This document shows positions 1 through 64,000 of a stretch of DNA of 64,000 bases, in pieces. Within the stretch, counting starts at the first letter, position 1, and every line of letters begins with the position of its first letter. The notes below the pieces were generated by a model, which was not told where the DNA came from, did no database searches, and saw only the letters and a list, made by a program, of their open reading frames with translations. This DNA is from a virus (lineage: Duplodnaviria > Caudoviricetes). The stretch spans positions 224,001 through 288,000 of IMG/VR virus record IMGVR_UViG_3300028591_000072; one strand, given 5' to 3'. The position numbers were made by a program, and so were the translations under genes.

Positions 1-4
1 GCAT

Positions 5-895
5 TTGGATAAAGATACGCTTGATGAAATAAAAAGATACATTGACCTTCAGTTTAAATCCACAAAAGATAGTTTGAAAGAAGACATAAATGTATTTACG
101 GCAAAAACCTCAACAAAAATAGAGCGTGTAAACGAGGAATTGGGCTCTAAGATAGAATTTGCTGAAAAACAATTGGAAGCAAAGAATGAACTATTGTCAA
201 ATAAGCTTGAGGCAGCATCAACTGCAATTACAACAGCCACAAAGATATTTGATTTGGAATCTGCAAATATAACAGTTGAGAAATTGAATAAGGCAATAGA
301 AGATTCTGCTGAGACTAAATTGTGGAAGGATTCTGCTGAAGAAAAAATAAATAACCATGATGAAATTGTTGAATTTTGTAAGAATAGCGTTGAGGATACA
401 AGTGTCATGGTTGGAAACCTTGGGGATAGACTTGAAGATTATAAGTCAAATACTTATAATAAAATTTCTGAAGTTGAGAATCAAGTTGAGTTTGTAAATG
501 CACGTGTTAGTAACATAATCAATGCATCAATTGCAATTCAAACAGCAAGTGATGTACAGTCAGAAACAGAACATATATTTGACCGTGGAATTGACAATGG
601 ATATGTTAGTGAAACAGAAACAATTGACAACGGTGATGGTACATTTGATGTTAACACAACAATTGGCGATGAAACATTTAATATAAAGGTTTTTGGGTAT
701 GGCAAAAAATTAAGGCCCAATGGCAATGAGGGCGTTAATGGGTTAATATTGGCTAATAATGGTATTAAATACTCAGATAAAAGTGGCTCGTTCATTTCAA
801 TTATAAACGGAAACATAAAGTTATCAAATTCAAATGGGAGTGGAAGAATTGAAATAAAAGATGACGGGGTTTATATAAATGGAGTAAAACAATAA
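5..895 (+). CDS. Probable virion structural protein, coiled-coil N-half; probably 5'-partial
   Basis: Frame is open to the window edge. Heptad-rich N-half, beta-rich C-end (IEIKDDGVYING), followed by a terminator. Confidence 0.5.
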   Translation: MDKDTLDEIKRYIDLQFKSTKDSLKEDINVFTAKTSTKIERVNEELGSKIEFAEKQLEAKNELLSNKLEAASTAITTATKIFDLESANITVEKLNKAIEDSAETKLWKDSAEEKINNHDEIVEFCKNSVEDTSVMVGNLGDRLEDYKSNTYNKISEVENQVEFVNARVSNIINASIAIQTASDVQSETEHIFDRGIDNGYVSETETIDNGDGTFDVNTTIGDETFNIKVFGYGKKLRPNGNEGVNGLILANNGIKYSDKSGSFISIINGNIKLSNSNGSGRIEIKDDGVYINGVKQ

Positions 896-918
896 AAATA
901 TTTTTACTTAAAATAATT

Positions 919-946
919 AAAAGGGTGCTTTTCGGCATCCTTTTTT
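919..946 (+). terminator. Intrinsic terminator
   Basis: aaaagggtgc-tttt-cggcatcctttttt hairpin plus U-tract. Confidence 0.7.
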
Positions 947-957
947 GTTTTTCTTTA

Positions 958-966
958 ACTATTTAT
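958..966 (+). promoter_or_regulatory. Putative phage late-promoter motif ACTATTTAT (representative copy)
   Basis: Same motif shortly upstream of starts at 12502, 15533, 27459, 43911, 47172, 59818, 61412, 62111 (+) and 21672-21680, 36301-36309 (-). Confidence 0.6.
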
Positions 967-988
967 ATGAAAATATATTTGTATTTAA

Positions 989-1909
989 ATGGGTAGGATT
1001 GTAACAAATAAGCATATAAATGGTGTCATTGTTCCTTACGAATATTTTTTTGATGGAATAAGTTCTGCATTAACTGAAAATGAGAGGCTAACTGTTGCAA
1101 AGGGTAGGATAATTATTTCAACATATCCGGAACAAGAGGGTATTTTTATCCTGAGTGAAGATGGTACAAGGTCAATTAAAGTTGCACAAAATGCAGCTTC
1201 TGAAATACCGGCTGGAATTTATGATTGGATAAACAATGAAATTGTGCCACAGATAAAAAGTTATGCGGATGATTCTGTAGAACGGGCGTTTGAAGAGTTT
1301 TCTTTGCTTGTTATTTCATCTGCTGACACAATGTACAACGACTTAAAGGGGTATGTTGATGAATTGTCGGCCAAAACTGAAACAAATGACAATAGGCTTA
1401 GCGATAGGATTGATGAGCTGTCTGCATACACAATGAACATGAAAATTTCAGACCATTTCATGCTTACTGAAGATGAATATAGGATGCTGTCTGCTCTTGG
1501 GGAACTTACCGTTGATGCTGAGGAATTTTTTGTTTCTAGAGAAACAAGAATTTTAAACGATTTAAATGTTGGTGATGTGATATATTACAGCGATGAAATA
1601 TATTATTGCCTTTATGAAGAAAACGGCTCAGGGGATGACGAAAGCGGATTGACACCGACAATAACAGGAACAACAATGGAAATATTTTACGATATTTCCG
1701 GACACACGATAATACTTGATAGTTCTGCAACTGTCAATTCTCATACGTTGGAATTTTCCGATGGCGGTGAGCATGGCGGAGATACTGAGATAGATGGTAC
1801 AACAATAGAAGATAATTCAATTTATATTGATACTGAAGACGAGCATACTCTTGTGCTTGGAAACAATTATGTATATGATGAAGAAAATAATGCATTTATA
1901 ATAAACTAA
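989..1909 (+). CDS. Hypothetical acidic virion protein
   Basis: 306-aa ORF after ACTATTTAT motif in structural cluster. Confidence 0.6.
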   Translation: MGRIVTNKHINGVIVPYEYFFDGISSALTENERLTVAKGRIIISTYPEQEGIFILSEDGTRSIKVAQNAASEIPAGIYDWINNEIVPQIKSYADDSVERAFEEFSLLVISSADTMYNDLKGYVDELSAKTETNDNRLSDRIDELSAYTMNMKISDHFMLTEDEYRMLSALGELTVDAEEFFVSRETRILNDLNVGDVIYYSDEIYYCLYEENGSGDDESGLTPTITGTTMEIFYDISGHTIILDSSATVNSHTLEFSDGGEHGGDTEIDGTTIEDNSIYIDTEDEHTLVLGNNYVYDEENNAFIIN

Positions 1910-1914
1910 AAATT

Positions 1915-4020
1915 ATGGCAAACGATAAGTACATAGACAAATTTAAAAAAGGTAACGATGAATATCAAATTCATGCTGAATATGCAGAAAGCGCAAGAAC
2001 TGCTCAAACAGCTGAAAGTGTTGATAAAATTGGTAATGTTAGAAAATATAGCGGATTTTATGATGGCAAGCAAAGAGAAGGCTTGCAAATCATAAATACA
2101 GTGGGTGAAGGTTCTGAGGCTTTGGTTGAACTTAATGAAAAGGGCAATTTTGCATTGGAGTCAAAGACAAAACATTTGAATTTGGAGTCTGCAAAAGGTG
2201 TCCAAATAAAACCAACGACAACAATAACGTTAGATTCAACTAGAAGAATAATTGGTGGAAAGGGAAACGAAATTCAAGTTGAAGCTAGATTTGATGATTT
2301 CGGAGATGTAACAGGATATAATGGCGCTGATGAAGAATGGGCTGAATTGAAAATAAACAGTAGGAATCTTGATTTAAGGTGCCGTGAACATGGAGGTATT
2401 GCATTACAAATTGCAGGAAAAGATAAAGATGGGAATGAAAATAAAATAAAATTTGAAAGTGATAGAACAAATTCAATTTCTGAAAATGGAACATATAATG
2501 GCGAAGGCGGAAAGGGACTTGAATTTGGTACTTTCAATAACTTACACAGTTCATTATATACAGGTGATTATCGCTTTAGGGGAAATGGAAAAGTGTTTGG
2601 TGTTTTAAGAGAAGTACCTGTACAAACAGAAACAGGAAAAATAGATTATCAAACCCAAAATGATGATTTCAAAGACCCAATAAATGAAGCAACTCCAAAT
2701 GCAACTTGGAACCAAATTATTGCTGCTGCAAATAAATGTAATGGAAAAGAAGAAATTGCATCAATTCAAGATGTTGCTGGAATGATAGCTGAAGCAAGCA
2801 TTCCTGATTATACCGGAACTACCGAGCATTTGGCAACACAAGAATATGTTCAAAATTATGTTAATGAACATGGAGGAGGCTCGTCATATGAAGCAGGAAA
2901 CGGAATACATATTGAAGATAATATCATAAGTGTTAATGGCTATGCAAATCTTGAGCCATTAACGGCGTTAACAAATAATGTTTCGGCTCTTAATGACATT
3001 AAATTTGGAAAAAGCAAGGGTAATTTTGCAATTGATGTTAAAGGAAAGTATACATATGAATTAACTGGTCCTAAATCGGCAACTACTGTTGATGAATATG
3101 AAATAGAACATGAAAAAGGTGATAGGGTTATAAATTATTCAGATGAATCGTTCTATTTGGATGCTGACAAGGTTTATTATAAAGCAGGTATGGAAACTAC
3201 ACTTGCCGATGGAGAAACGGTTGTTCCTGCTGATACTATAGTTTATAATACCAAATGTGAACTAAACTTTGATGAAAATTGCGGATATCAGCATTTTGAA
3301 CTTGGCGATGGTGAAAAATCGTATTATGAAGACCCGTCTAAGTTTGCATATAAGGCAAAAGTTAAAAATGCTGAAAAGTATGATGGCACAAAGGTTGCAA
3401 AAAACACAATGGTTCCTGGTGCTGGATTAACTCAAGAAGAAATTGATTATTATGAAAGTATGGGTGGCCAATATGATGAAGATGAGGGCAAAATGATTAA
3501 TGTTGTTTGGGAAAGAGTTGATATTTGGAAAAAGAGCACTCTTTGGACAAAGAACGAAATAAACATTAACCTTGAAACAGATAGTAAGATTAAGTTTGAT
3601 GGTAAAAAAATTGAAACCGTATGGTCATATCCTGAAGTTGAAGGCGGAGATGACGTTGACCATAAAATGGCTGAAATCCTTCTTTCAACAAATAGTTTAG
3701 TTGCTGATGCTAATGAGATTGTGTTTGAACAAAAAATATCAAAGAATGGTGATAGAAGTGGCCAAGATACCGAAATAGCGTATATATTTGGTAACAATGT
3801 CGCTGATACTGAAAAAGTTCCTGATTTGGCTACATTTATGGCTAATTACAGAAAGAAACATAGTGGAACATACACAGATGAGGAACTTACTGAAAAATAT
3901 AATGCATTTTTGGCTGAGGGTGAATCATATGAAGTTAGGGCTAAGGTAAGTGATTTACTCAAACTCGTTTCAAAGGTTGCTGAATTGGAAACAAGAATTG
4001 CTGCTTTGGAAAATCAATAA
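1915..4020 (+). CDS. Putative tail fibre/structural protein
   Basis: 701 aa; fibre-type YEAGNGIHIEDNIISV motif; C-terminal coiled coil VAELETRIAALE. Confidence 0.55.
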   Translation: MANDKYIDKFKKGNDEYQIHAEYAESARTAQTAESVDKIGNVRKYSGFYDGKQREGLQIINTVGEGSEALVELNEKGNFALESKTKHLNLESAKGVQIKPTTTITLDSTRRIIGGKGNEIQVEARFDDFGDVTGYNGADEEWAELKINSRNLDLRCREHGGIALQIAGKDKDGNENKIKFESDRTNSISENGTYNGEGGKGLEFGTFNNLHSSLYTGDYRFRGNGKVFGVLREVPVQTETGKIDYQTQNDDFKDPINEATPNATWNQIIAAANKCNGKEEIASIQDVAGMIAEASIPDYTGTTEHLATQEYVQNYVNEHGGGSSYEAGNGIHIEDNIISVNGYANLEPLTALTNNVSALNDIKFGKSKGNFAIDVKGKYTYELTGPKSATTVDEYEIEHEKGDRVINYSDESFYLDADKVYYKAGMETTLADGETVVPADTIVYNTKCELNFDENCGYQHFELGDGEKSYYEDPSKFAYKAKVKNAEKYDGTKVAKNTMVPGAGLTQEEIDYYESMGGQYDEDEGKMINVVWERVDIWKKSTLWTKNEININLETDSKIKFDGKKIETVWSYPEVEGGDDVDHKMAEILLSTNSLVADANEIVFEQKISKNGDRSGQDTEIAYIFGNNVADTEKVPDLATFMANYRKKHSGTYTDEELTEKYNAFLAEGESYEVRAKVSDLLKLVSKVAELETRIAALENQ

Positions 4021-4040
4021 AAACAACAATAAAGTAAACC

Positions 4041-4241
4041 ATGCCTACAATTAAAAGATACGGTTATGAACTAAAAGATATTGTACGTAAAAGGTATCCC
4101 TTAGCAAAAGTCTATCGCAAGGGATACCTTGTATGGCAAAAAGGTGGTGGTGGCGGAGATGTCATTGCTTCTTGCTTTGGCAATGGTTATTGGATAGACG
4201 AACTTCCATGGATTGATACTGATGCGTGGAGAGATAATTAA
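4041..4241 (+). CDS. Small tail-module protein
   Basis: 66 aa ending SCFGNGYWIDELPWIDTDAWRD, directly upstream of the giant gene. Confidence 0.6.
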   Translation: MPTIKRYGYELKDIVRKRYPLAKVYRKGYLVWQKGGGGGDVIASCFGNGYWIDELPWIDTDAWRDN

Positions 4242-4260
4242 AATCAAAAAAAATTATATA

Positions 4261-7200
4261 ATGGCAAAAACATATAATCAGAAAATTAATAGAAATACTG
4301 CTTGGGGCGGTGATATGTCAACAAGTGGATTACCTGTTGCTGGTGGTAGGGTTCAAGAATTTATAAAAGAAGAACTAAATGGGAAGGCTGGTGCGTTCTA
4401 TAGGCCATCTGGCGGAAATTTTGTATATTGCTTTGCTACAAAAGAAGATAGGGATACATATGCTGATGCATCAAATAAAGATGAGTATGAACATCTTATA
4501 ATTGACAGATTTGAGACTGAATCGAATTATAGTGTTTATATCAATCAAGACACACTTGTACTTTCAAAAAGTGTTATTGAGGGTTCAACTGGAAATACGG
4601 TTGAATTTCAATTTAAAATCACTGATAAGAATGGGATGGTTTCTGACTCAAAAGCGAGTATTGTTTTTACGTTCTTGGCTTCTGGAATTTTAAAAAAATA
4701 TACAACTGAGGTTCAGGTTAAGTCTGAAGGGTGGACAACTGTTGTTAGCGATGTTATTGATGAGTATTTAAGGAATGGTGAAAATAACATTTCTGTAACA
4801 ATAACAGGACTTTCCACTAAGACATCTACTCAATTTGTGATGACCTATAATGTGTTTGATTTGGAATTTAAGACAATGTTTCAATATAACGTTCCGAAAT
4901 ATGGGAGCGTTTTACAAGTTCCATATTATATAAAGTGTACTGAAACAAAATATTTGGAGTTTTATATTGATGGATATGAAGTTGAAAGCGTTGAAAGCCA
5001 AACAATAAGTGATGCTGTCAAGGATGGTACTGCAAATATAAGCATTGGAAACTTGGAAATTGGCCAACACAGTTTGCAGGTTAGGGCGTATGTAAGGGCT
5101 AAAGACGGAACAAAATTCTATTCTCAAATACATTATTACACATTTGCAAAAGAAGGAAACACGACTCCATCATTTTTGATGTCAATTAAGTTGGATAACA
5201 CCCAAGATATTGCAGTTGATGGAAACTTGCTGACGATAAATTCAGGACAGTTTGAACAGATTTCTTTTGATTGGTCAATGTATGATTATTTGTCAAGAAA
5301 ACTGGTTGTTAATTTTGAATATGATGGAAATATAATTTCAAAAAATGTTTTTACATTAAATGGAACTATAAGCGAATTTAGTTTCAGGCCATTTAATTAT
5401 GGCGATGATAAATATCTTAGGATTTTTTCTGTTGATGAAGATAACAATATTGTGTTTGAACATAATATAGTCTTCAATGTTGCTGGGAATGATAGTGGAC
5501 TTAAAGAAACTGTTGATGGGCTGTTGCTAAAATTAACTTCAAATGGTAGAAGAAATACGGATGAAGATAAAGATGTGTGGTCTTGCGTTGGAAATGACCA
5601 AAATGTCTATAGTGCAAATTTCCACAATTTTGCATGGAATGCACAACAAGGATGGAATCCTGAATATGAGGCACTTGTTGTATCTGACCAAGCATATGTT
5701 GATTTTAACATTAGACCAATGATGACTAATAATGGAATTAATAATGCTGGATGGGAAGAAAATGGTGGAACATTTGAAATTGACCTTGAAACTTTTGATA
5801 TTGAGGATGAAAATGCTGTTATATGCGAGTGCAAAAGCAATATAGAAGGAAAATCAACAGCATATTTTAGAATTACAGCAACAAATGCTGAATTTTCAAC
5901 TGCTGACGGTAAGAAAATAAATACGAGATATAAGGATAATGAAAGGCTGAAAATTGCATTTATTGGAAATAAGAAGGGAACGCATGAAGACGGTAATATG
6001 ATTTATATTATGGTTAATGGCGTTCTTGAGCGTGCTGCAATGTATTCAAATACAGATAGAATTTGGTCTGATGAAATATTGAGGATTGGTTCTGGCAATG
6101 GTGGGTGCAAAATACGTGTTCGCTCAATTCGTGTTTATGACCGTGCAATAAGTGTTGATGAAGAATTTAACAATTATGTCGTTGATTCTGAAAATTCTCA
6201 AATAATTTATGAGAAAAACAATATTTTTAAAAAAGGGACAAATGAAGTTGGGTTTGATGAAGTCGCCAATAAACTTCCTGTTATGATTTTTACGGGCAAT
6301 ATGAATGACCTGGTTAAAAATGGGCAAGATAAACAATGGAGATATTTTGATGTTGAATATATAAACAGACAAGAACCTGAAAGGAATTTTGTTTCGTTTA
6401 ATTGTCAGATGAAATTGCAAGGAACCTCTTCGTTAGGATACCCAAGAAAAAATTTCAAATTGAAGACAAAGGATAAGTTGGCAACTAAAGAATATTACGA
6501 ATCAAGTAATTATGTTCTTGATACTGAAGAAACTGAAGTTGGAAATAGAAGGCTTAGGAGTAAAGTTACTGGAAATTTAATTGATTTTGGGGATTTTACC
6601 GGAAATTGTTTTACTTTTGGTAATTTTTCAAGCGACAATCCGTTAAAGGGAGAATTATTAAAGAAAGGAAAATATAGATTTAGGGCTAATAGCCATAAAG
6701 CGGACAAATGGACATTGAAAGCCGATTATATGGAGTCATCTTGCTCACATAATGTTGGTGCAGGAAGAAGCTGGAATGATATTTTCGAAAATACTGAACT
6801 TAAGATTAGTAATTATGCTGGATATGTTAATAACACATATAAAGATACAGCACTTGTTAATAGAAACGATTATAGCGAATACACAAAGAATGGTATTTCA
6901 TATAAAATCAATATGAATACAGATTCTTTTAGGTCTCAAAAAAATTATGTTTGTAGGACTGACGCACAGAAAATATGCTGGTCTGAAGGTGCTGATGATG
7001 TTAGGACTGCAATAGATGGATTTCCAATGGTTTGTTTCTATAGAACATCTCATGCTGAAAATAATCTTGTGTTCATGGGGCAATATAACTTCGTAAATGA
7101 TAAAGGTTCTTATGAGGTGTTTGGGTTTGAAGATATTGAGGACCCTAATAATGAAGATGTTATGATTTATGATGCTTCTCAAGTTGAATGTTGGGAGGGC

Positions 7201-10200
7201 CTTAAAAATTCAAATCCAATATCATTGTTTAAAACAATTGAAGGTTGGAATGACCCTGACGGATGGAAATCAACATTCGAATCAAGATATCCCGACCCTG
7301 ATGATGAGGGCGTTGCTGGTAAAAGACAAGTTGATGGGTCGGTTGGGTCACCATTATATGAACTTTGCAAATGGCTTGTTTCTACAAGGCATGAAAGCGA
7401 TACTGTATATGGCGATACATTAGATATTGATTCAAGTTTTGCAACAAGGATTAATGGATATCAATATGCATATGTTACAGGACAAGAGCAAAATTATGAA
7501 TATGCAAGTGGCGTAAATTTGCCTGATAATGCTGAAAACAGGCAAAAGAAATTTGAAACGGAAAAGTGGGAACACTTTGATGTGTGGAAACTCGCCGGAT
7601 ATTACATTTATCTTATGAGATATGGAGCTGTTGACCAATTTGTAAAAAACACGATGTTATTTACTGACGGAAACGGAAGATACGACAATAGGACTGATAA
7701 AAAATATAGAAAATGGTTCTACATAAATTATGATAACGACTGTTTGTTTGGACTTCGTAACAACGGAGAACTTGCATTTCATTGGAAACTTGATAGGCAG
7801 ACGATTGACAATGCAAATGATATTATTGTTGATGAAAATGATGAATACAATGAAGGCAATGTTAATACATATGCAATGATGGGTCATGATTCAACATTAT
7901 GGAATAATCTTGAACGTGACGATGAATTTATGCGCATGGTAAGGGACCTTGATGATTCAATGAACAAATCTGGCCTTAATTATGAAAATATGGTAACTGA
8001 ATTTGATACCAAACAGACTGAGATGTGGTGCGAGCGTATTTATAATGCAAATGAAAGATATAAATATATTCAAGCAGCAAAGGGTGTTGGAGATATGGCT
8101 GGAAATCCTGTTGATAACTTGTGGATGCTTCAAGGAACAAGACGTTCTCACAGACATTGGTGGATTGCAAACCATTTTAACATGCTTGATGCAAGGTGGC
8201 TTTCTGGTGACTATAAAAACACGTATGTCCAAATTAAAACAGACTCTCCTGCGGGCTCAATAATAAGGGCAGTTGCCGGTGATGACTATTATTTTGCATG
8301 GGGACAACAAAAGAGAATTTACGAGAGTAATATTCAAAAGGAAAAAGGTGAAGAAATTGAATTTGTGTTTCCGACAGACCAAGTTCAAGGAGACCCTGTT
8401 TACATTTATGCGTATAATAAGATGTCAGAACTTGATTTTTCAGCAATAGCAAACAAAATTGCCGCTGGTTCATTTGAATTCAATGAAGGTGGCCTTGAGG
8501 TGGTTAATACGTTGAAAAAACTTGTTATTGGAAATCAAAATGTAATAAATAGAATTGAACTTCCAACAACAACATGGGGAAAACTAAAGAACCTTGAATA
8601 TCTTGATATAACAAATTATGCGGGTATAAAAGAAATTCCGTTTGATACGACAATTGAGACTGAAAACGGAGAAATCACTCACTTAAGCCTTCCTAATTTG
8701 CATACGTTGAAGGCTTTTGGAAGTGGATTGTCAAGTTTTGTTCCTGTTGAGGGTAGCAATTTTAATTTGGCCGAATTACCGGCTTCTGTTTCAACTATAA
8801 AATTAAATAATGTTAATTTCAATAATATAACTGAAGATTTTAAATACGTACCAACAACAAATTTGACAACTCTTGAGATTTCAAATACAAATGGTATAAA
8901 AATGGCTTATTTTAGAAAGATTGTTGAACCTTGGCTTAATGCAATGAACTCTTCTATAAGTTCAGATGCCTTATATGCATCTGCAAAGTTGGTGTTGAAT
9001 AATGTTGACTGGTCGTTTGATAAATTTAGTGACATTGAATTATTTGAAAATATAAGTAAAGTAAATGGTGCATTTGTTATTAGTGGTGTAATTGATTTGT
9101 CAACACTTAAATCAATATCCATGGAAAATATTGAGAAAATAAAGCAGATATTTGGTGAAAATTGCTTTAATAAGGTAATGTCTGCAATTTATATAAAAGT
9201 TCCGGAAACTGTATTTATACATACTGATAGTGATTCAATGGTTGCAGGTAAAACAAATGTTTTTTATAGGGAAATATATCCTGCCGAAAATGCAATAACA
9301 ATGGACCACTCAATAGTATACAATATTGTTGAAGAGTGTTCTGAAACAACGCCAGGCGCAATACATGATACAATAACCAACAAATATTATATTATTGTTT
9401 CAGATATATCAAGCATAAGACAAGGTACAATTACGTTTGAAAATCTTCGTGACGAAAATAACAAAGAAATTGCAGTTCTGACTTCTGAAGAGAATGAAAT
9501 TTCTGATACTGATTTAAAGATAATGTGTACACTTTCTATGGGAGGTGTATCGAAAGTTTCTGTGTGTGATTTTAAAATCAAAAAGCCAACATATGCATCT
9601 TCCGTTGTGATTACAGGAAATAAGTCAATTTATAAGAATGGGGAATATGTTTATGAGGCTGTACTTAAGGATAATTTGGGTAATGCTCCAATTGGAACTG
9701 AAAATGTGACTTGGACGCTTTCAATGAATAATGCAGAAAGGTATCTTGTTTCATATGAAAATGTTGATGAAAACGGAATTAGGTATAAAATAGTTACTTC
9801 AGAAAATGAGCCAAATGAAGAAGAGGTTTCTGAAACAATAAATTTAAGTATCATTGTGGAACATGGTAATGGAAGAAATCCATTAATTGCATCATATGTT
9901 TGCATGCTTTTAAATGAAAATGTTATTATGACAAGCGTTTCTAATCCAATTATGATGGAAAGATGCTATAATGCATTTGATTCCGTAATTAATAGGAATG
10001 CAATGACAAAAGCGCAAGCAGAGTCTGTTACTGATGATGACATAGACGGAGTGTTTTCCGGTATTGCTTCTGAATTCACATTTAATGAATTTAAATATTT
10101 TACTGGAATAACAAGACTTCCTTCTGGCGCATTTGGTGATTGTAGGAGAATGACTGAAATTACGTTACCAAGTACAATTGTTGAAATTGGTCCTTCTGCA

Positions 10201-12483
10201 TTTTCAAATTGTCAAAGACTTACTAAAATATCAACAGGAAACGATGAATATACTTTACCAAATATTAATATAATAAACGAGAGGACATTTATCGGTTGTG
10301 AATACCTTAAGAAACTTAAGTTACCAAACACAATTAAGGAAATAAAGGATTTTTCATTCGGAGGCACTGGATTTAGAAAGGTTCTTTTAAGTACAGAAGA
10401 ACTTAATGATGAAGTACTTTTATTACCTTCTGAAATAGAAATTATACGTGGCAATGCATTTGAAACATCAAATTGGTCGGCAAATGGAAGTAATAATAAA
10501 TTAACCGTATTTTCAATACCTTCTACATTGAGTTTGTCATCAAATGAAAATGTTGTTAGGGGGCGTTATTATACCGAGTATATTTCAGAACCCGGAAATA
10601 TGAATTACATTACCGATGATGGCGTTTTATATACGACAAACAACGGTTATGACAAGTATGAACTTGTTAAATATCCGGCTGCAAAGAATGAAAACTTTGT
10701 TGAAACAATTACAATGAATGGTATAAGGACTTTTTATAATTATGCATTTTTATATTGCGGAAATATTGGAACTGTTGTTATACCAAATACGATTTTGAAC
10801 TATAATATTGGTAGCCATTGTTTTGAAAAATCCACTGTTAGAATCATTGATGCCAGAGATGCACAATTCCTTAGCAGTATACCTGATTATTGCTTCTATG
10901 ACTGCTTGTCGCTTACCGATGTATTTATGCCGATAGAACCAAATATAAGAGAAATAGGGGCATATGCGTTCTATAATTGTCCTTCGCTTACAGGACTTAC
11001 ATTGCCTGACGGAATCGAAAAACTTGGATATTATGAGGTTAGCGGAAGAAAAGAGGGAAATAATTTCTATAATTGCGGATTTCATGAATTATTATTGCCT
11101 GATACAATTAAAACATATGGAAGGCATTGTATTACAAATTGCCAAAACATTGAATATCTTAAACTTGGTAAATACATGGTTTTAACAGGTGATGAGTTTG
11201 TGACAAATTGTAAAAACTTGTCTGAAGTTGTGTTGCCAATCTTTTCATATTATTCATTTGTTTCATATGAGGTTTATGATTCAGAAGGAACATTTATTGC
11301 AGTATATGACAATGAAGAAATTGCGTTGGCAGAACAAGAAAATTATCCTGGTGGTGAAATAAGAACTGTGTATGGAGAGAATATCGTTAATAATACAAAT
11401 ATGGATTATAGGTTCATAATTGGATGCGTTAATTTAATGAAGTTTTCAATTGCTGATGGCGATAATTCTCTTGTTGGCTGTATATATGACAATGCGTTGT
11501 ACAATGTTGTAAACAATACATTAATAAAGGTTCCTTTTGGCGTTTATGGTATTGAAATAATGCCTAATACAACCGCAATTGGTCCTGGTGCATTTATGGA
11601 TTGTTCAAGAATTCTTGAAGTTACATTAATGGAAACAATTAATTCAATTGGAAATGATTCATTTAATGGATGCTCTTCAATTTCATTGTTTAAAATAATA
11701 GATGGGATTAATACAATACCGGATAGATGCTTTAGGAATTGTTCAAATTTAAGGACTTTGTTTGTTAGTAAGGATGTAAATACAATTTCATTTGCTGCGT
11801 TTGCTGGCTGTACAAAACTTTCTGAAATTTATTTCTTTAGGGAAAATGCATGTAATTTAAGATGTAATGCAATTGGCTTTGATTATCACCCATTTGGTTC
11901 ATCTAATTCAGAATATGCTGGATATGAATATAGAAATAATGGAACAAATAAATTATACATTTCCTATAATGCAAATGGATATGATAATCCTGGTACTGGT
12001 GAAGGTTCCGTTAAAGATAACAGATGGGTGGGAAATCCTATTACAAACACTTCAATGTGTGGGTACTCATATGAACCAATGAAAATTAATTCAACGTTTG
12101 TCATTAAAATTTATGATGAAACTAATGAGTTGGTTACAAATAATGTTTATGCTGTAAGCCAAAGTATGAACTTTATATCCGAAGGCGTTTATGTCTCTGT
12201 TTCTGACGGGCATGTTTTTGCTGCACTTGGCGGTGAAAATGAAACATTATACCATGGGGAAATTTTAGAAATATATTCAGACCCTGAACACGTAAATAAG
12301 ATTGGTGAAATCAATATGGATTATAACACGAAAAAATATCAGATTGGCGAACCTTCATACGGAAGCCGTATGTTGAAGTCTGAAAATCCATCAGAAGATG
12401 ATACAGTTGTTATTAGTAAAAATGAATATAATAATATTATATCTAATATAGAACTTTTGAATAAAATTATATTTGGTAAATAA
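4261..12483 (+). CDS. Giant virion/tail protein with LamG-like region, CotH-kinase-like core and BspA-type leucine-rich repeats
   Basis: Likely start MAKTYNQ at 4261. Motifs QGTSSLGYPRKNFK, KADYMESS, GQYNFVNDK, YDNDCLFG. C-terminal repeats of the form AFxxCxxLxxIxLPxxIxxIG. Confidence 0.7.
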   Translation: MAKTYNQKINRNTAWGGDMSTSGLPVAGGRVQEFIKEELNGKAGAFYRPSGGNFVYCFATKEDRDTYADASNKDEYEHLIIDRFETESNYSVYINQDTLVLSKSVIEGSTGNTVEFQFKITDKNGMVSDSKASIVFTFLASGILKKYTTEVQVKSEGWTTVVSDVIDEYLRNGENNISVTITGLSTKTSTQFVMTYNVFDLEFKTMFQYNVPKYGSVLQVPYYIKCTETKYLEFYIDGYEVESVESQTISDAVKDGTANISIGNLEIGQHSLQVRAYVRAKDGTKFYSQIHYYTFAKEGNTTPSFLMSIKLDNTQDIAVDGNLLTINSGQFEQISFDWSMYDYLSRKLVVNFEYDGNIISKNVFTLNGTISEFSFRPFNYGDDKYLRIFSVDEDNNIVFEHNIVFNVAGNDSGLKETVDGLLLKLTSNGRRNTDEDKDVWSCVGNDQNVYSANFHNFAWNAQQGWNPEYEALVVSDQAYVDFNIRPMMTNNGINNAGWEENGGTFEIDLETFDIEDENAVICECKSNIEGKSTAYFRITATNAEFSTADGKKINTRYKDNERLKIAFIGNKKGTHEDGNMIYIMVNGVLERAAMYSNTDRIWSDEILRIGSGNGGCKIRVRSIRVYDRAISVDEEFNNYVVDSENSQIIYEKNNIFKKGTNEVGFDEVANKLPVMIFTGNMNDLVKNGQDKQWRYFDVEYINRQEPERNFVSFNCQMKLQGTSSLGYPRKNFKLKTKDKLATKEYYESSNYVLDTEETEVGNRRLRSKVTGNLIDFGDFTGNCFTFGNFSSDNPLKGELLKKGKYRFRANSHKADKWTLKADYMESSCSHNVGAGRSWNDIFENTELKISNYAGYVNNTYKDTALVNRNDYSEYTKNGISYKINMNTDSFRSQKNYVCRTDAQKICWSEGADDVRTAIDGFPMVCFYRTSHAENNLVFMGQYNFVNDKGSYEVFGFEDIEDPNNEDVMIYDASQVECWEGLKNSNPISLFKTIEGWNDPDGWKSTFESRYPDPDDEGVAGKRQVDGSVGSPLYELCKWLVSTRHESDTVYGDTLDIDSSFATRINGYQYAYVTGQEQNYEYASGVNLPDNAENRQKKFETEKWEHFDVWKLAGYYIYLMRYGAVDQFVKNTMLFTDGNGRYDNRTDKKYRKWFYINYDNDCLFGLRNNGELAFHWKLDRQTIDNANDIIVDENDEYNEGNVNTYAMMGHDSTLWNNLERDDEFMRMVRDLDDSMNKSGLNYENMVTEFDTKQTEMWCERIYNANERYKYIQAAKGVGDMAGNPVDNLWMLQGTRRSHRHWWIANHFNMLDARWLSGDYKNTYVQIKTDSPAGSIIRAVAGDDYYFAWGQQKRIYESNIQKEKGEEIEFVFPTDQVQGDPVYIYAYNKMSELDFSAIANKIAAGSFEFNEGGLEVVNTLKKLVIGNQNVINRIELPTTTWGKLKNLEYLDITNYAGIKEIPFDTTIETENGEITHLSLPNLHTLKAFGSGLSSFVPVEGSNFNLAELPASVSTIKLNNVNFNNITEDFKYVPTTNLTTLEISNTNGIKMAYFRKIVEPWLNAMNSSISSDALYASAKLVLNNVDWSFDKFSDIELFENISKVNGAFVISGVIDLSTLKSISMENIEKIKQIFGENCFNKVMSAIYIKVPETVFIHTDSDSMVAGKTNVFYREIYPAENAITMDHSIVYNIVEECSETTPGAIHDTITNKYYIIVSDISSIRQGTITFENLRDENNKEIAVLTSEENEISDTDLKIMCTLSMGGVSKVSVCDFKIKKPTYASSVVITGNKSIYKNGEYVYEAVLKDNLGNAPIGTENVTWTLSMNNAERYLVSYENVDENGIRYKIVTSENEPNEEEVSETINLSIIVEHGNGRNPLIASYVCMLLNENVIMTSVSNPIMMERCYNAFDSVINRNAMTKAQAESVTDDDIDGVFSGIASEFTFNEFKYFTGITRLPSGAFGDCRRMTEITLPSTIVEIGPSAFSNCQRLTKISTGNDEYTLPNINIINERTFIGCEYLKKLKLPNTIKEIKDFSFGGTGFRKVLLSTEELNDEVLLLPSEIEIIRGNAFETSNWSANGSNNKLTVFSIPSTLSLSSNENVVRGRYYTEYISEPGNMNYITDDGVLYTTNNGYDKYELVKYPAAKNENFVETITMNGIRTFYNYAFLYCGNIGTVVIPNTILNYNIGSHCFEKSTVRIIDARDAQFLSSIPDYCFYDCLSLTDVFMPIEPNIREIGAYAFYNCPSLTGLTLPDGIEKLGYYEVSGRKEGNNFYNCGFHELLLPDTIKTYGRHCITNCQNIEYLKLGKYMVLTGDEFVTNCKNLSEVVLPIFSYYSFVSYEVYDSEGTFIAVYDNEEIALAEQENYPGGEIRTVYGENIVNNTNMDYRFIIGCVNLMKFSIADGDNSLVGCIYDNALYNVVNNTLIKVPFGVYGIEIMPNTTAIGPGAFMDCSRILEVTLMETINSIGNDSFNGCSSISLFKIIDGINTIPDRCFRNCSNLRTLFVSKDVNTISFAAFAGCTKLSEIYFFRENACNLRCNAIGFDYHPFGSSNSEYAGYEYRNNGTNKLYISYNANGYDNPGTGEGSVKDNRWVGNPITNTSMCGYSYEPMKINSTFVIKIYDETNELVTNNVYAVSQSMNFISEGVYVSVSDGHVFAALGGENETLYHGEILEIYSDPEHVNKIGEINMDYNTKKYQIGEPSYGSRMLKSENPSEDDTVVISKNEYNNIISNIELLNKIIFGK

Positions 12484-12532
12484 AATATTTGAAAAAAAAT
12501 AACTATTTATTATTATAAAAAAAAACTATAAT

Positions 12533-14038
12533 ATGGCAAGGAAAAATCAAAAATTAATAAATTATCATGGTAGTGGTAATACGCCTGATAATTTGCTATC
12601 ACAGATAGATTATGGTGAAATTGCTGTTAAGCATTCTACTGGTAATACTGCCCAGTTAATTATTAAGACTTCAGACGAAACAAGTGCTATTTTTGTTGAA
12701 AGTGCTGCTGTTGTTAGTATGATTGATTCAAGCATTTCTAGCGTTGCTGGAAATGTTGTTGAAATCGCAAAAAGTTTGTCGGCAGTAAGTTCAACGACTG
12801 TTGCGACAGAGGCTGGCTTAGAAGAACTTAAAGGCTATTATAGTGCGTTTACATCAGATGTTACTACTAACTTATCAGGCTCTGTGTCAGCACTTAGTGC
12901 TTCTGTCGTTAATAATTATTGGACTTCAGCGACAACGCAAGGAAAACTTGATGCAATAACTAGTCAAACACAGACTTTAACAACTAATTTACAAAACTTA
13001 TCAGGTGCTGTTTCAGCATTTAGTGCTACAGTTGTTGCTGATTACACGACTCATGCTGAAGCAAGCGGCATGCGTGATACTGCAATAACGAGTGCACAAA
13101 GTTACACTGATACTATTAGTGGATATATTGTAACTGATTTGCATGAGCACTATTGGACTTCAGCCACAACGCAAGAGAAACTTAATGCAATAACTAGTAA
13201 TACTGAGTCTTTAACGACTAATTTACAAAACTTATCAGGCGCTGTTTCAGCATTTAGTGCTAGTGTTGTTTCAATGAGCGCTGATGTTAAGACTTATATA
13301 GATGATAAACTTTCTGTTGTCTATAAATTCAAAGGAAGCGTTGATAATTATGCTGATTTGGCTAATATATCACAGCCTGAGAATGGAGATGTTTATAATG
13401 TTGTAAACGCAAATGGCACAATTGGTCAGCCTGGATATACGCCAGCTGGAACTAATTATGCATGGAATGAAACAGGAAGCACGTGGGATGCTCTTGGAGG
13501 CACTATTGACCTTAGTAGTTATGTGACACAAGACGAGTTAGATGGAGTTACTGGTAATGTTGAAACAATAACACAAGATTTAGGTAATTTATATACTTAT
13601 TTTAGTGGATTTAGTGGCTCTATCGTTTCCGGCTATACGACTCATGCTGAGGCAAGTGGAATGCGTGACACTGCAATAACGAGTGCGCAAAGTTATACTA
13701 ATACTGTTAGCGGTGATATTTCTAATTATTTGTATAATAATTATTGGAATTCAGCGACAACACAAGAGAACCTTAATGCAATAAATAGTCAAACAGAGAC
13801 TTTAACATCTAATTTACAAAACTTATCGGGTGCTGTTTCTGCATTTAGTGCTAACGTTGTTACTGATATAGTTCCTAAGGTTAATTCAGCTTTACAGGGC
13901 TTTGGGTTCACTGGTGATGGAGTAACTCAAGGAACCGGAAATCAAACTTTACAAAGTGGTGCAAAGGCTGATTATACAACTGGCGGTACGGCAACACTTG
14001 ACTTAACTGAATTGATTATTGATTGTGGAGATTGGTAA
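12533..14038 (+). CDS. Fibre-like virion protein with internal repeats
   Basis: N-terminal YGEIAV motif; 3x YWxSATTQxxLxAI..LQNLSGAVSAFSA and 2x YTTHAEASGMRDTAITSAQSYT; ends IDCGDW. Confidence 0.65.
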   Translation: MARKNQKLINYHGSGNTPDNLLSQIDYGEIAVKHSTGNTAQLIIKTSDETSAIFVESAAVVSMIDSSISSVAGNVVEIAKSLSAVSSTTVATEAGLEELKGYYSAFTSDVTTNLSGSVSALSASVVNNYWTSATTQGKLDAITSQTQTLTTNLQNLSGAVSAFSATVVADYTTHAEASGMRDTAITSAQSYTDTISGYIVTDLHEHYWTSATTQEKLNAITSNTESLTTNLQNLSGAVSAFSASVVSMSADVKTYIDDKLSVVYKFKGSVDNYADLANISQPENGDVYNVVNANGTIGQPGYTPAGTNYAWNETGSTWDALGGTIDLSSYVTQDELDGVTGNVETITQDLGNLYTYFSGFSGSIVSGYTTHAEASGMRDTAITSAQSYTNTVSGDISNYLYNNYWNSATTQENLNAINSQTETLTSNLQNLSGAVSAFSANVVTDIVPKVNSALQGFGFTGDGVTQGTGNQTLQSGAKADYTTGGTATLDLTELIIDCGDW

Positions 14039-14059
14039 TCAGTAAAACATATTAAAAAG

Positions 14060-14090
14060 AAAATGGGGAGCGTTTAACTCCCCATTTTTT
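14060..14090. terminator. Bidirectional intrinsic terminator
   Basis: aaaatggggag-cgtttaa-ctccccattttt between convergent genes. Confidence 0.75.
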
Positions 14091-14583
14091 ATTGTTCTTT
14101 GTTTTTTCCTTTTTTTGTCCTTAGGGCTTTTTTCCTATCTTCTTCTTCTTTTTTGTCTTGTTGAATTTTTGCCATTATTGTTGCGTTATATAGTGCTGAC
14201 TTTACTGCATCATCGTTATTAATGCAATATCCAACAGGTAACACAACTGAATTACATCCAATTATAAGTTTTTCTTTTTCAGGGTCAAAAGAAACTTGTT
14301 CCATTGAAAGTCTCAATGCCTTGTATTTATCTTCTTCACTTGCATACGAATGACCTAATTGGTCAATTCCTTCAAAGAAATCTTCATAGCATACAACAAA
14401 AACTAAATCTTCTTCTTTTGCTTTGTATTTTGTAAAATCGTTTGCTTTTACGACTTTACATACTTCTTTTGCTTTTTTAACATAAACAGGTTCAAATTTA
14501 ACCCCGTAAATATCAAGTCCTAATTTGTTTGAAATTTCATTTACCATTTCAATGGTTTCATCGGTAGCTTTACTATATTTCAT
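14089..14583 (-). CDS. Hypothetical protein
   Basis: 164-aa ORF with phage-like composition. Confidence 0.6.
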   Translation of the reverse strand: MKYSKATDETIEMVNEISNKLGLDIYGVKFEPVYVKKAKEVCKVVKANDFTKYKAKEEDLVFVVCYEDFFEGIDQLGHSYASEEDKYKALRLSMEQVSFDPEKEKLIIGCNSVVLPVGYCINNDDAVKSALYNATIMAKIQQDKKEEEDRKKALRTKKGKNKEQ

Positions 14584-14658
14584 ATTAAAAATATTTATTA
14601 AAATGTTATTTTCTTTATATTTAATATAATATACAAATGTTTTTTTAAAAAATCAACT

Positions 14659-15504
14659 ATGGAAAAGAAAGAAATTTCTAAAGAAAAGAAAAAACGTAAG
14701 AAAAGTAAGCCAAAAAAGAAAAAAAGGCCAATTGGTAGGCCAAAAAAACGTGGCCCTAAGAAGAAATACAGAAAAAAGAAAAAAGTTCTTAAAAAAAGAG
14801 GGAGAAAAGCATTACCACCATTTGCATATAAAATTATTTCGTGCAAAAACGGAAAGCAAAACAAATTGGTGGGAAAATATAGGGATATAAAGGAAGCATA
14901 TGCCGTTTTTGATGAATTGAAAGAAGAAAGTAAAAAAGTTGTGTTTCCAATGTCTTTTACTGGATGCGAAGAGTTAAAAAATTCAATAGATGAATATATA
15001 TTGATTGAGAAGAGTGAAACCAAAGAAAGTTCCATGTTAAGAAATGAATATGGGGTTATTGTAGAGCATAAGACAAATTTAGACGGGTGGGTTATTTTGG
15101 ATAAATTTAGATATGCTAGGGAGGAGACTTTTTGGGTTTGGGGATATAGTAACAATCGTGACAGAAAGACTTTCATGTGGATTTTTGAAAATCTTATACT
15201 CGATTCGTTTGACAATGTTTATGACTATAAAAGGGTGTGTACATATAAAAACAAGGTCGTTATAAAATCCGATGACGGATACATGGATATAGTGTTTTGC
15301 AAATCTATGGAAGACGCTGTAAGATTTTATAATTTGTTGGAAAAGCATTCAAAGAAGAATAAATTAAAACGAATGCTATTTATTGGGGATTTTAGTAAAT
15401 TTGGGAAACAACGTCTCAAACTTGAGTCTGAATTGATTGAATTTACTGGCTTGCCAAAGGAAAAAATACGCATGAAAAACAATAGCTTTTTCTTAAAAAA
15501 ATGA
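14659..15504 (+). CDS. Basic protein with Lys/Arg-rich N-terminus, probably nucleic-acid binding
   Basis: RPIGRPKKRGPKK AT-hook-like segment. Confidence 0.6.
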   Translation: MEKKEISKEKKKRKKSKPKKKKRPIGRPKKRGPKKKYRKKKKVLKKRGRKALPPFAYKIISCKNGKQNKLVGKYRDIKEAYAVFDELKEESKKVVFPMSFTGCEELKNSIDEYILIEKSETKESSMLRNEYGVIVEHKTNLDGWVILDKFRYAREETFWVWGYSNNRDRKTFMWIFENLILDSFDNVYDYKRVCTYKNKVVIKSDDGYMDIVFCKSMEDAVRFYNLLEKHSKKNKLKRMLFIGDFSKFGKQRLKLESELIEFTGLPKEKIRMKNNSFFLKK

Positions 15505-15580
15505 AATAATTGTGCGTTTTTATGCTATTGCTACTATTTATGGTAGATTATTAATAATAACTTAAAAACTAAAAAACAAC

Positions 15581-16873
15581 ATGCCGGATATTAGACAAAA
15601 ATTAATTCATTTACACAGTTCTAGTGTAAAAGTACCAACCGCAGCTCAATTAGAGTATGGTGAAATAGCAGTTCAATATGATGCTACTGCTCCTGTATTA
15701 TACATTAAGAATTCAAGCGGCCAAATTGTAAAATTCATTGATGAAGTTGCGGTTAAAGCGCTTTTGACAAATGTATATACATACAAAGGAAGTAAGTCAA
15801 CTTATGAAGAATTACCTGAAAGTGGTAATGTAACCGGCGATGTGTGGAATGTTGTTTCTGCTCATGGAAATGTTCCGGCAGGTACAAACTATGCATGGGA
15901 TGGGAGCCAATGGGATTCACTTGGCGGTAGCGTTGATTTGTCAAATTACATTACAAATGAGACGTTTACTGCACACACAAGCAATAAAGATGTTCACGTA
16001 TCATCAGCAGAAAAGAATGTTTGGAATAATAAACAAGAAGCATTTGAAAATGCTTCCGTTTTGAAAGAGATTACAGCACAACAAGTTTCAAATTGGGATA
16101 CTGCTGTAACAAGTTTGAGTGGGCACATTGATGATGACACAATTCACGTTACAACGGTACAAACAGGCAAATGGGATGATGCTGTTTCTGATATAAATAC
16201 ACATATATCAAATGGAACAATACACGTAACAACAGATGATAAGGAAGAGTGGAGTGGAAAACAAGATGCATTTAGCAATTCAGGCACATTGGCAACAATT
16301 ACAGATACTAAAGTAACAAATTGGGATAATGCTGCAACAAATTCACACACACATTCTAACAAGGCTTTGCTTGACACTTATTTGCAATCAGAATCTGATT
16401 TGGCTGACGCTGTTTCAAAGAAGCACAATCACGCTAATTCTGCTGCATTGGAAACGATAACAACAGAAAAAATAGCTGATTGGGATGAAGCAGCCGCTTC
16501 AGCACATACTCATGATAACAAGAGTGTTCTTGATGGAATTGATTCAACAAAGGTTACAAATTGGGATTCTGCATATAATACGGTAACTGCTCATACAGCA
16601 GACACAGACATCCATGTAACAGCACAAGACAAGACTACTTGGAGCGGAAAACAAGATGCTATTGAAGATTTGACTGACATTAGAAATAATGCTACATCAG
16701 GAAAGAACGCATATGATACAGTTGTGGCCAATAAAGATAATTGGGACGCAGCATATGCAGTTTCACAAAATGCTTTAGTTGGTATTGAATCAGGTAAAGA
16801 AAGCGGTGCTGCTGTAAATGCAAGCAGGAAACTTGATTTCTCAGGCCTTTGTATTGATTGCGGAGAATACTAA
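15581..16873 (+). CDS. Fibre-like virion protein, paralogue of 12533-14038
   Basis: YGEIAV N-terminus; shared YKGS..GDVWNV..GTNYAW..WDSLGG module; HxH/IHVT..WxxKQD fibre repeats; ends IDCGEY. Confidence 0.65.
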   Translation: MPDIRQKLIHLHSSSVKVPTAAQLEYGEIAVQYDATAPVLYIKNSSGQIVKFIDEVAVKALLTNVYTYKGSKSTYEELPESGNVTGDVWNVVSAHGNVPAGTNYAWDGSQWDSLGGSVDLSNYITNETFTAHTSNKDVHVSSAEKNVWNNKQEAFENASVLKEITAQQVSNWDTAVTSLSGHIDDDTIHVTTVQTGKWDDAVSDINTHISNGTIHVTTDDKEEWSGKQDAFSNSGTLATITDTKVTNWDNAATNSHTHSNKALLDTYLQSESDLADAVSKKHNHANSAALETITTEKIADWDEAAASAHTHDNKSVLDGIDSTKVTNWDSAYNTVTAHTADTDIHVTAQDKTTWSGKQDAIEDLTDIRNNATSGKNAYDTVVANKDNWDAAYAVSQNALVGIESGKESGAAVNASRKLDFSGLCIDCGEY

Positions 16874-16925
16874 TTAACTGTTTCTAATAATAAAAAAGGA
16901 TGTCTTAAAGGCATCCTTTTTTGTT

Positions 16926-17177
16926 TTATAATGAGAATAAATTTTTTAGCCAACAAGTTTTCTTTTTTTCTTTTGGATTCTCTTCGGCGTTTAAAACCAT
17001 CGGAGGAGGTTGCTGAAGCGGAATATATGCTTGATTTGTAAATCCTAGTTCAATTTCTTTTCCGTATTGTTCAATTAGTTTTTTCTTAAAGGTTTCATTG
17101 CTTGCTTTTATTGCAATTTCGCTTGCCTTCAAGTCACCTTTTAAACCATTTAATTCTTTTTTTGTGAAAAAATCCAT
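16926..17177 (-). CDS. Hypothetical protein
   Basis: 83-aa ORF in minus-strand operon. Confidence 0.55.
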   Translation of the reverse strand: MDFFTKKELNGLKGDLKASEIAIKASNETFKKKLIEQYGKEIELGFTNQAYIPLQQPPPMVLNAEENPKEKKKTCWLKNLFSL

Positions 17178-17178
17178 A

Positions 17179-17589
17179 TTAGTGTACGTTTATTGTATCA
17201 TTATCTTCTTCAAAATCCTGTATTTGGTTTCCTTGGCCTAAATTTTCAAAGAAACTTTCAACATTATGCATAATCCATACTATTCCAGATGTAAAGAAAC
17301 AGTCTAATATTAAAGCGAGCCACCAGAGGCCAGTTCCTGCCAATAGAATGTTGAATGGTGTGAAAGCTATATCTTTTATCAAAAACCAATCAATAAGACT
17401 TAAAACCCACCCTAAATTAGCTGGAAAGCACATCATACATTTAAATAATGAGCCGAAATGCTCTGAAATCTTATCTGTAATGCTTCTTATGTGCTCAAAA
17501 ATTCTAAATGGCCCGCTTCCAAATACCATCATATTTGAAAACCCATAAGCGGCAATACAATATAGGAATAAAATAAACCAATTACTCAT
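17179..17589 (-). CDS. Membrane protein, DUF1360-like
   Basis: Three hydrophobic segments; IFEHIR and LFKCMMC motifs. Confidence 0.55.
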   Translation of the reverse strand: MSNWFILFLYCIAAYGFSNMMVFGSGPFRIFEHIRSITDKISEHFGSLFKCMMCFPANLGWVLSLIDWFLIKDIAFTPFNILLAGTGLWWLALILDCFFTSGIVWIMHNVESFFENLGQGNQIQDFEEDNDTINVH

Positions 17590-18052
17590 CTTTATCTTCT
17601 TCGTTTTTATTATTTATTTCTTCTTTTTTTTTAATGTCTTGTTTTGGTATAATTAGTGAAGATTCTTGATTTTTTGACTTGTAGTCAAATTTTAATGTCC
17701 TTAATTCTTCTATTGTTATGTTTTCATCTTCAAACAATGATTTTAGTTCTGTTGTTTTTTTTGAAAGCAGTTGTGCCCTTTCTATTGCTTCTTTCATTCT
17801 ATCAATATTGTAGTCTATTGCATCAAATAATACCTGTTCACCTGATTCGATGTCGGTACAGAAATAATATTCATTTATATTTGTTCCTTGGCTTATAGTG
17901 ACACCGAATTTTTGTTCTAAATCTTCATCTATAATCCATCCGTGTGGGAATGAAACAACTACATATATAACCTGTGAGCCATCGTCAACAGTTGTTATTT
18001 GCATTTGTTTAAAATATTTTGAAATTTTTTTGATTCTGTCTTTGATATCCAT
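17582..18052 (-). CDS. Hypothetical protein
   Basis: 156-aa ORF overlapping the next gene. Confidence 0.6.
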   Translation of the reverse strand: MDIKDRIKKISKYFKQMQITTVDDGSQVIYVVVSFPHGWIIDEDLEQKFGVTISQGTNINEYYFCTDIESGEQVLFDAIDYNIDRMKEAIERAQLLSKKTTELKSLFEDENITIEELRTLKFDYKSKNQESSLIIPKQDIKKKEEINNKNEEDKDE

Positions 18053-18148
18053 TATTTCTTTTTAGAAAAATATACAAATTTTGGTTTATAATGTCAAACA
18101 AAAAAAGCCGCTTTTGGCGGCTTATTTGTTAAATATATAAGATAGTTA

Positions 18149-18841
18149 TTATTCGTTATTAAATAAGACTGCAAATGTTGATGAATATTTCATTAAGACT
18201 CTTCTTATTTCTTCTTTACTTGGGATATTGTCTTTTGATGTATATACAACTCCGATTACGCCTGATGGATTATATGTTCCATACATCATTATTGCTGCCA
18301 TATATACAACATCTTCGTTTTTCAATCTGTAGTAAAGTTCAGGGTCTAAATTCACCAAATAATCAACAGGTTCTGCATAAAAGTTATTTTGGTATAATTC
18401 AGTTGCCCATGGATATCTTGATAGTCTTACATTTTTATATTCGCTTTCAAGCCATTGGTATGCTGATTTTGGTTCTGCATATGTAAGGTCAACATATAAG
18501 AACGGAAGACCGGCAAGATTTGAGCCACCGTTATGTGTTTCCAATATATAAGCTCTGTCTGCGTTCAATTCTGCTTTTAAAGCAATTAGGTTTTGTCTTA
18601 TGGATGGCTCATTGTTTAATCTTTTTATTACAGATTCTGTATGCTGTTCGCTGACGATTTTTTCAAAACGCTTTACCAATCCTTCTGGATTAAATACAAA
18701 TTGGCCAACGACAGAAACTAAGAAAACCATCATTAAAGTTATTATTATGTTTTGTATTCCTGCTTTTTTTATAAATCCGAATAATTTTTCAAACCATGTT
18801 AATGTGGCGTTTACTTGTTCAATTTTTTTATCGTTTTCCAT
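18149..18841 (-). CDS. Putative holin-like protein (single TM plus GAF-like domain, T4 gp t architecture)
   Basis: N-terminal TM followed by ADRAYILETHNGG GAF-like segment. Confidence 0.5.
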   Translation of the reverse strand: MENDKKIEQVNATLTWFEKLFGFIKKAGIQNIIITLMMVFLVSVVGQFVFNPEGLVKRFEKIVSEQHTESVIKRLNNEPSIRQNLIALKAELNADRAYILETHNGGSNLAGLPFLYVDLTYAEPKSAYQWLESEYKNVRLSRYPWATELYQNNFYAEPVDYLVNLDPELYYRLKNEDVVYMAAIMMYGTYNPSGVIGVVYTSKDNIPSKEEIRRVLMKYSSTFAVLFNNE

Positions 18842-18859
18842 TTTTTAACCTCAACTTTA

Positions 18860-20119
18860 TTATTTTATTTTTCTTGCGTTGTTCAAAGTTGAATTAAAGT
18901 TTGCGTCTTCGTTCAGCCTTGAGTTTAATGTTGTGTTTGTGTCTGTTGATGAATATGAATAAAGGTCTTTCATTCTATTTAATGCTTCGTTCATACCTTG
19001 TTTGTTGCTGTGACTAATGATAACTCCTTTGTTGTTTTTCCATTCAACTAAATAAGTATTACCTGTTTTATCTTTCATTTTGAATTGTTCGCCTTCAGTT
19101 TTAAATTCATCAGGAATTCTTGAAAGCATATGACCTTCAGTTAAGAATTCGGTCTTTTTGAAATAAACAGTCTTAATGTTTTTGTGTTCCATTAATCCTT
19201 GCGCTTTTGTTCCTAATTGTGCATTTTTAACACGTGTCATGAAATCATCATTGTATTCATTTTCACCTGGTGCTGATTCATCAACCATAAGTTGCCCATA
19301 AATGTCTTTGAATATAACATTTCCAACTCTTGTTATTTCTCTTCCGTGGTAACCATATCCACTTCCAAGTTTTTGCCAAGTAAATGGAACATATTCACAA
19401 CTAATTTCATTCCACCAAGACTTTAAATAGTCTTCTAAAGACATACCTTCTTCACTGGCTTCTTTTTCAAAGTTTTCAACGCTGTTATTCCACCCTATAT
19501 CATATGATTTAACCATTCCCGGTTCCCCGTATTCACCTCTGTCATCTTCTTCTTTGTAGAAATCATCAAGTGAGCCATCGAAATTTTCTTGAAGGATTCT
19601 CATTTTATTAATCATTTGCTTCATATCAAATCCTTCTTTGCTTTCGTACATTTCTTCTCTGTCAAAAACTTTTTCAGGCCATTCTCTTCCTTGAAGCCCG
19701 GATTTTTTCATGTATTTTTCTCCGTTGTTGAGTTCTTGTCCGGATTTTTTAATTCCGTTGTAAATGTTTTCGTTATCAGAAAAGTCTCCTGATTTTTCGA
19801 TTTTGTTGTTTTTTTCAAGTTCTGAAGTATAACCATTAACTTGTGCTTTTACTCTTTTTTTGTAATCGTCACTAACATTATCAGGCTCATAATCTAATGT
19901 GGTTCTGTTTGCATCATTTTTTTCGTATTTAACTCGTTTGCCTCCTACGTTTTCAAGGCCACCATCATAATTTTTGGCCCTTTGTTTTGCATCTTTGTAA
20001 GCCTTGTCGTTAATGGACTTATTGTCTTTTTCAACATTCGGGCCGAGAACTGGCTTGAATTCATTTGAACTTTCCGCAATAAATCTTTTTAAATCGCCTA
20101 CTTTGAATGTTTTTTCCAT
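18860..20119 (-). CDS. Putative internal head protein
   Basis: Repeated (I/L/M)xE motifs: IAES, LQE, LMEH, LTEG, MNE, LNED. Confidence 0.45.
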   Translation of the reverse strand: MEKTFKVGDLKRFIAESSNEFKPVLGPNVEKDNKSINDKAYKDAKQRAKNYDGGLENVGGKRVKYEKNDANRTTLDYEPDNVSDDYKKRVKAQVNGYTSELEKNNKIEKSGDFSDNENIYNGIKKSGQELNNGEKYMKKSGLQGREWPEKVFDREEMYESKEGFDMKQMINKMRILQENFDGSLDDFYKEEDDRGEYGEPGMVKSYDIGWNNSVENFEKEASEEGMSLEDYLKSWWNEISCEYVPFTWQKLGSGYGYHGREITRVGNVIFKDIYGQLMVDESAPGENEYNDDFMTRVKNAQLGTKAQGLMEHKNIKTVYFKKTEFLTEGHMLSRIPDEFKTEGEQFKMKDKTGNTYLVEWKNNKGVIISHSNKQGMNEALNRMKDLYSYSSTDTNTTLNSRLNEDANFNSTLNNARKIK

Positions 20120-20149
20120 TTTATTTTATTTTATTTAGTTATTATATTC

Positions 20150-20347
20150 TTAATATGGGTAATACCCACCTCTTACTATTCCAATTGTTCCTGCATTTAT
20201 ATCAAACCCACGGCACATTCTTTGCATTAAAAGTTTTGTTAATTCTTCAGGATTTTGCTCTTTTTTAATTTTTTCGTTTAAAGAATTAATGTCTTTTACT
20301 GCTTGTGGGTCGAATCCGTTATTATATCTGTCTAATGAATTATTCAT
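20150..20347 (-). CDS. Hypothetical protein
   Basis: 65-aa ORF in operon. Confidence 0.5.
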   Translation of the reverse strand: MNNSLDRYNNGFDPQAVKDINSLNEKIKKEQNPEELTKLLMQRMCRGFDINAGTIGIVRGGYYPY

Positions 20348-21392
20348 CGTAATTGAAAGTTGTTTTTAATATGTTTTTATGATTTAATGTTTCATCGTCA
20401 CCCGCAAACGGGACATCGTATTGGTAGTTTCCCGCATTACTTGTTGCTGTTGCCTCTTTTATATAGTCAATTTGTTCTTGAGTTAAATATACGCTTTTTC
20501 TTTTTATTGGTTTTCCGAATAGTGGTGTTGTAAATTGTCCGCTACTTTGTGCGTTTGTAGCACCAGCAACACCATCCATAGTTCCACCACCAACAGAACC
20601 GCCTTCGCCTTCTTCATTTATTCTTCTTTGTGCAATTGGCGTTTGTTCTGGCGTTGGAATTTCTTTCTGTGCGTTCATTATGTCATCCTGATATTGCAAT
20701 AATGAAACATCCTTGAGGACTTTTTTCAAACTTGATTTTATTTTTCTTGGCTCATCCCAAGAAGATACAAACTCTTCGTTGTTATATAAACTCCTTACTG
20801 CGTTTTTAACTAATTTAATTGCGTATGTGTATTTGTCGCTTAGTTGTATTTCATCGTCTTTGTATTTTTTAAGGAAATCAACCAAAACGCCAACGTGTGC
20901 CCATAAATTTTGGAAATCATATGAATACATTGAGTTTGAAACATTTGAACACAATACATTTAATGAAATTCCTGCAAATTCAGATTGTAAATCAAGTGCT
21001 GAATCGTTTTGTAGAATGTCATAACCCCAAGCGCCCTCTTCTAATGTTCTTGCTATTAAATTTTGTTCAAACAAATTAGTGTATAAGTTTCTTAACTTTT
21101 TCTTAAAGTCTTTTCTTGGTATGCAATATTTTATTTCAAATGTATCTTTATTTCTGTTTCCATTTTCATCATATCCATTATCCTTTATTCGTTCATTTCT
21201 TATGATAATTGCACTGTATTCATCATTTGGGTCTGTTTTCATTAAAAGCATTTTAAGTGCTGATGGGGCATCAATACCAAATCCATGCAAGAAATCGTCA
21301 GTATCTGCCTTTAATGGTTGATTTAACAATTCTTTCATGTAGTCTTTCATGTGCTCAATGAAAGCATATCGTGTCATTTTTTCTTTACCCAT
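20340..21392 (-). CDS. Putative internal head protein with DUF4259-like insert
   Basis: LEE followed by GAWGYDILQNDSALD; INEE and IKEA motifs. Confidence 0.5.
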   Translation of the reverse strand: MGKEKMTRYAFIEHMKDYMKELLNQPLKADTDDFLHGFGIDAPSALKMLLMKTDPNDEYSAIIIRNERIKDNGYDENGNRNKDTFEIKYCIPRKDFKKKLRNLYTNLFEQNLIARTLEEGAWGYDILQNDSALDLQSEFAGISLNVLCSNVSNSMYSYDFQNLWAHVGVLVDFLKKYKDDEIQLSDKYTYAIKLVKNAVRSLYNNEEFVSSWDEPRKIKSSLKKVLKDVSLLQYQDDIMNAQKEIPTPEQTPIAQRRINEEGEGGSVGGGTMDGVAGATNAQSSGQFTTPLFGKPIKRKSVYLTQEQIDYIKEATATSNAGNYQYDVPFAGDDETLNHKNILKTTFNYDE

Positions 21393-21395
21393 AGT

Positions 21396-21641
21396 TTATC
21401 CCCTTTTGATTTCATCTTCATAGAAGTTACGGCGTTGCCATAATGTCCTGAATAAAGTGTTAACGGATGCGGCTACAAGTTCCCTAACTCGTTTTTCGAT
21501 GTCTCCTTTAACCCTGTGGTCTTTTAATGCATCTTTAACGGCAGAAACAATGTCTTCTTTGTTGATTCCATTTTCCTCAAGAATTTGGTTTTCAACAATC
21601 GTTTTCATCATTTCTTCCGTTATTATCACTTTTTTTGACAT
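21396..21641 (-). CDS. Small putative head protein
   Basis: KKVIITEE..IVENQILEE; downstream of ACTATTTAT motif. Confidence 0.5.
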   Translation of the reverse strand: MSKKVIITEEMMKTIVENQILEENGINKEDIVSAVKDALKDHRVKGDIEKRVRELVAASVNTLFRTLWQRRNFYEDEIKRG

Positions 21642-21742
21642 GTTATATCAATTAACAATTTTTATTCACATATAAATAGTATAAATAAACAAAAAGCCAG
21701 TCAAAAGACCGGCTTTTATTATATTATCAAATATAATAACAA

Positions 21743-22258
21743 TTATGATTCTTTAATGTGATTTGCCATTTGCTCAAGCGTTGATGATTCCATATTCCAC
21801 TGCTCTTTCCAATTTTGGTAGAATCCGTAAAGTTTGTTAAGGATTTCCAAATTTTTGTCGTTAAGTAAAAGGCCATTTGTGGTTAAAAAACAACCATCAC
21901 CAGTATTTGTGCGTAATTTAAATTGGAACTTAAGATTGTTTAGGCAAGGAATAACTCCACTGAATATTAGGTTGTTTTCGTTTGGCATGTATATAAGTGG
22001 AGATTCGCTAACGTTGTTTGAATCTGGCTTTGAAAATTGTGCACCGCTTTCAACAGATACCCTAAACTGTTGTATTTGGTTTGTCAATGTGTTTTGCCCG
22101 AACATTGGGTCATCTGTAATTGCTATTCCGTCAGCTGCTATGTGTTTTTTTTCTTCTTCGTTAAGAAATGTTTTTTTCCTATTGCTTGATTCTTCTATTT
22201 TTCTGATTTTATCAAGCATTGTTCTTGTGTAGTCAATGTTTTCTATTTTTTTCCCCAT
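21743..22258 (-). CDS. Hypothetical protein
   Basis: 171-aa ORF. Confidence 0.6.
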   Translation of the reverse strand: MGKKIENIDYTRTMLDKIRKIEESSNRKKTFLNEEEKKHIAADGIAITDDPMFGQNTLTNQIQQFRVSVESGAQFSKPDSNNVSESPLIYMPNENNLIFSGVIPCLNNLKFQFKLRTNTGDGCFLTTNGLLLNDKNLEILNKLYGFYQNWKEQWNMESSTLEQMANHIKES

Positions 22259-22260
22259 AA

Positions 22261-22728
22261 TTACATGTCATATCCAATTCCATTCCACCAAGAAGTTATG
22301 TTATCATTTCTTTTTGTGGAATTTATTATTTTTTCAGCATCCTTTTTTAATAATTGTGCTCGTTTTAATTCTTCTTCTATTATTTTTTTTGCCTGCTCCG
22401 GCTCTTTTTTTAACTTATCATTAAACGCCTTTTTTGATTCTTCAAAATCGCTTATCTTTTCTTCAGTTTCTTTTATGGAAGCAATGGCCTCTTGTGTTTT
22501 CTTCTCTATTTCTTCTTCAATGCCATTTGTGCTAAATTCTGCATTGACGCTGTTCATTGAATCGTATATTTCGTTGAAATTCGGTCTGATTTCTGATACT
22601 TCTTGCTTTTCTTGCGTGTTTTCAAGTTCGTTTATTTTTTCTTCAATTATGTCAAGTTCACTTTTTTTTACTGTTTTCTTTTTTTTTGTGACTTGTTTTG
22701 AATCTTGATTTTTTGTCTGTTTTTCCAT
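22261..22728 (-). CDS. Coiled-coil hypothetical protein
   Basis: E/K-rich; ends WWNGIGYDM. Confidence 0.6.
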   Translation of the reverse strand: MEKQTKNQDSKQVTKKKKTVKKSELDIIEEKINELENTQEKQEVSEIRPNFNEIYDSMNSVNAEFSTNGIEEEIEKKTQEAIASIKETEEKISDFEESKKAFNDKLKKEPEQAKKIIEEELKRAQLLKKDAEKIINSTKRNDNITSWWNGIGYDM

Positions 22729-22801
22729 AAATTATTTATTTATAATAAATATAATGTTATAATAAATATTATCAATAAAAAGGCGGATTTTTGACACCTT
22801 T

Positions 22802-23518
22802 TTATTTGAACGTATCTGATGTGATTGAGTTTTTCAGCGCTTCAGTTCTTAGTTTTTTTAATGCACATTCTTTTATTTGCCTTATACGTTCTTTTGTTAA
22901 TCCTATTTTTGCGCCTATTTCTTCCAAAGTAAGTTCTTCAGTATAATTTAGGCCAAAGTAATTTGAAATTACGTATTTTTCACGGTCATTAAGTACATTC
23001 ATTAAATTATTTATTACAGACAAGTCATCTGTTTTTTTTATTTCATCAAAATTAAATACTTCGATAAAATTGTCATGCTCTATAATCTCGTATTCTGAAT
23101 CCTGACTTGATTCTTCTTCGTTGTTTTCTTGTGTAAGTGTTTCATCTCCTTTCAATAAATTTCGTTTTTTTAATGCCTCCAATATTGTTTGCCTAATCCA
23201 CCAAACAGAGTAACTAATTGTCTTAAAGCCTTTTTTGTGGTCAAATTTATCAAGTGCCTTAATCAGCCCAATGTTTCCTTCTGATATTAGGTCGGAATAC
23301 GATAATCCCATTCCAATATAAGGTTTTGCAACACTTGCAACAAATTTTAAATTTGATTTAATTATTTTATCTCGTGCTGATAAATCATTGTTTTTTTTAT
23401 ATTGTTCCCATAAAGTATATTCTTCTTCTTTACTTAATGGGGACAATTTGCTTATTTCTTTAAAGTAATCCACTGAACTTCTTTCAAAATCAATAATTTT
23501 CTTTTTCTTTTTATGCAT
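22802..23518 (-). CDS. Phage-encoded sigma-70 family RNA polymerase sigma factor
   Basis: Region 2 NLKFVASVAK..DLISEGNIGLIKA..SYSVWWIRQ; region 4 TLEEIG..LTKERIRQI. Confidence 0.92.
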   Translation of the reverse strand: MHKKKKKIIDFERSSVDYFKEISKLSPLSKEEEYTLWEQYKKNNDLSARDKIIKSNLKFVASVAKPYIGMGLSYSDLISEGNIGLIKALDKFDHKKGFKTISYSVWWIRQTILEALKKRNLLKGDETLTQENNEEESSQDSEYEIIEHDNFIEVFNFDEIKKTDDLSVINNLMNVLNDREKYVISNYFGLNYTEELTLEEIGAKIGLTKERIRQIKECALKKLRTEALKNSITSDTFK

Positions 23519-23542
23519 TTAACCATATAAGATACCTTATTA

Positions 23543-25912
23543 TTAATAGTTTGATTTAATACTTGAAATATTATTTTCTTTTACAATTGTAATTATATCT
23601 GTATACCAGTCTAAATCAACGTGACATACATTTAAAATGAAATCATAATATTCTGTTATCTTGTCATAAAGTTTTTTCATGTCATCGTAATTTTCTTTTG
23701 CTACTGTTCCTAAGATTTCATCAAGCAATATAAACGGGGGCTTTGATAACTTAGATAATCTTCCAAGAATAACACGCAAAGCCAAAGATGCTTGTGTTCT
23801 TTCAAGTCCTGAAGCGGCAGACAGCCTGGTTTTTATTCCGTCACGTATTAATAAGAAATCAATATCATTTTTATCATTCATAGTGATTTCTACGTTAAAA
23901 TCGGAAACATCGTTAAGAAGTCTATGCAATTCAGCATTGATAATTGGCAATGTATTCCTGAGCACCATTTTACTGATACCATCCTTTCCAATCATTTGTA
24001 AATAGAGCTTCCAATATTTTTCAACTTTTCTTTCTTCTTCAATTTTCACTATGAAGCTATTTTTTTGTGAAATTGCTTCAGTTATTCTTGAAATTTCCTT
24101 TTCGTCACTTGAAATTGTGGAAACTGAAGCGTTCTTGATTCTGTCTTCGGTCTTTATGTTTGTGTCTATTATATTGATTTGTGCATCAATTTCACCGTTT
24201 TTCGTTATAGCATCCTTGCTTTTGTTTACATCGGATAACAATTGGGATTGCTCTTTATAGTCAAGCCTCATTGTTGAAATGTCAGACCTTAATGTTGCAA
24301 TTTTCAATTCTAATTTTGATTTTTCTTGCGATTGCTTTCTTTTTTCTTCTATCAATGCAATTTCTTTTTCAACTTCTTCAAGCCTTTTCTTTGATTCAAT
24401 CCCTTCTTTTGTGTATGATTCGATTTTATTTTTATTTTCCTCTATAACTGATGAGTTATCTACATTGTCTAACTTTCGTTTGCAAGTTGGACAATATTCG
24501 GCTTTTTCCAATTTAACATTTGTATCTCTTAAATTGGTAATTAATACTCGTAATTCAGATGTTTTTGAAACCAAAGTTGATTTTTCATTGTTTAGTTTCT
24601 TGTATTCTTCTTCTGAAAATTCTATATTTCCGTATTGCTTAAGTTGCGATTCAAGGTATTTTAGGTCTTCACCTTTTTTCTTTCCGTCTTCAACAAGTGA
24701 TTTAATTTTTGCTTCAAGAGTCGTAACGTTTATTTTGAGCAAAGAAGGGTCTACTTGCTGTTTTGAAGATAATAATACATCTCTTGTTTTGCTATATTCT
24801 GTAATTTTTTTGTCACATTGTTCAATGATTGAATTGTTTTTTTCAATATCTTTTGAAATGGCTTCTTTTTGCTCTTTAAGACCGGATATTTCTTCTTCGA
24901 GTTGTACCTTATTGTACATATCAGAATATCTTCCAACTGATATTTCTTTGTTCCATTTTTCTCTTGCCCTTACGTCCTTATCTTCAATAACAGATAATCC
25001 AATCCATCTTGCAAGAAGTCTTCCTTTTTCTGTTTCTGTTAGCGAGATAAGGCTGTCAAGGTCCTTTGCGTTGGCGCTGATTATCAAGTCGAAATCACTT
25101 TCATTACCGAGTGCTTCTTTAATTATTGCACTTGTTTCTTTTGCTGAAGTTCCTTGTTGGTTTTCATCCGAAAGGAGTTCTTCACTTCCATCGCAAAGTA
25201 CCTTATAATATTCAACTTTATTGGTTACTGTCTTTGTCTTTTTACCCTGAGCAGGTCTTGTTAATGTTCTTTTAATGACATAATCATCACCATCAATGTT
25301 TATACAGCCTTCAACCGTTAATGTTCTTTCATCAGGCAAATAGTTATTAAACAATTCTCCTAATGTTTTTGCCTTATCGGTGTTTGTTTTTCCAAATAAC
25401 AAAAAATGCAAAATATCGTATGCAAATGTTGATTTTCCGCTTTTGTTTGCTGGCTCACCGTTGAGAAGGACCAATCCATGAAGTTTTGTAAAGTCAAAAA
25501 AGTTACTTGGACCATATGATAAGAAATTGCTCCACCTAACCCATTTAATGGAATAACTTTTTGCCTTATTGTATAATGTATAGTCAATAAGTGAATTTAT
25601 TTGGCTATCAATTTTTATAATTTCATTAAAGTCAATGTCTTCAATTTTGTTTTCAACAATGTATTGTTTCATTAATTCTTGTTGAAACTTTGGGTCATTA
25701 ATGTCTTGAATGGCTTCATATGCAATTGAGCCATCTTTTCCGTGTGATGTTGAAAATTTTGGTTCAACTTTAATGTTCTTTGATGGTATTCCATATTTTT
25801 GTGCCATCAACGAAATTATGCTTTTTTCTTGCTCTTTTGAATAATTTGTTGGTGATACGTTCCACACAATACAAACTTTTGCGTTTTGGCCTATTTCTAT
25901 TTTCTTCGTCAT
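23543..25912 (-). CDS. Rad50/SbcC-like (T4 gp46-like) recombination ATPase
   Basis: NFLSYG, Walker A NKSGKST, CPTC zinc hook, ASGLE signature, ILLDE Walker B. Confidence 0.92.
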   Translation of the reverse strand: MTKKIEIGQNAKVCIVWNVSPTNYSKEQEKSIISLMAQKYGIPSKNIKVEPKFSTSHGKDGSIAYEAIQDINDPKFQQELMKQYIVENKIEDIDFNEIIKIDSQINSLIDYTLYNKAKSYSIKWVRWSNFLSYGPSNFFDFTKLHGLVLLNGEPANKSGKSTFAYDILHFLLFGKTNTDKAKTLGELFNNYLPDERTLTVEGCINIDGDDYVIKRTLTRPAQGKKTKTVTNKVEYYKVLCDGSEELLSDENQQGTSAKETSAIIKEALGNESDFDLIISANAKDLDSLISLTETEKGRLLARWIGLSVIEDKDVRAREKWNKEISVGRYSDMYNKVQLEEEISGLKEQKEAISKDIEKNNSIIEQCDKKITEYSKTRDVLLSSKQQVDPSLLKINVTTLEAKIKSLVEDGKKKGEDLKYLESQLKQYGNIEFSEEEYKKLNNEKSTLVSKTSELRVLITNLRDTNVKLEKAEYCPTCKRKLDNVDNSSVIEENKNKIESYTKEGIESKKRLEEVEKEIALIEEKRKQSQEKSKLELKIATLRSDISTMRLDYKEQSQLLSDVNKSKDAITKNGEIDAQINIIDTNIKTEDRIKNASVSTISSDEKEISRITEAISQKNSFIVKIEEERKVEKYWKLYLQMIGKDGISKMVLRNTLPIINAELHRLLNDVSDFNVEITMNDKNDIDFLLIRDGIKTRLSAASGLERTQASLALRVILGRLSKLSKPPFILLDEILGTVAKENYDDMKKLYDKITEYYDFILNVCHVDLDWYTDIITIVKENNISSIKSNY

Positions 25913-25918
25913 ACTATG

Positions 25919-26275
25919 TTATTTTAATTCTCTTGTTCTTTTTTTTCTTGTTTCAGGCTGTTTTTTTGCCTCTTCTATATTTTCAGTAGGAATTTCATCG
26001 GGAAAAACTTCAGTTTTACTAATTGGCGTTACAGGAATTAGTTCTGTTGCAACTGGTTCAATATGCGGCTCAATTGGCTCTACATATTTAATGGGAACTA
26101 CATTACCTTTTAATTGCTCAACAATGCCAAATGGAATGTCACCATATTTTATTGTGTTTAGCCCTTTTTTTAGTAGGTCACAGCAAAATACGTTAACTTT
26201 CAGTCCGTTTAAATCACAATATTTTTTAATATCGTTATATAAATTATCGTTTATTGATATGCTATGATTTGCCAT
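25919..26275 (-). CDS. Hypothetical protein with possible ribbon-helix-helix N-terminus
   Basis: HSISINDNLYNDIKKYC. Confidence 0.5.
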   Translation of the reverse strand: MANHSISINDNLYNDIKKYCDLNGLKVNVFCCDLLKKGLNTIKYGDIPFGIVEQLKGNVVPIKYVEPIEPHIEPVATELIPVTPISKTEVFPDEIPTENIEEAKKQPETRKKRTRELK

Positions 26276-26375
26276 TTATATTTTTTATATTATATACAAA
26301 AAAAATGTGTAAACCACAAACTTTTTATTTACAAAATCAATTAAATATGTTATTTTTTATGAAAATTGTATATAG

Positions 26376-27191
26376 ATGGAAATTAATGAGAAAATATATC
26401 CGAGAATTATACTTGGAATGGATATAAGCACCGCTTGTATTGGCGTTTGTGTTGTTAAGGATTGTGGAGATGGCGATAAACCTGAAATATTGTATATAGG
26501 CCATAAAACCCCCAAAGTATCAAATAAGATTAAAGGAATAGAATCTTTGTTCATTAAAAAGCAAATATTTGAAGAAGAATTTTTGCCTGAAATATCAAAT
26601 GCTTTTAATATAACAGATGTTATTATAGAAGAGCCATTGCTTTCATCTAATAATGTAAATACGGTTGCTACGCTTTTAAGGTTCAACGGAATGATTTCGG
26701 AGGCAATTTACAGAATAATTGGCGTAGTTCCAAATTTCATATCTTCCTATGATGCGAGGCTTTATTCTTTTCCTGAACTTGTTTCTATAAGAAAATATAA
26801 CAAAAAAGGTGAAGAATACCCATTAAAACATATCAAAAAGGCTATAGAAGAACAAAAGGCCGTTTTATTTGGCTCTTATCCATTTGATGTGGACAAGAAA
26901 ATGGTTATGATGAATATGGTGAATGAATTGTACCATGACGGAGAAATTGAATGGATATATAATAAAAAAGGCGAATTAAAAAAGGAAAATTTCGATGCTT
27001 GCGATTCTCTTATATGCGCACTTGCTTATGTAAATATAAATCACCATGGAATTGATAGTGTTAAAATTGAGGAAGCAAAATATTTGCCAATAACAGAAAG
27101 CAAAGAAATAAGGATTGATTATAAAGAAAAAATATGGAATAGGGTGTATGACAAGGTTTTAATAATTGAAACTGACTACTCCCACAGTTAA
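26376..27191 (+). CDS. RuvC-like Holliday junction resolvase
   Basis: ILGMDIS, VIIEEP and FDACDS acidic motifs. Confidence 0.8.
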   Translation: MEINEKIYPRIILGMDISTACIGVCVVKDCGDGDKPEILYIGHKTPKVSNKIKGIESLFIKKQIFEEEFLPEISNAFNITDVIIEEPLLSSNNVNTVATLLRFNGMISEAIYRIIGVVPNFISSYDARLYSFPELVSIRKYNKKGEEYPLKHIKKAIEEQKAVLFGSYPFDVDKKMVMMNMVNELYHDGEIEWIYNKKGELKKENFDACDSLICALAYVNINHHGIDSVKIEEAKYLPITESKEIRIDYKEKIWNRVYDKVLIIETDYSHS

Positions 27192-27363
27192 AACTGTGGG
27201 GTTCTTGGGGCAAGATAATTGGGATTTGTTTAAAAAATTCTATTATGATAATTTTGTTTTGAATTGTGAAAAATTGACAAAAGGTATGGTAATTGAAATA
27301 GAAAAATTTTTAAGATATAGAGGCGTTGATGTTAATAAGGTTATAAAGTGTATAAGATGTTAA
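27166..27363 (+). CDS. Small hypothetical protein
   Basis: 65-aa ORF with TTG start overlapping the resolvase end. Confidence 0.4.
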   Translation: MKLTTPTVKTVGFLGQDNWDLFKKFYYDNFVLNCEKLTKGMVIEIEKFLRYRGVDVNKVIKCIRC

Positions 27364-27479
27364 TAAGGCTATAAAGTGTATAAATAGTATTTGTATTTTT
27401 AAAGCGGTTAAAACCGCTTTTTTTATTTTTTAAAATATAGTAATTTTGTGTAAAGATGACTATTTATGATTAAGTAATA

Positions 27480-28589
27480 ATGAGAAATAAATCTAATTTT
27501 ATGTCAGAATATTTAAACGACCCAAGAGAAAGGGCCATAAGGCCGGATAAAGGGATTACGCTTGAAGAAGACGATAGATTTGAAACAATGTATCATTGGG
27601 GCGCTATGGTGCTTGATTTGTGCGATTTTCCAATAGAAGAATACATGAAGCCTATGACTGTTATTTGCCAGGGTGGAAGTGGCGGAGGAGGAGATTCAGA
27701 ATCAGGTGGCACGCCAACCCCAACAAAAAGAAATGTTTCAATAATAATTGATGTCATAAGTCCTGAAGGCAATGTTATTGGTCCGGATGGAAGCATAATA
27801 GGAACAACTGATGGTGACGGAACGTGGAAAGTAAGATGGGAATGGGATAAGGATTATAGTGTTGTTATTGCATCTTCTGTAAATCTATATGATAATAATG
27901 GGCAAGAGTATGTTGTTAATGCCTTGTTAATGGATAATAACAATAATAAATATGAAGCCATAATACAAGGAATTGGTGACAATAGCATTGAAAGGATTGG
28001 AAGCTTTGGTATTGGTACAAATCCAAATGAAGCAACAAATACAGATATTAATATTAATGATTCCACATCAAATATTGTTTATTCGATAAGCATAAAGCCA
28101 AATTCAGGACAGGAATCCATTGAGTATAACATATATTATGGGGCAAAATCAAAAAGTGAGAATTTGCGTAACGATGAACTTGAAAATATATTATTAAAGG
28201 AAGCAAACAATGAAGGAGGAGTTGCTATTGAATTTTTAGTTCCAATTTCAGACGTTTACGAAGCGGAATCTGAATTGTTTGATAATGGTGAATCTCCATA
28301 TGATGGTGACGATGCACAAGATATTTGGGATTCGTGGTCAGAACAATATGAAAATGAAAATAGATATACATTTAGATTATATATACCTGTTGAAATAGAA
28401 GGAAATTATACCTATAATTTGTTTAATGACAATGCCGGACAATTAACAGATGCAAATCTTGTAAAAACAAATAACACACGAACAATTAATGATATTGAAT
28501 ATTCTGAATATGTTAATGAAGATATTAATTATGCATATGATGATAAAATTCGCTCATTTAAATTGGTTTTTATAATAACTGATAAATAA
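27480..28589 (+). CDS. Acidic virion-associated protein
   Basis: Follows ACTATTTAT motif; Gly/Pro linker then beta-rich domains. Confidence 0.55.
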   Translation: MRNKSNFMSEYLNDPRERAIRPDKGITLEEDDRFETMYHWGAMVLDLCDFPIEEYMKPMTVICQGGSGGGGDSESGGTPTPTKRNVSIIIDVISPEGNVIGPDGSIIGTTDGDGTWKVRWEWDKDYSVVIASSVNLYDNNGQEYVVNALLMDNNNNKYEAIIQGIGDNSIERIGSFGIGTNPNEATNTDININDSTSNIVYSISIKPNSGQESIEYNIYYGAKSKSENLRNDELENILLKEANNEGGVAIEFLVPISDVYEAESELFDNGESPYDGDDAQDIWDSWSEQYENENRYTFRLYIPVEIEGNYTYNLFNDNAGQLTDANLVKTNNTRTINDIEYSEYVNEDINYAYDDKIRSFKLVFIITDK

Positions 28590-28597
28590 ATTTAAGA

Positions 28598-30901
28598 ATG
28601 GCTAATTTAACTCAAAAACTAAATTATCCAAAAGGCTATGTGGATGAGGTGATGTCCGTTGAGACATTCGCTGATTTGTTGAATGTACCAAACGGAAATA
28701 GATTCATTGGTCTTACTGTTACTGTTTTGAATTTATATAACGGATTTCCTGCTGATTTTTGGCTAGTTGGAGGAACTGCAAAGAAAAACTGGAAATTAAA
28801 GAATTTGCCACAAGTAGATTCAAAAAACGATTTGAATGAAATTAAGGAGTTGTGCGTTTTTTCTAATTCGCAAGGAACTTTTAATTTAATAGATAATGGT
28901 TTTATTGCATCAACAAAGGATGGGAAAAGTTATACGTTTAATGGTGATGCGGGTATTTCTGAGTGGAATGAATATTTTGGAGAAATGGGGCCACAAGGCT
29001 ATCAAGGACCACAGGGTGCCGATGGCGCTAATGGTGCTGACGGAGAGCAAGGCTATCAAGGACCACAAGGTGCTGATGGCATTGATGGTGCTGACGGAGC
29101 GCAAGGCTATCAAGGACCACAAGGTGCTGATGGCATTGATGGTGCTGACGGAGCGCAAGGCTACCAAGGACAACAAGGCGCTGATGGGGTAGATGGTGTT
29201 GACGGAGCGCAAGGCTACCAAGGTCCTCAGGGTTCCGATGGCGTTAATGGTATTGACGGAGCACAAGGTTATCAAGGACCTAAGGGTTCCGATGGCGTTA
29301 ATGGTATTGACGGAGCACAAGGCTACCAAGGTCCTCAGGGTTCCGATGGCGTTAATGGTATTGACGGAGCACAAGGTTATCAAGGACCTAAGGGTTCTGA
29401 TGGAACAAGCGTTACTATATTAGGAACACTTGGCGATGAATCAGAACTTTATGATATAGAAAATCCTTCAAATGGTGACGGATATATTATATACGGTGAT
29501 TTGTGGGTTTATAATGGAGGCGATTGGACAAATGTCGGACCAATTAAAGGACCACAAGGTCCTCAAGGCGCTGACGGTGCTGACGGAGCGCAAGGCTACC
29601 AAGGACCTCAAGGCGCTGATGGTGCTGACGGTGCTGACGGAGCACAAGGTTATCAAGGACCTCAGGGTGCTGATGGCGCTGATGGTGCTGACGGAGCACA
29701 AGGTTATCAAGGACCTCAAGGCGCTGATGGTGCTGACGGAGCACAAGGTTATCAAGGACCTCAAGGCGCTGATGGTGCAGGTATTACAACAAACGATATA
29801 ATAGTTGCCGGTGGTCCACTTTCAGATGATGTTCAAGATAATTGGCCATCTGAATGGACTGATTTGCAAGGAAATAAAATAATACCATCGGGTTCTACAC
29901 TTGATGAAATTTTATCAAAGTTGTTCAGTAAAGAAACATGGTACATGCCATCTATAACATATGGATGGAATAATACAATAACGAAAGCACCAACTGTAAA
30001 TATTTCAACAGCACAAACTGGGAACATTGGAAACGCAACGTTAGAGGTTGGTACTATAGTATATTTCAATGGAGCAACAGCAAATACATCAGATGTAACA
30101 TATAAAGTTGAATCGAGTGGATGTGATAATGGATATAAGAAATTTGAAAACGGCTCTCATATTGAAGGAAACTATTCAAAAACATATACTTGCGTAAAAA
30201 CAGGTGACTATAATTTAGAAGCATATGCAACTGGATTCAAATCTGATACTGGTGGTACAGCAACTGCATATATAACTACGCCTAATGCTAATTCCAACAT
30301 TCCTGCTGAAAATAGTCCAATGTATGTGAATGATGGCCAAAATTATGTAACTGCAAGCCAAACAGGAAGAACATATAATCCTGTTAGCAGTGCCGATTTT
30401 GAATCTTTTGTTTTGCTTGCTGCATCAAATATGAATAATTATTCTCAAGATTATTCTGCTGATGTTAACTATTTACAATATGAAGGACGTTCAGTAACAG
30501 CAAGCGGAACAAAGAAAAGTTCTACTATAACTGGATATCGTAAGTATTTCTATGGATTATTGGATAATGAAATTTCTGCAAATATGATTAATTCAAATAC
30601 GATTAGAAATTTGACAGGCTCAACGGCAGCAGCAAATGGAAACCAATGGACATTAGACATTGTTGCAGGAAAAGCACAAGTGATAATCGCAGTTCCAAAG
30701 TCTCAGTTTAATTCAATTGAAGTTTTCCAAGTATCAATTAATGATAATATACAAAATGTTGCAAGGGCAAATTGGAAAGAAGTTAATGTGGCGGGAGCAA
30801 ATGGATATAAGCCAATAACATATGTTGTTTGGAGTTATTCAACGGCATCTGGCTCGTTCCCTGCAAACGATACGTATAAAATAACATTTAAAAATGTATA
30901 A
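28598..30901 (+). CDS. Collagen-like tail fibre/decoration protein
   Basis: Two Gly-X-Y tracts (GYQGPQGADGADGAQ) flanking a GDxYII.GDLWVY..W.NVG.IKGP knot. Confidence 0.85.
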   Translation: MANLTQKLNYPKGYVDEVMSVETFADLLNVPNGNRFIGLTVTVLNLYNGFPADFWLVGGTAKKNWKLKNLPQVDSKNDLNEIKELCVFSNSQGTFNLIDNGFIASTKDGKSYTFNGDAGISEWNEYFGEMGPQGYQGPQGADGANGADGEQGYQGPQGADGIDGADGAQGYQGPQGADGIDGADGAQGYQGQQGADGVDGVDGAQGYQGPQGSDGVNGIDGAQGYQGPKGSDGVNGIDGAQGYQGPQGSDGVNGIDGAQGYQGPKGSDGTSVTILGTLGDESELYDIENPSNGDGYIIYGDLWVYNGGDWTNVGPIKGPQGPQGADGADGAQGYQGPQGADGADGADGAQGYQGPQGADGADGADGAQGYQGPQGADGADGAQGYQGPQGADGAGITTNDIIVAGGPLSDDVQDNWPSEWTDLQGNKIIPSGSTLDEILSKLFSKETWYMPSITYGWNNTITKAPTVNISTAQTGNIGNATLEVGTIVYFNGATANTSDVTYKVESSGCDNGYKKFENGSHIEGNYSKTYTCVKTGDYNLEAYATGFKSDTGGTATAYITTPNANSNIPAENSPMYVNDGQNYVTASQTGRTYNPVSSADFESFVLLAASNMNNYSQDYSADVNYLQYEGRSVTASGTKKSSTITGYRKYFYGLLDNEISANMINSNTIRNLTGSTAAANGNQWTLDIVAGKAQVIIAVPKSQFNSIEVFQVSINDNIQNVARANWKEVNVAGANGYKPITYVVWSYSTASGSFPANDTYKITFKNV
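28988..29780 (+). repeat. Coding tandem repeats (collagen triplets)
   Basis: ~45-nt units such as caaggctatcaaggaccacaaggtgctgatggc. Confidence 0.85.
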
Positions 30902-30915
30902 TGGAGGTATAATAG

Positions 30916-31479
30916 ATGAGTGCTAAAGTATTTACAAAAGAAGAATTATCAAATATTTCTGTTATAAGTTTACCAAAAGCGTATCAAAGGGCTGACCAAA
31001 TACCGCTTGACCCAAGTACGATATTTGCATCATATGCAGATGCCATTGAATATGCAAGTGGTGAAAGTACTTATGGGGATATTTCATATGCTGGACAAAT
31101 TTTATCAGTAATAAATCAATCTGAAAGTAGGGTTGATGTTTATAAAATAGATTATGACGGAAGCTTAGTAAAAATTGGAGAAGGAGAATCTAAAACTCTT
31201 TCTGCACAAACATATAGCAGTGCTCTTTTGTTGGCTGAATCTGATAATATAGGAAGTATAATAAATGTAACTAATTCTGAAACAATAAGTGGAGAAACAT
31301 ATTCTTCGGGCCTTTATATTGTTACTGGTCAAGGAACCGTTTCAAAATTGGGTGTTACATCAGCAACTGGTGATGTTGAGGGTGATGTAGAGGCGCTTAA
31401 AGGTCGGGTTAGTGTGTTAGAATTAACTGTTTCTGCAATTTCAGAATCTTGTTATTGGATTGAAGGTGATAATGAATAA
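30916..31479 (+). CDS. Virion-associated hypothetical protein
   Basis: PLD..F.SY.DA..YA..SYAGQILSV module typical of fibre accessory proteins. Confidence 0.55.
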   Translation: MSAKVFTKEELSNISVISLPKAYQRADQIPLDPSTIFASYADAIEYASGESTYGDISYAGQILSVINQSESRVDVYKIDYDGSLVKIGEGESKTLSAQTYSSALLLAESDNIGSIINVTNSETISGETYSSGLYIVTGQGTVSKLGVTSATGDVEGDVEALKGRVSVLELTVSAISESCYWIEGDNE

Positions 31480-31505
31480 ATTTTAAAACAGTTTAATGAA
31501 TAGAT

Positions 31506-31937
31506 ATGGCAAAACACTTAGTTAGAAATTGGAAAGGGTCAAGGGGCTCATATAATTTGTTAAAGGCCAATAATATGATTGACCCATGGACAAAGTATTA
31601 TGTTGTTGACAATGATGGATTTAGTCAATCCATTACTGAATATTTTGGCCTAAACCCAATCAATACAAATAATGGGGATTTTGTTGCTGTTAATGATATT
31701 CTTGACGAAGCGCCATTAGAACCAAATCCATATGACAGATTTTTGATAGGTGATGATGAAAATGGCTATCATATATATGAATATACCCCAATTAAAAATA
31801 GCGATGTCCTTGATTGCTCAATAACAGATTTTGATTGGAAACGTGGAGTTAGAGTTCGTTCAATGGGCCTAAAATGTTATGTTTATTTTAATGGCAAACT
31901 AATCACATATGATGATGTTGATTGTGGAGAATTTTAA
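31506..31937 (+). CDS. Virion-associated hypothetical protein
   Basis: Ends VDCGEF like the two fibre paralogues. Confidence 0.55.
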   Translation: MAKHLVRNWKGSRGSYNLLKANNMIDPWTKYYVVDNDGFSQSITEYFGLNPINTNNGDFVAVNDILDEAPLEPNPYDRFLIGDDENGYHIYEYTPIKNSDVLDCSITDFDWKRGVRVRSMGLKCYVYFNGKLITYDDVDCGEF

Positions 31938-32042
31938 TATTCGATTTTTTTAATGTATTTATAGAATCCCATAACATTTTTGTTGTGGGATTTTTTGTTT
32001 TTTACAATTAATGTTTGTATCTTAGTATAAAATATTTGTTGA

Positions 32043-33092
32043 ATGCAGAGAATTTATAAAATGATTTCAAATTTGCTTGGAGAAAGCAAACAGGGGTCAT
32101 ATGATAATGGTATAACTCAATATCAGTTCAATTGTCCTAATTGTGCTGAGGAAAAGGGCTATGTGGACAACAAATATAATTTGGAAATATCATTTTCTAT
32201 CGGAAAATATCATTGTTGGTCTTGTGGCGTTTCAGGAAATATATCTTCGTTGATAAAAAATCTTGGAGGAAAAGAACTATATAATGAATATTTTAGAATT
32301 ATTTCAGACATTAAAGAGAGTAAATATTATAATCTTGATTTGTTTAAAGATAATGGTGATATTTTTTCTGAAAAATACATAAAATTACCATCAACATTTA
32401 CTAAAATAGATTTATCAACGTGTAAAAACACGAAGTTAGTTTCTTATCTTGAAAAAAGAAAAATAACACAAGATTTGATAGATTATTATAATATAGGTAT
32501 AACAAAGTGGGATGGGGAAGAATATGCTTGGAGAAACAGGATTATATTTCCATCATATAATTCTGCTGGTGATTTGAATTATTTTGTTGGAAGAACATAT
32601 TGCGACACGGACAAGAGGGTGAAATATAGGAATTGTGACGTTGACAAAACACAAATAATTTTGCATGAAGATAAGATTCAATGGGACTGTGACATTTATC
32701 TTGTTGAGGGTGCAATAGATTGTATATATTTTCCTAACACGATTTCAATGATGGGTAAATTTTTAAAAGAGGATACTGAATTATATAAAAAGTTGGTCCA
32801 AAAAGCAAATGCAAACATTATAATATGTCTTGATGGTGACACTGAAATAAATGAGACGAAAAGGATATATTGTACACTCAACAAGGGTAGATTAAGCGGT
32901 AAAATAAAATACATTAGGCTTGGAAGCGATGAACTTCCATGGAAAGATTTCGGTGAAATCTATGAGGATAAAGGAAAAGAAGGAATAATAATGGCCATGA
33001 AATCGGCAAAACAATTTACAACAATAGAAATAACAGGAATATATGGTAACAAAGATAATCGCATGCGCAGATATTCACATTCCGGCAGTTAA
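32043..33092 (+). CDS. DNA primase (DnaG-type)
   Basis: CPNC..HCWSC zinc finger, RIIFP, TOPRIM VEGAID and LDGD. Confidence 0.9.
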   Translation: MQRIYKMISNLLGESKQGSYDNGITQYQFNCPNCAEEKGYVDNKYNLEISFSIGKYHCWSCGVSGNISSLIKNLGGKELYNEYFRIISDIKESKYYNLDLFKDNGDIFSEKYIKLPSTFTKIDLSTCKNTKLVSYLEKRKITQDLIDYYNIGITKWDGEEYAWRNRIIFPSYNSAGDLNYFVGRTYCDTDKRVKYRNCDVDKTQIILHEDKIQWDCDIYLVEGAIDCIYFPNTISMMGKFLKEDTELYKKLVQKANANIIICLDGDTEINETKRIYCTLNKGRLSGKIKYIRLGSDELPWKDFGEIYEDKGKEGIIMAMKSAKQFTTIEITGIYGNKDNRMRRYSHSGS

Positions 33093-33900
33093 AGGAATTG
33101 ATGAATTAAAAGAAATTTTATCAAAATTTATTGACCAATGCAAAAATATTATTAATGAAGAAGGAAGCGATTCTGTTAGAATTGTTATAGCCGGCGATGT
33201 ACTTCATAATAAAATTTCAATTACAAACGAATCAATTCTTGCCGCACATTGGTTTTTTTCTGAATTGGATAAATTATGTAAGACAATTGTTATAATTGGA
33301 AACCATGATTTTCTTATGAATAATATGGACAGGGTTGATTCATTAAGTCCTTTGTTTGATATTGGTGGATATAAGCAAGTTATTTTCTTGGACAAAGAAC
33401 TTGGTTGCCAATCTGGGATATATGACGATGATAATGTATCGTGGTGTTTGTATTCTTCGTTTAGTGGCTTTAATAAGCCCGATATAGATGCACACAAGGC
33501 ACTTAATGCAGAAAACGATAAAAAGGATAACTTTTACGTTGGATTAATTCACGGAGAAGTAAACGGCGCAATAACAGTAACAAATTACGTTTCTGAAACA
33601 GGAGTTTCACAAGATATGTTCGATGGGTGTGATTTTGTCATAGCTGGGCATATACATAAAAGGCAGGAACTTAAAAAGAACGATGTAAAGATTGTATATT
33701 GCTCAAGCATAAATCAAAAAGATTTTGGAGAATCAATTACAGGTCATGGATTTGTTCTTTGGGATATTGACGTTGATGATAAATCAGACATATCATACAA
33801 ATATGTTGATGTACCAAATAAAGACTATGGATTTTATAAATTTGAAATAAACGATATTTCCGATTTGGAAAAAGATGAAGAAGAATTAATAAATTATTAA
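33043..33900 (+). CDS. Mre11/SbcD-like (T4 gp47-like) nuclease
   Basis: ADIH, AGDVLH, GNHD, GHIH motifs. Confidence 0.9.
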   Translation: MVTKIIACADIHIPAVKGIDELKEILSKFIDQCKNIINEEGSDSVRIVIAGDVLHNKISITNESILAAHWFFSELDKLCKTIVIIGNHDFLMNNMDRVDSLSPLFDIGGYKQVIFLDKELGCQSGIYDDDNVSWCLYSSFSGFNKPDIDAHKALNAENDKKDNFYVGLIHGEVNGAITVTNYVSETGVSQDMFDGCDFVIAGHIHKRQELKKNDVKIVYCSSINQKDFGESITGHGFVLWDIDVDDKSDISYKYVDVPNKDYGFYKFEINDISDLEKDEEELINY

Positions 33901-33911
33901 AAATTTGAAAT

Positions 33912-34580
33912 ATGCACGAAGATTTTAGAAAATTTGCAGTTAGCAATGGAGTAAATGGACTTGTTTTTGATGATTATGCAAAAAAAACAAACACTATTAT
34001 AAGTCCTACAATTGTTGAGGAACGTTCCCTTAATGCAGTTACTATTGATATTTTTTCAGCATTGATTAGGGAAAGAATTATATTCCTTGGAACTGAAATT
34101 AATAGCGATGTGTCAAATATCATTACATCACAGTTAATGTATTTGAATTCAATTGATTCTGATTCCGATATTAAATTGTTCATTAATAGCCCTGGCGGTG
34201 ACGTAATATCTGGCTTGGCTATTAGAGATATTATGGATTGGGTTGAACCAGACGTTTCAACATATGCAATTGGTATGGCCGCTTCCATGGGCTCTATTTT
34301 ACTTTCATCAGGGGCAAAAGGCAAAAGATTTGCATTACCAAACAGTAGGGTTATGATTCATCAAGTATCATCCTATACTGGATGGGCACAGACCTCAGAT
34401 GTAAAAATCCATTACGAGGAAACAAAATCATTACAAGATACATTGTATAAAATTCTTTCTGAAAACACTGGCAAAAGTTTTGAACAAATTGAAATTGATG
34501 CCGATAGGGACCATTGGTTTTCAGCTGAAGATGCTCTTAATTATGGCCTTATTGATGAAATAATCACAAAAAAGAAATAA
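33912..34580 (+). CDS. clpP: ATP-dependent Clp protease proteolytic subunit
   Basis: INSPGG, GMAASMGS, MIHQ, DRDHWFSAEDALNYGLID. Confidence 0.95.
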   Translation: MHEDFRKFAVSNGVNGLVFDDYAKKTNTIISPTIVEERSLNAVTIDIFSALIRERIIFLGTEINSDVSNIITSQLMYLNSIDSDSDIKLFINSPGGDVISGLAIRDIMDWVEPDVSTYAIGMAASMGSILLSSGAKGKRFALPNSRVMIHQVSSYTGWAQTSDVKIHYEETKSLQDTLYKILSENTGKSFEQIEIDADRDHWFSAEDALNYGLIDEIITKKK

Positions 34581-34586
34581 AAATAT

Positions 34587-34913
34587 ATGAAGAAATTTGC
34601 AACAAACTTAATAGAAGAAACTAAAAGAAACATTTGTTCTCATATCATGGAAATGCTTTGTAAATTAAAAGAATTTAAACCAATAACAACATTTGTTTCA
34701 AATGAGTGTAATATAGAATTACCTTCTAAATATATTATTGATAACATTAAAAAAATTATAATTGAAAATGATAACATATTATATTTTGTAAAAAATAATG
34801 GTGACCTAGTAAAATTAGAAGAACTTAATTTGTATAATTTTAAAAATTTATCTGATAATCTTGATTGCTTGTATGAGGATATTGTTTATAGTGCTGATAA
34901 ATTTGTGCTGTAA
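34587..34913 (+). CDS. Hypothetical protein
   Basis: 108-aa ORF in operon. Confidence 0.5.
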   Translation: MKKFATNLIEETKRNICSHIMEMLCKLKEFKPITTFVSNECNIELPSKYIIDNIKKIIIENDNILYFVKNNGDLVKLEELNLYNFKNLSDNLDCLYEDIVYSADKFVL

Positions 34914-34950
34914 TTTATATTCTTGAATAATTTAAATAAATTTAAAAACT

Positions 34951-36048
34951 GTGTCAAAAATATCTTACTTTAATCAAGTAACTCCTTGGAAAAGAGTGCT
35001 TAATGCGGCAAGAAGAACAATAGGGAAGGCTCCGTTAGATAAGGAGCCTTCAGATTCTTGGAAAGCAAAAATGCTTCTTGCTGAACATAGCCCAATTAGA
35101 CTTCTTGAATTTGATTGGGTTTGGGATGACATCCAGCAATGGATTACAACACACTTAGTAAGACACCATGAAGGATGCGAAAAGTTTGTTCATTCACAAA
35201 GACAAGACAGACGTGAACTTGGCTGCTCACGTGATGAATTGCCACAAGGTGCTTTAAATGATATGGGAATGTCTGCTAATGCGCAAGCATTGATTAATAT
35301 TTCAAGAAAAAGATTATGTTCTTGCGCATCAAAAGAAACTAGAGAGGCTTGGAAACAGGTTGTAGAAAAAATAAGAGAAATTGACCCTGTATTAGCAGAT
35401 AAGATGGTTTGTGAATGTTTGTACAGAAGTTTCTGCCCAGAATGGATGAATTCGTGTGGCTACGTAAATACCCCACAATATCAGCTTGCAAGAGTTAGAT
35501 ATTTAAGAACCGATTATAATGACCAATGGACTCCAATTAAAGGATATGAAGGCTTATACGAAATATCTAGATTTGGAATTGTAAGAAGTATAGAAAGAGT
35601 TGTTCCTGATGGCGAAAATCGTTCAAAAACAATTCACGGAAAAGAGATAGCAATCATTCCAAATAAAAACAGAAGAGGATATTGTTATGTTCATTTGTTT
35701 AAAGAAGGAAAAGAAAAGAGTTGTTTATTGCACAGACTTGTAGCTGAAACATTTATCCAAAATCCTGATAACAAACCAGAAGTAAACCATATAGACGGCA
35801 ATAAATATAATAACCAGGTATCAAATCTTGAATGGGTTACTTCGGAAGAGAATAAACAACATGCGTGGAAAAATAAACTTTGCAATGCAGAACATAGAAA
35901 AACTAAAATAAAATGTATTCAAAATGGAGTTGTTTATAATTCTGTAGTTGAATGCTCTAAATTGCTTAACGTTGACAGAAGAAGTATTTTTAGACAATTA
36001 AAAGGAGAAAAAGAGTATGTTAAAGGATATTCGTTTGAAAGAGTTTGA
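34951..36048 (+). CDS. thyX: ThyX-like flavin-dependent thymidylate synthase fused in frame to a NUMOD4-HNH homing endonuclease
   Basis: EHSP, HLVRH..HSQR, RLC..A..ETR; then WTPIKGYEGLYEISRFG (NUMOD4), HRLVAETFI..VNHIDGNKYNN..NLEW (HNH) and a NUMOD1-like tail. Confidence 0.8.
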   Translation: MSKISYFNQVTPWKRVLNAARRTIGKAPLDKEPSDSWKAKMLLAEHSPIRLLEFDWVWDDIQQWITTHLVRHHEGCEKFVHSQRQDRRELGCSRDELPQGALNDMGMSANAQALINISRKRLCSCASKETREAWKQVVEKIREIDPVLADKMVCECLYRSFCPEWMNSCGYVNTPQYQLARVRYLRTDYNDQWTPIKGYEGLYEISRFGIVRSIERVVPDGENRSKTIHGKEIAIIPNKNRRGYCYVHLFKEGKEKSCLLHRLVAETFIQNPDNKPEVNHIDGNKYNNQVSNLEWVTSEENKQHAWKNKLCNAEHRKTKIKCIQNGVVYNSVVECSKLLNVDRRSIFRQLKGEKEYVKGYSFERV

Positions 36049-36136
36049 ATTTATGCGTCTCTGTGGATATTCAAAGACAGAACAATTCCAAAAAGATTTG
36101 GAAAAATACAGGAGCACAAACTATGAAGACAAATGA
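36047..36136 (+). pseudogene. Displaced original thyX 3' end
   Basis: Reads EFMRLCGYSKTEQFQKDLEKYRSTNYEDK*, aligning with EWMNSCGYVNTPQYQLARVRYLRTDYND in the fusion. Confidence 0.75.
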
Positions 36137-36283
36137 TTACATGTGTCTTTTGAATATAACTTGCCTTCTTTGAACTTTTTTACTCGTGTTTTGGTTTGTT
36201 GAATGGACTTGTGGTTTTGTCTTTACAACTTGTTTCACTGCTGAAACTTGCCTTGATGAAGAATTTCCTTTACATGCGCACAT
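36137..36283 (-). CDS. Small basic protein (48 aa, MCACKGN...), not in the ORF track
   Basis: ATG at 36283, TAA at 36139-36137, ACTATTTAT motif upstream on the minus strand. Confidence 0.55.
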   Translation of the reverse strand: MCACKGNSSSRQVSAVKQVVKTKPQVHSTNQNTSKKVQRRQVIFKRHM

Positions 36284-36370
36284 AATATAATAGTTTTAAT
36301 ATAAATAGTTCATAAACAAAAAAAGTCAGCCGTTATATGGATGACTTTTTGCTATTTATTACATTTAATT

Positions 36371-36838
36371 CTACTTTTTAATTGGTTCTTCTTTTTTTTC
36401 TGCTTCTTTTTCGTCTTTAATCATACACAAAACAGAAAACATTCCATGACTTAGTTCTTTAACAATCTTTTCGGGCCTCAATATGAATGCATCGAAAATC
36501 TTGTTATCTACTATCTTAATGCTCAATATTATCAATTTGTAAGAATCAACAGAAAGCGCCGAATCATCGTTTGGGGTTTGTGACATGCTTAGTATCTGAT
36601 TTATGCTGTTAATATCACTCCTTGTTTTTGGCATTATTGCATAGCATTTATACCCCAATTTAGCGCATGGTATGAAATCTTCAAGTTTTGTTACTGATAA
36701 AATGTTGTTTTTCATACGTTCAAGTATTACACCGAATGAGCTGCATTCATACAGTCTGCATTGTTCTTCTTCATCAAACTCAGTTCCATCGAAAGCGATG
36801 TAAATGTTCTTCTTAATTTCAATTGTTGTTACTCTCAT
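36371..36838 (-). CDS. Hypothetical protein
   Basis: YIAFDGTEFDEEEQCRLYE N-terminal motif common in phage proteins. Confidence 0.6.
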   Translation of the reverse strand: MRVTTIEIKKNIYIAFDGTEFDEEEQCRLYECSSFGVILERMKNNILSVTKLEDFIPCAKLGYKCYAIMPKTRSDINSINQILSMSQTPNDDSALSVDSYKLIILSIKIVDNKIFDAFILRPEKIVKELSHGMFSVLCMIKDEKEAEKKEEPIKK

Positions 36839-37129
36839 AATACAGTCTTTTAAAATAAATATCTTTTATATTTGATTTTTAATTATTTTTTTTGTATAAT
36901 ATAATAAAATCATATCATTCCTTGCGTGATATTGATTTTAATAAACTGCAAGGTAATAATAATTTAATATTTTTTAAAGTTATGAAGTACTAGGTTTTAT
37001 GGCCCCATTAATCGTTAATTCTTATTATGTTGGGTTAAAAATATGTGAAAACAAAAAAATAATAATTACCTTGCGCTGCTGACAGTGCCATTGGATGTAT
37101 CTAATGTGGTTAATAAGTATAATTTATTA

Positions 37130-37249
37130 ACAAATACATGTTCTTAAAATTGGTTAAGAACCCCACGATTTCAATCGTGGGAGTATGTCAGGGAGTACAA
37201 CGTGCCGTGTGGAAGCGGATGTTTTCAGGTTCGAATCCTGATGTTTGCA
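37130..37249 (+). pseudogene. Interrupted/degenerate tRNA-His-like gene
   Basis: ACAAATA/TGTTTGC acceptor, GTTC..GAAC D-arm, GTGGA-AGCGG anticodon remnant, TCAGG-TTCGAAT-CCTGA T-arm; interrupted by an IS-end hairpin. Confidence 0.45.
37156..37190 (+). mobile_element. IS200/IS605-family right-end-like hairpin
   Basis: aagaac-cccacgatt-tc-aatcgtggg-agtatgtca. Confidence 0.6.
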
Positions 37250-37448
37250 CAATTTTTTAAAAAAAAATTATTGAAAATTGAACTTTTTGAAAAAAAAATT
37301 ATATTTATATAAGAAGTCTGCTACCTTATGTTCACAAAGGGATAAAGAACCTTTCTTGTTGGTTGGAATGGTATGGTAACTTTCGGATGCCCAAAATCAC
37401 CTCGGAAAAACAAGAAGGCAAGTCTGAAAACCAAGGGCTAAGCATATA

Positions 37449-37567
37449 TTTGGGACAGGGGAGGGCTACCTCTGTGTGGAGTTAAAGTAAGTCAATGGGC
37501 TATGCTTCCCAAAAGCACAATGTGCTTGCTCCCAAGAGCCCCACGGTTTTAACTGTGGGAGTAGTCA
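37449..37567 (+). mobile_element. IS605/TnpB right-end / omegaRNA-like remnant without ORF
   Basis: gggacaggggagggctacctctgtgtggag ... aagagccccacggttttaactgtgggagtagtca. Confidence 0.55.
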
Positions 37568-37865
37568 GAAGTGTAAAATATTGAAAAAATTAAAGGATTT
37601 ATGCAATTGATGAGTAATAATATGAGTTTGATTAAAAACACAGGCTGTAATCTCAAAGGCTACGGCAATGGCTCATCATATGCATGCTTACCAAGAAAAG
37701 ATTGGCACTTTAGGAGTAAAGGGAAACGAGCGATAGGAAGTTGAACATAAAAGCACATAGGTTTCTAACCACAACATATTCCCGACCTCTGAAAAGTTTC
37801 CCAATCGAAGAAAAAACTGAATCAGAGGTTTTTTTATTGCAAAAATTTGAAGAATAAAAAAACTT

Positions 37866-37882
37866 TGGCACGATATTTGATA
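37866..37882 (+). promoter_or_regulatory. Sigma54-type -24/-12 element TGGCACG-N4-TTGATA
   Basis: Further copies at 39377, 40887, 40993 and 52495. Confidence 0.6.
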
Positions 37883-37914
37883 GAAACTTATCTGATTCGA
37901 AATTCAACTTAAAC

Positions 37915-38166
37915 ATGGAGAAACGAAAATATAGGTCACACTATAAAATAGGTGTAAATGGAATTCTTGAGGAAAAGAAATCTTTTGAAACCGAAGGCGA
38001 GGCATTAAAAATGGCACAGTTTTTGAATACAAAAGAAAATATCATCCATAAAATGGTCGCCTATAAATGTGAAAAATGCGGCAAATGGCACGTTGGAAGC
38101 AACAACACCGTGCTAACTGATGAGGAAAGAAAAAAAATAAAAAAAAAGTTGCAGAAAAATTTGTGA
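37915..38166 (+). CDS. Small zinc-ribbon protein
   Basis: AYKCEKCGKWHVG. Confidence 0.65.
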   Translation: MEKRKYRSHYKIGVNGILEEKKSFETEGEALKMAQFLNTKENIIHKMVAYKCEKCGKWHVGSNNTVLTDEERKKIKKKLQKNL

Positions 38167-38191
38167 TATTCAAAAATAGTTTGTATATTTG
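38160..38191 (+). promoter_or_regulatory. Bacteroidota-type housekeeping promoter (TTTG ... TATATTTG)
   Basis: Matches the -33 TTTG / -7 TAnnTTTG consensus just upstream of the tRNA array; similar site near 52457-52486. Confidence 0.65.
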
Positions 38192-38202
38192 TTGTATCAA
38201 AA

Positions 38203-38213
38203 GTTCTTTGAAA
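38203..38213 (+). promoter_or_regulatory. boxA-like antitermination signal GTTCTTTGAAA
   Basis: Repeated at 38570, 39404, 40043, 41089 and 41221 (GTTCTTTGACATATTG). Confidence 0.6.
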
Positions 38214-38215
38214 AT

Positions 38216-38286
38216 AGGCGGTTGGTGTAATGGTAACATAGAGGTCTCCAAAACCTTTGTTGAGGGTTCGAATCCTTCACCGCCTG
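38216..38286 (+). tRNA. tRNA-Trp(CCA)
   Basis: Full cloverleaf; GAGGT-CTCCAAA-ACCTT. Confidence 0.92.
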
Positions 38287-38294
38287 CAAATAAC

Positions 38295-38375
38295 GCTCGT
38301 TAGGTCGTATAGGGGATTAGTACACTATAAGCGGGACGCTAAGAAACACTGGTTCGAAACCAGTCCAAACGAGCA
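38295..38375 (+). ncRNA. tRNA-like RNA lacking a normal anticodon arm
   Basis: GCTCGTT/AACGAGC stem and ACTGG-TTCGAAA-CCAGT T-arm; only an AGCG-GGA-CGCT mini-hairpin between them. Confidence 0.5.
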
Positions 38376-38380
38376 AAAAT

Positions 38381-38452
38381 GTTGATGTGGCCGAGTGGTT
38401 AGGTAATGCTCTGCAAAAGCATACGACATGGGTTCGAATCCCTTCATCAACT
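38381..38452 (+). tRNA. tRNA-Cys(GCA)
   Basis: ATGCT-CTGCAAA-AGCAT, U73. Confidence 0.9.
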
Positions 38453-38461
38453 CAAAAATAT

Positions 38462-38561
38462 GGAGGATGTGATGTAATGGTAGGCATAGCAGGGTAGACC
38501 TGTCGGGTGTAATAAATTGGCCATGAATAAGCCCGTGAAAGTTCGAATCTTTCCGCCTCCG
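38462..38561 (+). tRNA. Atypical Ser-like tRNA with 5-nt anticodon loop and very long variable arm
   Basis: GGAGG../..CCTCC-G; GCAGG-GTAGA-CCTGT; GAAAG-TTCGAAT-CTTTC. Confidence 0.5.
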
Positions 38562-38582
38562 CAAAAAAAGTTCTTTGAAAAT

Positions 38583-38666
38583 GGGGTTGTAACCGGTAAT
38601 TGGTAGCCGAAAGGTCTGTAAAACCTTTCCCTTTTGGGACTGGTGGTTCGAGTCCACCCAACCCCA
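38583..38666 (+). tRNA. tRNA-Tyr(GTA)
   Basis: AAGGT-CTGTAAA-ACCTT, long variable arm. Confidence 0.92.
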
Positions 38667-38747
38667 CGAATGTTCAGGTAGCGCCTGACTGAGTGCAGTT
38701 ATACATCACGGGGAATCTGCACGAGAAAAAAACAAAAGGTCCGTCAA

Positions 38748-38821
38748 CGGGGTGTGGTGCAGTTGGCTAGCACACGGCATTTGGGATGCTGAAGTCGTGG
38801 GTTCGAGTCCCGCCACTCCGA
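38748..38821 (+). tRNA. tRNA-Pro(TGG)
   Basis: CGGCA-TTTGGGA-TGCTG. Confidence 0.92.
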
Positions 38822-38876
38822 CTCAGGATGTCCACCGAGTAATGCAAGCATAGGTGGAAAATCGTCCTGAACGAAA

Positions 38877-39033
38877 GGTGCTCTGGCAGATATGGTATAT
38901 GCACTGGACTGAATACAGAGTAAACTGTAAATCAAACTCTATAGTAATTCAGTTGGTAGAAACGTGAGTCGGTGGTTCGAGTCCGCCCTATAGAGCAAAT
39001 CCAGCTAAAGTGGTTCGAGTCCACTGGGCACCA
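38877..39033 (+). tRNA. tRNA-Phe(GAA) with 84-nt anticodon-loop intron (~38914-38997) containing a nested tRNA-like domain
   Basis: Removing the insert gives CTGGA-CTGAAAA-TCCAG; acceptor GGTGCTC/GGGCACC. Confidence 0.8.
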
Positions 39034-39124
39034 CAACTAAAATAACTAAATTGGTACAGATTAAAAAATAAAATTAAACGACAATGATAAAACGAAAGTA
39101 CATAAAACGAAAACATTTAAGTAG

Positions 39125-39197
39125 GCGCTCTTAGCTTAATTGGTAGAGCTACACACTCTTAATGTGGGGGTTGTGGGTTCGATTCCCACAGGGCGCA
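39125..39197 (+). tRNA. tRNA-Lys(CTT)
   Basis: CACA-CTCTTAA-TGTG. Confidence 0.9.
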
Positions 39198-39215
39198 CGA
39201 AAATAAAAACAAGAT

Positions 39216-39293
39216 GCGCTCGTAGCTCAGTTGGTAGATAGCACCACACTTTTAATGTGGGAGTCCTGGGTTCGAGTCCCAGCGGGCGCACCA
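39216..39293 (+). tRNA. tRNA-Lys(TTT), encoded CCA
   Basis: CCACA-CTTTTAA-TGTGG. Confidence 0.9.
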
Positions 39294-39296
39294 AAA

Positions 39297-39368
39297 GCCC
39301 CAATGGTGTAACGGATAGCACTAAAGTCCACGGAACTTTTAGTGAGGGTTCAAATCCTTCTTGGGGTA
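39297..39368 (+). tRNA. tRNA-Arg(ACG) with C33
   Basis: AAAGT-CCACGGA-ACTTT. Confidence 0.8.
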
Positions 39369-39429
39369 CAAAAATCTGGCACGGTTTTTGATAATGTGCA
39401 ATGGTTCTTTGAAAAAATGAAAAAAAATT

Positions 39430-39947
39430 CATTGTGCATAGGCGGGAAACCCCTATGTAGAATCTCCTAAATTCGGTGGAAATCCTTTGGTGTGCTGGTT
39501 AAACTCCAGCCTTGTAGAAATACAAGAAGAGATTTGTCTGACTAGAAAGCACTAACCAATAATGTGTAAGGACTATACCGAGCGAAAATAAGATGTAAGG
39601 GTTGAATAAACAGGTCGGCACTTTAATATGTAGAACAGAAAGAGTGAATTACATCCACAGAAACTTACTATAAACTTATAATCGTGTAGACTGAAATGGG
39701 AGATACCTAAGTTGATTTTAGCCTCATAGGAGTAATATTCGAGTAGGGAGTATAAACAGGCACTATGTCTGTCTCACTGAAAGAAGGCTATCTTGCAAGA
39801 TTTCAATATGGTAATGTCAGTTAAGACTACAACAAGCATTTAGCTCCTTGGTTCGACTCCAAGGGATGCCTGTCACGTGTTGGAAAAGGTGTCATAAGTG
39901 GGTTCCACTTGTTTGGCTATGGTAACATAGTGTGGTAAATATCAATG
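39430..39947 (+). ncRNA. Free-standing group I ribozyme-like RNA, copy 1
   Basis: P2 hairpin, P3 tctcc/ggaga, P4 ttcggt/accgag, P5 tcctt/aagga, P7 gactg/cagtt, ctatggtaacatag hairpin; no host gene visible. Confidence 0.7.
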
Positions 39948-39959
39948 TAATTTATATAT

Positions 39960-40034
39960 GGCCCCGTAGCTCAATTGGATAGTAGCGACAGCCTTCTAAG
40001 CTGTAGGTTCTGGGTTCGACTCCCAGCGGGGTCA
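39960..40034 (+). tRNA. tRNA-Arg(TCT)
   Basis: ACAGC-CTTCTAA-GCTGT. Confidence 0.92.
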
Positions 40035-40072
40035 CAAATTTAGTTCTTTGAAAAAATTGAAAAATACAAATT

Positions 40073-40673
40073 CATTGTGCATAGGCGGGAAACCCCTATG
40101 TAGAATCTCCTAAATTCGGTGGAAATCCTTTACCTAGATATGAAAAGAAGTAGGAAAATTCATCCTAAGTTTCATTAATTTGAAATAGGTTCCGCAACAC
40201 TAACAAATAATGTGTAAGGACTATACCGAGCGAAAATGAGAATAGAATGAAAAGCAAGTACAAGCAGAAGCAATTGCCTCCTTGTAGACTTCTTTATTTC
40301 TTTATATGATACTTATTGGTGGCAATTCGTAAGTATCATTTATTCTTATAAACGTGTAGAGACTGAACGGGAGATGCCTAAGTTGGAATTATATTAAGAC
40401 GATGATAGCCCAGGATTCAAAAGAGCACCCATAATGAATGGGAGGTGGTTGGTATGAAATCCAACAATTCGTTGATAATATTACTTGCAAGAATTTCAAT
40501 ATGGTAATGTCAGTCAAGACCACAATAAATAAACATACATGTCTAATGGTGAAGACAAGCGACTTGAAAAGAAAGGCTGATGTCCGAGAGGAGACGCAAA
40601 TGTGGCATTGATGTGGGTTCGATTCCCACTATGTTTGTTCGGCTATGGTAACATAGTGTGGTAAATATCAATG
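40073..40673 (+). ncRNA. Free-standing group I ribozyme-like RNA, copy 2, with two tRNA-like inserts
   Basis: Same core as copy 1 (P7 gagactg/cagtc); tRNA-like cassettes at ~40398-40474 and ~40531-40637. Confidence 0.7.
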
Positions 40674-40686
40674 TAATTTATATATT

Positions 40687-40859
40687 ACTCCTATAGTTCA
40701 AGGGATAGAACGGAAGTTTCCTATACAAGAGTAAACTTGTTAAAATCAAAACTTCATGTTGGTGAAGATGGTCACACGTGCGTTAAAATGTCTACACGAT
40801 GGTTCGAGTCCATCACATGAAGCAAACTTCTAATCTTGGTTCGAGTCCAAGTAGGAGTA
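40687..40859 (+). tRNA. tRNA-Arg(CCT) with 101-nt anticodon-loop intron (~40723-40823) containing a nested tRNA-like domain
   Basis: Removal gives GAAGT-TTCCTAA-ACTTC; acceptor ACTCCTA/TAGGAGT. Confidence 0.82.
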
Positions 40860-40913
40860 CAAAAAAAAATAACCAGATGAAAATTCTGGCACGGTCTTTG
40901 ATAATATTGCAAT

Positions 40914-40984
40914 GGTGATGTAGTCTAACGGTAGAACGGGGCTCTCATAAGGCCCATACGGAAGTTCAACTCTTCCCATCGCCA
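40914..40984 (+). tRNA. tRNA with CAT anticodon (Met or Ile2)
   Basis: GGGCT-CTCATAA-GGCCC. Confidence 0.85.
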
Positions 40985-41295
40985 CAAAACTTTGGCACGA
41001 TTTTTGATAAGGAATGACTGCTGAGAAAAAATTTTGCAAAATATATTTGTTTTTTTCAAAAAAAAACTATATATTAGCAACATCAAAAGTTCTTTAAAAT
41101 AATGGTCAGGCAAGTCCAGGCAGCGTTTGGGTTGAGGTCGAAAAACTCCCCACCTTATATAGGTGTAATAATCCAGGTAGCTCAGACACAGAGATTAAAA
41201 AGGTGTTACTGACCATTAAAGTTCTTTGACATATTGTGAAATCTGATAAAATACAAAAAATAAGGTTGTCTGTAGAGATACACACAACCTATTAC

Positions 41296-41383
41296 GGAGG
41301 GGTGCCGAAGTGGTCATAACGGCCTAGACTTGAAATCTTGTGTGCTCTTTACGGGCCCGTGGGTTCGAATCCCACCCCCTCCG
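41296..41383 (+). tRNA. tRNA-Ser(TGA)
   Basis: CTTGAAA loop, long variable arm, G73. Confidence 0.9.
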
Positions 41384-41400
41384 CAGTTGTAATTGAAATT

Positions 41401-41522
41401 TGGGATGTGGTGTAATGGTAGCACACGTAGCACTTTATGATTTCAGACACGGAATTTTACAGCAATTATTTTAGCGATGAATTTGGGTTTCCGTGGTTTT
41501 GGTTCGATTCCAGACATCCCGA
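41401..41522 (+). tRNA. tRNA-Pro(TGG) carrying a 51-nt ACAGCAA-module insertion (41428-41478)
   Basis: Removal gives CG|GAA-TTTGGGT-TTCCG. Confidence 0.7.
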
Positions 41523-41532
41523 CTAATATGAT

Positions 41533-41616
41533 GGCCAAGTGTCGTAATTGGTAACCGAGCTGGTCTCAAAAACCAGTGGGCGAAAGCCCGTGTGGGTTCG
41601 AGTCCCACCTTGGCTA
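41533..41616 (+). tRNA. tRNA-Leu(CAA)
   Basis: CTGGT-CTCAAAA-ACCAG, variable arm GGGC-GAAA-GCCC. Confidence 0.92.
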
Positions 41617-41658
41617 CAATGGTTAAAAACCAAATAATAATTAAATTAAAAATAAATT

Positions 41659-42273
41659 ATGAAGAGAATTTTATCAGTATTAATGATTGCTTTGATGGCA
41701 ATTTCTTTGACATCTTGCGATTGGTTTAAAAAGAAAAACGACAATAAGAAAGAGATTGTTGTTGAAAATTTGGTTTCGGAAGATACCAAGTACATGGTAG
41801 AAAATTATGACACATGTTTTGTTTATTACGAGACACAAATTGTTTTAAATAACTATCTTGATGAGGAATGTGATGGTTCATTTGAAAGTGTAACAAATAT
41901 ATTCCAAGGATATACACTTGTTGATAGCACGTTCCAACCTACAGTAGTTATTTTTGAACACATTGGAGATTCGTCAAGCATTGAAAAGGTTAATGATGCA
42001 TGGATGGAAGATATGGTAATGAAAAAAAATGACATTGCCATTTCATATAAGGATGCATTCAAATGTATGAACGAAGTAAATTATCCAAAACCACACGCAA
42101 AGGCTTGTACTTTGAGAAAAGAAGTAGGACCTTGCCAAGCAAACGCCCAATATATTTTTGGTAACGTTGAATCACAATTGTATGTTGATGCAATAACAGG
42201 CGATGTTTCACCAAATAGTCCAACATTCAGTTGTCTTGGCGCTGAAGAAAATGTTGAAGAAGTGGTCGAATAA
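41659..42273 (+). CDS. Lipoprotein
   Basis: Signal peptide II ending LTS-C. Confidence 0.8.
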   Translation: MKRILSVLMIALMAISLTSCDWFKKKNDNKKEIVVENLVSEDTKYMVENYDTCFVYYETQIVLNNYLDEECDGSFESVTNIFQGYTLVDSTFQPTVVIFEHIGDSSSIEKVNDAWMEDMVMKKNDIAISYKDAFKCMNEVNYPKPHAKACTLRKEVGPCQANAQYIFGNVESQLYVDAITGDVSPNSPTFSCLGAEENVEEVVE

Positions 42274-42292
42274 TGATTAAGAAATAAAAGTA

Positions 42293-42359
42293 GAAAACCT
42301 AACAGCAATTTTTAGTAAAAAATCAGAACTTTCACTTCCGACAATAACTAATGGTTTTC
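42293..42359 (+). ncRNA. ACAGCAA-module RNA carrying a Glu(TTC)-like anticodon arm
   Basis: GAAAACC/GGTTTTC stem, TAACAGCAA, TCAGAA-CTTTCAC-TTCCGA. Confidence 0.65.
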
Positions 42360-42427
42360 GTTTTTAATAAAAGGTGACACTTTTAGGATTTTTTGCACAC
42401 CGATAGACAAGGTAAAAATCCAAGTAA

Positions 42428-42580
42428 GCCTCTTTAGTATAAAGGTTATTACACTTGACTTGTACATCAGAAGGAACTGATTAAAACCAAGCTATATTTG
42501 AAAGACAAAGCATATGCTGAAACAGCGATAGTTTCATATAGCTCAATCATGAGATGGCAGTTCGATTCTGCCAAGAGGCT
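42428..42580 (+). tRNA. tRNA-Thr(TGT) with 81-nt anticodon-loop intron (~42464-42544)
   Basis: Removal gives CTTGA-CTTGTAA-TCATG; acceptor GCCTCTT/AAGAGGC. Confidence 0.8.
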
Positions 42581-42704
42581 CTAAAATCTTCGAGGGATTG
42601 ATGCTTGGTTTAGTGTTTTGGTTACCTGACGAGGTAAACTGAGACAATAATAAGGAGTAAGAAGGAAGCATGCACTTGGCTTACTGTGTAGAAGATTTTT
42701 TAAT

Positions 42705-42776
42705 GCGTTGTTAGTACAACGGTCAGTATATGGGCTTCCCAAGCCTAAGATGTCAGTTCGATTCTGATACAGCGCT
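42705..42776 (+). tRNA. tRNA-Gly(CCC)
   Basis: TGGGC-TTCCCAA-GCCTA, U73. Confidence 0.9.
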
Positions 42777-42968
42777 CAAATACGGTGCGTAGTTTACGAT
42801 ATGGGTTTGACACGAACTGGAAGCATGGGCATCAGAGCCGTGCACGAAAGAGAATCAGGAGTGAAGCCTGACTAAACAACTATATCAAAGAATGGTACGA
42901 AGACCTGGTGACAAGAACTCACCGTTACTTGTTAAAAAAGGACCTCATCAGTAGTATCATTTAGATTT

Positions 42969-43050
42969 ACCTCAGTACCCGAACTGGTATAGGGACTACA
43001 CTTAGGATGTAGCGGCTGAGCCACTGTGGGTTCGACTCCCACCTGGGGTA
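42969..43050 (+). tRNA. tRNA-Leu(TAG)
   Basis: CTACA-CTTAGGA-TGTAG. Confidence 0.9.
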
Positions 43051-43205
43051 CAAAAATAAATGGGTGAAGCTTTGTTATTGAAGCCATGGATTTTACCGTG
43101 AGAAGACGAATGTCCGCCCAAAAACACAGAGGAACTTGCCAAATTGATACTGTACAGCTTTTGGTAATAAGGATAAGTAGACTCAGAAGGTTATATTCCT
43201 TATAT

Positions 43206-43277
43206 GCGGTGTTAGTACAACGGTTAGTATATCAGCTTGCCATGCTGAAGATGTCAGTTCGATTCTGATACACCGCT
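43206..43277 (+). tRNA. tRNA-Gly(GCC)
   Basis: TCAGC-TTGCCAT-GCTGA. Confidence 0.92.
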
Positions 43278-43279
43278 CA

Positions 43280-43366
43280 AGGAAACATGCAGCAATCTTT
43301 CTCAGGTTGAAAATTTTGACTGTAAATCAAATAAGGTGGTTCGAGTCCACAAAAATATTGTTTCCT
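43280..43366 (+). ncRNA. ACAGCAA-module variant (GCAGCAA) carrying a Tyr(GTA) anticodon arm and T-arm
   Basis: AGGAAACA/TGTTTCCT stem; TTTGA-CTGTAAA-TCAAA; GTGG-TTCGAGT-CCAC. Confidence 0.7.
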
Positions 43367-43374
43367 GTTTTTAT

Positions 43375-43448
43375 GGGAGAGTAGCGTAGCTGGTTAGCGC
43401 AACGGACTGTTAATCCGTGGGTCGTGGGTTCGATTCCCACCTCTCCCG
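43375..43448 (+). tRNA. tRNA-Asn(GTT)
   Basis: ACGGA-CTGTTAA-TCCGT. Confidence 0.92.
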
Positions 43449-43453
43449 CTTGA

Positions 43454-43585
43454 AGAAATCTAACAGCAATTAATAAATTCGTTTGACTGTAAATCAAAAG
43501 GTTGTGGGTTCGAGTCCCGCTGTCGCCAAAGATTATATTAGTTGAAGGCGACATAGCTCAATGGTAGAGAAAGAAAATGATTTCT
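43454..43585 (+). ncRNA. Circularly permuted tRNA-Tyr(GTA) closed by the ACAGCAA module
   Basis: 3' half (43480-43528) precedes 5' half (43547-43569); terminal stem AGAAATC/GATTTCT. Confidence 0.8.
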
Positions 43586-43782
43586 GAGAAAAACAATGAC
43601 GCTTAACCGTCAGAACATGTTTCTAAATTCATTAAAGATTTAGCGCACTTGTAGAGCGATAGGACTACACCTAAACCGAGGTGAGTGGTGAAGTACCGAG
43701 GAAGCTTTATTTGAAAGGTTACGAGCTCTTAAACAGATGATGGCATAGTTAAGAAGGTGCCATAAACATTTCTTTTTAATAT

Positions 43783-43855
43783 GGGGGTATGGTTGAATGG
43801 CTACAATGCGGGCTTGTCACGCCCTGTGGTGCGGGTTCGAATCCCGTTATCCCCG
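43783..43855 (+). tRNA. tRNA-Asp(GTC)
   Basis: GGGC-TTGTCAC-GCCC, G73. Confidence 0.9.
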
Positions 43856-43934
43856 CAATATTGGGGTTTCGAAAAAAAACGATAAAATTGCGTATAATTT
43901 GGCTTTCGAAACTATTTATAATAAAACAAAGTTT

Positions 43935-44654
43935 ATGTGTGATGGTTTAAATTTTAAATGTAAACAGTGTGGCGTAACATTTGAAAAAACAAAGTCTGAG
44001 TTATCAAAAAACCATAATGTTGTTCCTGTCTTTTGTTCTAAAGACTGTCAACAAAAATGGTATAAAGAAAATTCGTATATAACTGTAGAATGCAAATGTT
44101 GTGGAAAAGAATTTACAATAAAAAAAGGTGAATACAATAAAAATAAAAACAAAAACTTTTTTTGTTCACATTCTTGTGCTGCTAAATTTAATAATAAAAC
44201 TAGAACAATAAAAAAAACTGTTTTTGAAAAAGATAACAAAATTAAAATATCTAAAAAGAAAGAAGATATATATGGTGTATGTCCAATTTGCGGAAATAAA
44301 AAATTTAAGAAATCAATATTGTGCAAAAAATGTAGAAACGAGCAAAAAAGAAATAACATAAAAAAGAGAACACTTGGATATTTTATTGAAGGAAAAAAAT
44401 ATTTGGGTTCAAAATGTAATGAAATAAGAAAAGACGCAAAGAGAACAATTGAAGAAAGCTGTGTCGAAAAAACTTGTGCATATTGTCATAACCACGAGTT
44501 TGATGGCATATTAGAAGTACATCATATAAAAGGAATTTTGGAGTTTGATAAAAGCACGACAATAGAAGAAATAAATGATATTAATAACCTTGTTTGGTTA
44601 TGTCCAAATCATCACAGGATGCTTGAACTTGGATTAATTAAACTTGAAAAATAG
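43935..44654 (+). CDS. HNH endonuclease with Cys-rich N-terminal repeats
   Basis: CxxC..FCSxxC repeats; EVHHIK..NLVWLCPNHH; start moved to Met47 because the listed start overlaps tRNA-Asp. Confidence 0.85.
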   Translation: MCDGLNFKCKQCGVTFEKTKSELSKNHNVVPVFCSKDCQQKWYKENSYITVECKCCGKEFTIKKGEYNKNKNKNFFCSHSCAAKFNNKTRTIKKTVFEKDNKIKISKKKEDIYGVCPICGNKKFKKSILCKKCRNEQKRNNIKKRTLGYFIEGKKYLGSKCNEIRKDAKRTIEESCVEKTCAYCHNHEFDGILEVHHIKGILEFDKSTTIEEINDINNLVWLCPNHHRMLELGLIKLEK

Positions 44655-44660
44655 ATTAAA

Positions 44661-44789
44661 AGGAATTTAACAGCAAGTTACAATAGGTAAACACATTTGT
44701 AAACAAAACAAAGATTGTTGGTTCGAGTCCAACTGCGGCTTTAGGGGAACCGATGGCTGCATAGTGAAATGGAAGATAAATAGATTCCT
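44661..44789 (+). ncRNA. Circularly permuted Cys-like tRNA (ACA loop) closed by the ACAGCAA module
   Basis: AGGAATT/GATTCCT stem; TGCGGCT-T precedes GGCTGCA; break in the D-loop. Confidence 0.7.
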
Positions 44790-44919
44790 GTAATCTAAAA
44801 AATATAAGGAAAGAAGGACACACGTACCTTAAACAAGTACGAAAAGTTAGTGCTGGCCACATAAAGTCGCCAAGCGTCTCAGGGTGGATGCACGATAGTG
44901 AAATGTAAATTTCTTAGAT

Positions 44920-44992
44920 GGGGAGTTCATTTAGCGGTTTAGGATGCAGGTTCGACAGACCTGTCACTATGGTTCGATTCCATAACACCCCA
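44920..44992 (+). tRNA. Atypical tRNA, GAC anticodon (Val?) with C33
   Basis: CAGGT-TCGACAG-ACCTG; one A-A mismatch in the acceptor. Confidence 0.6.
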
Positions 44993-44997
44993 CAATC

Positions 44998-45225
44998 GGT
45001 TTGTTGTTGATAATCAAAGGAAAGTTGAGTTGGACATGGGTTCGAGTCCCATATGGTCCACTAAGTAATTGATTTTCAAGTAAATACGGGCCATCTTGGT
45101 TTTGACAGCTAATGAGTACAATGGAAGTAGACATCCGAGATGCCATAAAATAACTGGCAACGAAAATTATGCTTATGCTTATGCAGCAGCCTAAGGCAGT
45201 GCATTGAGCAGGTTGGCAGCGAACC
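44998..45225 (+). ncRNA. ssrA: Permuted (two-piece) tmRNA
   Basis: T-arm and ATGGTCC-A (to 45060) precede GGGCCAT-CTTGGTTTTGAC (45088); G3-U70 pair; tag GNENYAYAYAAA* at 45156-45194 after ATAACT. Confidence 0.9.
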
Positions 45226-45239
45226 AAATCGCTGCACAT

Positions 45240-45315
45240 GGTCGGTTCGTCTAGTCTGGCCTAGGACATCAGGTTTTCATCCTGGGAATCATGGGTTCAA
45301 ATCCCATACCGACTA
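45240..45315 (+). tRNA. tRNA-Glu(TTC)
   Basis: TCAGG-TTTTCAT-CCTGG. Confidence 0.9.
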
Positions 45316-45527
45316 CATCCAGATAACTACAAATCTGCATTGGCAAAGTTGCTTTCCATAACAATGTGCAACCAGTTTCAGCGTTTCAACTGTAAAAATG
45401 CGAGATTTTTATTTGTTTGGCTAAACGAAAACAAATCCTTATAGTTGGTATATTGGTAAAAAAGGCGGAATGGTAGATAACCGTTTTTATCCAACATTTA
45501 TGGCGATTCATGATGTAGCCATAAAAT

Positions 45528-45601
45528 CGGCCTGTAGCTCAGTTGGTTAGAGCATCACACTGATAATGTGGGGGTCGGTGGTTCGAGTCCACCCTGGCCG
45601 A
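45528..45601 (+). tRNA. tRNA-Ile(GAT)
   Basis: TCACA-CTGATAA-TGTGG. Confidence 0.9.
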
Positions 45602-45797
45602 CAAAATTTACAAATTTATTTGTTCTTTTAAAAAATAGTTTGTATATTTAAAATAAAGAAAGTAAAAATCCCACCAAGGGCGAAACAATTGGTGGTTAGT
45701 TCTATCCCGTTAGTAATCACGGTCACAAGGTAGGAGATAAAGAACTGTAAGAGGCTCAGAAGTCGGATGACAAGAAACGATAGTTCACTTTCTAAAT

Positions 45798-45871
45798 GGG
45801 CCCATGCCTTCAATTGGTACAGGACCGCCTTTGCACGGCGACATTTATCGGTTCGAATCCGATTGGGTCCA
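45798..45871 (+). tRNA. tRNA-Ala(TGC)
   Basis: CGCC-TTTGCAC-GGCG, G3-U70. Confidence 0.88.
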
Positions 45872-46042
45872 CATCTTTATTATTATTATAATATGAAGAT
45901 GGTAGCGCCACAACGTAACGTAATTGGTCCCTGATGTTCTTCAAACCAATTCCCTATCGTAGTTAGGGTAAAGTCTTTACACGAGTTTCTATAATACGAA
46001 AGCCAAAATGTACAGTTTATGTCGGAAGAAACTCTTTATAAT

Positions 46043-46167
46043 GCCAAGGTAGCTCAGTGGTTTAGAGCAATGGGAGTGTATAAATGATTTTTGATTAAAA
46101 ATCTAACAGCAACTTCCAAATACCTATGTAAACCCATTGGTCGGAGGTTCGAATCCTTCTCTTGGCT
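46043..46167 (+). tRNA. tRNA (GTA or TGT depending on junction) with a 51-nt ACAGCAA-module insertion (~46075-46125)
   Basis: GCCAAGG/TCTTGGC acceptor, ATGGG/CCCAT anticodon stem; insert contains GATTTTT-GATT-AAAAATC-TAACAGCAA. Confidence 0.7.
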
Positions 46168-46175
46168 CAAAAAAT

Positions 46176-46252
46176 GCATGTATGAAAGCAGACGGGATGT
46201 GCTTCTGTCGTAATTCGGACAGGATATGTTGGTTCGAATCCAACTGCATGCG
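46176..46252 (+). ncRNA. Atypical tRNA-like RNA with 8-nt anticodon loop
   Basis: GCATGTA/TGCATGC; CTGTC-GTAATTCG-GACAG; GTTGG-TTCGAAT-CCAAC. Confidence 0.55.
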
Positions 46253-46257
46253 CAATA

Positions 46258-46331
46258 GGAAAACATACAGCAAGTTTTATCAAATTCAAGTTACAATCTT
46301 TTAAATTGTGGGACTAAATTTTTTGTTTTCC
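46258..46331 (+). ncRNA. ACAGCAA-module RNA carrying a Lys(TTT) anticodon arm
   Basis: GGAAAACA/TGTTTTCC stem, TACAGCAA, ACAAT-CTTTTAA-ATTGT. Confidence 0.7.
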
Positions 46332-46337
46332 GTTTAT

Positions 46338-46419
46338 GGGGAAGTGGTGGAACTGGTAGACACGTATGCCCAAGGAGCATATGCCGAAAGGCGTGTGGGT
46401 TCAACTCCCACCTTCCCTA
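46338..46419 (+). tRNA. tRNA-Leu(AAG) with C33
   Basis: TATGC-CCAAGGA-GCATA, Leu-type D-loop and variable arm. Confidence 0.8.
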
Positions 46420-46427
46420 CTTAAAAT

Positions 46428-46498
46428 GCCTTGTTAGTTTAGTGGTAGAATGATACCCTCGTAAAGTATAGACGATGGTTCGATTCCATCACTTGGCT
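46428..46498 (+). tRNA. tRNA-Thr(CGT), two T-T mismatches in the acceptor
   Basis: CTCGTAA loop; GATGG-TTCGATT-CCATC. Confidence 0.75.
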
Positions 46499-46530
46499 CA
46501 ATATTTTTAAAAGAAAAAATTATATTAATT

Positions 46531-46770
46531 ATGAAGAAATTATTTTTAACAATTGCTTTTGTTTTTGCATTGCTTACGGGCTGTTTTGCACAAAGTGGTG
46601 ATGTATTATTCCAAAAAGAAACGGTTATTTATGAAAGTAATGAAAAGTTTGGTCCTGGACTTCCAGGACATGGACAAAGTGGTAATCAGTCAGCACCTAT
46701 TGGTGCCGGAACTGTCTTGCTGATTGGCTTTGGTGCTGCTTATGCAATGTACAAGAAAAACAAAAAGTAA
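46531..46770 (+). CDS. Small secreted protein with PID-CTERM-like sorting tail
   Basis: Signal peptide; C-terminal APIGAG + hydrophobic helix + KKNKK. Confidence 0.65.
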   Translation: MKKLFLTIAFVFALLTGCFAQSGDVLFQKETVIYESNEKFGPGLPGHGQSGNQSAPIGAGTVLLIGFGAAYAMYKKNKK

Positions 46771-47063
46771 AAAAACTCAATACTAACGAGTATAAAGACA
46801 GGCGTACAGCCAGAGGCGTAAACGGTAGCAGTAAGTGCTAAACTGTTAAAATAAAGGCAATAAGGGAGAGGTAACGTTACTCCTTAAAACTAGCGAATTT
46901 CAAGTAGATTCATGGATTATCGAAAGGCTTTAGAAATGTTAAGGAAAAAGACCTTATGCCAGCGAATGAGAACCACATCGGTTATGTGGCGCACGATGAA
47001 ACGTGTGGGCTGAAAAAGTGCCAGGGTTCAACTCCACTTGTCATTTTAGGAAATCCATTTTAC

Positions 47064-47138
47064 GGTGTATATAGTGTCAGTGGTCTAGCACGGTAGATTG
47101 TGATTCTACAAGCCTCAGTTCGAACCTGAGTATACACC
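47064..47138 (+). tRNA. tRNA-His(GTG)
   Basis: G-1/C73; GTAGA-TTGTGAT-TCTAC. Confidence 0.92.
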
Positions 47139-47196
47139 CGCTAATTTCGACTTTACTTTTTCACCCTTTTTACTATTTATGTATAAAAGTGGTTTT

Positions 47197-47871
47197 ATGA
47201 AAGAAAAAGAAATAGATAAAATAAGCGTGGAACAAATAAACGAAGCTTTTGAAAAGTGTGGTAATCTTAAAGAAGTTGTTTTTTATTTTGGAAAAAAATA
47301 CAATGGCGGAAGTCAACGATTTGTATATGCTTTAATGGAAAAAGCCGGAATAAAGTATTCTGATTTTTTCAAAAAAGGGAAAGAGTATTATAAAAAAAAT
47401 GTAAAGTATTGTGAAAATTGTGGAAAAGAATTGCCATATGAAAAAAGGAATAATAAATTTTGTTCTTCTTCTTGTGCAGCATCTAAAAACAATCTTGGGG
47501 TAAGAAGAAACTTTAATCCAAATAAACCAATAATACAAACAAAAGAAGAAAAAGAAAGACTGAAGTTGGAAAGATGGAAGAATGGAGAAAATTTTTTAGT
47601 TGGCTCTTGTGAAATACCAGTTTTTATAAGAAGATATTTGTTCAGTAAAAACGAATGTAAATGTGAGCGATGTGGGTGGGGTGAAATAAATGAGGACACA
47701 GGAAAAATTCCGTTGCAAATACATCACATAGATGGTGATTGCACAAACAACAAAGAAGAAAATTTACAACTACTTTGTCCAAATTGTCATAGTTTGACTA
47801 ACACATTTGGTTCGTTGAACAAAAAGTCAAAAAGATTCCATAGAAAAAAGAAAACTTTAAAAGATATATAG
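47197..47871 (+). CDS. HNH endonuclease
   Basis: CERCG..LQIHHIDGD..NN...NLQLLCPNCH. Confidence 0.9.
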   Translation: MKEKEIDKISVEQINEAFEKCGNLKEVVFYFGKKYNGGSQRFVYALMEKAGIKYSDFFKKGKEYYKKNVKYCENCGKELPYEKRNNKFCSSSCAASKNNLGVRRNFNPNKPIIQTKEEKERLKLERWKNGENFLVGSCEIPVFIRRYLFSKNECKCERCGWGEINEDTGKIPLQIHHIDGDCTNNKEENLQLLCPNCHSLTNTFGSLNKKSKRFHRKKKTLKDI

Positions 47872-48103
47872 CAAGTACAGACCACTTAGTAGCGTCCAGG
47901 GTAAGTCATAGAAGTATCAGCTGTATGTCTATGGCGTAGTCACGGGATTCAAAGCAATCTCACAGCCTGGTGAACGGTGTCAGTTACCGTGAGGTGCTGT
48001 AAGGTGCAACGCAACAGAAGAATAAAATCTAAAATAGATAATGCAATCCTCGTTTAGCCGAGGTTTCTTTAGTCCGTAGCTCGTAAATTTACTTGCTTTT
48101 TAT

Positions 48104-48189
48104 GGAGGGATACCCAAGTTGGTGAAGGGGACAGATTGCTAATCTGTTAGGCCTTTATAGGCGCATGGGTTCGAGTCCCATTCCCTCCG
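48104..48189 (+). tRNA. tRNA-Ser(GCT)
   Basis: ACAGA-TTGCTAA-TCTGT, long variable arm. Confidence 0.92.
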
Positions 48190-48363
48190 CAATAATAAAT
48201 GAGAGGTGATTTACGGATTGTACAACCGTAATGATGGCCAGTGGGAAAACGGTTACTGCAAATACTAACAATTGCGGGAGTGTAGCAAAGGAATATGGGT
48301 GTTAGTGAAACCCATATGTGTATCATTTATTTATTTTTCAGATTTTGCAATGTGTTGTTAATA

Positions 48364-48393
48364 AAAAAAGCCCCTAATAATCGGGGCTTTTTT
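48364..48393 (+). terminator. Intrinsic terminator ending the RNA island
   Basis: aaaaaagcccc-taataatc-ggggcttttt. Confidence 0.75.
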
Positions 48394-48457
48394 ATAATAA
48401 ATAGTTGTTTGTTTGGTATATTTTTTGTATAGTAATAATACTAATTTCCAAAAATAA

Positions 48458-49393
48458 ATGTCAAATAATAAATTAAAGCAGCGTTTTGTAAAAGATTACA
48501 ATCTTCCAATCAATGTGTTTGATGAAGAATTGTTTAATTATTATATGAATTTGTATCATTTTTTTCCTAAGGAAAAGTGGGAAAATTTGAAAAAAGACAT
48601 ACAAGACAAATATCGTGGGAATGTTGAAGTATGGCTTGAGTATTGCGCTGAAGTTAGGGATAAGGCCATTAATGGCGTTATGGAAACTCAAGAATATAAA
48701 GAGTTCAACAACAGTGATTTATCAAAATATAAATTAACGAAAAATATTGGAGAGCATAGTTATTATACCAATGAAACAAATGGGTGCAGGTTTGTGTCAA
48801 TTGATTTGAAGAAGGCAAATTTCCAAGCCCTTAAATACGTTGGTGTTATCGGCGATAAGACATATGGTGATTTTATTGAGCGTTTTGATGGAAGCGATTA
48901 CATTAAAGACAGCAAATATTTGAGACAGGTGATTTTTGGTAAGATGAATCCTGGCAGAATTATTACCATAGAAAAATATATTATGGAAAAAATAATGTCA
49001 ATTGCCGATGAGGTTTTACCTCCTGAGTTTAAATTATATTCTCAAAACAGCGATGAACTTGTATATAAACAGACAGGAAGTTTTTATGGTGACATAAGAA
49101 TTATATGCGCTGTTATTGAAAAAATGGTTCTTGATAATTTTGGTGTTGAGGTACGTGCTGAATATGTTGAGGTTACAAAACTTCCAATTGTTAATTGCAA
49201 TGGTAATAATGTTGATGCTTTTGTCCGTAAGAACATTAATACGGGAGAAGAGGTTCTGAAAAAGGCATCAACAACATTTTATCCGCAGATTTACAAATTA
49301 TGGAAAGGAATGGAAATTGAAGATAGAGACCTTGTTTTCTATTTCGAGGACCAATTATGTAGATTTAATAATCCTTTAAAATTGATTGAATAA
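48458..49393 (+). CDS. Hypothetical protein with polymerase-palm-like motifs
   Basis: FVSIDLKKANF and NSDELVY. Confidence 0.5.
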   Translation: MSNNKLKQRFVKDYNLPINVFDEELFNYYMNLYHFFPKEKWENLKKDIQDKYRGNVEVWLEYCAEVRDKAINGVMETQEYKEFNNSDLSKYKLTKNIGEHSYYTNETNGCRFVSIDLKKANFQALKYVGVIGDKTYGDFIERFDGSDYIKDSKYLRQVIFGKMNPGRIITIEKYIMEKIMSIADEVLPPEFKLYSQNSDELVYKQTGSFYGDIRIICAVIEKMVLDNFGVEVRAEYVEVTKLPIVNCNGNNVDAFVRKNINTGEEVLKKASTTFYPQIYKLWKGMEIEDRDLVFYFEDQLCRFNNPLKLIE

Positions 49394-50124
49394 TGAAAAT
49401 AATTGCGAGTAGTGACTTTCATGGGCGTATGCCTGAAATAAAAGAGCCTTTTGACTTATTTTTGATATGTGGGGATATTTGTCCTGTGGAATGCCACGGA
49501 AAAAAATTCCAAGAAGATTGGCTTCAAAATGATTTTATTGAATGGGTTAATGGATTACCGTTTAAGACACCTTGGAGCAAAGTTGTTATGACTTGGGGAA
49601 ATCATGATTTTTATGGCGAAAAATGTTCTGAAGATGATATGTTTATGCTTGAAAGACTAACAAATTTCAGGCTTAGAATATTGAGGCATAATTCATATGA
49701 ATTTGAGTTTCCTGTTAGTGATGGCATTGATTCTTTGAAAATTTTCGGAACGCCTTATTGCGGACAATTCGGAAGATGGGCATTTATGGATGATGATGAG
49801 ACACTTCGTCACCTTTTTACTGAAATACCAGATGATACTGATATTTTAATTAGTCACGATAGTCCAAACGTTTATGGGCTTGGAGATATTACACAAGGAT
49901 ATTGGAAACAATCAGGAACAGGAAACAGGGTTCTTTATGACCATGTATTGAGAGTGCGCCCTAAATTGTTTGTGTGTGGACATTTTCATAGTGGAAACCA
50001 TCAATTGCAAAACATTGATGGAATATATATGGCAAATGTTTCATATATTAACGAAGATTATGAGCCATTTTGGGATGTTTTAACTATTTATTATGATGAA
50101 GAAGCAAGAAAAATAATTGAATAA
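49393..50124 (+). CDS. Calcineurin-like metallophosphoesterase
   Basis: SDFHG, CGDI, GNHD, SHDSP, GHFH. Confidence 0.9.
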   Translation: MKIIASSDFHGRMPEIKEPFDLFLICGDICPVECHGKKFQEDWLQNDFIEWVNGLPFKTPWSKVVMTWGNHDFYGEKCSEDDMFMLERLTNFRLRILRHNSYEFEFPVSDGIDSLKIFGTPYCGQFGRWAFMDDDETLRHLFTEIPDDTDILISHDSPNVYGLGDITQGYWKQSGTGNRVLYDHVLRVRPKLFVCGHFHSGNHQLQNIDGIYMANVSYINEDYEPFWDVLTIYYDEEARKIIE

Positions 50125-50134
50125 AAAGAATAAT

Positions 50135-51262
50135 ATGGGAAAAGATTTTTTACTTGAAGTCAAGTCATTAATTAATAGAATTGAAAATACAGAAACAATA
50201 AACGAAACAAAAGTTGGATTCAGGTTTATAGACAAAGCTGAAAATCTTCCTGATTTACTTGCCGGTCTAAAACCAGGCAAAATGTTCACTTTTGGATACG
50301 TTAATGTGGCCCAAATTGTTGTACCAACAGTAAAAAGAAGAAATCCTGAAACAAATAGGATGAAATCATATGAAGATTACGCCCAACTTGGCAAAAATTT
50401 GGGAGAAGAAGGCGAAGTGGTAAATGTAATTAAATTATCAATGTATAATTTCCCATGGCAGGAACAAAACCGTGTAAAACAAAGATATTCAGATTGGAGG
50501 ACTAAAAGGGATGAACTTGCAGGAAGATTTGGCGTTACATATGGAAAAGCAAGATATGGAACTGAAATGAATAATTTCGGTGGTGGTATAGAAAGTTACA
50601 AAGGAAATAATCCAGAACTTTCAGACCACACATATTTGAATTTCAATCTTCATAACATACGCCCATTTAATACTGCCTATTATTTGCTTTTTGATGATGG
50701 TACAATTAAGCAAGTTGATGAAAAGAAATTGGAATTTAAAGCAAAAAATTCTTATGATGAACTTCAAAAATTAAGAGATGCCGGAGCAACAGAAGCGGAT
50801 TTGGTATGCCTTATTGGTATGAATTATCATAAATTTGAAAATTCAAAGATTTTGTTCGTATCAGGAACTGAAATGGATGGTGTCCCAACACTTTTAATTA
50901 ATGACAATTTATCTGATAAAATAAGCGGAATAGCTGGTGTAAATCGTGATGCAATTGTTCAAATTGCCAAAGATAGATATTCAAAAGTGCTTAATGTTCA
51001 AGAGGGAAAAGACATTATTTTCAATGAATTAATAAATGAAAACGAAGAATTTATTCCTCAAGGATATAAAGCAGATAGTAATTTTGGGGGAAAAGAAATT
51101 CAAATAAGCAATAGTGGCGATGCTGCAAGAATTAGAACAAATTATAGCGGACAGCCAGATGAGCCTTCTGAATGGATGGAAATACAATTCGATGATGAAG
51201 GCGTTGCATATGTGGATACGCCAAACGGTATTGAGAAGTTATCTGATTATATGAAATATTAA
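50135..51262 (+). CDS. Putative internal head protein
   Basis: LLE, INE, VQE, LINE motifs delimiting domains. Confidence 0.45.
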   Translation: MGKDFLLEVKSLINRIENTETINETKVGFRFIDKAENLPDLLAGLKPGKMFTFGYVNVAQIVVPTVKRRNPETNRMKSYEDYAQLGKNLGEEGEVVNVIKLSMYNFPWQEQNRVKQRYSDWRTKRDELAGRFGVTYGKARYGTEMNNFGGGIESYKGNNPELSDHTYLNFNLHNIRPFNTAYYLLFDDGTIKQVDEKKLEFKAKNSYDELQKLRDAGATEADLVCLIGMNYHKFENSKILFVSGTEMDGVPTLLINDNLSDKISGIAGVNRDAIVQIAKDRYSKVLNVQEGKDIIFNELINENEEFIPQGYKADSNFGGKEIQISNSGDAARIRTNYSGQPDEPSEWMEIQFDDEGVAYVDTPNGIEKLSDYMKY

Positions 51263-51363
51263 AGTGAATTATATGTAAGTTATCATAAAGTCAGTCAGAA
51301 ATGGCTGACTTTTTTTTGGTTTTTATTTTTATTTTTGTATATTAATTAAAAATTTAAGTTTTT

Positions 51364-52236
51364 ATGATTAGTAAAGAAGATAGATTAAAGTTGTTTGTCA
51401 ATGAACTTGACGATATTACCGAAGAAAATTTAAGGAAATTTGCTGAAGAGCTTATTTCCAATGCAGATGAATACTTTTTCACTGTTGCTGCTTCAACAAG
51501 CGGTAAATACCATCCACAGTTTGACCTTGGCGAAGGTGGGCTTGTAAGGCACACAAGGTGTGTTGTGTTTTTTGCTGAGTGCGAATCAATTTCAAGAATG
51601 TTTACTGACCACGAAAAGAATCTTATGATTGTTGCGGCCATAGCACATGACATAAAGAAATTGGGTGATGGAAAGGGAAAACATACGGTTGATGACCATC
51701 CAAGATTTGCGGCTGAATACATTAACGACACAAATAAGAGAACTGAGTTGTTAAGCGCAGATGATGAGAATATTTTGGCTAATATGGTATTATCACATAT
51801 GGGTAAATGGGGGCATGAAAAGATTGCTGATTTACCATTGCCAAAGACAGAATTGGAAAAGGCATTACAAGCGGCAGACTATATTGCAAGCAGAAAAGAA
51901 CTTCTTGGGTTTGATTTTAGACCGACAGAAAAAGTTGATATTAAAATTGACCCCGTTAAGCCTTGTGATTTTGTCGTTGGCTTCGGAAAACATTCCGGAA
52001 AAACAATAAAGCAAATATATGAAGAAGGTAAAAAAGGTGACACATATCTTCATTGGATGATGAAGCAGGAAGAGTTCAATAACCAAGAAGCACGATTAAA
52101 CGGAATGCTTTATCTTTATGAACTTGGAGAGTTGCCAAAGCAATATGAAAAGGAAATAAGCAATGAGCCACAAAAAGAAGAAACAACTATTGTTGAACAA
52201 AATCAATCAGCGCCTGAAGATGATTTACCATTTTAA
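51364..52236 (+). CDS. HD-domain phosphohydrolase with C-terminal FGKH motif domain
   Basis: ASTSGKYHP, GGLVRHT, AHD, SHMGKW, ADY; FGKHSGKTI..YLHW. Confidence 0.85.
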   Translation: MISKEDRLKLFVNELDDITEENLRKFAEELISNADEYFFTVAASTSGKYHPQFDLGEGGLVRHTRCVVFFAECESISRMFTDHEKNLMIVAAIAHDIKKLGDGKGKHTVDDHPRFAAEYINDTNKRTELLSADDENILANMVLSHMGKWGHEKIADLPLPKTELEKALQAADYIASRKELLGFDFRPTEKVDIKIDPVKPCDFVVGFGKHSGKTIKQIYEEGKKGDTYLHWMMKQEEFNNQEARLNGMLYLYELGELPKQYEKEISNEPQKEETTIVEQNQSAPEDDLPF

Positions 52237-52266
52237 TACTATTTAATAATCTAAAATGGTTTAATT

Positions 52267-52449
52267 ATGAAAATAGCAAAGATTACTGTCTTTGATGACG
52301 GAAAAAGTGTAGTTACACTAAAAGATGGGTTGTTTGAAGAGTGGTACTGGGGTGATGAATTTGTTGACGAAGCAAAAGCAAAAGACTACACTAAATCGCT
52401 CAAATGTACATTTACTCTTGTAGAACACGAACACGAAAATAAAAGTTGA
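52267..52449 (+). CDS. Small hypothetical protein
   Basis: 60-aa ORF. Confidence 0.5.
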   Translation: MKIAKITVFDDGKSVVTLKDGLFEEWYWGDEFVDEAKAKDYTKSLKCTFTLVEHEHENKS

Positions 52450-52550
52450 AATTAATTTGTAGATTTCAACTTTTTTTGTATATTTGTAATAGTTTGGCAT
52501 GATATTTGATAGTGGTATGGTACAACATTAAAATTTAATTAAATATTAAA

Positions 52551-52886
52551 ATGACGCACGAAGAATTGAAAAAGGCCGTTAATGACGTTAACGAGTATTA
52601 CAGAAAACAAATCGAAGAACTTGAAAGCAAAAAGAAGTCATTTGTTCAACAGCTAATGAATGATTGGGCCAATGAAAACTCAGAATTTAAAGTTGGTAAC
52701 ATCATCGAATCAAATATGAATGTCATTAAAGTCACAAAAATCACTGGTGAATATTCAAAATATGATTCATATTTTTATCCTGTTTACCATGGAATTATGC
52801 TGACAAAGCAATTTAAGCCAAGAAAAGACGGTTCCACTTTTACAATTTATGGCAATAAAGGAAGAGTAATAACTAAACTTAAATAA
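52551..52886 (+). CDS. Hypothetical protein
   Basis: Downstream of host-type and sigma54-type promoters. Confidence 0.65.
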   Translation: MTHEELKKAVNDVNEYYRKQIEELESKKKSFVQQLMNDWANENSEFKVGNIIESNMNVIKVTKITGEYSKYDSYFYPVYHGIMLTKQFKPRKDGSTFTIYGNKGRVITKLK

Positions 52887-52890
52887 AGAA

Positions 52891-53514
52891 ATGACAACGA
52901 ATAACATTTTTATTTTATTATTAATTCTTGGAATTCTATTCTTGTGTGTTGCAATTTCAAAATTATTAAAAAGAAAAAATTGCAATCATTCTACAGGGAA
53001 GATGCATAATTTTCCTGTAAATGTAGATGGCAAGGAATATTGGATTAGTCGTTCCAATGCTGTTGTTGGTATTGTTTTCAAATGGGAAAATGGCCAATAT
53101 CACATTCTTGCTAACAAGAGAGGTAAGGGATGTCCTGATTATGTTGGTAAGTGGAACATAACATGTGGATATGTTGATTATGATGAAAGCATTTTTGATG
53201 CTGTTTCAAGAGAAATATTTGAAGAAACAGGACTTTTAGTTCCTAAAAAAGATTGGAAATTATGGGTTGTAAACAGTGACCCTTCCGATGAAAAGCAGAC
53301 AATATCTTTCAGATTTTATACCATTTATTGGAATGGATATGGAAATCTCACATCAGAAAATTCAGAGCCTAATGAGGTTGATGAAATCAAGTGGATTCCA
53401 TTTAGCAAAGTAGAAAACTATGAATGGGCATTTAATCAATTGCAAGTTATTAAGGATTTCATTGAAGAAGTGGAATCTGGAGAATTATCTAATGAAAAAG
53501 TAAAAGTGTATTAA
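52891..53514 (+). CDS. NUDIX hydrolase with N-terminal TM segment
   Basis: GYVDYDES..DAVSREIFEETGL Nudix box. Confidence 0.9.
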   Translation: MTTNNIFILLLILGILFLCVAISKLLKRKNCNHSTGKMHNFPVNVDGKEYWISRSNAVVGIVFKWENGQYHILANKRGKGCPDYVGKWNITCGYVDYDESIFDAVSREIFEETGLLVPKKDWKLWVVNSDPSDEKQTISFRFYTIYWNGYGNLTSENSEPNEVDEIKWIPFSKVENYEWAFNQLQVIKDFIEEVESGELSNEKVKVY

Positions 53515-53516
53515 AT

Positions 53517-53717
53517 ATGAACATTGAAGAATTTAAAAACTTTGTAAAAAAAGAGAATCCTTTTAAATTGGATAGCATTGATATGGAACACGGCAGAATG
53601 ACAATCCATAGATGTAACATTAACAAGTATTTAGAACAATACGCTTGTAAGAACGAAGAGGATTTAAATGACACGCTATGGTATTCTTATGGCTGTTTGG
53701 TAACAGTTATTGATTAA
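53517..53717 (+). CDS. Small hypothetical protein
   Basis: 66-aa ORF in operon. Confidence 0.55.
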   Translation: MNIEEFKNFVKKENPFKLDSIDMEHGRMTIHRCNINKYLEQYACKNEEDLNDTLWYSYGCLVTVID

Positions 53718-53790
53718 TTTTTTTTGGAAATTGAAAAATAATTTGTATATTAATTGAAAAACTTATAAATTAACTTTAAAAAAATAATTT

Positions 53791-54939
53791 ATGTCACAGG
53801 TATTTTTAAGACGAGGTGATTTTTATTCACAAACCGAAGGTAATTTTGAGGTAATGCCAACACTTGATGATGGTATTTACCAAATACACCAAAACCCAAT
53901 GACTGGCGAAATTTTCCTTGAGAGAATTGCCGATAAGTTTTATTTTGGGTTTAAACTTTACGGCATTGATGAAACATTTGTTACTCATGTATTGGATACA
54001 TATAGTAAACAAGCATCAAAGCATAATTTGGGCGTTCTTTTGAATGGGGCAAAAGGAACAGGAAAAACTGTTACGGCAAAAATGCTTTGTAACAAACTTG
54101 GTTTGCCGGTACTGATTGTTGACAAGCCGCTTCAAGGCCTTTCAAACTTTTTAGCAGGAATTAATCACGATTGCGTGTTTTTGTTTGACGAGTTTGAAAA
54201 GAATTTTAGATTGACAGATGACGATGGCGAAGATAGGGCTGGCGAATCTTTGCTTTCAATTATGGACGGTGTATATAATGGTGAAAATTGCCATATTTTC
54301 ATTATGACAACAAATGAACTTAGGGTTAATGATAATTTGCTTAGTAGACCCTCACGTATTAGATATTTGAAGTCATTTGGCGATGTCATTGATAGGAAGA
54401 TTCTTGAAGAGTACGTTGATGACAATCTTAAATATCCACAATACAGGGATGAGATTATGGATTTCTTTGACACATTAACAATTGGAACCATTGACATTTT
54501 GCAAAGCCTTGTTGATGAAGTTAATCTTCATAATTGTGGGGTTTCTGAGTTCAAGGATTTCTTTAATGTTAAAGAAGCCCATTATAGTTACTCTTGCAAG
54601 TATTGGAACATTGATTTGACCGAAAAGGACAATCCAACGCTTGAAGAGTTCATTAAACACGCTAAGGCCCCTTATAGTAAGGAACTTGATTGGAGGCCAA
54701 ATTGGACAACTCTTAAACTTAAAAAGAGCATTAAGAGATATAAGGTTGGCGAATTCATCAATGAACGCTATAAGATTGAAGAAATGCACCTTGATAAGAG
54801 CGTAATCGTTCTTGTTGACACAAGATATAAAAATAATAAGCAATTTTATTATTTTGAGGATGTTGACGAAAAGCCAAGCATCTACGACACAAATTATAGA
54901 TACACCTACGGATATGGTGGATACTATGATTATGATTAA
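53791..54939 (+). CDS. AAA+ ATPase
   Basis: GAKGTGKT, LFDEFEK, TTN..SRPSRI. Confidence 0.9.
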   Translation: MSQVFLRRGDFYSQTEGNFEVMPTLDDGIYQIHQNPMTGEIFLERIADKFYFGFKLYGIDETFVTHVLDTYSKQASKHNLGVLLNGAKGTGKTVTAKMLCNKLGLPVLIVDKPLQGLSNFLAGINHDCVFLFDEFEKNFRLTDDDGEDRAGESLLSIMDGVYNGENCHIFIMTTNELRVNDNLLSRPSRIRYLKSFGDVIDRKILEEYVDDNLKYPQYRDEIMDFFDTLTIGTIDILQSLVDEVNLHNCGVSEFKDFFNVKEAHYSYSCKYWNIDLTEKDNPTLEEFIKHAKAPYSKELDWRPNWTTLKLKKSIKRYKVGEFINERYKIEEMHLDKSVIVLVDTRYKNNKQFYYFEDVDEKPSIYDTNYRYTYGYGGYYDYD

Positions 54940-54983
54940 TAATAACTAATAAAAATTTAAAAAAACTTAAAAATTAAAAAAGT

Positions 54984-56105
54984 ATGAAGAGAATTTTTTA
55001 TTTTTTGATGGCTGCATTTATGATTATGAATGTTGCAGCAAATGCACAAACAATTAAAAATGATGGTGTGTTTTCACACATGTACATTGGACTTAACTGT
55101 GGCGCAAACCAAAAAACCGTTTCAGATTACTCAAATTGGAATAACGGATTTAAAGAAGGTCTTAAGTCGCTTACTTATAATGCCGGTATTGAACTTGGAA
55201 AGGATGTTACTCCAATTACAGGGTTTTCATTGCAAGGTGTTGTTTCACCCATCTATCACAATGTGACTAATGGTTCTGGTGAGTGGAAAATGAATCGTTC
55301 AGACGTTTTCGGAAATATAAAGTTCAATCTAATGAACTTATTTGGCGGATACAAAGGCTATCCGAGACGTGTTGAAATTAGAACAGTTACCGGTATCGGT
55401 TGGAATCATGATTTTGAAATCCCAAAAAATGACTTAGCTTTACAAGCAGGACTTGAATTTGATTTTAACCTTGGAAAGAACCGTTCATGGTACATCACTT
55501 TCACCCCAATGGTGCAAGCGAATGAAATTCTTAAAGGTGAAGAGATTCAATATTTATGGACAGGTGGGCCAAATAAAGACAAAGCAGCTGACTTGAAAGC
55601 CAATATTGGTGTTGCATATCGTTTTGGCCGTGGAAACAAATCACATAATTTCACTATTTGCCCTTATACCTATACGGATGAACAATACGCTGAACTTTAT
55701 AACATGTATGATGAGTGCATGAATAGACCAACAGAAACAACTACGGATACGATTATCGTAGAAAAGATTGTTGAAACGGTTGTCGAAAAGGTGATTGAAA
55801 AGCCGGCAAATACATTTATTGATTTTGAAATTGGGACATCAAAATTAAATCCAACGGCGCAAAGAACAATTGATTTCTTTGTTGGTCAGGCTGAAAACTT
55901 TAAAGACGAAAAGATTAAGGTTATCGGTTCAGCAGATAGTAAAACAGGAACAAAGAAATTGAATGAAAGACTTGCTAATGAACGTGCAAATGTAGTAGCT
56001 TCTGAATTGGTAAAGGAAGGATTCAAGAACGTTGTTACTGAAGTTGTAATTGACGTTGATGAAGTTGCTGAATCAAGCAGATGCGCAATCATTGTTATGG
56101 AATGA
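54984..56105 (+). CDS. OmpA-family outer membrane protein (Bacteroidota type)
   Basis: Signal peptide, beta-barrel strands, GSADSKTG..N.RLA..RA..V peptidoglycan-binding motif. Confidence 0.85.
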   Translation: MKRIFYFLMAAFMIMNVAANAQTIKNDGVFSHMYIGLNCGANQKTVSDYSNWNNGFKEGLKSLTYNAGIELGKDVTPITGFSLQGVVSPIYHNVTNGSGEWKMNRSDVFGNIKFNLMNLFGGYKGYPRRVEIRTVTGIGWNHDFEIPKNDLALQAGLEFDFNLGKNRSWYITFTPMVQANEILKGEEIQYLWTGGPNKDKAADLKANIGVAYRFGRGNKSHNFTICPYTYTDEQYAELYNMYDECMNRPTETTTDTIIVEKIVETVVEKVIEKPANTFIDFEIGTSKLNPTAQRTIDFFVGQAENFKDEKIKVIGSADSKTGTKKLNERLANERANVVASELVKEGFKNVVTEVVIDVDEVAESSRCAIIVME

Positions 56106-56316
56106 TAATAATGCTTTTTGTAAAATAAAAGGTGGCGAATTATTTACCACCTTTTTTTGTTTGTAATATTCATATTGTTTTAATTGTGTTTCCATACAAG
56201 TTAATTGTCCATTCTTCAGGCTTGCTTATCAATTCCATTTATTGATTTTTTATAAATATATTATTGATTTTTTAAAAAAATATTTGTATTTTTATAGAAA
56301 AGTAAATTTATTTGTT

Positions 56317-56775
56317 ATGAGTTTAGAAGAAATAATTCAAAATGATTTGTTGAATGCAACAAAAGAAAAAGATACGTCTAAAGTAGATGCATTAAGACTT
56401 GTAAAGTCAGAAATAATGAAGGCAAGAACGGCGCCTGGTTTTGACGAAAGCAAATTTAACGATGAAGCCGTAATGAAGATTTTGCAAAAAATGTGTAAGG
56501 AACGTGAAGAATCTTCTGAAATCTATAAATCAAATAACAGAGAAGACTTAGCTGAAAAAGAACTTTCTGAAAAAAAAATAATAAGTAACTATTTACCAAG
56601 ACAAGCTTCCGAAAAGGAAGTTGAAGCGGTTGTTAAAAGCATTATTTGCGAACTTGGTGCAAAATCCATGAAAGACATGGGTAGGGTAATCAAAATTGTC
56701 TCAAATGAACTTGGTAGCCGTTCAGATGGAAAAACCATAAGTGAAATTGTTAAAAATGCATTATCCCAAAAATAA
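56317..56775 (+). CDS. GatB/YqeY domain protein
   Basis: ALRLVKSEI, REES..Y....REDLAEKE..E..II..YLP, MKDMGRV. Confidence 0.9.
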   Translation: MSLEEIIQNDLLNATKEKDTSKVDALRLVKSEIMKARTAPGFDESKFNDEAVMKILQKMCKEREESSEIYKSNNREDLAEKELSEKKIISNYLPRQASEKEVEAVVKSIICELGAKSMKDMGRVIKIVSNELGSRSDGKTISEIVKNALSQK

Positions 56776-56829
56776 TGAGTTGTGCCTATTTTTTTTATTT
56801 AGGTACTACTTATAATAAAAATATTATTA

Positions 56830-57855
56830 ATGGGTAATACGGCAAAAAAAACTTCAGAAATTTTTATTAATCAGGCAAAACAAATTCATGGTGATAAATA
56901 TGATTATTCAAAAGTTGAGTATGTAAACCAAAAAACTAAGGTGTGTATTATATGTCCTAAGCACGGTGAATTTTGGCAAACACCTAAGTCACACTTAATG
57001 GGTCATGGGTGTAGACTTTGTGGAAATGATAAGTGTAGTACTGTAAACAAGGGAATAAAAAAACCGTATTTTAAACGCATAAAATATAATAATGATACCT
57101 TTAAAATTGAGGCAAAAAAAATCCATGGTGATAAATATGATTATTCAAAAGTTGAGTATGTAAATAATCGTACTCCAATTTGTATAATTTGCCCTAAGCA
57201 CGGTGAATTTTGGCAGAGGCCATACGACCATATAGATGGTAAATCAGGCTGTCCAAAATGTGCAAATGAAAAACGACATGATTTTTTTGTTGAAAAAAAA
57301 GACAATTTTATAAAAAAATCAACCTTGCTGTTTTTAGGCAGATATTCTTATAATAAAGTTACTTATTACAATAATTCAACCAAAGTAATAATAACATGTC
57401 CAACTCATGGCGATTTTTTATGTACACCTCAGAATCATTTAAAAGGAAGAGGGTGCCCAATATGTAAGGTAGAATTGTATGTGTATGAAAATAGATTGTA
57501 TATACTTCTTTTGACACTGTTTAAAGAAGATGAAATAAAAAGACAATATAAAGACACATGGCTTACAAATAACAAATCACTTGATTTTTTTATACCAAAA
57601 TATATGATAGCTGTAGAACATCAAGGTGAACAACATGCAAATCCTGTTGCAATATTTGGTGGAATAGAAAAATTCAACAGAACAAGAGAACTAGATATTG
57701 AAAAATATAATGAATGTAAACAGAATAATGTTAATTTGCTTTATTTTTCATATCAACCAAATGTTCATTTTGATGGATTTATTGACAAAGTATTTTTAGA
57801 TGAAAACAGTTTTATTAATAAAATAAAAGAAATAATAAATAATTTTAATAAATAA
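56830..57855 (+). CDS. Putative homing endonuclease (three HGxKYDYS..CPxHG zinc repeats plus PD-(D/E)xK/Vsr-like domain)
   Basis: Repeats; LDFFIP...AVEHQGEQH. Confidence 0.8.
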   Translation: MGNTAKKTSEIFINQAKQIHGDKYDYSKVEYVNQKTKVCIICPKHGEFWQTPKSHLMGHGCRLCGNDKCSTVNKGIKKPYFKRIKYNNDTFKIEAKKIHGDKYDYSKVEYVNNRTPICIICPKHGEFWQRPYDHIDGKSGCPKCANEKRHDFFVEKKDNFIKKSTLLFLGRYSYNKVTYYNNSTKVIITCPTHGDFLCTPQNHLKGRGCPICKVELYVYENRLYILLLTLFKEDEIKRQYKDTWLTNNKSLDFFIPKYMIAVEHQGEQHANPVAIFGGIEKFNRTRELDIEKYNECKQNNVNLLYFSYQPNVHFDGFIDKVFLDENSFINKIKEIINNFNK

Positions 57856-57861
57856 TCAATT

Positions 57862-59754
57862 ATGAGTAAAATAATAGGAATAGACCTCGGCTCTTGTTTA
57901 AGTGAGGTTGCAATAATGGAAGGAAATCAGCCAACTATTATTGTGAATGATGAAGGACACAGAACAACTCCATCCGTAATTTCTTTTTCAAAGGATGGCG
58001 AAAGAAAAGTTGGAGATGCCGCTAAAAGACAATCCGTTACTAACCCAAAAGGAACGGTTGTACTTATTAAGCGTTTTATGGGTAACACTTATGATGAAGT
58101 TAAAGAGGCAATTAAACATGTTCAATACGATGTTGTAAATTCAAATGGACAGCCAAGAATTAAAATTAATGACAAAGAATACACGCCTGAAGAGTTGTCT
58201 GCAATGATTCTTACAAAGATGAAGACAACGGCTGAAAACTATCTTGGTGAAAAGGTAACAGATGCTGTTATTACCGTTCCCGCTTATTTTAACGATGCGC
58301 AAAGAGAGGCAACGAAGAAAGCCGGTGAAATTGCGGGTCTTAATGTAAGAAGAATTGTTGCAGAACCGACAGCTGCTATTTTGGCATCAAACATTGACAT
58401 GAACAAGGGAGGTAAATACATGGTTGTTGACTATGGTGGTTCAACCCTTGACTTTTCAATTGCCGACATTTCAGATGGGGTTGTTGAAATAAAGGCTTCA
58501 AACGGCGATGTATATTGTGGTGGTAGTGACCTTGATAAGATTGTTTCTGATTATGTTGTTTCAGAATTCAAAAAGACCGATGGTGTTGATTTGCACAAAG
58601 ACCCAATGGCAATGCAAAGAATTCTTGAAGCCGTTGAAAAAGCAAAGATTGAACTTTCAAATTCAACATCAACTGAAATAAATTTGCCATATATAACAGC
58701 TGTTGACAACAATCCAAAGCATCTTATTGTTACTCTTACAAAGGCAAAATTCGAATCATTGATTGACAATGAAATCCAAAAAGTAATTAATTTAGGAAAA
58801 GATGCTCTTGTAAAGGCGAATATGCAATCAAGTGAATTGGAAGGCATTCTTCTTGTCGGTGGTTCAACAAGAATTCCAAAAGTACAGGAAGAACTTACTA
58901 AAGCGTTTAATCGCCCATTGATTAAGAATGTAAATGTTGATGAAGTAGTTGCACTTGGTGCTGCTGTACAAGGGTCAATTATTAGTGGAGAAAAAACAGA
59001 TGTTTTGCTACTAGATGTTACTCCATTATCTCTTGGTATTGATACAATGGGAGGAGTTATGGCAAAAATCATTGAAGCAAATACAACAATTCCTTGTAAA
59101 AGAAGTCAGATTTTCACAACGGCAGAAAATAATCAGCCGGCAGTGACTATTGTCGTTGCACAAGGTAATAGGCCAATGACAAAGGATAACAAGATGATTG
59201 GCATGTTTACTCTTGATGGAATTACGCCTGCGCCAAGAGGCGTTCCGCAAATTGAGGTTACGTTTGATATAGATACAAATGGAATCCTTTCAGTTTCTGC
59301 TCTTGATAAGGCAACCAATAAAGAACAGCACATCACAATTGAAAATTCTTCTTCACTTTCAGACGAAGATATTGAAAGAATGAAGAAAGAGGCTGAAGAG
59401 CATGCTGAAGAAGATAAAAAAGAAATGGAAAGGGCTAATAAGATTAACGAGGCTGAAAGTTTTGCATTTATGATTGAAAAGTCGTTGGATGAAGTAAATG
59501 TTGAATCTTTAACTGACGATAAAAAGGAAGAGATTAAAACGGCAATTGGAAATCTGAGAGATGAAATCAAAAATGGTGATTTGGAAAAAATTGAAGAAAA
59601 GAAGAAGGAAGTTGAAAACCTTTGGAATCCAATAGCAGAAGAATTGTACAAATCATCTTCAAATAATGAAAACGGACAAGGACAAAATTTTGAAGGCGGA
59701 AATCCATTTAGTGGGTTTACGGGAGATTTTACAAGCAATCCATTTGCTAAGTAA
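57862..59754 (+). CDS. dnaK: Hsp70 chaperone DnaK
   Basis: [49 protein letters not shown]. Confidence 0.97.
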
Positions 59755-59839
59755 AAATCAATAGTTTTTTTAGATAAAAGGCAGCACAAAGTGTTGCCTT
59801 TTATTTTAGGAATTAATACTATTTATATAAAAACGATTT

Positions 59840-61372
59840 ATGCAAAAAAAGACATCAGAAGATTTTATAAAGAAGGCTATAGAAATCCATGGTAACAAAT
59901 ACGATTATTCGAAAGTGGAATATAAAGGAAATAAGACAAAAGTATGTATAATATGCCCTGAGCATGGAGAATTTTGGCAAACGCCTTCAAATCATTATAA
60001 AAACGAATGCCCTTATTGTGCCGGGCATAAAATGGATACTGAAAATTTTATAAAAAAAGCAAGCATAATTCATAAGAATAAATATGATTATTCTAAGACT
60101 GTTTATGTTAAAGATAAAGTAAAAGTATGCATAATTTGTCCCGAACATGGTGAATTTTATCAAGACCCAAATTCGCATCTGAATGGATGTGGATGCCCTG
60201 AGTGCTTTGGAGTTAAAAAATTAACAAAAGACGATTTTATAACTAGGGCAAAAAAAATCCATGGTAACAAATACGATTATTCGAAAGTAAATTATAATTC
60301 TTTTAACAAAAATGTAATTATAACATGTCCTAAACATGGTGATTTTTTACAAAAGCCTTCAAACCATCTTGATGGATGCGGGTGTCAAAAATGCGCAAAT
60401 GAATCACGTGCAAGAATTAAGTCTGATTCATTTGAAAATTATATAAAAAAGGCGAAACAAACACATGGCGAAAAATATGACTATTCAAAAGTAGTATATA
60501 AAAATGCAAAATCCAATGCGGAAAATGAAATTTTTGACTATATAAAAAGTATTATTAACTTAAAAATAATAAGAAATGCAAGAAACATAATACCACCTCA
60601 AGAAATTGATTTATATATTCCTGAATTAAAATTTGGAATAGAATATAATGGGTTATTATGGCATTCAGATAAATTTAAACATGAAAGCAAATATCATTAC
60701 AATAAAATGATAGAATGCCAAAAAAGAGGAATAAACCTAATACAAATTTTTGAGGATGAATATGTTAACAATAAAGAAATAGTTTTAAGCAAAATAAGGC
60801 ACTTGCTATTAAAAGACAATGGCTCAAAAATATATGCAAGAAAAACAAAAATTAAAGAAATTACATATAAAGAATCTTCTGTTTTTTTGGAAAAAAACCA
60901 TATACAAGGAAAATGTTCTTCGACTGTATATCTTGGCTGTTTTTACAATGAATGCTTAATTGGAGTGATGCTTTTTAAAAGAATAAAAGAAAAATATTGG
61001 CGTTTAGAAAGGTATGCGTCAGATATAGAACATATTTGCATTGGTGTCGCAGGCAAACTATTGAATCATTTTCTAAAAAATTATGAAGTTGAAACAATAG
61101 ACACATTTGCAGATAGAAGATGGACATTTAATGAAATTGACAATTTATATGTAAAATTAGGATTTAAATTTAATGGGTATGTTAAACCTGACTATTCATA
61201 TTATATTCCACAAAAAGGGTTATTTCGTATTCATAAATTTAATTTAAGGAAAAAGCAAATGAATGCAAAATATGGCTTTCCTTCTTCAATGACAGAGGAA
61301 GAAATGCGAAAAAAAATAGGAGCCTATAAAATATGGAATTGTGGGCTAATAAAGTATACGTTTAATTTGTAA
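59840..61372 (+). CDS. Putative homing endonuclease (zinc repeats, nuclease and GNAT-like C-terminal region)
   Basis: HGNKYDYS repeats; EIDLYIP..IEYNGLLWH; IQIFEDE; ADRRW; IWNCG. Confidence 0.8.
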   Translation: MQKKTSEDFIKKAIEIHGNKYDYSKVEYKGNKTKVCIICPEHGEFWQTPSNHYKNECPYCAGHKMDTENFIKKASIIHKNKYDYSKTVYVKDKVKVCIICPEHGEFYQDPNSHLNGCGCPECFGVKKLTKDDFITRAKKIHGNKYDYSKVNYNSFNKNVIITCPKHGDFLQKPSNHLDGCGCQKCANESRARIKSDSFENYIKKAKQTHGEKYDYSKVVYKNAKSNAENEIFDYIKSIINLKIIRNARNIIPPQEIDLYIPELKFGIEYNGLLWHSDKFKHESKYHYNKMIECQKRGINLIQIFEDEYVNNKEIVLSKIRHLLLKDNGSKIYARKTKIKEITYKESSVFLEKNHIQGKCSSTVYLGCFYNECLIGVMLFKRIKEKYWRLERYASDIEHICIGVAGKLLNHFLKNYEVETIDTFADRRWTFNEIDNLYVKLGFKFNGYVKPDYSYYIPQKGLFRIHKFNLRKKQMNAKYGFPSSMTEEEMRKKIGAYKIWNCGLIKYTFNL

Positions 61373-61433
61373 TTAAAAAGTCAGCCATATGGTTGGCTTT
61401 TTTGTTTTTGTCTATTTATACTAAAACAAAGCA

Positions 61434-62099
61434 ATGAACACTTTCAGATTTTTTACAGAAAAAAAAATACGTATAATTTGTTCCATAATTACTATTTTGA
61501 TTTTTATGGCGATTGGGTTTTATCTTGGAAGAAAAACCGTTAATATAGAAAGCCCGCATACAGAAGTCATATATGTAAAAGGCGAAACAATAGTAGATTC
61601 AATACCATATCCAGTTCCATATGAAATAATTAAACCAGTGGATACGGCAGATATAATAAGACAATGTGTAAAAGACGGAATATATTCAGAATTGTTCCCC
61701 GAAAGGATAATAACAGAACACATTGAAATAATGAAAGAAGACACATCTGAAATAATTCTGGATTGGGGAACGAGAAGGTTATATTCTGAACAAATTTTTG
61801 ACATTGATACAGTTGGGAAATGCACTATTAATGCAAGCGTTCAATATAACAGGCTAACATTGCTTTCATACAATTATGTTCCAATAACGAAAACGACAAC
61901 AATTATAGAATCACGAGTTAAGTTATTTAGTCCATATATTGGAGTTGGATTTTTATTTGATAAAGATATTTCAGATTATATTCTGACAGCAAATGCAGGG
62001 TTTTTCATAAAAGAAAAATATGGAATTAATTTTCAATATGGAAACGTTCCCAAAACTAAAAATAATTTATATGGAATATCATTTTTATATAAGTTTTAA
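61434..62099 (+). CDS. Membrane-anchored protein, possibly lysis/spanin-like
   Basis: N-terminal TM; C-terminal beta strands ending YKF. Confidence 0.45.
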   Translation: MNTFRFFTEKKIRIICSIITILIFMAIGFYLGRKTVNIESPHTEVIYVKGETIVDSIPYPVPYEIIKPVDTADIIRQCVKDGIYSELFPERIITEHIEIMKEDTSEIILDWGTRRLYSEQIFDIDTVGKCTINASVQYNRLTLLSYNYVPITKTTTIIESRVKLFSPYIGVGFLFDKDISDYILTANAGFFIKEKYGINFQYGNVPKTKNNLYGISFLYKF

Positions 62100-62134
62100 T
62101 GCCATTTGACCTATTTATATAAAAAAATAGTGTT

Positions 62135-62449
62135 ATGTCCAAAAATAATGTAAAAAATGCTAAAAAGCCATTAGAAAAATTTAAGTCAAAAATAAATGAA
62201 CTTGATGCCAATGGAAGAAAATGGATTGGATATGATGGCCTTTTGAACATGGAAACATTTGCTTTAATAACAATGTTTTTTATGATTTTTTTTAATGCAT
62301 ATTTATCAGCTGGATTCAGCTTGATAATCGCACTTATAAAATGTTATACTGACAAAAAGAAAGGGCATTTAAACGAGAAGCATGATATAATGTGTGCAGG
62401 AATTGGAATAGTTTTTGGATGCATAATTGGTCTTGCTCTTGCAATTTAA
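62135..62449 (+). CDS. Small membrane protein
   Basis: Three hydrophobic segments. Confidence 0.55.
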   Translation: MSKNNVKNAKKPLEKFKSKINELDANGRKWIGYDGLLNMETFALITMFFMIFFNAYLSAGFSLIIALIKCYTDKKKGHLNEKHDIMCAGIGIVFGCIIGLALAI

Positions 62450-62471
62450 TTACTTTTAAAAAACAAATTAA

Positions 62472-64000
62472 ATGGAAGAAAATAGAAATGTTGGAATTCA
62501 GGGTCCAATGGGGCCTCAAGGCCCGTCAGGAAGAAATGGATGTGATGGAATCAATGGTGCACAAGGCTCAATGGGATATCAAGGTCCTAAAGGTGAAAAA
62601 GGTAGTCAAGGCCTTGTTGGAAATATAGGAAAACAGGGATATCAAGGATACCAAGGGAAAATTGGTTTTCAGGGGCCAATAGGCGTTGGTGAGCAAGGAT
62701 ATCAAGGTGTACAAGGAAAAACTGGTACACAAGGTTATCAAGGTTATCAAGGGCCAATTGGAAAAGGAGAACAGGGATATCAAGGAAATCAGGGCCTACA
62801 GGGATATCAGGGTAGACAAGGAAGAATTGGAGATTATGGCCCTATAGGACCACAAGGCTATCAGGGTTACCAAGGGACAACTGGCCAACAGGGTAACCAA
62901 GGTAATCAAGGTAGGCAAGGCAGACAAGGATATCAAGGTCCGATAGGCCCACAGGGTAACCAAGGATGGCAGGGCTATCATGGATGGCAAGGCTATCAAG
63001 GGCTAAATGGTCCACAGGGTAACCAAGGTAATCAAGGTAGGCAAGGCAGACAAGGATATCAAGGCCAGATAGGCCCACAGGGTAACCAAGGATGGCAGGG
63101 TTATCAAGGATACCAAGGAAAAACAGGTCCACAAGGAAGACAGGGTTATCAAGGTGCAATCGGAAAAGGAGAACAAGGATATCAAGGTTACCAAGGGACT
63201 ATAGGTATGCAAGGATTACAAGGACCAATTGGCTTACGTGGATATCAAGGAAGACAAGGATATAAAGGAGATGAAGGAAGTCAGGGATATCAAGGATACC
63301 AAGGAGTTATAGGTGCGCAAGGATTACAAGGTCGCCAAGGAACCATGGGTATGCAAGGATATCAAGGAGAAATTGGTTACCAAGGGCCTGAAGGAAATGT
63401 TGGATATCAGGGATATCAAGGCATTGAAGGAAAACAGGGTAGACAAGGACAAATTGGTTATCAAGGTCCCGAAGGAAGAGGTGAACAAGGTTATCAAGGT
63501 CCTGAAGGAAAACAGGGTAGACAAGGAAGAATAGGCTACCAAGGTCCCGAAGGAAGTCAGGGGCCAAAGGGTGATAGTGGAAACACTGGTCCAACAGGTA
63601 ATATGGGGCCAACAGGGCCAACCGGAGCAGATGGGGCGACAGGGCCTGAAGGGGCAACAGGACCAATTGGACCAACTGGAAGTCAAGGTCCTCTAGGACC
63701 ACAGGGCCCTGTAGGATATCAAGGACCGGCAAGCGATATAACAGGGCCTCAAGGATATCAAGGCCCAATAGGATATCAAGGGCCTATTGGATATCAAGGG
63801 CCTGCAAGTGATGTTCCGGGCCCACAAGGATATCAAGGGCCAATAGGATATCAAGGACCGGCAAGTGATATAACTGGTCCTCAAGGTTATCAAGGCCCTA
63901 TTGGATACCAAGGGTCAAGAGGATATCAAGGGCCTGCAAGTGATATAACAGGCCCACAAGGATATCAAGGTCCAATAGGATATCAAGGACCACGTGGACT
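62472..64000 (+). CDS. Long collagen-like protein, 3'-partial, not in the ORF track
   Basis: ATG at 62472 gives MEENRNVGIQGPMGPQGPSG..., then Gly-X-Y (GYQG-rich) with no stop seen to the window end. Confidence 0.85.
   Translation, partial: MEENRNVGIQGPMGPQGPSGRNGCDGINGAQGSMGYQGPKGEKGSQGLVGNIGKQGYQGYQGKIGFQGPIGVGEQGYQGVQGKTGTQGYQGYQGPIGKGEQGYQGNQGLQGYQGRQGRIGDYGPIGPQGYQGYQGTTGQQGNQGNQGRQGRQGYQGPIGPQGNQGWQGYHGWQGYQGLNGPQGNQGNQGRQGRQGYQGQIGPQGNQGWQGYQGYQGKTGPQGRQGYQGAIGKGEQGYQGYQGTIGMQGLQGPIGLRGYQGRQGYKGDEGSQGYQGYQGVIGAQGLQGRQGTMGMQGYQGEIGYQGPEGNVGYQGYQGIEGKQGRQGQIGYQGPEGRGEQGYQGPEGKQGRQGRIGYQGPEGSQGPKGDSGNTGPTGNMGPTGPTGADGATGPEGATGPIGPTGSQGPLGPQGPVGYQGPASDITGPQGYQGPIGYQGPIGYQGPASDVPGPQGYQGPIGYQGPASDITGPQGYQGPIGYQGSRGYQGPASDITGPQGYQGPIGYQGPRG

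What the first reader, a model, noticed from the sequence alone, without database searches (positions are those of the whole stretch)
42293..46331. Mini-RNAs presenting isolated Glu(UUC), Tyr(GUA) and Lys(UUU) anticodon arms: possible decoys for anticodon nucleases
Seen: three ACAGCAA modules enclose only tRNA fragments with canonical 7-nt loops: CTTTCAC (42329-42335), CTGTAAA plus T-arm (43320-43326), and CTTTTAA (46298-46304). They have no acceptor end, so they cannot decode. Intact Glu, Tyr, Lys, Pro and Cys tRNAs lie nearby, so these module payloads are redundant for translation. Established: PrrC and PARIS AriB cut tRNA-Lys, RloC cuts wobble-U tRNAs including Glu, and the PtuAB effector of retron Ec78 degrades tRNA-Tyr. 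Inference: RNA decoys or inhibitors of tRNA-targeting anti-phage defence, or baits for modification enzymes.
Basis: inference. Interest (0 to 1): 0.85.

Follow-up and report, generated by a model that had tools for sequence, protein, structure and literature searches.

The report
Phage Y-like RNAs carrying anticodon arms
Three 67-87-base RNA genes hidden among a giant rumen phage's tRNA genes each join a shared "handle" (probably the docking site of a Ro60-like ring protein) to a faithful copy of a tRNA anticodon loop; they most likely engage tRNA-cutting defence enzymes as bait or tripwire, but this is untested.

Summary
Observation confirmed, with corrections: the Tyr module's box is GCAGCAA and it also has a D-arm-like hairpin; the Glu stem has an A-C mismatch; the Tyr and Lys arms are not the lowest-energy fold of naked RNA. 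The three are the smallest of seven clamp+ACAGCAA RNAs in this 302-kb phage's tRNA array. Across 240 loci of the DUF2828 gene, such handles lie on the gene's strand (276 vs 5), and 43 of 195 payloads carry a perfect anticodon arm (shuffles 2.9). The loops obey tRNA rules (A34 avoided; G37 only after G36), favour Lys-UUU (12/44 vs 4% expected) and sit on weak A/U stems. Orthologous slots swap anticodon (Tyr/Gly/Ser/Phe; Lys/Asn). A complete relative encodes a DUF2828 protein whose model matches Ro60, next to an RNA ligase; the gene is not in this 82%-complete contig. Best reading: Y-like RNAs of a Ro60-like particle whose arm engages anticodon nucleases (0.45). Free decoys for PrrC/PARIS/Ec78 specifically are poorly supported. 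No paper found on the family; this scan has reported it repeatedly on other phages.

The parts
42293..42359 (+). Module A: 7-bp clamp (42293-42299 with 42353-42359), box 42302-42308, lower stem, Glu(UUC) anticodon arm 42323-42341 (loop 42329-42335)
   Evidence: four orthologues vary in the loop only at positions 32 and 38 and show one A-U to G-C change in the arm
43280..43366 (+). Module B: 8-bp clamp, box GCAGCAA 43289-43295, D-arm-like hairpin 43298-43312, Tyr(GUA) arm 43315-43331, T-arm 43336-43350; a tRNA body with the clamp in place of the acceptor stem
   Evidence: same slot carries Tyr, Gly(UCC), Ser(UGA) or Phe(GAA) arms in six relatives
46258..46331 (+). Module C: 8-bp clamp, box 46267-46273, Lys(UUU) arm 46292-46310 (loop 46298-46304)
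   Evidence: arm invariant in two relatives, Asn(GUU) in the same slot of a third, Lys on a different stem in the complete relative G008
43454..43585 (+). Family member: clamp+box closing a circularly permuted tRNA-Tyr (anticodon arm, T-arm, closed acceptor helix, D-arm); its anticodon arm is identical to that of module B
   Evidence: weak Rfam YrlA match 26.8 bits, gathering 69, E 0.013
44661..44789 (+). Family member: clamp+box closing a YrlA-order payload (T-arm, closed acceptor helix, D-arm-like)
   Evidence: conserved in L011, L012, G010
46043..46168 (+). Family member: Tyr-like tRNA body with the handle inserted in the anticodon loop, clamp strands in reversed order (46086-46092 with 46097-46103, box 46106-46112)
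   Evidence: orthologue in L012
41401..41523 (+). Family member: tRNA body with the handle (41448-41495, box 41459-41465) in the anticodon-arm position
   Evidence: orthologues in L006, L007, L012
38583..38667 (+). Intact tRNA-Tyr(GUA) (context: makes module B redundant for decoding)
39216..39293 (+). Intact tRNA-Lys(UUU) (context)
45240..45316 (+). Intact tRNA-Glu(UUC) (context)

Best explanation
The three elements are small RNA genes of a Y-RNA-like family, co-transcribed with the tRNA array and released by processing (inferred). The constant part, a 7-8 bp clamp joining the 5' and 3' ends plus the single-stranded RCAGCAA box, is the docking site for a DUF2828/DUF7788 Ro60-like ring protein (genetic link shown, binding inferred). 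The variable part displays a wild-type anticodon loop on a weak A/U stem (shown as selected sequence). The loop is there to be recognised by anticodon-loop endonucleases of the host's defence (inferred): the protein-held RNA is either a bait that occupies the nuclease and is recycled by RNA repair enzymes, or a tripwire whose cutting opens the weak stem and frees or ungates the ring for handling damaged tRNAs. I rate the two sub-modes about equally; the phage keeps several versions, and swaps anticodons, to match the nucleases its hosts carry.
For: Handle: 276 non-coding copies on the DUF2828 strand versus 5 on the other; Bas63 has them right behind gp130, a Ro60-like counter-defence protein (10.1101/2024.10.10.617714). 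Complete relative G008 (collinear core) encodes a DUF2828/DUF7788 protein whose model (pLDDT 88) has Ro60/Rsr structures as its 13 best Foldseek hits, adjacent to an RNA-ligase-type gene, and carries a Lys module. Common neighbours of the gene: RtcB (16 of 161 groups), WYL proteins, SPFH, RNA ligases, kinase, CCA enzyme. Arm: 43/195 vs 2.9 shuffled; 7-nt loops in excess, A34 3/44, 29/44 identical to the commonest loop of the cognate tRNA, stems 20% vs 58% G+C; G37 in all 6 loops with G36 and none of the other 38; Lys-UUU 27% vs 3.6% of intact tRNAs and 4% of shuffle-made arms. Slot-wise anticodon swaps. Holding the box unpaired favours the arm. Cas13b6 cuts isolated anticodon stem-loops after U (PMC13692257); a competitive-inhibitor role was proposed for YrlA (PMC7790460).
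Against: No DUF2828, TROVE or RtcB gene in this contig or four incomplete relatives; the region where G008 has it is partly missing here, so this is open. No binding, cleavage or abundance data. Wild-type loops should be cut, and a catalytic nuclease is hard to titrate against the host tRNA pool. The list of tRNAs cut by known nucleases is broad, so overlap is weak evidence; Thr-UGU, a prime AriB target, is absent. gp130 countered Ppl without its RNAs. Several arms are minor folds without protein. Ligase genes are only modestly commoner at viral loci with arms (9/30 vs 8/65) and not at genome loci. Surveyed loci are not phylogenetically independent.
Confidence: 0.45

Rival explanations
1. Ro60-like partner RNAs whose anticodon arm tethers a non-nuclease tRNA reader (RNA ligase or exonuclease, a modification enzyme, a synthetase, or the ribosomal decoding site), as Y RNA tethers Rsr to PNPase.
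For: Same handle and protein evidence; the family also carries D/T elbows and permuted tRNAs without anticodon loops; phiRo60 with its RNAs recruits PNPase (PMC12135203); only 34 of 145 short payloads have a strict arm.
Against: No single modification enzyme or synthetase reads Lys, Asn, Gln, Ser, Tyr, Cys, Gly and Phe loops alike (own knowledge; seryl-tRNA synthetase ignores the anticodon); a tether to one constant partner would not be expected to swap anticodon in an orthologous slot.
Confidence: 0.25
2. Free-standing RNA decoys or inhibitors of PrrC, RloC, PARIS or Ec78 that act without a protein partner; the clamp only protects the ends.
For: Anticodon bias and swapping; no partner gene found in this contig; phage tRNAs were suggested to compete for AriB (PMC12409363).
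Against: A sequence-conserved single-stranded box tied to one protein family across unrelated phages implies a binding partner; Tyr and Lys arms are minor folds when naked; AriB needs contacts outside the arm (PMC12409363); Ec78 rescue needed intact stem-loops (PMC11555353).
Confidence: 0.12
3. Decaying tRNA fragments captured inside a handle; the loop is inherited filler with no present function.
For: Module B's arm is identical to that of the permuted tRNA-Tyr 170 bases away; tRNA rules such as G37 after G36 would also be inherited; covariation in the Glu slot is a single pair and not beyond shuffles.
Against: Stems are unlike tRNA stems (20% vs 58% G+C) yet perfectly paired while loops stay canonical; swaps replace one valid loop by another; strong bias to Lys-UUU over the 68 Met and 43 Ser-GCU tRNAs available in the same loci.
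Confidence: 0.1
4. Cis-acting signals for processing or autoregulation of the tRNA transcript, not independent RNAs.
For: In many loci handles lie directly upstream of the DUF2828 gene; handles also interrupt tRNA bodies here.
Against: In G008 the handles are more than 20 kb from the gene and none is adjacent; 5' and 3' ends are clamped as in stable small RNAs; no need for anticodon identity.
Confidence: 0.08

Closest known systems
Bacterial and phage Y RNAs (YrlA/YrlB, Yrn1) with Rsr/Ro60 (Rfam RF02553; PMC4201824; Salmonella rsr-yrlBA-rtcBA operon, PMC7790460; Thermus phage phiRo60 with Yrl1/2, PMC12135203)
   Same: End-joining stem plus a conserved unpaired motif as likely protein handle, tRNA-like variable domain, link to a HEAT+vWA ring protein and RNA repair genes; module B has the Yrn1-type order (D, anticodon, T arm), the 43454 and 44661 members the YrlA order.
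   Different: Box is RCAGCAA, not the GNCGAA/CGAA motif; partner is DUF2828/DUF7788 (12-15% identical to Ro60 structures), not Pfam TROVE; payload is a true 7-nt anticodon loop, which YrlA lacks and Yrn1 has only as a 6-nt loop.
Bas63 gp130 (Felixounavirus), counter to Ppl (10.1101/2024.10.10.617714)
   Same: Same protein family (27% identity, E 4e-34 to the G008 protein); the same handles lie behind it; the authors guessed that some nearby tRNA genes are Y RNAs.
   Different: The paper identifies no RNA, handle or anticodon mimic; gp130 acted without its RNAs.
Phage tRNAs that counter anticodon nucleases (T5 tRNA-Lys vs PARIS, PMC11464382, PMC12409363; tRNA-Tyr vs retron Eco7/Ec78 and tRNA-Lys vs PrrC, PMC11555353)
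   Same: Same anticodon classes (Lys-UUU, Asn-GUU, Tyr-GUA), same genomic setting.
   Different: Those are complete, chargeable tRNAs that resist cleavage or resupply translation; these cannot be charged and keep cleavable-type loops.
Dictyostelid Class I RNAs (PMC7919456)
   Same: About 60 nt, short stem joining the ends, conserved 11-nt unpaired motif next to the 5' strand (ending C-A-A), variable remainder.
   Different: Eukaryotic, with own promoter element; no anticodon mimicry or Ro60 link reported; homology not tested here.

Membership tests
Y RNA (YrlA/Yrn1 type) | 5' and 3' ends paired in a terminal stem | tested here: met
   7-8 bp clamps with pair probability 0.72-1.0
Y RNA (YrlA/Yrn1 type) | GNCGAA(N)G / CGAA Ro-binding motif | tested here: not met
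   No CGAA in any of the three modules
Y RNA (YrlA/Yrn1 type) | Match to Rfam YrlA at gathering score | tested here: not met
   No match for the three modules; 26.8 of 69 bits for the 43454 member
Y RNA (YrlA/Yrn1 type) | tRNA-like domain (D and T arms) | tested here: inconclusive
   Present in module B (T-arm clear, D-arm-like), absent in A and C
Y RNA (YrlA/Yrn1 type) | Ro60 orthologue encoded in the same genome | tested here: inconclusive
   None in this 82% contig; Ro60-fold DUF2828 gene in the complete relative G008, in an arm partly missing here
Y RNA (YrlA/Yrn1 type) | Binds the Ro60 protein | not testable with these tools
   Needs binding assays
tRNA gene | Acceptor stem with a free 3' end | tested here: not met
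   No acceptor helix or CCA; not called by ARAGORN or Rfam
tRNA gene | 7-nt loop with Y32, U33, purine 37 | tested here: met
   All three loops; family-wide enrichment
Anticodon-nuclease decoy / RNA anti-defence | Non-random loops matching nuclease-targeted tRNAs | tested here: met
   Lys-UUU 12/44, s2U/Q class 23/44; overlap with published targets is partial (Thr-UGU absent)
Anticodon-nuclease decoy / RNA anti-defence | Abundant as a discrete RNA during infection | tested here: inconclusive
   Only assembled contigs of long-RNA libraries were available
Anticodon-nuclease decoy / RNA anti-defence | Binds or inhibits the nuclease and protects the phage | not testable with these tools
   Needs expression and plating assays
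Dictyostelid Class I RNA | Stem plus 11-nt motif scoring on the Class I model | tested here: inconclusive
   Architecture alike; no such Rfam hit reported up to E 10; motif not compared letter by letter

The most novel reading that the evidence does not exclude
A widespread phage ribonucleoprotein anti-defence: a Ro60-like ring loaded with interchangeable mini-RNAs, each showing one anticodon loop, that traps or senses host anticodon nucleases (including U-specific Cas13 of Bacteroidota), with the anticodon repertoire re-tuned by swapping loops.
Probability: 0.35. Interest if true: 0.88.

Novelty: new variant of a known kind. Interest (0 to 1): 0.62.

Why it matters
tRNA cutting is a common end point of bacterial immunity, and the only described RNA counter is resupplying whole tRNAs. 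If these 60-90 nt RNAs act on the nucleases, they are a new RNA-based counter-defence, they give bacterial-type Ro60/Y RNA particles a concrete job, and their anticodon table is a map of which tRNAs are attacked in gut and rumen hosts (Lys-UUU first, then Asn, Gln, Ser, Cys, Tyr, Glu), including by nucleases not yet described. The same handles stand behind gp130 in Bas63, so the idea can be tested in E. coli.

Tried and rejected
TROVE, DUF2828, DUF7788 and RtcB searches of the own contig, a profile search of six frames, and searches with Bas63 gp130 and the G008 protein found nothing; not taken as absence because about 18% is missing and the DUF controls did not ring. An attempt to walk into the missing arm failed: the only other long assembly ends earlier. 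RNA runs: a sheep-gut RNA library holds the array, but contigs cover modules and an HNH gene at similar low depth and cannot show ends or levels of small RNAs: no evidence either way. Promoter/terminator scans gave nothing beyond shuffles near the modules. Pair counting in the Glu slot has too few sequences. Host-type versus phage-type Glu arm compared in only two Bacteroidales genomes: module keeps the host A31-U39 pair while the intact phage tRNA has G31-C39, too thin to use. A/U richness as the cause of the Lys bias was rejected. A single modification enzyme as target was rejected on the repertoire. Literature searches for the box with tRNA/phage, for DUF2828 and for anticodon-arm decoys found no description. 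Sequence search of PDB with the G008 protein found nothing; the Ro60 link rests on the fold search.
Full report
Setting. The window is part of a 302,581-base virus contig, estimated 82% complete. Positions 38.2-48.2 kb hold 25 tRNA calls and a permuted tmRNA. A sheep-gut RNA library holds the array; the tmRNA tag begins with G as in Bacteroidota (own knowledge), so a rumen Bacteroidales host is likely but not shown.

Observation. None has an acceptor end. Corrections: the middle unit has GCAGCAA and a D-arm-like hairpin before the anticodon arm, so it is a tRNA body with the clamp in place of the acceptor stem; the Glu arm has an A-C mismatch; in naked-RNA folding the Tyr and Lys arms have probability 0.03, rising to 0.41 and 0.15 when the box is kept unpaired. 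In the Tyr unit the competing fold pairs the box itself with the arm, so a protein on the box would favour the arm.

The family in this genome. Four more units in the array share the handle: a permuted tRNA-Tyr (43454-43585), a YrlA-order mimic (44661-44789) and two tRNA bodies with the handle in the anticodon arm (41401-41523, 46043-46168); one or two more lie in a second tRNA cluster. The finding is thus about the payload of one RNA family. Rfam has no model for it; the permuted Tyr unit scores 26.8 of 69 bits on YrlA.

Orthologues. In related rumen phages the Glu unit keeps U33-UUC-A37, varies in the loop only at 32 and 38, and shows one A-U to G-C change (too few rows for significance). 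The Lys arm is unchanged in two relatives, but the same slot holds Asn(GUU) in a third. The D+anticodon+T slot holds Tyr(GUA) twice, Gly(UCC) twice, Ser(UGA) once and Phe(GAA) twice, with stems rewritten each time. One relative has an extra Cys(GCA) unit. The shape is kept; the identity is exchanged among valid anticodons.

Family-wide test. Earlier notes of this scan pointed to DUF2828 as partner; I tested this on 240 loci fetched by that gene plus the orthologue loci. Non-coding clamp+box units number 276 on the sense strand and 5 on the other. Of 195 non-redundant payloads up to 140 nt, 43 have a perfect 5-bp hairpin with a Y-U-NNN-R-H loop, against 2.9 in shuffles, maximum 8. Seven-base loops are in excess (100 vs 36-61 for other sizes), A34 is avoided (3/44 where A is 38% of bases), 29/44 loops equal the commonest loop of the cognate tRNA, and stems are 20% G+C against 58% in 787 intact tRNAs. 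G37 occurs in all six loops with G36 and in none of the other 38, the rule of real tRNAs. Lys-UUU makes 12/44, against 28/787 intact tRNAs and 4% of shuffle-made arms; the thiouridine/queuosine class makes 23/44 against 22% and 12%. Loops of equal composition (Ile-UAU, Leu-UAA) or nearly so (Thr-UGU, Arg-UCU, Val-UAC, Ile-GAU) are absent. Caveats: loci are related by descent, de-duplication was by shared 12-mers, and only about a quarter of short payloads have such an arm, so the P-values are optimistic.

The partner. No Ro60-like gene is in this contig. A complete 361-kb relative, collinear over the core, has a 534-residue DUF2828/DUF7788 gene beside an RNA-ligase-type gene, at the start of a variable arm that is partly missing from our contig; it also has a Lys unit more than 20 kb away. 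Its model (pLDDT 88) has Rsr, phage phiRo60 and animal Ro60 as the 13 best structural hits, and it is 27% identical to Bas63 gp130, a published Ro60-like counter to the Ppl defence whose authors guessed at Y RNAs nearby. Another phage with the same HD-AAA-DnaK block carries the gene beside it. Frequent neighbours of the gene are RtcB, WYL proteins, SPFH, RNA ligases, a kinase and a CCA enzyme; our contig has RlaP and CCA-type nucleotidyltransferases.

Mechanism. Shown: a conserved handle tied to a Ro60-fold gene family; selected, tRNA-faithful loops on weak stems; a biased and swappable repertoire. A reader that cares for the loop but not the stem, differs between hosts and favours U-rich Lys, Asn, Gln, Glu and Tyr loops is best matched by anticodon-loop endonucleases; Cas13b6 cuts isolated arms after U, and an inhibitor role was once proposed for YrlA. 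Because wild-type loops should be cut, a plain sponge is unconvincing; a protein-held bait recycled by ligase, or a tripwire that ungates the ring when cut, fits better. I give this 0.45, a tether for a housekeeping tRNA reader 0.25, free decoys 0.12, filler 0.10, cis signals 0.08.

Known or new. It works like a Y RNA but fails the defining motif and Rfam tests, so it is not filed as YrlA. I found no paper on the handle or on displayed anticodon arms. This scan has reported the family, and the anticodon-arm payload, several times on other phages; those notes are leads, not support. Verdict: real feature, new variant of a known kind, interest 0.62.

Noticed in passing
window 38877-39034, 40687-40860, 42428-42581: tRNA-Phe(GAA), -Arg(CCU) and -Thr(UGU) genes are interrupted just 3' of the anticodon by a short hairpin, an A-rich linker and a nested tRNA-like unit; relatives L007, L011 and L012 have an uninterrupted Thr, and L012 uninterrupted Phe and Arg genes, so the inserts are polymorphic. 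Possibly a new kind of tRNA intron.
   Followed up: partly
window 39420-39860 and 40075-40680: Two long duplicated-block elements resembling group I intron cores that interrupt no obvious gene; contigs of four rumen RNA runs pile on them at depths hundreds of times the flanks, with many variant loops (summed over organisms). No Rfam hit at gathering score.
   Followed up: no
window 44971-45285: Two-piece (permuted) tmRNA, Rfam RF04321, with a Bacteroidota-like tag; conserved in relatives.
   Followed up: partly
window 43797-44654, 47179-47871: HNH endonuclease genes inserted in the tRNA array; a relative has a different HNH-like gene at another position.
   Followed up: no
G000 contig 18455 and 18070, minus strand (outside the window; L276): One clear and one doubtful clamp+ACAGCAA unit in a second tRNA cluster, without an anticodon arm.
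   Followed up: partly
L277:5275-6486 and 13039-14352, minus strand (contig 293-302 kb): RlaP-family RNA-repair nucleotidyltransferase and a CCA-adding-type enzyme encoded by this phage.
   Followed up: partly
L272 5463-5533; L275 2229-2555; L012 1637-1708: ARAGORN calls tRNAs with stop anticodons (UUA; CUA) in related phages; not checked whether real suppressors or mis-called tRNA-like units.
   Followed up: no
window 46176-46253: An uncalled tRNA-like unit with an unusual anticodon region just upstream of module C; weak tRNA-Sec score.
   Followed up: no
L134, L150, L155, L160, L167, L172: In Clostridia genome contigs the DUF2828 gene and handle RNAs sit with RtcB and one or two WYL-type genes, like a host RNA-repair operon.
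   Followed up: partly

What the first reader, a model, noticed from the sequence alone, without database searches (positions are those of the whole stretch)
43454..43585. Precisely circularly permuted tRNA-Tyr gene in a phage
Seen, in order: AGAAATC-TAACAGCAA-linker-[CG TTTGA CTGTAAA TCAAA AGGTT GTGGG TTCGAGT CCCGC TGTCGCC A]-18-nt spacer-[GGCGACA TA GCTC AATGGTA GAG]-linker-GATTTCT. Joining 43569 to 43480 restores the D-stem (GCTC/GAG|C) and G26 and gives a clean cloverleaf with a short variable loop. Established: permuted tRNA genes are known from some algae and archaea and mature through a circular intermediate. Inference: this is a bacterial-phage permuted tRNA or a YrlA-like mimic. A linear tRNA finder would likely miss it.
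Basis: partly seen in the sequence, partly recalled or inferred. Interest (0 to 1): 0.9.

Follow-up and report, generated by a model that had tools for sequence, protein, structure and literature searches.

The report
Permuted tRNA-Tyr mimic with handle
This 132-base stretch of a giant sheep-gut phage does encode a complete tyrosine tRNA written in rotated order, but it belongs to a large, apparently undescribed family of phage small RNAs that carry a conserved "handle" and usually travel with a Ro60-like protein, so it is most likely a tRNA look-alike (a Y-RNA-like RNA) and not a working tRNA gene.

Summary
At 43454-43585 (+) the order is 7-nt clamp strand, UAACAGCAA, 3' tRNA half (C25-A73), 18-nt spacer, 5' half (G1-G24), clamp strand. 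ARAGORN calls the rejoined 72 nt a clean tRNA-Tyr(GUA), with every class-I tertiary pair in place.

It is not a one-off. The handle followed by a T arm occurs in more than 230 IMG/VR phage loci. A covariance model built from 33 of them, without this lineage, scores the element 82.3 bits, the best hit in the 302-kb genome. In the family the acceptor stem is usually closed by a 2-8-nt loop, and only about 30% keep an anticodon arm. That is YrlA (Y-RNA) architecture, not a tRNA gene.

Handle-bearing phage records carry DUF2828 in 32 of 50 cases against 0 of 50 controls. I modelled that protein, and its best structural matches are all Ro60.

Orthologues keep the tRNA body while the flanks diverge. 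One breaks the 1-72 pair.

Caveats: this phage (82% complete) and its nearest relatives have no detectable DUF2828, TROVE, RtcB or Rnl gene. Expression and processing could not be tested, because only assembled contigs were available. RNase P opening, as in M. smegmatis YrlA and the neighbouring permuted tmRNA, stays open.

This scan has noted the same family before on other genomes.

The parts
43454..43460 (+). Handle clamp, 5' strand (AGAAATC)
   Evidence: Pairs with 43579-43585. In the orthologue L107 it becomes AGGAAT(T)C/GATTCCT, an A-U to G-C compensatory change. The family sample has 30 different, always complementary clamp sequences.
43461..43469 (+). Conserved single-stranded handle motif UAACAGCAA
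   Evidence: Directly follows the clamp strand. It was the anchor of the family searches. In this genome it occurs with a clamp in at least 8 elements, all inside the two tRNA arrays.
43470..43479 (+). 5' linker (UUAAUAAAUU)
   Evidence: Variable between orthologues. Family linkers on this side are 5-10 nt.
43480..43528 (+). tRNA 3' half: C25, G26, anticodon arm (43482-43498, anticodon GTA 43489-43491), variable loop AGGTT (43499-43503), T arm (43504-43520), acceptor 3' strand (43521-43527), A73 (43528)
   Evidence: ARAGORN on the rejoined sequence. Rfam tRNA partial hit of 36.5 bits. The anticodon arm and variable loop are identical in all three orthologue types, and the T stem shows two compensatory pairs in L107.
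43529..43546 (+). 18-nt A/U-rich spacer that closes the acceptor stem as a loop
   Evidence: Fastest-changing part: 4 substitutions in L174, and shorter and different in L107. Family loops are mostly 2-8 nt.
43547..43569 (+). tRNA 5' half: acceptor 5' strand GGCGACA, U8 A9, D stem GCTC, D loop AATGGTA, GAG (22-24)
   Evidence: Only a 1-nt D-loop indel separates the orthologues. The YrlA model aligns the D arm here.
43570..43578 (+). 3' linker AAAGAAAAU, ending in the family's A-rich ...AAAU element
   Evidence: In 39 family members, position -3 before the clamp 3' strand is A in 36 of 39, and AAAU is the commonest ending.
43579..43585 (+). Handle clamp, 3' strand (GATTTCT)
43280..43366 (+). 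Sister element: clamp AGGAAACA/TGTTTCCT plus UGCAGCAA, enclosing the same Tyr anticodon arm and a T arm, with no acceptor stem or D arm
   Evidence: Weak R1 hit of 20.8 bits.
44661..44790 (+). Second permuted, handle-tagged tRNA-like element of the same family
   Evidence: R1 score 49.6 bits. T arm plus closed 7-bp acceptor hairpin. Orthologues in L007, L107, L174 and L169.
46043..46167 (+). Normal-order tRNA-Tyr(GUA)-like gene whose anticodon loop holds a closed clamp hairpin (GATTTTT/AAAAATC) followed by UAACAGCAA
   Evidence: Rfam tRNA 50.5 bits over 125 nt. ARAGORN with introns calls tRNA-Tyr i(33,51). Sequence.
38583..38667 (+). The phage's ordinary bacterial-type tRNA-Tyr (85 nt, long variable arm, different anticodon stem)
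   Evidence: It shows that the permuted copy does not fill a gap in the tRNA set.
45002..45194 (+). Permuted (two-piece) tmRNA gene, with the same local layout of T arm, acceptor 3' strand, 28-nt spacer and acceptor 5' strand
   Evidence: Rfam tmRNA_permuted 65 bits. ARAGORN tmRNA* 44971-45285. Closed acceptor hairpin with G3-U70.

Best explanation
The stretch encodes a small non-coding RNA of about 132 nt. It most likely comes off the polycistronic tRNA-array transcript, because tRNA-Asn ends 4 nt before it. Its two ends pair into a 7-bp clamp that carries the conserved UAACAGCAA / ...AAAU internal loop (the 'handle'). The clamp encloses a complete tRNA-Tyr-shaped body, rotated so that the acceptor stem is closed by an 18-nt loop and the chain enters and leaves between D-stem positions 24 and 25.

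It is a member of a large phage family of handle-tagged, circularly permuted tRNA mimics that are built like the bacterial Y RNA YrlA.

Inferred mechanism: the handle is the docking site for a Ro60-fold ring protein of the DUF2828+DUF7788 type, supplied here by the unassembled part of the phage, by the host, or not at all. The tRNA body is the working end and engages proteins that recognise tRNA. In this member the presented part is specifically a tRNA-Tyr anticodon arm. It may act as bait or decoy for enzymes or defence nucleases that act on tRNA-Tyr.

Because it has a 7-bp acceptor stem, A73 and a long loop, RNase P may open the loop and CCA may be added, as happens to M. smegmatis YrlA. That would give a two-piece particle.

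Shown: the anatomy, family membership, conservation, co-occurrence of the family with DUF2828, and the Ro60 fold of DUF2828. Inferred: binding, processing and the decoy role.
For: 1. Exact permuted cloverleaf with all tertiary pairs.
Parsing gives 103 distinct elements of 112-140 nt with the same order: clamp, motif, T arm, closed acceptor stem, D arm, A-rich linker, clamp.
3. RNAalifold finds the T arm, a 7-bp closed acceptor stem and the D arm, with both-sided changes in 13 of 16 pairs. There are 30 different complementary clamps.
4. Model R1, built without this lineage, scores the element 82.3 bits. It is the best hit in the window and in the whole genome.
5. The Rfam YrlA model aligns its T arm, acceptor hairpin and D arm to the element at 26.8 bits, E 4e-4 over a 169-nt search. 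YrlA has the same layout, and its 7-bp-acceptor form is cut by RNase P and CCA-tailed in vivo (PMC4201824).
6. Purifying selection: against L174, tRNA-Asn is 75/75 identical and the element 127/134, with every change in the spacer, D loop or linker, while the next 197 nt are only 58% identical. L107 shows compensatory changes in the clamp and T stem and an unchanged anticodon arm.
7. Mimic rather than tRNA gene: 71 of 103 acceptor loops are 2-8 nt, including GAAA, GCAA and UUCG. Only 31 of 103 members keep a canonical anticodon arm, against 2.4 expected in shuffles. L107 has G1xA72 and U73. The short variable loop is unlike bacterial tRNA-Tyr, and an ordinary tRNA-Tyr is present in the array.
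8. Partner: DUF2828 is in 32 of 50 handle-bearing records (15 of 16 that are at least 90% complete) against 0 of 50 control phage records that hold a tRNA-Tyr gene (0 of 8). Fisher p = 2.5e-13 and 1.2e-5. A handle sits about 10 nt upstream of a DUF2828 start codon in L177. The AlphaFold model has pLDDT 91.5, and its top 13 PDB matches are all Ro60/TROVE structures (E 3e-9 to 4e-6, TM 0.37-0.63, 11 of 13 at 0.5 or more). The vWA MIDAS motif DxSxS is invariant.
Against: No DUF2828 or TROVE gene is detectable in this 302-kb assembly (and 74 with --max). None is detectable in the three nearest relatives' records of 208, 148 and 106 kb. All are incomplete (82, 56, 41 and 29%), so for this lineage the protein partner is an assumption.

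Binding of the handle to DUF2828 rests on co-occurrence and one adjacency that I examined, and many of the records are related to each other.

This member is unusually tRNA-complete: full anticodon arm, all tertiary pairs, 7-bp acceptor stem, A73, and an 18-nt loop like the 28-nt one of the neighbouring two-piece tmRNA gene. That is what a real, processable tRNA would look like.

Transcription, RNA ends and any modification are not shown. The decoy role is speculation; the only outside support is that defence systems which destroy tRNA-Tyr are known (PMC11555353).
Confidence: 0.65

Rival explanations
1. It is a genuine permuted tRNA-Tyr gene whose product decodes. RNase P cuts 5' of G1 (between 43546 and 43547). 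The 3' side is trimmed to A73 and CCA is added. The two pieces stay together through the acceptor stem, the D stem with its tertiary contacts, and the clamp. The result is a two-piece tRNA, analogous to two-piece tmRNA, that TyrRS charges.
For: Perfect cloverleaf with every tertiary pair, G1-C72, A73 and a GUA anticodon. The anticodon arm is invariant in the orthologues. The same genome has a permuted tmRNA with the same acceptor layout, which must be opened in this way to work. M. smegmatis YrlA is cut by RNase P and CCA-tailed (PMC4201824).
Against: The family as a whole closes the acceptor stem with 2-8-nt loops and mostly lacks anticodon arms. Orthologue L107 has G1xA72, G4-U69 and U73. 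Bacterial TyrRS reads a class II tRNA with a long variable arm (established knowledge), and this body has a 5-nt loop. A clamp arm projecting at position 24/25 would sit in the tRNA core. The phage already has a normal tRNA-Tyr.
Confidence: 0.12
2. It is a permuted tRNA gene matured as in Cyanidioschyzon or Thermofilum. The clamp plus UAACAGCAA acts as a processing signal, a functional analogue of the bulge-helix-bulge motif. The flanks are cut off, the ends are ligated into a circle, and RNase P with 3' trimming opens the circle into a linear tRNA-Tyr. The same signal would then mark the handle-containing inserts in the anticodon loops at 46043-46167 and 41401-41522 as introns.
For: The handle occurs both as the flanks of permuted bodies and as a closed hairpin inside normal-order tRNAs, with similar spacing of 9-13 nt from the tRNA junctions. 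The junction is nucleotide-exact.
Against: There is no bulge-helix-bulge motif at the junction. The genome shows no splicing endonuclease, RtcB, Rnl1 or Rnl2. About 70% of family members could not yield a tRNA, because they have no anticodon arm. The handle-bearing tRNA-like genes here duplicate canonical tRNAs (Tyr, Pro) instead of filling gaps. The family tracks a Ro60-fold protein, not a nuclease or ligase.
Confidence: 0.06
3. It is a decaying by-product of recombination in a repetitive tRNA array, or the cargo of a mobile cassette, with no function of its own.
For: The array is full of HNH homing endonuclease genes and of fragmentary copies, such as 43280-43366. The same clamp sequence AGAAATC/GATTTCT encloses a different body in L105, which suggests module shuffling.
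Against: Conservation is 127/134 next to a 58% identical flank. Compensatory changes are seen in the clamp and T stem. The element scores 82.3 bits against an independent family model. Identical copies occur in two further metagenome contigs.
Confidence: 0.05

Closest known systems
YrlA, the tRNA-like bacterial and mycobacteriophage Y RNA bound by Rsr/Ro60 (Rfam RF02553; Chen et al. 2014, PMC4201824)
   Same: The 5' and 3' ends pair into a stem that carries the protein-binding site. Inside lie a T arm, an acceptor stem closed by a loop, and a D arm, in that rotated order. tRNA tertiary pairs are preserved. It is found in phages. The partner has a Ro60 fold. The 7-bp-acceptor form is opened by RNase P and CCA-tailed.
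   Different: The handle is clamp plus UAACAGCAA/...AAAU, not GNCGAAN0-1G. It scores only 26.8 bits against a gathering score of 69. The family's partner is DUF2828+DUF7788 and is not detected by the TROVE Pfam model. The elements lie inside phage tRNA arrays, often in many copies, rather than next to rsr. This member keeps a full anticodon arm with a Tyr anticodon. No partner gene is seen in this genome.
Circularly permuted tRNA genes of Cyanidioschyzon merolae and other algae, and of the archaeon Thermofilum pendens
   Same: The 3' half lies upstream of the 5' half with a short spacer. The flanks pair. Rejoining gives an exact cloverleaf.
   Different: Those genes use a bulge-helix-bulge motif, the splicing endonuclease and a ligase, and pass through a circular intermediate to a decoding tRNA. 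Here there is no such motif, no such enzymes were found, and the family context is a mimic with a closed acceptor stem.
Two-piece (circularly permuted) tmRNA, Rfam RF04321, present 1.5 kb downstream in this window
   Same: A permuted gene in which a T arm and acceptor 3' strand are followed by a spacer and the acceptor 5' strand. It matures by opening of that loop.
   Different: tmRNA carries a tag reading frame, pseudoknots and the G3-U70 alanine identity pair. The element here has none of these; the tmRNA_permuted model gives 11.6 bits.
'Enigmatic' inserts in tRNA genes of Lak megaphages (Devoto et al. 2019, PMC6784885; taken from earlier scan notes, not read here)
   Same: Giant gut or rumen phages whose tRNA genes are interrupted by small structured, tRNA-like inserts. 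This genome has such inserts, some with the same handle.
   Different: Those are insertions inside normal-order tRNAs. This element stands free and is permuted.

Membership tests
   AGAAATC/GATTTCT, with a compensatory change in L107.
   43461-43469 and 43574-43578.
   82.3 bits, E about 2e-13, over the full model 1-123.
   No hit with the Pfam model, phmmer or a 54-sequence HMM run with --max. The genome is 82% complete. The relatives also lack it.
YrlA (Rfam RF02553) | Score at or above the Rfam gathering threshold (69 bits) | tested here: not met
   26.8 bits. Only the T arm, acceptor hairpin and D arm core aligns.
YrlA (Rfam RF02553) | GNCGAAN0-1G Rsr-binding motif near the 5' end (PMC4201824) | tested here: not met
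   No match in 43440-43610.
YrlA (Rfam RF02553) | Encoded within about 4 kb of a TROVE (Ro60) gene on the same strand | tested here: not met
   No TROVE match in the genome.
YrlA (Rfam RF02553) | tRNA-like domain with T arm, closed acceptor stem and D arm, and tRNA tertiary pairs including the 15-48 Levitt pair | tested here: met
   (A15-U48).
Circularly permuted tRNA genes (algal and archaeal type) | 3' half upstream of 5' half; the rejoined sequence is a canonical tRNA | tested here: met
   ARAGORN calls tRNA-Tyr(gta), 72 nt.
Circularly permuted tRNA genes (algal and archaeal type) | Bulge-helix-bulge motif formed by leader and trailer at the junction | tested here: not met
   The flanks form a plain 7-bp helix 10 and 9 nt away from the junction. 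No pair of 3-nt bulges around a 4-bp helix is present.
Circularly permuted tRNA genes (algal and archaeal type) | Splicing endonuclease and RNA ligase available | tested here: inconclusive
   The phage has no tRNA_int_endo, RtcB, Rnl1 or Rnl2 (the Rnl1 model matched none of the control genomes either). The host is unknown; bacteria commonly have RtcB but no such endonuclease.
Circularly permuted tRNA genes (algal and archaeal type) | Circular intermediate or junction-spanning RNA | not testable with these tools
   Only assembled contigs of the RNA runs were available.
Bacterial tRNA-Tyr | Class II body with long variable arm; A73; G34 U35 | tested here: not met
   A73 and GUA are present, but the variable loop is 5 nt. 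The phage's ordinary tRNA-Tyr has the long arm.

The most novel reading that the evidence does not exclude
The element is opened by RNase P and CCA-tailed like the neighbouring two-piece tmRNA. That would give a two-piece, handle-bearing tRNA-Tyr that can be charged or that presents a genuine tRNA-Tyr anticodon arm and acceptor end. This would be the first split or permuted tRNA shown to be processed in a bacterial system. It would serve either as a nuclease-proof spare tRNA-Tyr or as a tethered decoy against defence nucleases that destroy tRNA-Tyr.
Probability: 0.15. Interest if true: 0.9.

Novelty: new variant of a known kind. Interest (0 to 1): 0.66.

Why it matters
The element shows that complete, nucleotide-exact circular permutation of a tRNA exists in a bacterial virus, where tRNA finders and Rfam do not report it.

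It ties that oddity to a very widespread RNA-protein pairing that I could not find described. The RNA side is more than 230 phage loci from two capped searches. The protein side, DUF2828, has over 6,000 clusters at 50% identity. No paper in the searchable library gives DUF2828 a function or mentions the motif.

If the handle is the docking site of a Ro60-fold protein, phages carry a modular Y-RNA-like system whose working end can be exchanged for different tRNA parts.

This member is the most tRNA-complete one I saw. That makes it the natural test substrate for several questions: does RNase P open it, is CCA added, can it be charged, and does it protect against tRNA-Tyr-directed defence?

It also matters for annotation. 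Such elements inflate or confuse the counts of tRNAs and pseudo-tRNAs in jumbo phages.

Tried and rejected
- Distant BLAST of 43200-43900 against INPHARED phages found only ordinary tRNA matches and no relative. A tail-fibre ORF was a useless probe for relatives.
- An exact-acceptor pattern in IMG/VR found nothing.
- RNA evidence: the two sheep-gut metatranscriptome runs that hold the region are kept only as contigs. One RNA-run contig is collinear with the DNA over 41417-43604 at depth about 16, against about 12,000 for the nearby group I-like RNAs. No back-joint 43569>43480 was among the listed joints, and 85 joints were not shown. This can show neither transcription nor absence of a junction.
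- A listed joint 43438>43802 with 38 foreign letters looks like another phage in which tRNA-Asn and tRNA-Asp are neighbours. At 90% likeness I did not count it.
- The ESM Atlas look-alikes of DUF2828 (TROVE clusters at 0.91-0.93) were used only as a lead. phmmer against PDB sequences found nothing.
- The genome-contig scan returned mostly TAACAGCAA lying just 5' of ordinary tRNA genes. Given about 2 million tRNA T loops in that library and the orthology between species, this may be chance, so I did not use it.
- Pfam and PHROGs on the ORFs around the array gave HNH endonucleases, a metallophosphoesterase, an HD protein, a NUDIX hydrolase and an AAA ATPase. No candidate RNA partner appeared.
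- A search for papers on 'permuted tRNA' plus 'phage' found nothing relevant.
- Complex prediction was not used, because it cannot take RNA.
Full report
**What is in the sequence.**
The window is bases 224001-288000 of a single 302,581-bp, 32% G+C virus record from sheep gut. It holds a large tRNA array with 25 ARAGORN tRNAs and a permuted tmRNA.

The order is AGAAATC, TAACAGCAA, a 10-nt linker, C25-A73 of a tRNA, an 18-nt spacer, G1-G24, a 9-nt linker, and GATTTCT.

Joining 43547-43569 to 43480-43528 gives a 72-nt sequence that ARAGORN calls tRNA-Tyr(gta) with perfect stems. Every classical tertiary contact of a class I tRNA is present: U8-A14, A15-U48, G18/G19 with U55/C56, G26-A44, T54-A58, and the 9, 45 and 46 triples.

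Linear tools miss it. RNAfold on the native order gives the clamp, T arm, closed acceptor hairpin and D hairpin, with z = -2.7. In the whole genome, only this element, the one at 44661-44790 and the permuted tmRNA have a T arm followed by a closed 7-bp acceptor hairpin.

**It is one of a family in this genome.**
ACAGCAA preceded by a purine-rich strand, whose complement lies downstream, occurs in at least eight elements. All of them lie inside the two tRNA arrays. An earlier scan note (e1-5634027) pointed me to this, and I re-derived it.

The enclosed bodies differ:
- Isolated anticodon arms: 42293-42359 (Glu-like) and 46258-46331 (Lys-like).
- The Tyr anticodon arm plus a T arm: 43280-43366.
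- Two whole permuted tRNA-like bodies: this element and 44661-44790.

In two normal-order tRNA-like genes the handle sits inside the anticodon region. At 46043-46167 it is a closed hairpin followed by UAACAGCAA. At 41401-41522 it is a clamp enclosing a small insert.

The tRNA identities that are mimicked (Tyr, Pro, Cys, Glu, Lys) all have ordinary genes in the same array. The ordinary tRNA-Tyr at 38583-38667 has the bacterial long variable arm and a different anticodon stem.

**It is one of a very large family in phages.**
The pattern TAACAGCAA-N25-55-GGTTCGAGTCC hit 113 IMG/VR loci, and the GGTTCGAATCC variant hit 120.

Parsing these gives 103 distinct elements of 112-140 nt with one architecture: clamp, UAACAGCAA, 22-33 nt, T arm, 7-nt acceptor 3' strand, loop, acceptor 5' strand, UA, D arm, A-rich linker ending in ...AAAU, clamp.

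RNAalifold on 33 of them recovers the T arm, the closed 7-bp acceptor stem and the D arm. Both-sided changes occur in 13 of 16 pairs. The clamps come in 30 different, always complementary versions.

I built a covariance model (R1) from those 33, none of them from this lineage. It scores 43454-43586 at 82.3 bits (E about 2e-13). That is the top hit in the window and in the genome, ahead of 44661-44790 at 49.6 bits.

No Rfam 15 family reaches its threshold on these elements, in the window or in 12 loci.

**What the family says about function.**
Acceptor loops are 2-8 nt in 71 of 103 members, and many are stable GAAA, GCAA or UUCG caps. Only 31 of 103 have a canonical 5-bp, 7-nt-loop anticodon arm at the tRNA position. 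That is far above the 2.4 expected in shuffles, but it is a minority. Fourteen different anticodons occur on one uniform short-variable-loop scaffold, including Ser and Tyr, which in bacteria need long arms.

The conserved core is therefore the handle plus the tRNA elbow and acceptor stem, and the anticodon arm is optional. That is the design of YrlA, the tRNA-like Y RNA of bacteria and mycobacteriophages (PMC4201824).

The Rfam YrlA model aligns its T arm, acceptor hairpin and D arm to this element. The score is only 26.8 bits against a threshold of 69, and the outer stems do not fit. YrlA's GNCGAAN0-1G motif is absent. So the element works like YrlA in architecture but is not a member of that family.

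**The protein partner of the family.**
Earlier notes of this scan (e1-5595809, e1-5658002 and others) named DUF2828 as a Ro60-like partner. I tested this myself in four ways.

1. Co-occurrence. Pfam DUF2828 is found in 32 of 50 handle-bearing IMG/VR records, and in 15 of the 16 that are at least 90% complete. It is found in 0 of 50 control phage records that were picked only for holding an ordinary tRNA-Tyr gene (0 of 8 near-complete). Fisher p values are 2.5e-13 and 1.2e-5. The records are not phylogenetically independent.
2. Adjacency. In L177 a handle (AGAATGT-TAACAGCAA...ACATTCT) ends about 10 nt before the DUF2828 start codon.
3. Family size and domains. The protein family is huge, with 6,259 clusters at 50% identity. 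It consists of DUF2828 plus DUF7788 and has an invariant DxSxS MIDAS motif.
4. Fold. An AlphaFold model from a 54-sequence alignment has pLDDT 91.5 and pTM 0.90. Its 13 best PDB matches are all Ro60/TROVE structures: Xenopus, human, Deinococcus Rsr, and Thermus phage phiLo Ro60. E-values run from 3e-9 to 4e-6 and TM-scores from 0.37 to 0.63 (11 of 13 at 0.5 or more). Lower matches cover only vWA domains.

I found no paper that gives DUF2828 a function or mentions the motif.

**What is missing in this phage.**
Neither TROVE nor DUF2828 is detectable in the 302-kb assembly. I tried the Pfam models, phmmer with three phage DUF2828 proteins, and my own HMM with all filters off. Neither is detectable in the three closest relatives' records. 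All four records are incomplete (82, 56, 41 and 29%).

RtcB, Rnl1, Rnl2 and the tRNA splicing endonuclease are also not found. The Rnl1 model matched none of the control genomes either, so that result carries little weight.

The ORFs inside the array are HNH homing endonucleases. A contig with an identical copy of the element (L169) has the second permuted element only about 280 nt downstream, which leaves no room for the HNH gene at 43797-44654. For this lineage the partner is therefore assumed. It could be host-encoded, in the missing 18%, or absent.

**Conservation of this element.**
Two metagenome contigs carry it unchanged (L169, L172).

L174 differs only in the spacer (4 substitutions), the D loop (+A) and the 3' linker. 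In the same comparison tRNA-Asn is 75/75 identical, the element is 127/134, and the next 197 nt are 58% identical.

L107/L112 is more distant. It shows a compensatory A-U to G-C change in the clamp and two compensatory pairs in the T stem, with an identical anticodon arm and variable loop. Its acceptor stem is weakened (G4-U69, G1xA72) and position 73 is U. So the body and the Tyr anticodon arm are under selection, and the aminoacyl end less so.

The 13-nt string ACTGTAAATCAAA also recurs at 43280-43366 and in the insert of the interrupted tRNA at 38877-39034. It is the common tRNA-Tyr anticodon-loop context in many phage tRNA-Tyr genes.

**How it most likely works.**
- Shown: a conserved RNA gene with a clamp-plus-motif handle and a rotated, complete tRNA-Tyr body. 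It is a member of a family linked to a Ro60-fold protein.
- Inferred: the RNA is cut out of the array transcript by processing of the flanking tRNAs. The handle docks a Ro60-like ring. The tRNA body recruits or distracts proteins that read tRNA, here specifically the tRNA-Tyr anticodon arm.
- Open: the loop may be opened. The 7-bp acceptor stem, A73 and 18-nt loop resemble M. smegmatis YrlA, which RNase P cleaves and which is CCA-tailed in vivo. They also resemble the permuted tmRNA 1.5 kb downstream, whose 28-nt loop must be opened for function.

A decoy role is plausible, because defence systems that destroy tRNA-Tyr are known and phage tRNA-Tyr counters them (PMC11555353). It is untested.

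**Rivals.**
- A decoding two-piece tRNA (0.12). This is kept alive by the completeness of the body. It is weakened by the family context, the short variable loop, the L107 acceptor end and the ordinary tRNA-Tyr.
- Maturation through a circle with the handle as splice signal (0.06). This fits the fact that the handle also sits inside normal-order tRNAs at similar spacing. It lacks a bulge-helix-bulge motif and the enzymes, and most family members could never yield a tRNA.
- A relic of recombination (0.05). Conservation and covariation argue against it.

**Verdict.**
The element is a new variant of a known kind: a tRNA-like Y RNA with a different handle and a different Ro60-fold partner family.

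The family has already been noted several times by this scan on other genomes, so this finding adds a member, not a discovery. It is, however, the most tRNA-complete member I saw, and so the best substrate for deciding between mimic and split tRNA.

Noticed in passing
window 45002-45194 (Rfam); 44971-45285 (ARAGORN): Permuted (two-piece) tmRNA gene in a phage, with tag peptide GNENYAYAYAAA, a G3-U70 pair, and a 28-nt spacer closing the acceptor stem. A counterpart lies in relative L107 at 4238-4542.
   Followed up: partly
window 38877-39034, 40687-40860, 41401-41523, 42428-42581, 46043-46168: Five tRNA-like genes that ARAGORN accepts only with 51-101-nt inserts in the anticodon loop. Two of the inserts (41401 and 46043) contain the clamp plus ACAGCAA handle. 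The insert at 38877 contains a small normal-order tRNA-like body preceded by ACTGTAAATCAAA.
   Followed up: partly
window 39404-40807: In two sheep-gut RNA runs, contigs over this stretch reach depths of 2,400-12,600, against about 10-40 for the rest of the array. Many alternative joints are listed. Earlier notes call these exon-less group I-like RNAs.
   Followed up: no
window 43797-44654 and 47179-47871: HNH endonuclease ORFs sit inside the tRNA array. In contig L169, which carries the identical permuted element, the second permuted element lies only about 280 nt downstream, leaving no room for the first ORF. That fits a homing insertion.
   Followed up: partly
L182-L301 (bacterial genome contigs): TAACAGCAA lies 0-8 nt upstream of the 5' end of ordinary tRNA genes (Asp, Lys and others) in many genomes: Flavobacteriia and Chitinophagia, where it follows TTTGCAnnCGC, and also Actinomycetota and Bacillota. 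It may be chance plus orthology, or a conserved tRNA leader related to the handle motif.
   Followed up: no
L169 3648-3774 and 3782-3912: A contig carrying the identical permuted tRNA-Tyr element has two further strong family members (54.9 and 68 bits) that have no equally strong counterpart in this window.
   Followed up: no
L105 10671-10804 (-): The same clamp sequence AGAAATC/GATTTCT encloses a quite different tRNA-like body in an unrelated 176-kb phage. This is either chance or exchange of bodies between handles.
   Followed up: no
window 43586-43782: The 197-nt non-coding spacer after the element has no hit to any RNA family and is only about 58% identical in the L174 relative. Its content is unexplained.
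   Followed up: no
window 48458-52236: Directly after the tRNA array lie a 311-aa ORF without family, a calcineurin-like metallophosphoesterase, a 381-aa ORF without family and an HD-domain protein. This could be an RNA-end-healing set, but no ligase was recognised.
   Followed up: partly

What the first reader, a model, noticed from the sequence alone, without database searches (positions are those of the whole stretch)
44661..44789. Second permuted tRNA, broken in the D-loop, with a Cys-like body and ACA loop
Seen: after AGGAATT-TAACAGCAA comes GGTAAA CAC A TTTGT AAACAAA ACAAA GATT GTTGG TTCGAGT CCAAC TGCGGCT T, a spacer, then GGCTGCA TA GTG AAATGG, and the closing GATTCCT. Joining at the D-loop GG restores the GTG/CAC D-stem, with U73 and GGC start as in tRNA-Cys. 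The loop (AA-ACA-AA) lacks U33. The break point differs from the Tyr copy, so the module does not depend on a fixed tRNA position. Inference: the tRNA shape is under selection rather than decoding.
Basis: partly seen in the sequence, partly recalled or inferred. Interest (0 to 1): 0.75.

Follow-up and report, generated by a model that had tools for sequence, protein, structure and literature searches.

The report
Phage tRNA mimic opened at D-loop
A giant phage carries a small RNA gene shaped like a cysteine tRNA with its halves swapped and clamped by a conserved "handle"; its tRNA core is preserved while its anticodon drifts, so it is most likely a tRNA look-alike partner of a Ro60-shaped phage protein (a Y-RNA-like RNA) and not a working tRNA.

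Summary
Rejoined at the D-loop, 44661-44789 passes ARAGORN as a 72-nt tRNA; 0 of 150 shuffles do. Nine distinct orthologues (about four lineages) keep 242 of 243 base pairs. The D/T core varies at 1 of 43 columns, the anticodon loop at 6 of 7. Relatives carry GCA loops, one fully canonical, which supports Cys ancestry; ACA is a derived variant. An intact tRNA-Cys lies at 38381.

The clamp+ACAGCAA handle is enriched beside DUF2828 genes, whose model folds like Ro60. All nine near-complete records checked encode that gene, but this 82%-complete record does not.

Best reading: a Y-RNA-like tRNA-elbow mimic, probably cut at the acceptor spacer and not ligated. Unlike YrlA it is opened in the D-loop, keeps an anticodon arm and lacks the GNCGAA motif. 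The GG is duplicated on both sides of the break, which is unexplained. One lineage changed anticodon and discriminator together, so "shape only" is not proven.

No RNA data could be obtained. This scan has found the handle family many times on other DNA; I found no paper describing it.

The parts
44652..44658 (+). Outer helix, 5' strand (begins at the HNH stop codon)
   Evidence: Pairs 44791-97, probabilities 0.67-1.0; in the alifold consensus
44661..44667 (+). Handle clamp, 5' strand
   Evidence: 100% paired in 9 orthologues, one compensatory change
44668..44676 (+). Unpaired handle box TAACAGCAA
   Evidence: Invariant in 9 of 9; recurs across the array and in other phages
44677..44685 (+). 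Variable linker 1 (8-13 nt in orthologues)
44686..44695 (+). 3' part of the D arm: G18 G19, D-loop remainder, D-stem 3' strand CAC, A26
   Evidence: Invariant in 9 of 9; the upstream GG is also kept in cargoes that lack the 5' half
44696..44712 (+). Anticodon arm: 5-bp stem, loop AAACAAA (44701-07), no C32/U33
   Evidence: Stem 100% paired with one compensatory change; five different loops among 9 orthologues
44713..44733 (+). 4-nt variable loop and T arm with canonical T loop
   Evidence: Invariant in 9 of 9
44734..44741 (+). Acceptor 3' strand and discriminator U73 (no encoded CCA)
   Evidence: 98% paired, one compensatory pair; N73 is U in 6 and A in 3
44742..44754 (+). Acceptor spacer (7-60 nt in orthologues), likely cut or an inert loop
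44755..44772 (+). tRNA 5' half: acceptor 5' strand, U8 A9, D-stem 5' strand GTG, D-loop start, second GG
44773..44782 (+). Variable A-rich linker 2
44783..44790 (+). Handle clamp, 3' strand, plus conserved G
44791..44797 (+). Outer helix, 3' strand
43454..43585 (+). Sister handle RNA: permuted Tyr-like body opened 3' of an intact D arm; loop CTGTAAA kept in orthologues
   Evidence: weak Rfam YrlA match E 0.027
38381..38453 (+). Intact tRNA-Cys(GCA) of the same phage, unrelated in body sequence

Best explanation
This is a small non-coding RNA of about 130-146 nt, co-transcribed with the phage tRNA array, with two modules. (1) A handle, a 7-bp terminal clamp next to the unpaired box ACAGCAA, is the binding site for a Ro60-shaped ring protein (DUF2828 family), as the terminal stem is in Y RNAs. 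(2) The cargo is a tRNA-Cys-derived body opened in the D-loop and hung from the handle by two flexible linkers. It rebuilds the D/T elbow (U8-A14, A15-U48, A26-G44, G18/G19 to the T loop) and so presents a tRNA shape to host or phage tRNA-binding factors. [quoted passage not shown] It is not re-ligated into a decoding tRNA, and in this lineage the anticodon loop is free to drift. Shown: sequence anatomy, conservation pattern, gene association, Ro60-like fold of the candidate partner. Inferred: expression, folding of the D-stem, protein binding, processing, and the biological role (RNA repair/decay or counter-defence).
For: Rejoined body passes ARAGORN, shuffles do not. 242 of 243 pair cells are kept, three pairs have changes on both sides, slid controls give 38-47%. 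The core varies at 1/43 columns, the loop at 6/7, linkers at 19/23, across phages about 66-73% identical in median protein identity. An intact tRNA-Cys is present in this phage, G001 and G002. The same handle carries whole, permuted, fragmentary or empty cargo, many with acceptors sealed by 3-7-nt loops, which fits a protein-binding handle and not a splice site. DUF2828 lies in 10 of 37 true-handle loci against 4 of 77 chance matches, Fisher p 0.0017. It is present in 9 of 9 records that are at least 90% complete, and a handle sits directly before its start codon in G003 and L229. The AlphaFold model's top 13 Foldseek hits are all Ro60/Rsr/TROVE. G001 (near-identical element) and G011 (DUF2828 gene) come from one sample and cover non-overlapping parts of this genome, so they may be one phage. 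Precedent: YrlA has a conserved core with variable acceptor and anticodon regions (10.1101/312249) and is cut by RNase P when the acceptor is 7 bp (PMC4201824).
Against: This record has no DUF2828, TROVE or RtcB gene. It is 82% complete, but the position where G011 carries the gene (after the ATPase at window 53791) is present here without it. Two related DUF2828 genes have no handle upstream (L231, G011). The D-stem is neither predicted (p 0.01) nor covarying, and the cloverleaf is about 1 kcal/mol above the MFE. Close orthologues are about 96% identical in DNA, so the nine sequences are only about four independent lineages. The second GG is conserved without a role in this model. There are no expression or binding data.
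Confidence: 0.62

Rival explanations
1. Decoy for anticodon nucleases or synthetases: the handle displays a tRNA body whose loop is under diversifying selection to match or evade host tRNA-cutting defences. Compatible with the best explanation as a role, but it predicts that loop identity matters.
For: Five loops in 9 orthologues; the AAU lineage also switched U73 to A73; a separate D-loop-opened family switches among GCA, TGA and GAA loops; most cargoes keep U33; the Tyr sister keeps its loop. The Bas63 homologue gp130 counters a defence system (10.1101/2024.10.10.617714; same family, E 1.7e-146).
Against: The window's loop and those of its closest relatives lack C32/U33, and one has only 6 nt, so they are poor substrates. 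The anticodon/discriminator switch is a single event.
Confidence: 0.15
2. Relic in this lineage: the partner gene was lost and the RNA is starting to decay, anticodon loop first.
For: No DUF2828 in this record, including at the G011-syntenic site; non-canonical loop.
Against: The core, handle and all stems are intact here. The loop is already non-canonical in G001, whose probable other half (G011) has the gene. Seven handle RNAs persist in the window.
Confidence: 0.1
3. True permuted tRNA gene: the handle brings the ends together, they are cut and ligated at the duplicated GG, and the spacer is removed, giving a mature tRNA as in algal permuted tRNAs.
For: Perfect rejoined cloverleaf; GG on both sides in 9 of 9 orthologues and in a second D-loop-opened family; canonical loops in two lineages; a CCA-adding-type enzyme in the genome.
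Against: No RtcB, Rnl1 or Rnl2-type ligase found (record incomplete, and the Rnl1 control did not ring). No bulge-helix-bulge at the junction and linkers vary in length. Two other D-loop-opened families have GG upstream only and sealed acceptors. This copy's loop cannot decode, and an intact tRNA-Cys exists.
Confidence: 0.07
4. Processing punctuation only: the element provides RNase P/RNase E sites and a stable clamp that help cut the polycistronic tRNA transcript.
For: It lies between tRNA-Asp and tRNA-Val in a long one-strand array with no promoter above chance.
Against: Does not explain the invariant unpaired box, the link with DUF2828 or handles in mRNA leaders.
Confidence: 0.05

Closest known systems
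YrlA-type Y RNAs with Ro60/Rsr (Rfam RF02553; Chen et al. 2014 PMC4201824; Wang et al. 10.1101/312249; phage phiLo Yrl1/2 PMC12135203)
   Same: 5' and 3' ends joined in a stem; rotated tRNA body (T arm, acceptor, D); conserved elbow with variable acceptor and anticodon regions; a 7-bp acceptor that could be cut by RNase P; candidate partner with the Ro60 fold; several RNAs per genome.
   Different: Box is ACAGCAA, not GNCGAA; the partner is DUF2828 (12-15% identity to solved Ro60s), not Pfam TROVE; the body is opened in the D-loop and keeps a closed anticodon arm; not next to the protein gene; no Rfam match.
Bas63 gp130 and its tRNA region (PhageMaP, 10.1101/2024.10.10.617714)
   Same: gp130 belongs to the same protein family (E 1.7e-146), and three handle RNAs, one with a permuted body, lie in its tRNA array.
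   Different: The paper only speculates that some annotated tRNAs are Y RNAs; it does not describe the handle or the permuted cargo.
Circularly permuted tRNA genes of algae and archaea (from own knowledge, including D-loop break points)
   Same: 3' half before 5' half with an intervening spacer; rejoining gives a cloverleaf.
   Different: No bulge-helix-bulge, no known splicing endonuclease or ligase, non-decoding loop, redundant with an intact tRNA.
Two-piece (permuted) tmRNA, as at window 44971-45285
   Same: Acceptor halves separated by a variable intervening segment that tRNA-processing enzymes can remove, with no ligation.
   Different: No coding tag; opened in the D-loop; carries the handle.
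Dictyostelid Class I RNAs (PMC7919456)
   Same: Short terminal stem, AAG start, CUGU end, conserved motif next to the 5' strand, variable interior.
   Different: Eukaryotic, 42-65 nt, no tRNA cargo; the motif's letters were not in the text I could read, so identity with ACAGCAA was not tested.

Membership tests
YrlA Y RNA | GNCGAAN0-1G Ro-binding motif near the 5' end | tested here: not met
   Absent from 44652-44797; ACAGCAA box instead
YrlA Y RNA | Match to Rfam RF02553 | tested here: not met
   No hit at E<=10 on the element; only the Tyr sister scores, E 0.027, below the gathering score
YrlA Y RNA | tRNA-like domain with closed D and T stem-loops flanking an acceptor stem | tested here: inconclusive
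   T arm and acceptor present and conserved; D arm is open and built from distant strands
YrlA Y RNA | Encoded within about 4 kb of a TROVE/Ro60 gene | tested here: not met
   No PF05731 or DUF2828 in this record; record 82% complete
Y RNAs in the wide sense | Terminal stem joining 5' and 3' ends | tested here: met
Y RNAs in the wide sense | Associated protein has the Ro60 fold | tested here: met
   Shown for the relative G003's DUF2828 protein: top 13 Foldseek hits; association
Y RNAs in the wide sense | RNA is bound by the Ro60-like protein | not testable with these tools
   Needs a binding assay
Functional tRNA-Cys | GCA anticodon in a 7-nt loop with U33 | tested here: not met
   Loop AAACAAA; canonical only in the L032/L033 orthologue
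Functional tRNA-Cys | U73, GGC start, 3-bp D-stem with A13-A22, 4-nt variable loop (features of E. coli tRNA-Cys from own knowledge) | tested here: met
   position 1:72 is G-U here; no close tRNA-Cys sequence relative found
Algal/archaeal permuted tRNA genes | Bulge-helix-bulge at the end junction | tested here: not met
   Continuous 7-bp clamp set off from the break by variable 8-13-nt linkers
Algal/archaeal permuted tRNA genes | Ligation through a circular intermediate | not testable with these tools
Dictyostelid Class I RNA | Same 11-nt motif | not tested
   Motif letters not in the readable text; AAG start and CUGU end do match

The most novel reading that the evidence does not exclude
The duplicated GG marks a real cut-and-join site: a handle/Ro60-like particle with an unknown ligase back-splices the D-loop and releases a mature (or circular) tRNA whose identity can be switched (Cys GCA/U73 to Ile-like AAU/A73). 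This would be the first permuted-tRNA maturation pathway in a bacterial system.
Probability: 0.07. Interest if true: 0.9.

Novelty: new variant of a known kind. Interest (0 to 1): 0.58.

Why it matters
DUF2828 Ro60-like genes match 609 annotated phage records, and one member is a proven counter-defence factor, yet their partner RNAs are not catalogued. This element shows that the handle can be grafted into the D-loop itself, an attachment point not seen in YrlA, with the elbow rebuilt from distant strands. It gives a natural series (five anticodon loops, spacers of 7-60 nt, GG on one or both sides) that separates what selection keeps from what it ignores. It also warns that 'permuted tRNA genes' in phage arrays are probably mimics that tRNA scanners miss. 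The model can be tested now in E. coli phage Bas63.

Tried and rejected
Rfam at gathering and E-value thresholds: no family for the element. BLASTn of the element and of the rejoined body against annotated phages: only short T-arm matches. Alignment to 814 tRNAs from fetched loci: no close parent (the query there lacked one G, which does not change this result). TROVE, DUF2828 (Pfam, two own HMMs, tblastn), RtcB, Rnl1 and Rnl2-type ligase in the own record: none (the DUF2828 and Rnl1 Pfam controls did not ring). Relaxed ARAGORN (-ps70) was noise. Promoter scan at chance level. The genome-contig scan gave two hits that I did not follow up; one (L290) has the same length and match position as L098, which lacks the tRNA body. 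A first pair count used a mis-registered structure string and is superseded; the energies had the same offset and are superseded. Literature searches for phage permuted tRNAs, ACAGCAA motifs and DUF2828 found no description. Rejected: chance feature, random pseudogene decay, membership of YrlA, orthology with the Ile-like D-loop family (different neighbours).

Full report
Setting. The window is bases 224001-288000 of a 302.6-kb virus record estimated 82% complete. The element lies in a one-strand array of 26 ARAGORN genes, including a permuted tmRNA, between an HNH gene (43935-44654) and tRNA-Val. In close relatives the HNH gene is absent and the element follows tRNA-Asp directly.

Observation. 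All quoted segments are present. Written linearly, the element is invisible to ARAGORN and to Rfam's thresholds. Moving 44755-44770 in front of 44686-44741 gives a 72-nt cloverleaf that ARAGORN accepts at its default threshold. 192 of 806 trial rejoinings of the real sequence give a call; none do for 150 dinucleotide shuffles. The clamp extends outward by a second 7-bp helix. The conserved tRNA tertiary partners are in place (U8/A14, A15/U48, A26/G44, T-loop consensus). Folding supports the clamp and acceptor (p at least 0.95), the T arm partly (0.46), the anticodon stem weakly (0.19) and the D-stem not at all (0.01). The full cloverleaf costs about 1 kcal/mol over the minimum.

Orthologues. 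Pattern scans of viral and metagenome contigs gave 16 further loci, nine distinct sequences with the window, in about four lineages. Of 243 pair cells 242 are standard pairs. Three pairs (clamp, anticodon stem, acceptor) show changes on both sides; 2 of 500 shuffles reach this and slid controls give 38-47%. Variable columns: D/T core 1/43, handle 3/24, anticodon stem 3/10, acceptor 5/15, linkers 19/23, anticodon loop 6/7. The Fisher values overstate significance because the sequences are related. The loops are CUGCAAA (canonical Cys), AAGCAAA, AAACAAA, a 6-nt CAGAAA and CUAAUAA; the spacer ranges from 7 to 60 nt. The ACA is therefore one substitution from a GCA loop that had already lost C32/U33. 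This phage, G001 and G002 each keep an intact tRNA-Cys.

The break. GG stands on both sides in all nine sequences. A census of handle RNAs in all fetched loci found 82 distinct permuted cargoes. About 22 are opened in the D-loop, in four families; most others, including the window's Tyr copy, are opened 3' of an intact D arm. Two D-loop families have GG upstream only and acceptors sealed by 3-4-nt loops, and many fragments lacking the 5' half still keep an upstream GG. I infer that the upstream GG docks on the T loop. The second GG, shared with an Ile-like family of related phages that is not syntenic, is unexplained; it may be a relic of origin by tandem duplication or a functional site.

The handle and its partner. 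The same clamp+box encloses whole, permuted, fragmentary or empty cargo at seven places in the window and at least two in the genome's second tRNA array. Among loci fetched by the RNA pattern alone, DUF2828 genes occur in 10 of 37 with a true handle and T arm and in 4 of 77 chance matches (p 0.0017). All nine records at least 90% complete encode the gene, and in two loci fetched by protein a handle lies just before the start codon. A model of the G003 protein (pLDDT 79.7) retrieves Ro60/Rsr/TROVE structures as its top 13 matches. Against this, the own record lacks the gene, also at the site where G011 has it. I put the odds that it lies in the missing part at about even. G001, whose element is almost identical to this one, and G011, which has the gene, come from one sample, have the same GC content and cover complementary parts of this genome. 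They may be one phage, which is not proven. The own record encodes a CCA-adding-type enzyme; no RNA ligase was found.

Mechanism. Best reading (0.62): a Y-RNA-like particle in which the handle binds the ring protein and the cargo presents a tRNA elbow. The acceptor spacer may be removed to give a two-piece RNA with CCA, as shown for the YrlA with a 7-bp acceptor (PMC4201824). Rivals: loop-dependent decoy (0.15), relic (0.10), spliced tRNA (0.07), processing punctuation (0.05). The joint switch to AAU and A73 in one lineage and the frequent retention of U33 in other cargoes keep the decoy reading alive.

Comparison with what is known. It works like YrlA (conserved core, variable acceptor and anticodon parts) but fails YrlA membership on motif, Rfam match and gene adjacency. 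Bas63 gp130, a Ro60-like counter-defence protein whose authors guessed at Y RNAs among nearby tRNAs, is in the same family and has three handle RNAs downstream. The ends match the AAG/CUGU ends of dictyostelid Class I RNAs, a lead taken from earlier scan notes and only partly checked. I found no paper on the handle family. This scan has noted it in at least 42 genomes. I reached the DUF2828/Y-RNA idea before reading those notes and tested it here.

Verdict. Real and under selection; a new topological variant (D-loop-opened, anticodon arm retained) of tRNA-mimicking Y-type RNAs; binding, expression and processing are untested. Interest 0.58.

Noticed in passing
window 44810-44915: Unannotated RNA-like segment between the element and tRNA-Val, conserved in all close relatives, with compensating changes in one helix (CCAC/GTGG versus CCGA/TCGG in L032); no Rfam match.
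   Followed up: partly
L019-family, L121, L218, L191 handle RNAs: Many permuted cargoes have an acceptor loop that reads discriminator + CCA + one or a few bases, so RNase P cleavage would expose a ready CCA end.
   Followed up: no
window 43935-44654 and 47179-47871: Two HNH endonuclease genes inserted in the tRNA array; the first is absent in relatives and its stop codon overlaps the outer helix of the element.
   Followed up: partly
window 46043-46167 and 41401-41522: Handle inserted in inverted order in a tRNA anticodon arm (46043), and a second tRNA body carrying a handle insert (41401); a similar insert is present in L020.
   Followed up: no
window 38877-39040, 40685-40860, 42420-42580: tRNA genes interrupted by nested tRNA-like inserts near the anticodon; ARAGORN calls one inner piece as tRNA-??? 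at 40753.
   Followed up: no
window 39426-39960 and 40070-40680: Two group I intron-like scaffolds sharing long identical blocks, each apparently holding a T-arm-like hairpin.
   Followed up: no
G000:C1:17800-19400 (-), outside the window: Second tRNA cluster with two tRNA-Ile(TAT), Leu(TAA), Val(TAC), Gly(TCC), Met and at least two more handle RNAs.
   Followed up: partly
G000:C1:301039-302355 (-), L283: 438-aa CCA-adding/poly(A) polymerase family gene at the contig end, 93% identical to a gene in G011.
   Followed up: partly
L020:510-600 (-): The slot of the permuted Tyr copy holds a shrunken cargo (T arm, sealed acceptor, mini D hairpin, no anticodon arm) in the same handle.
   Followed up: no
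G002:167076 and L228 (G003): Relatives encode a CTA-anticodon (amber suppressor-type) tRNA; none was called in this record.
   Followed up: no
L309:16082, 16249, 16791 (Bas63, MZ501086): Three unannotated handle RNAs in the tRNA array after gp130, one with a permuted T-acceptor-D body under two spurious ORF calls.
   Followed up: partly
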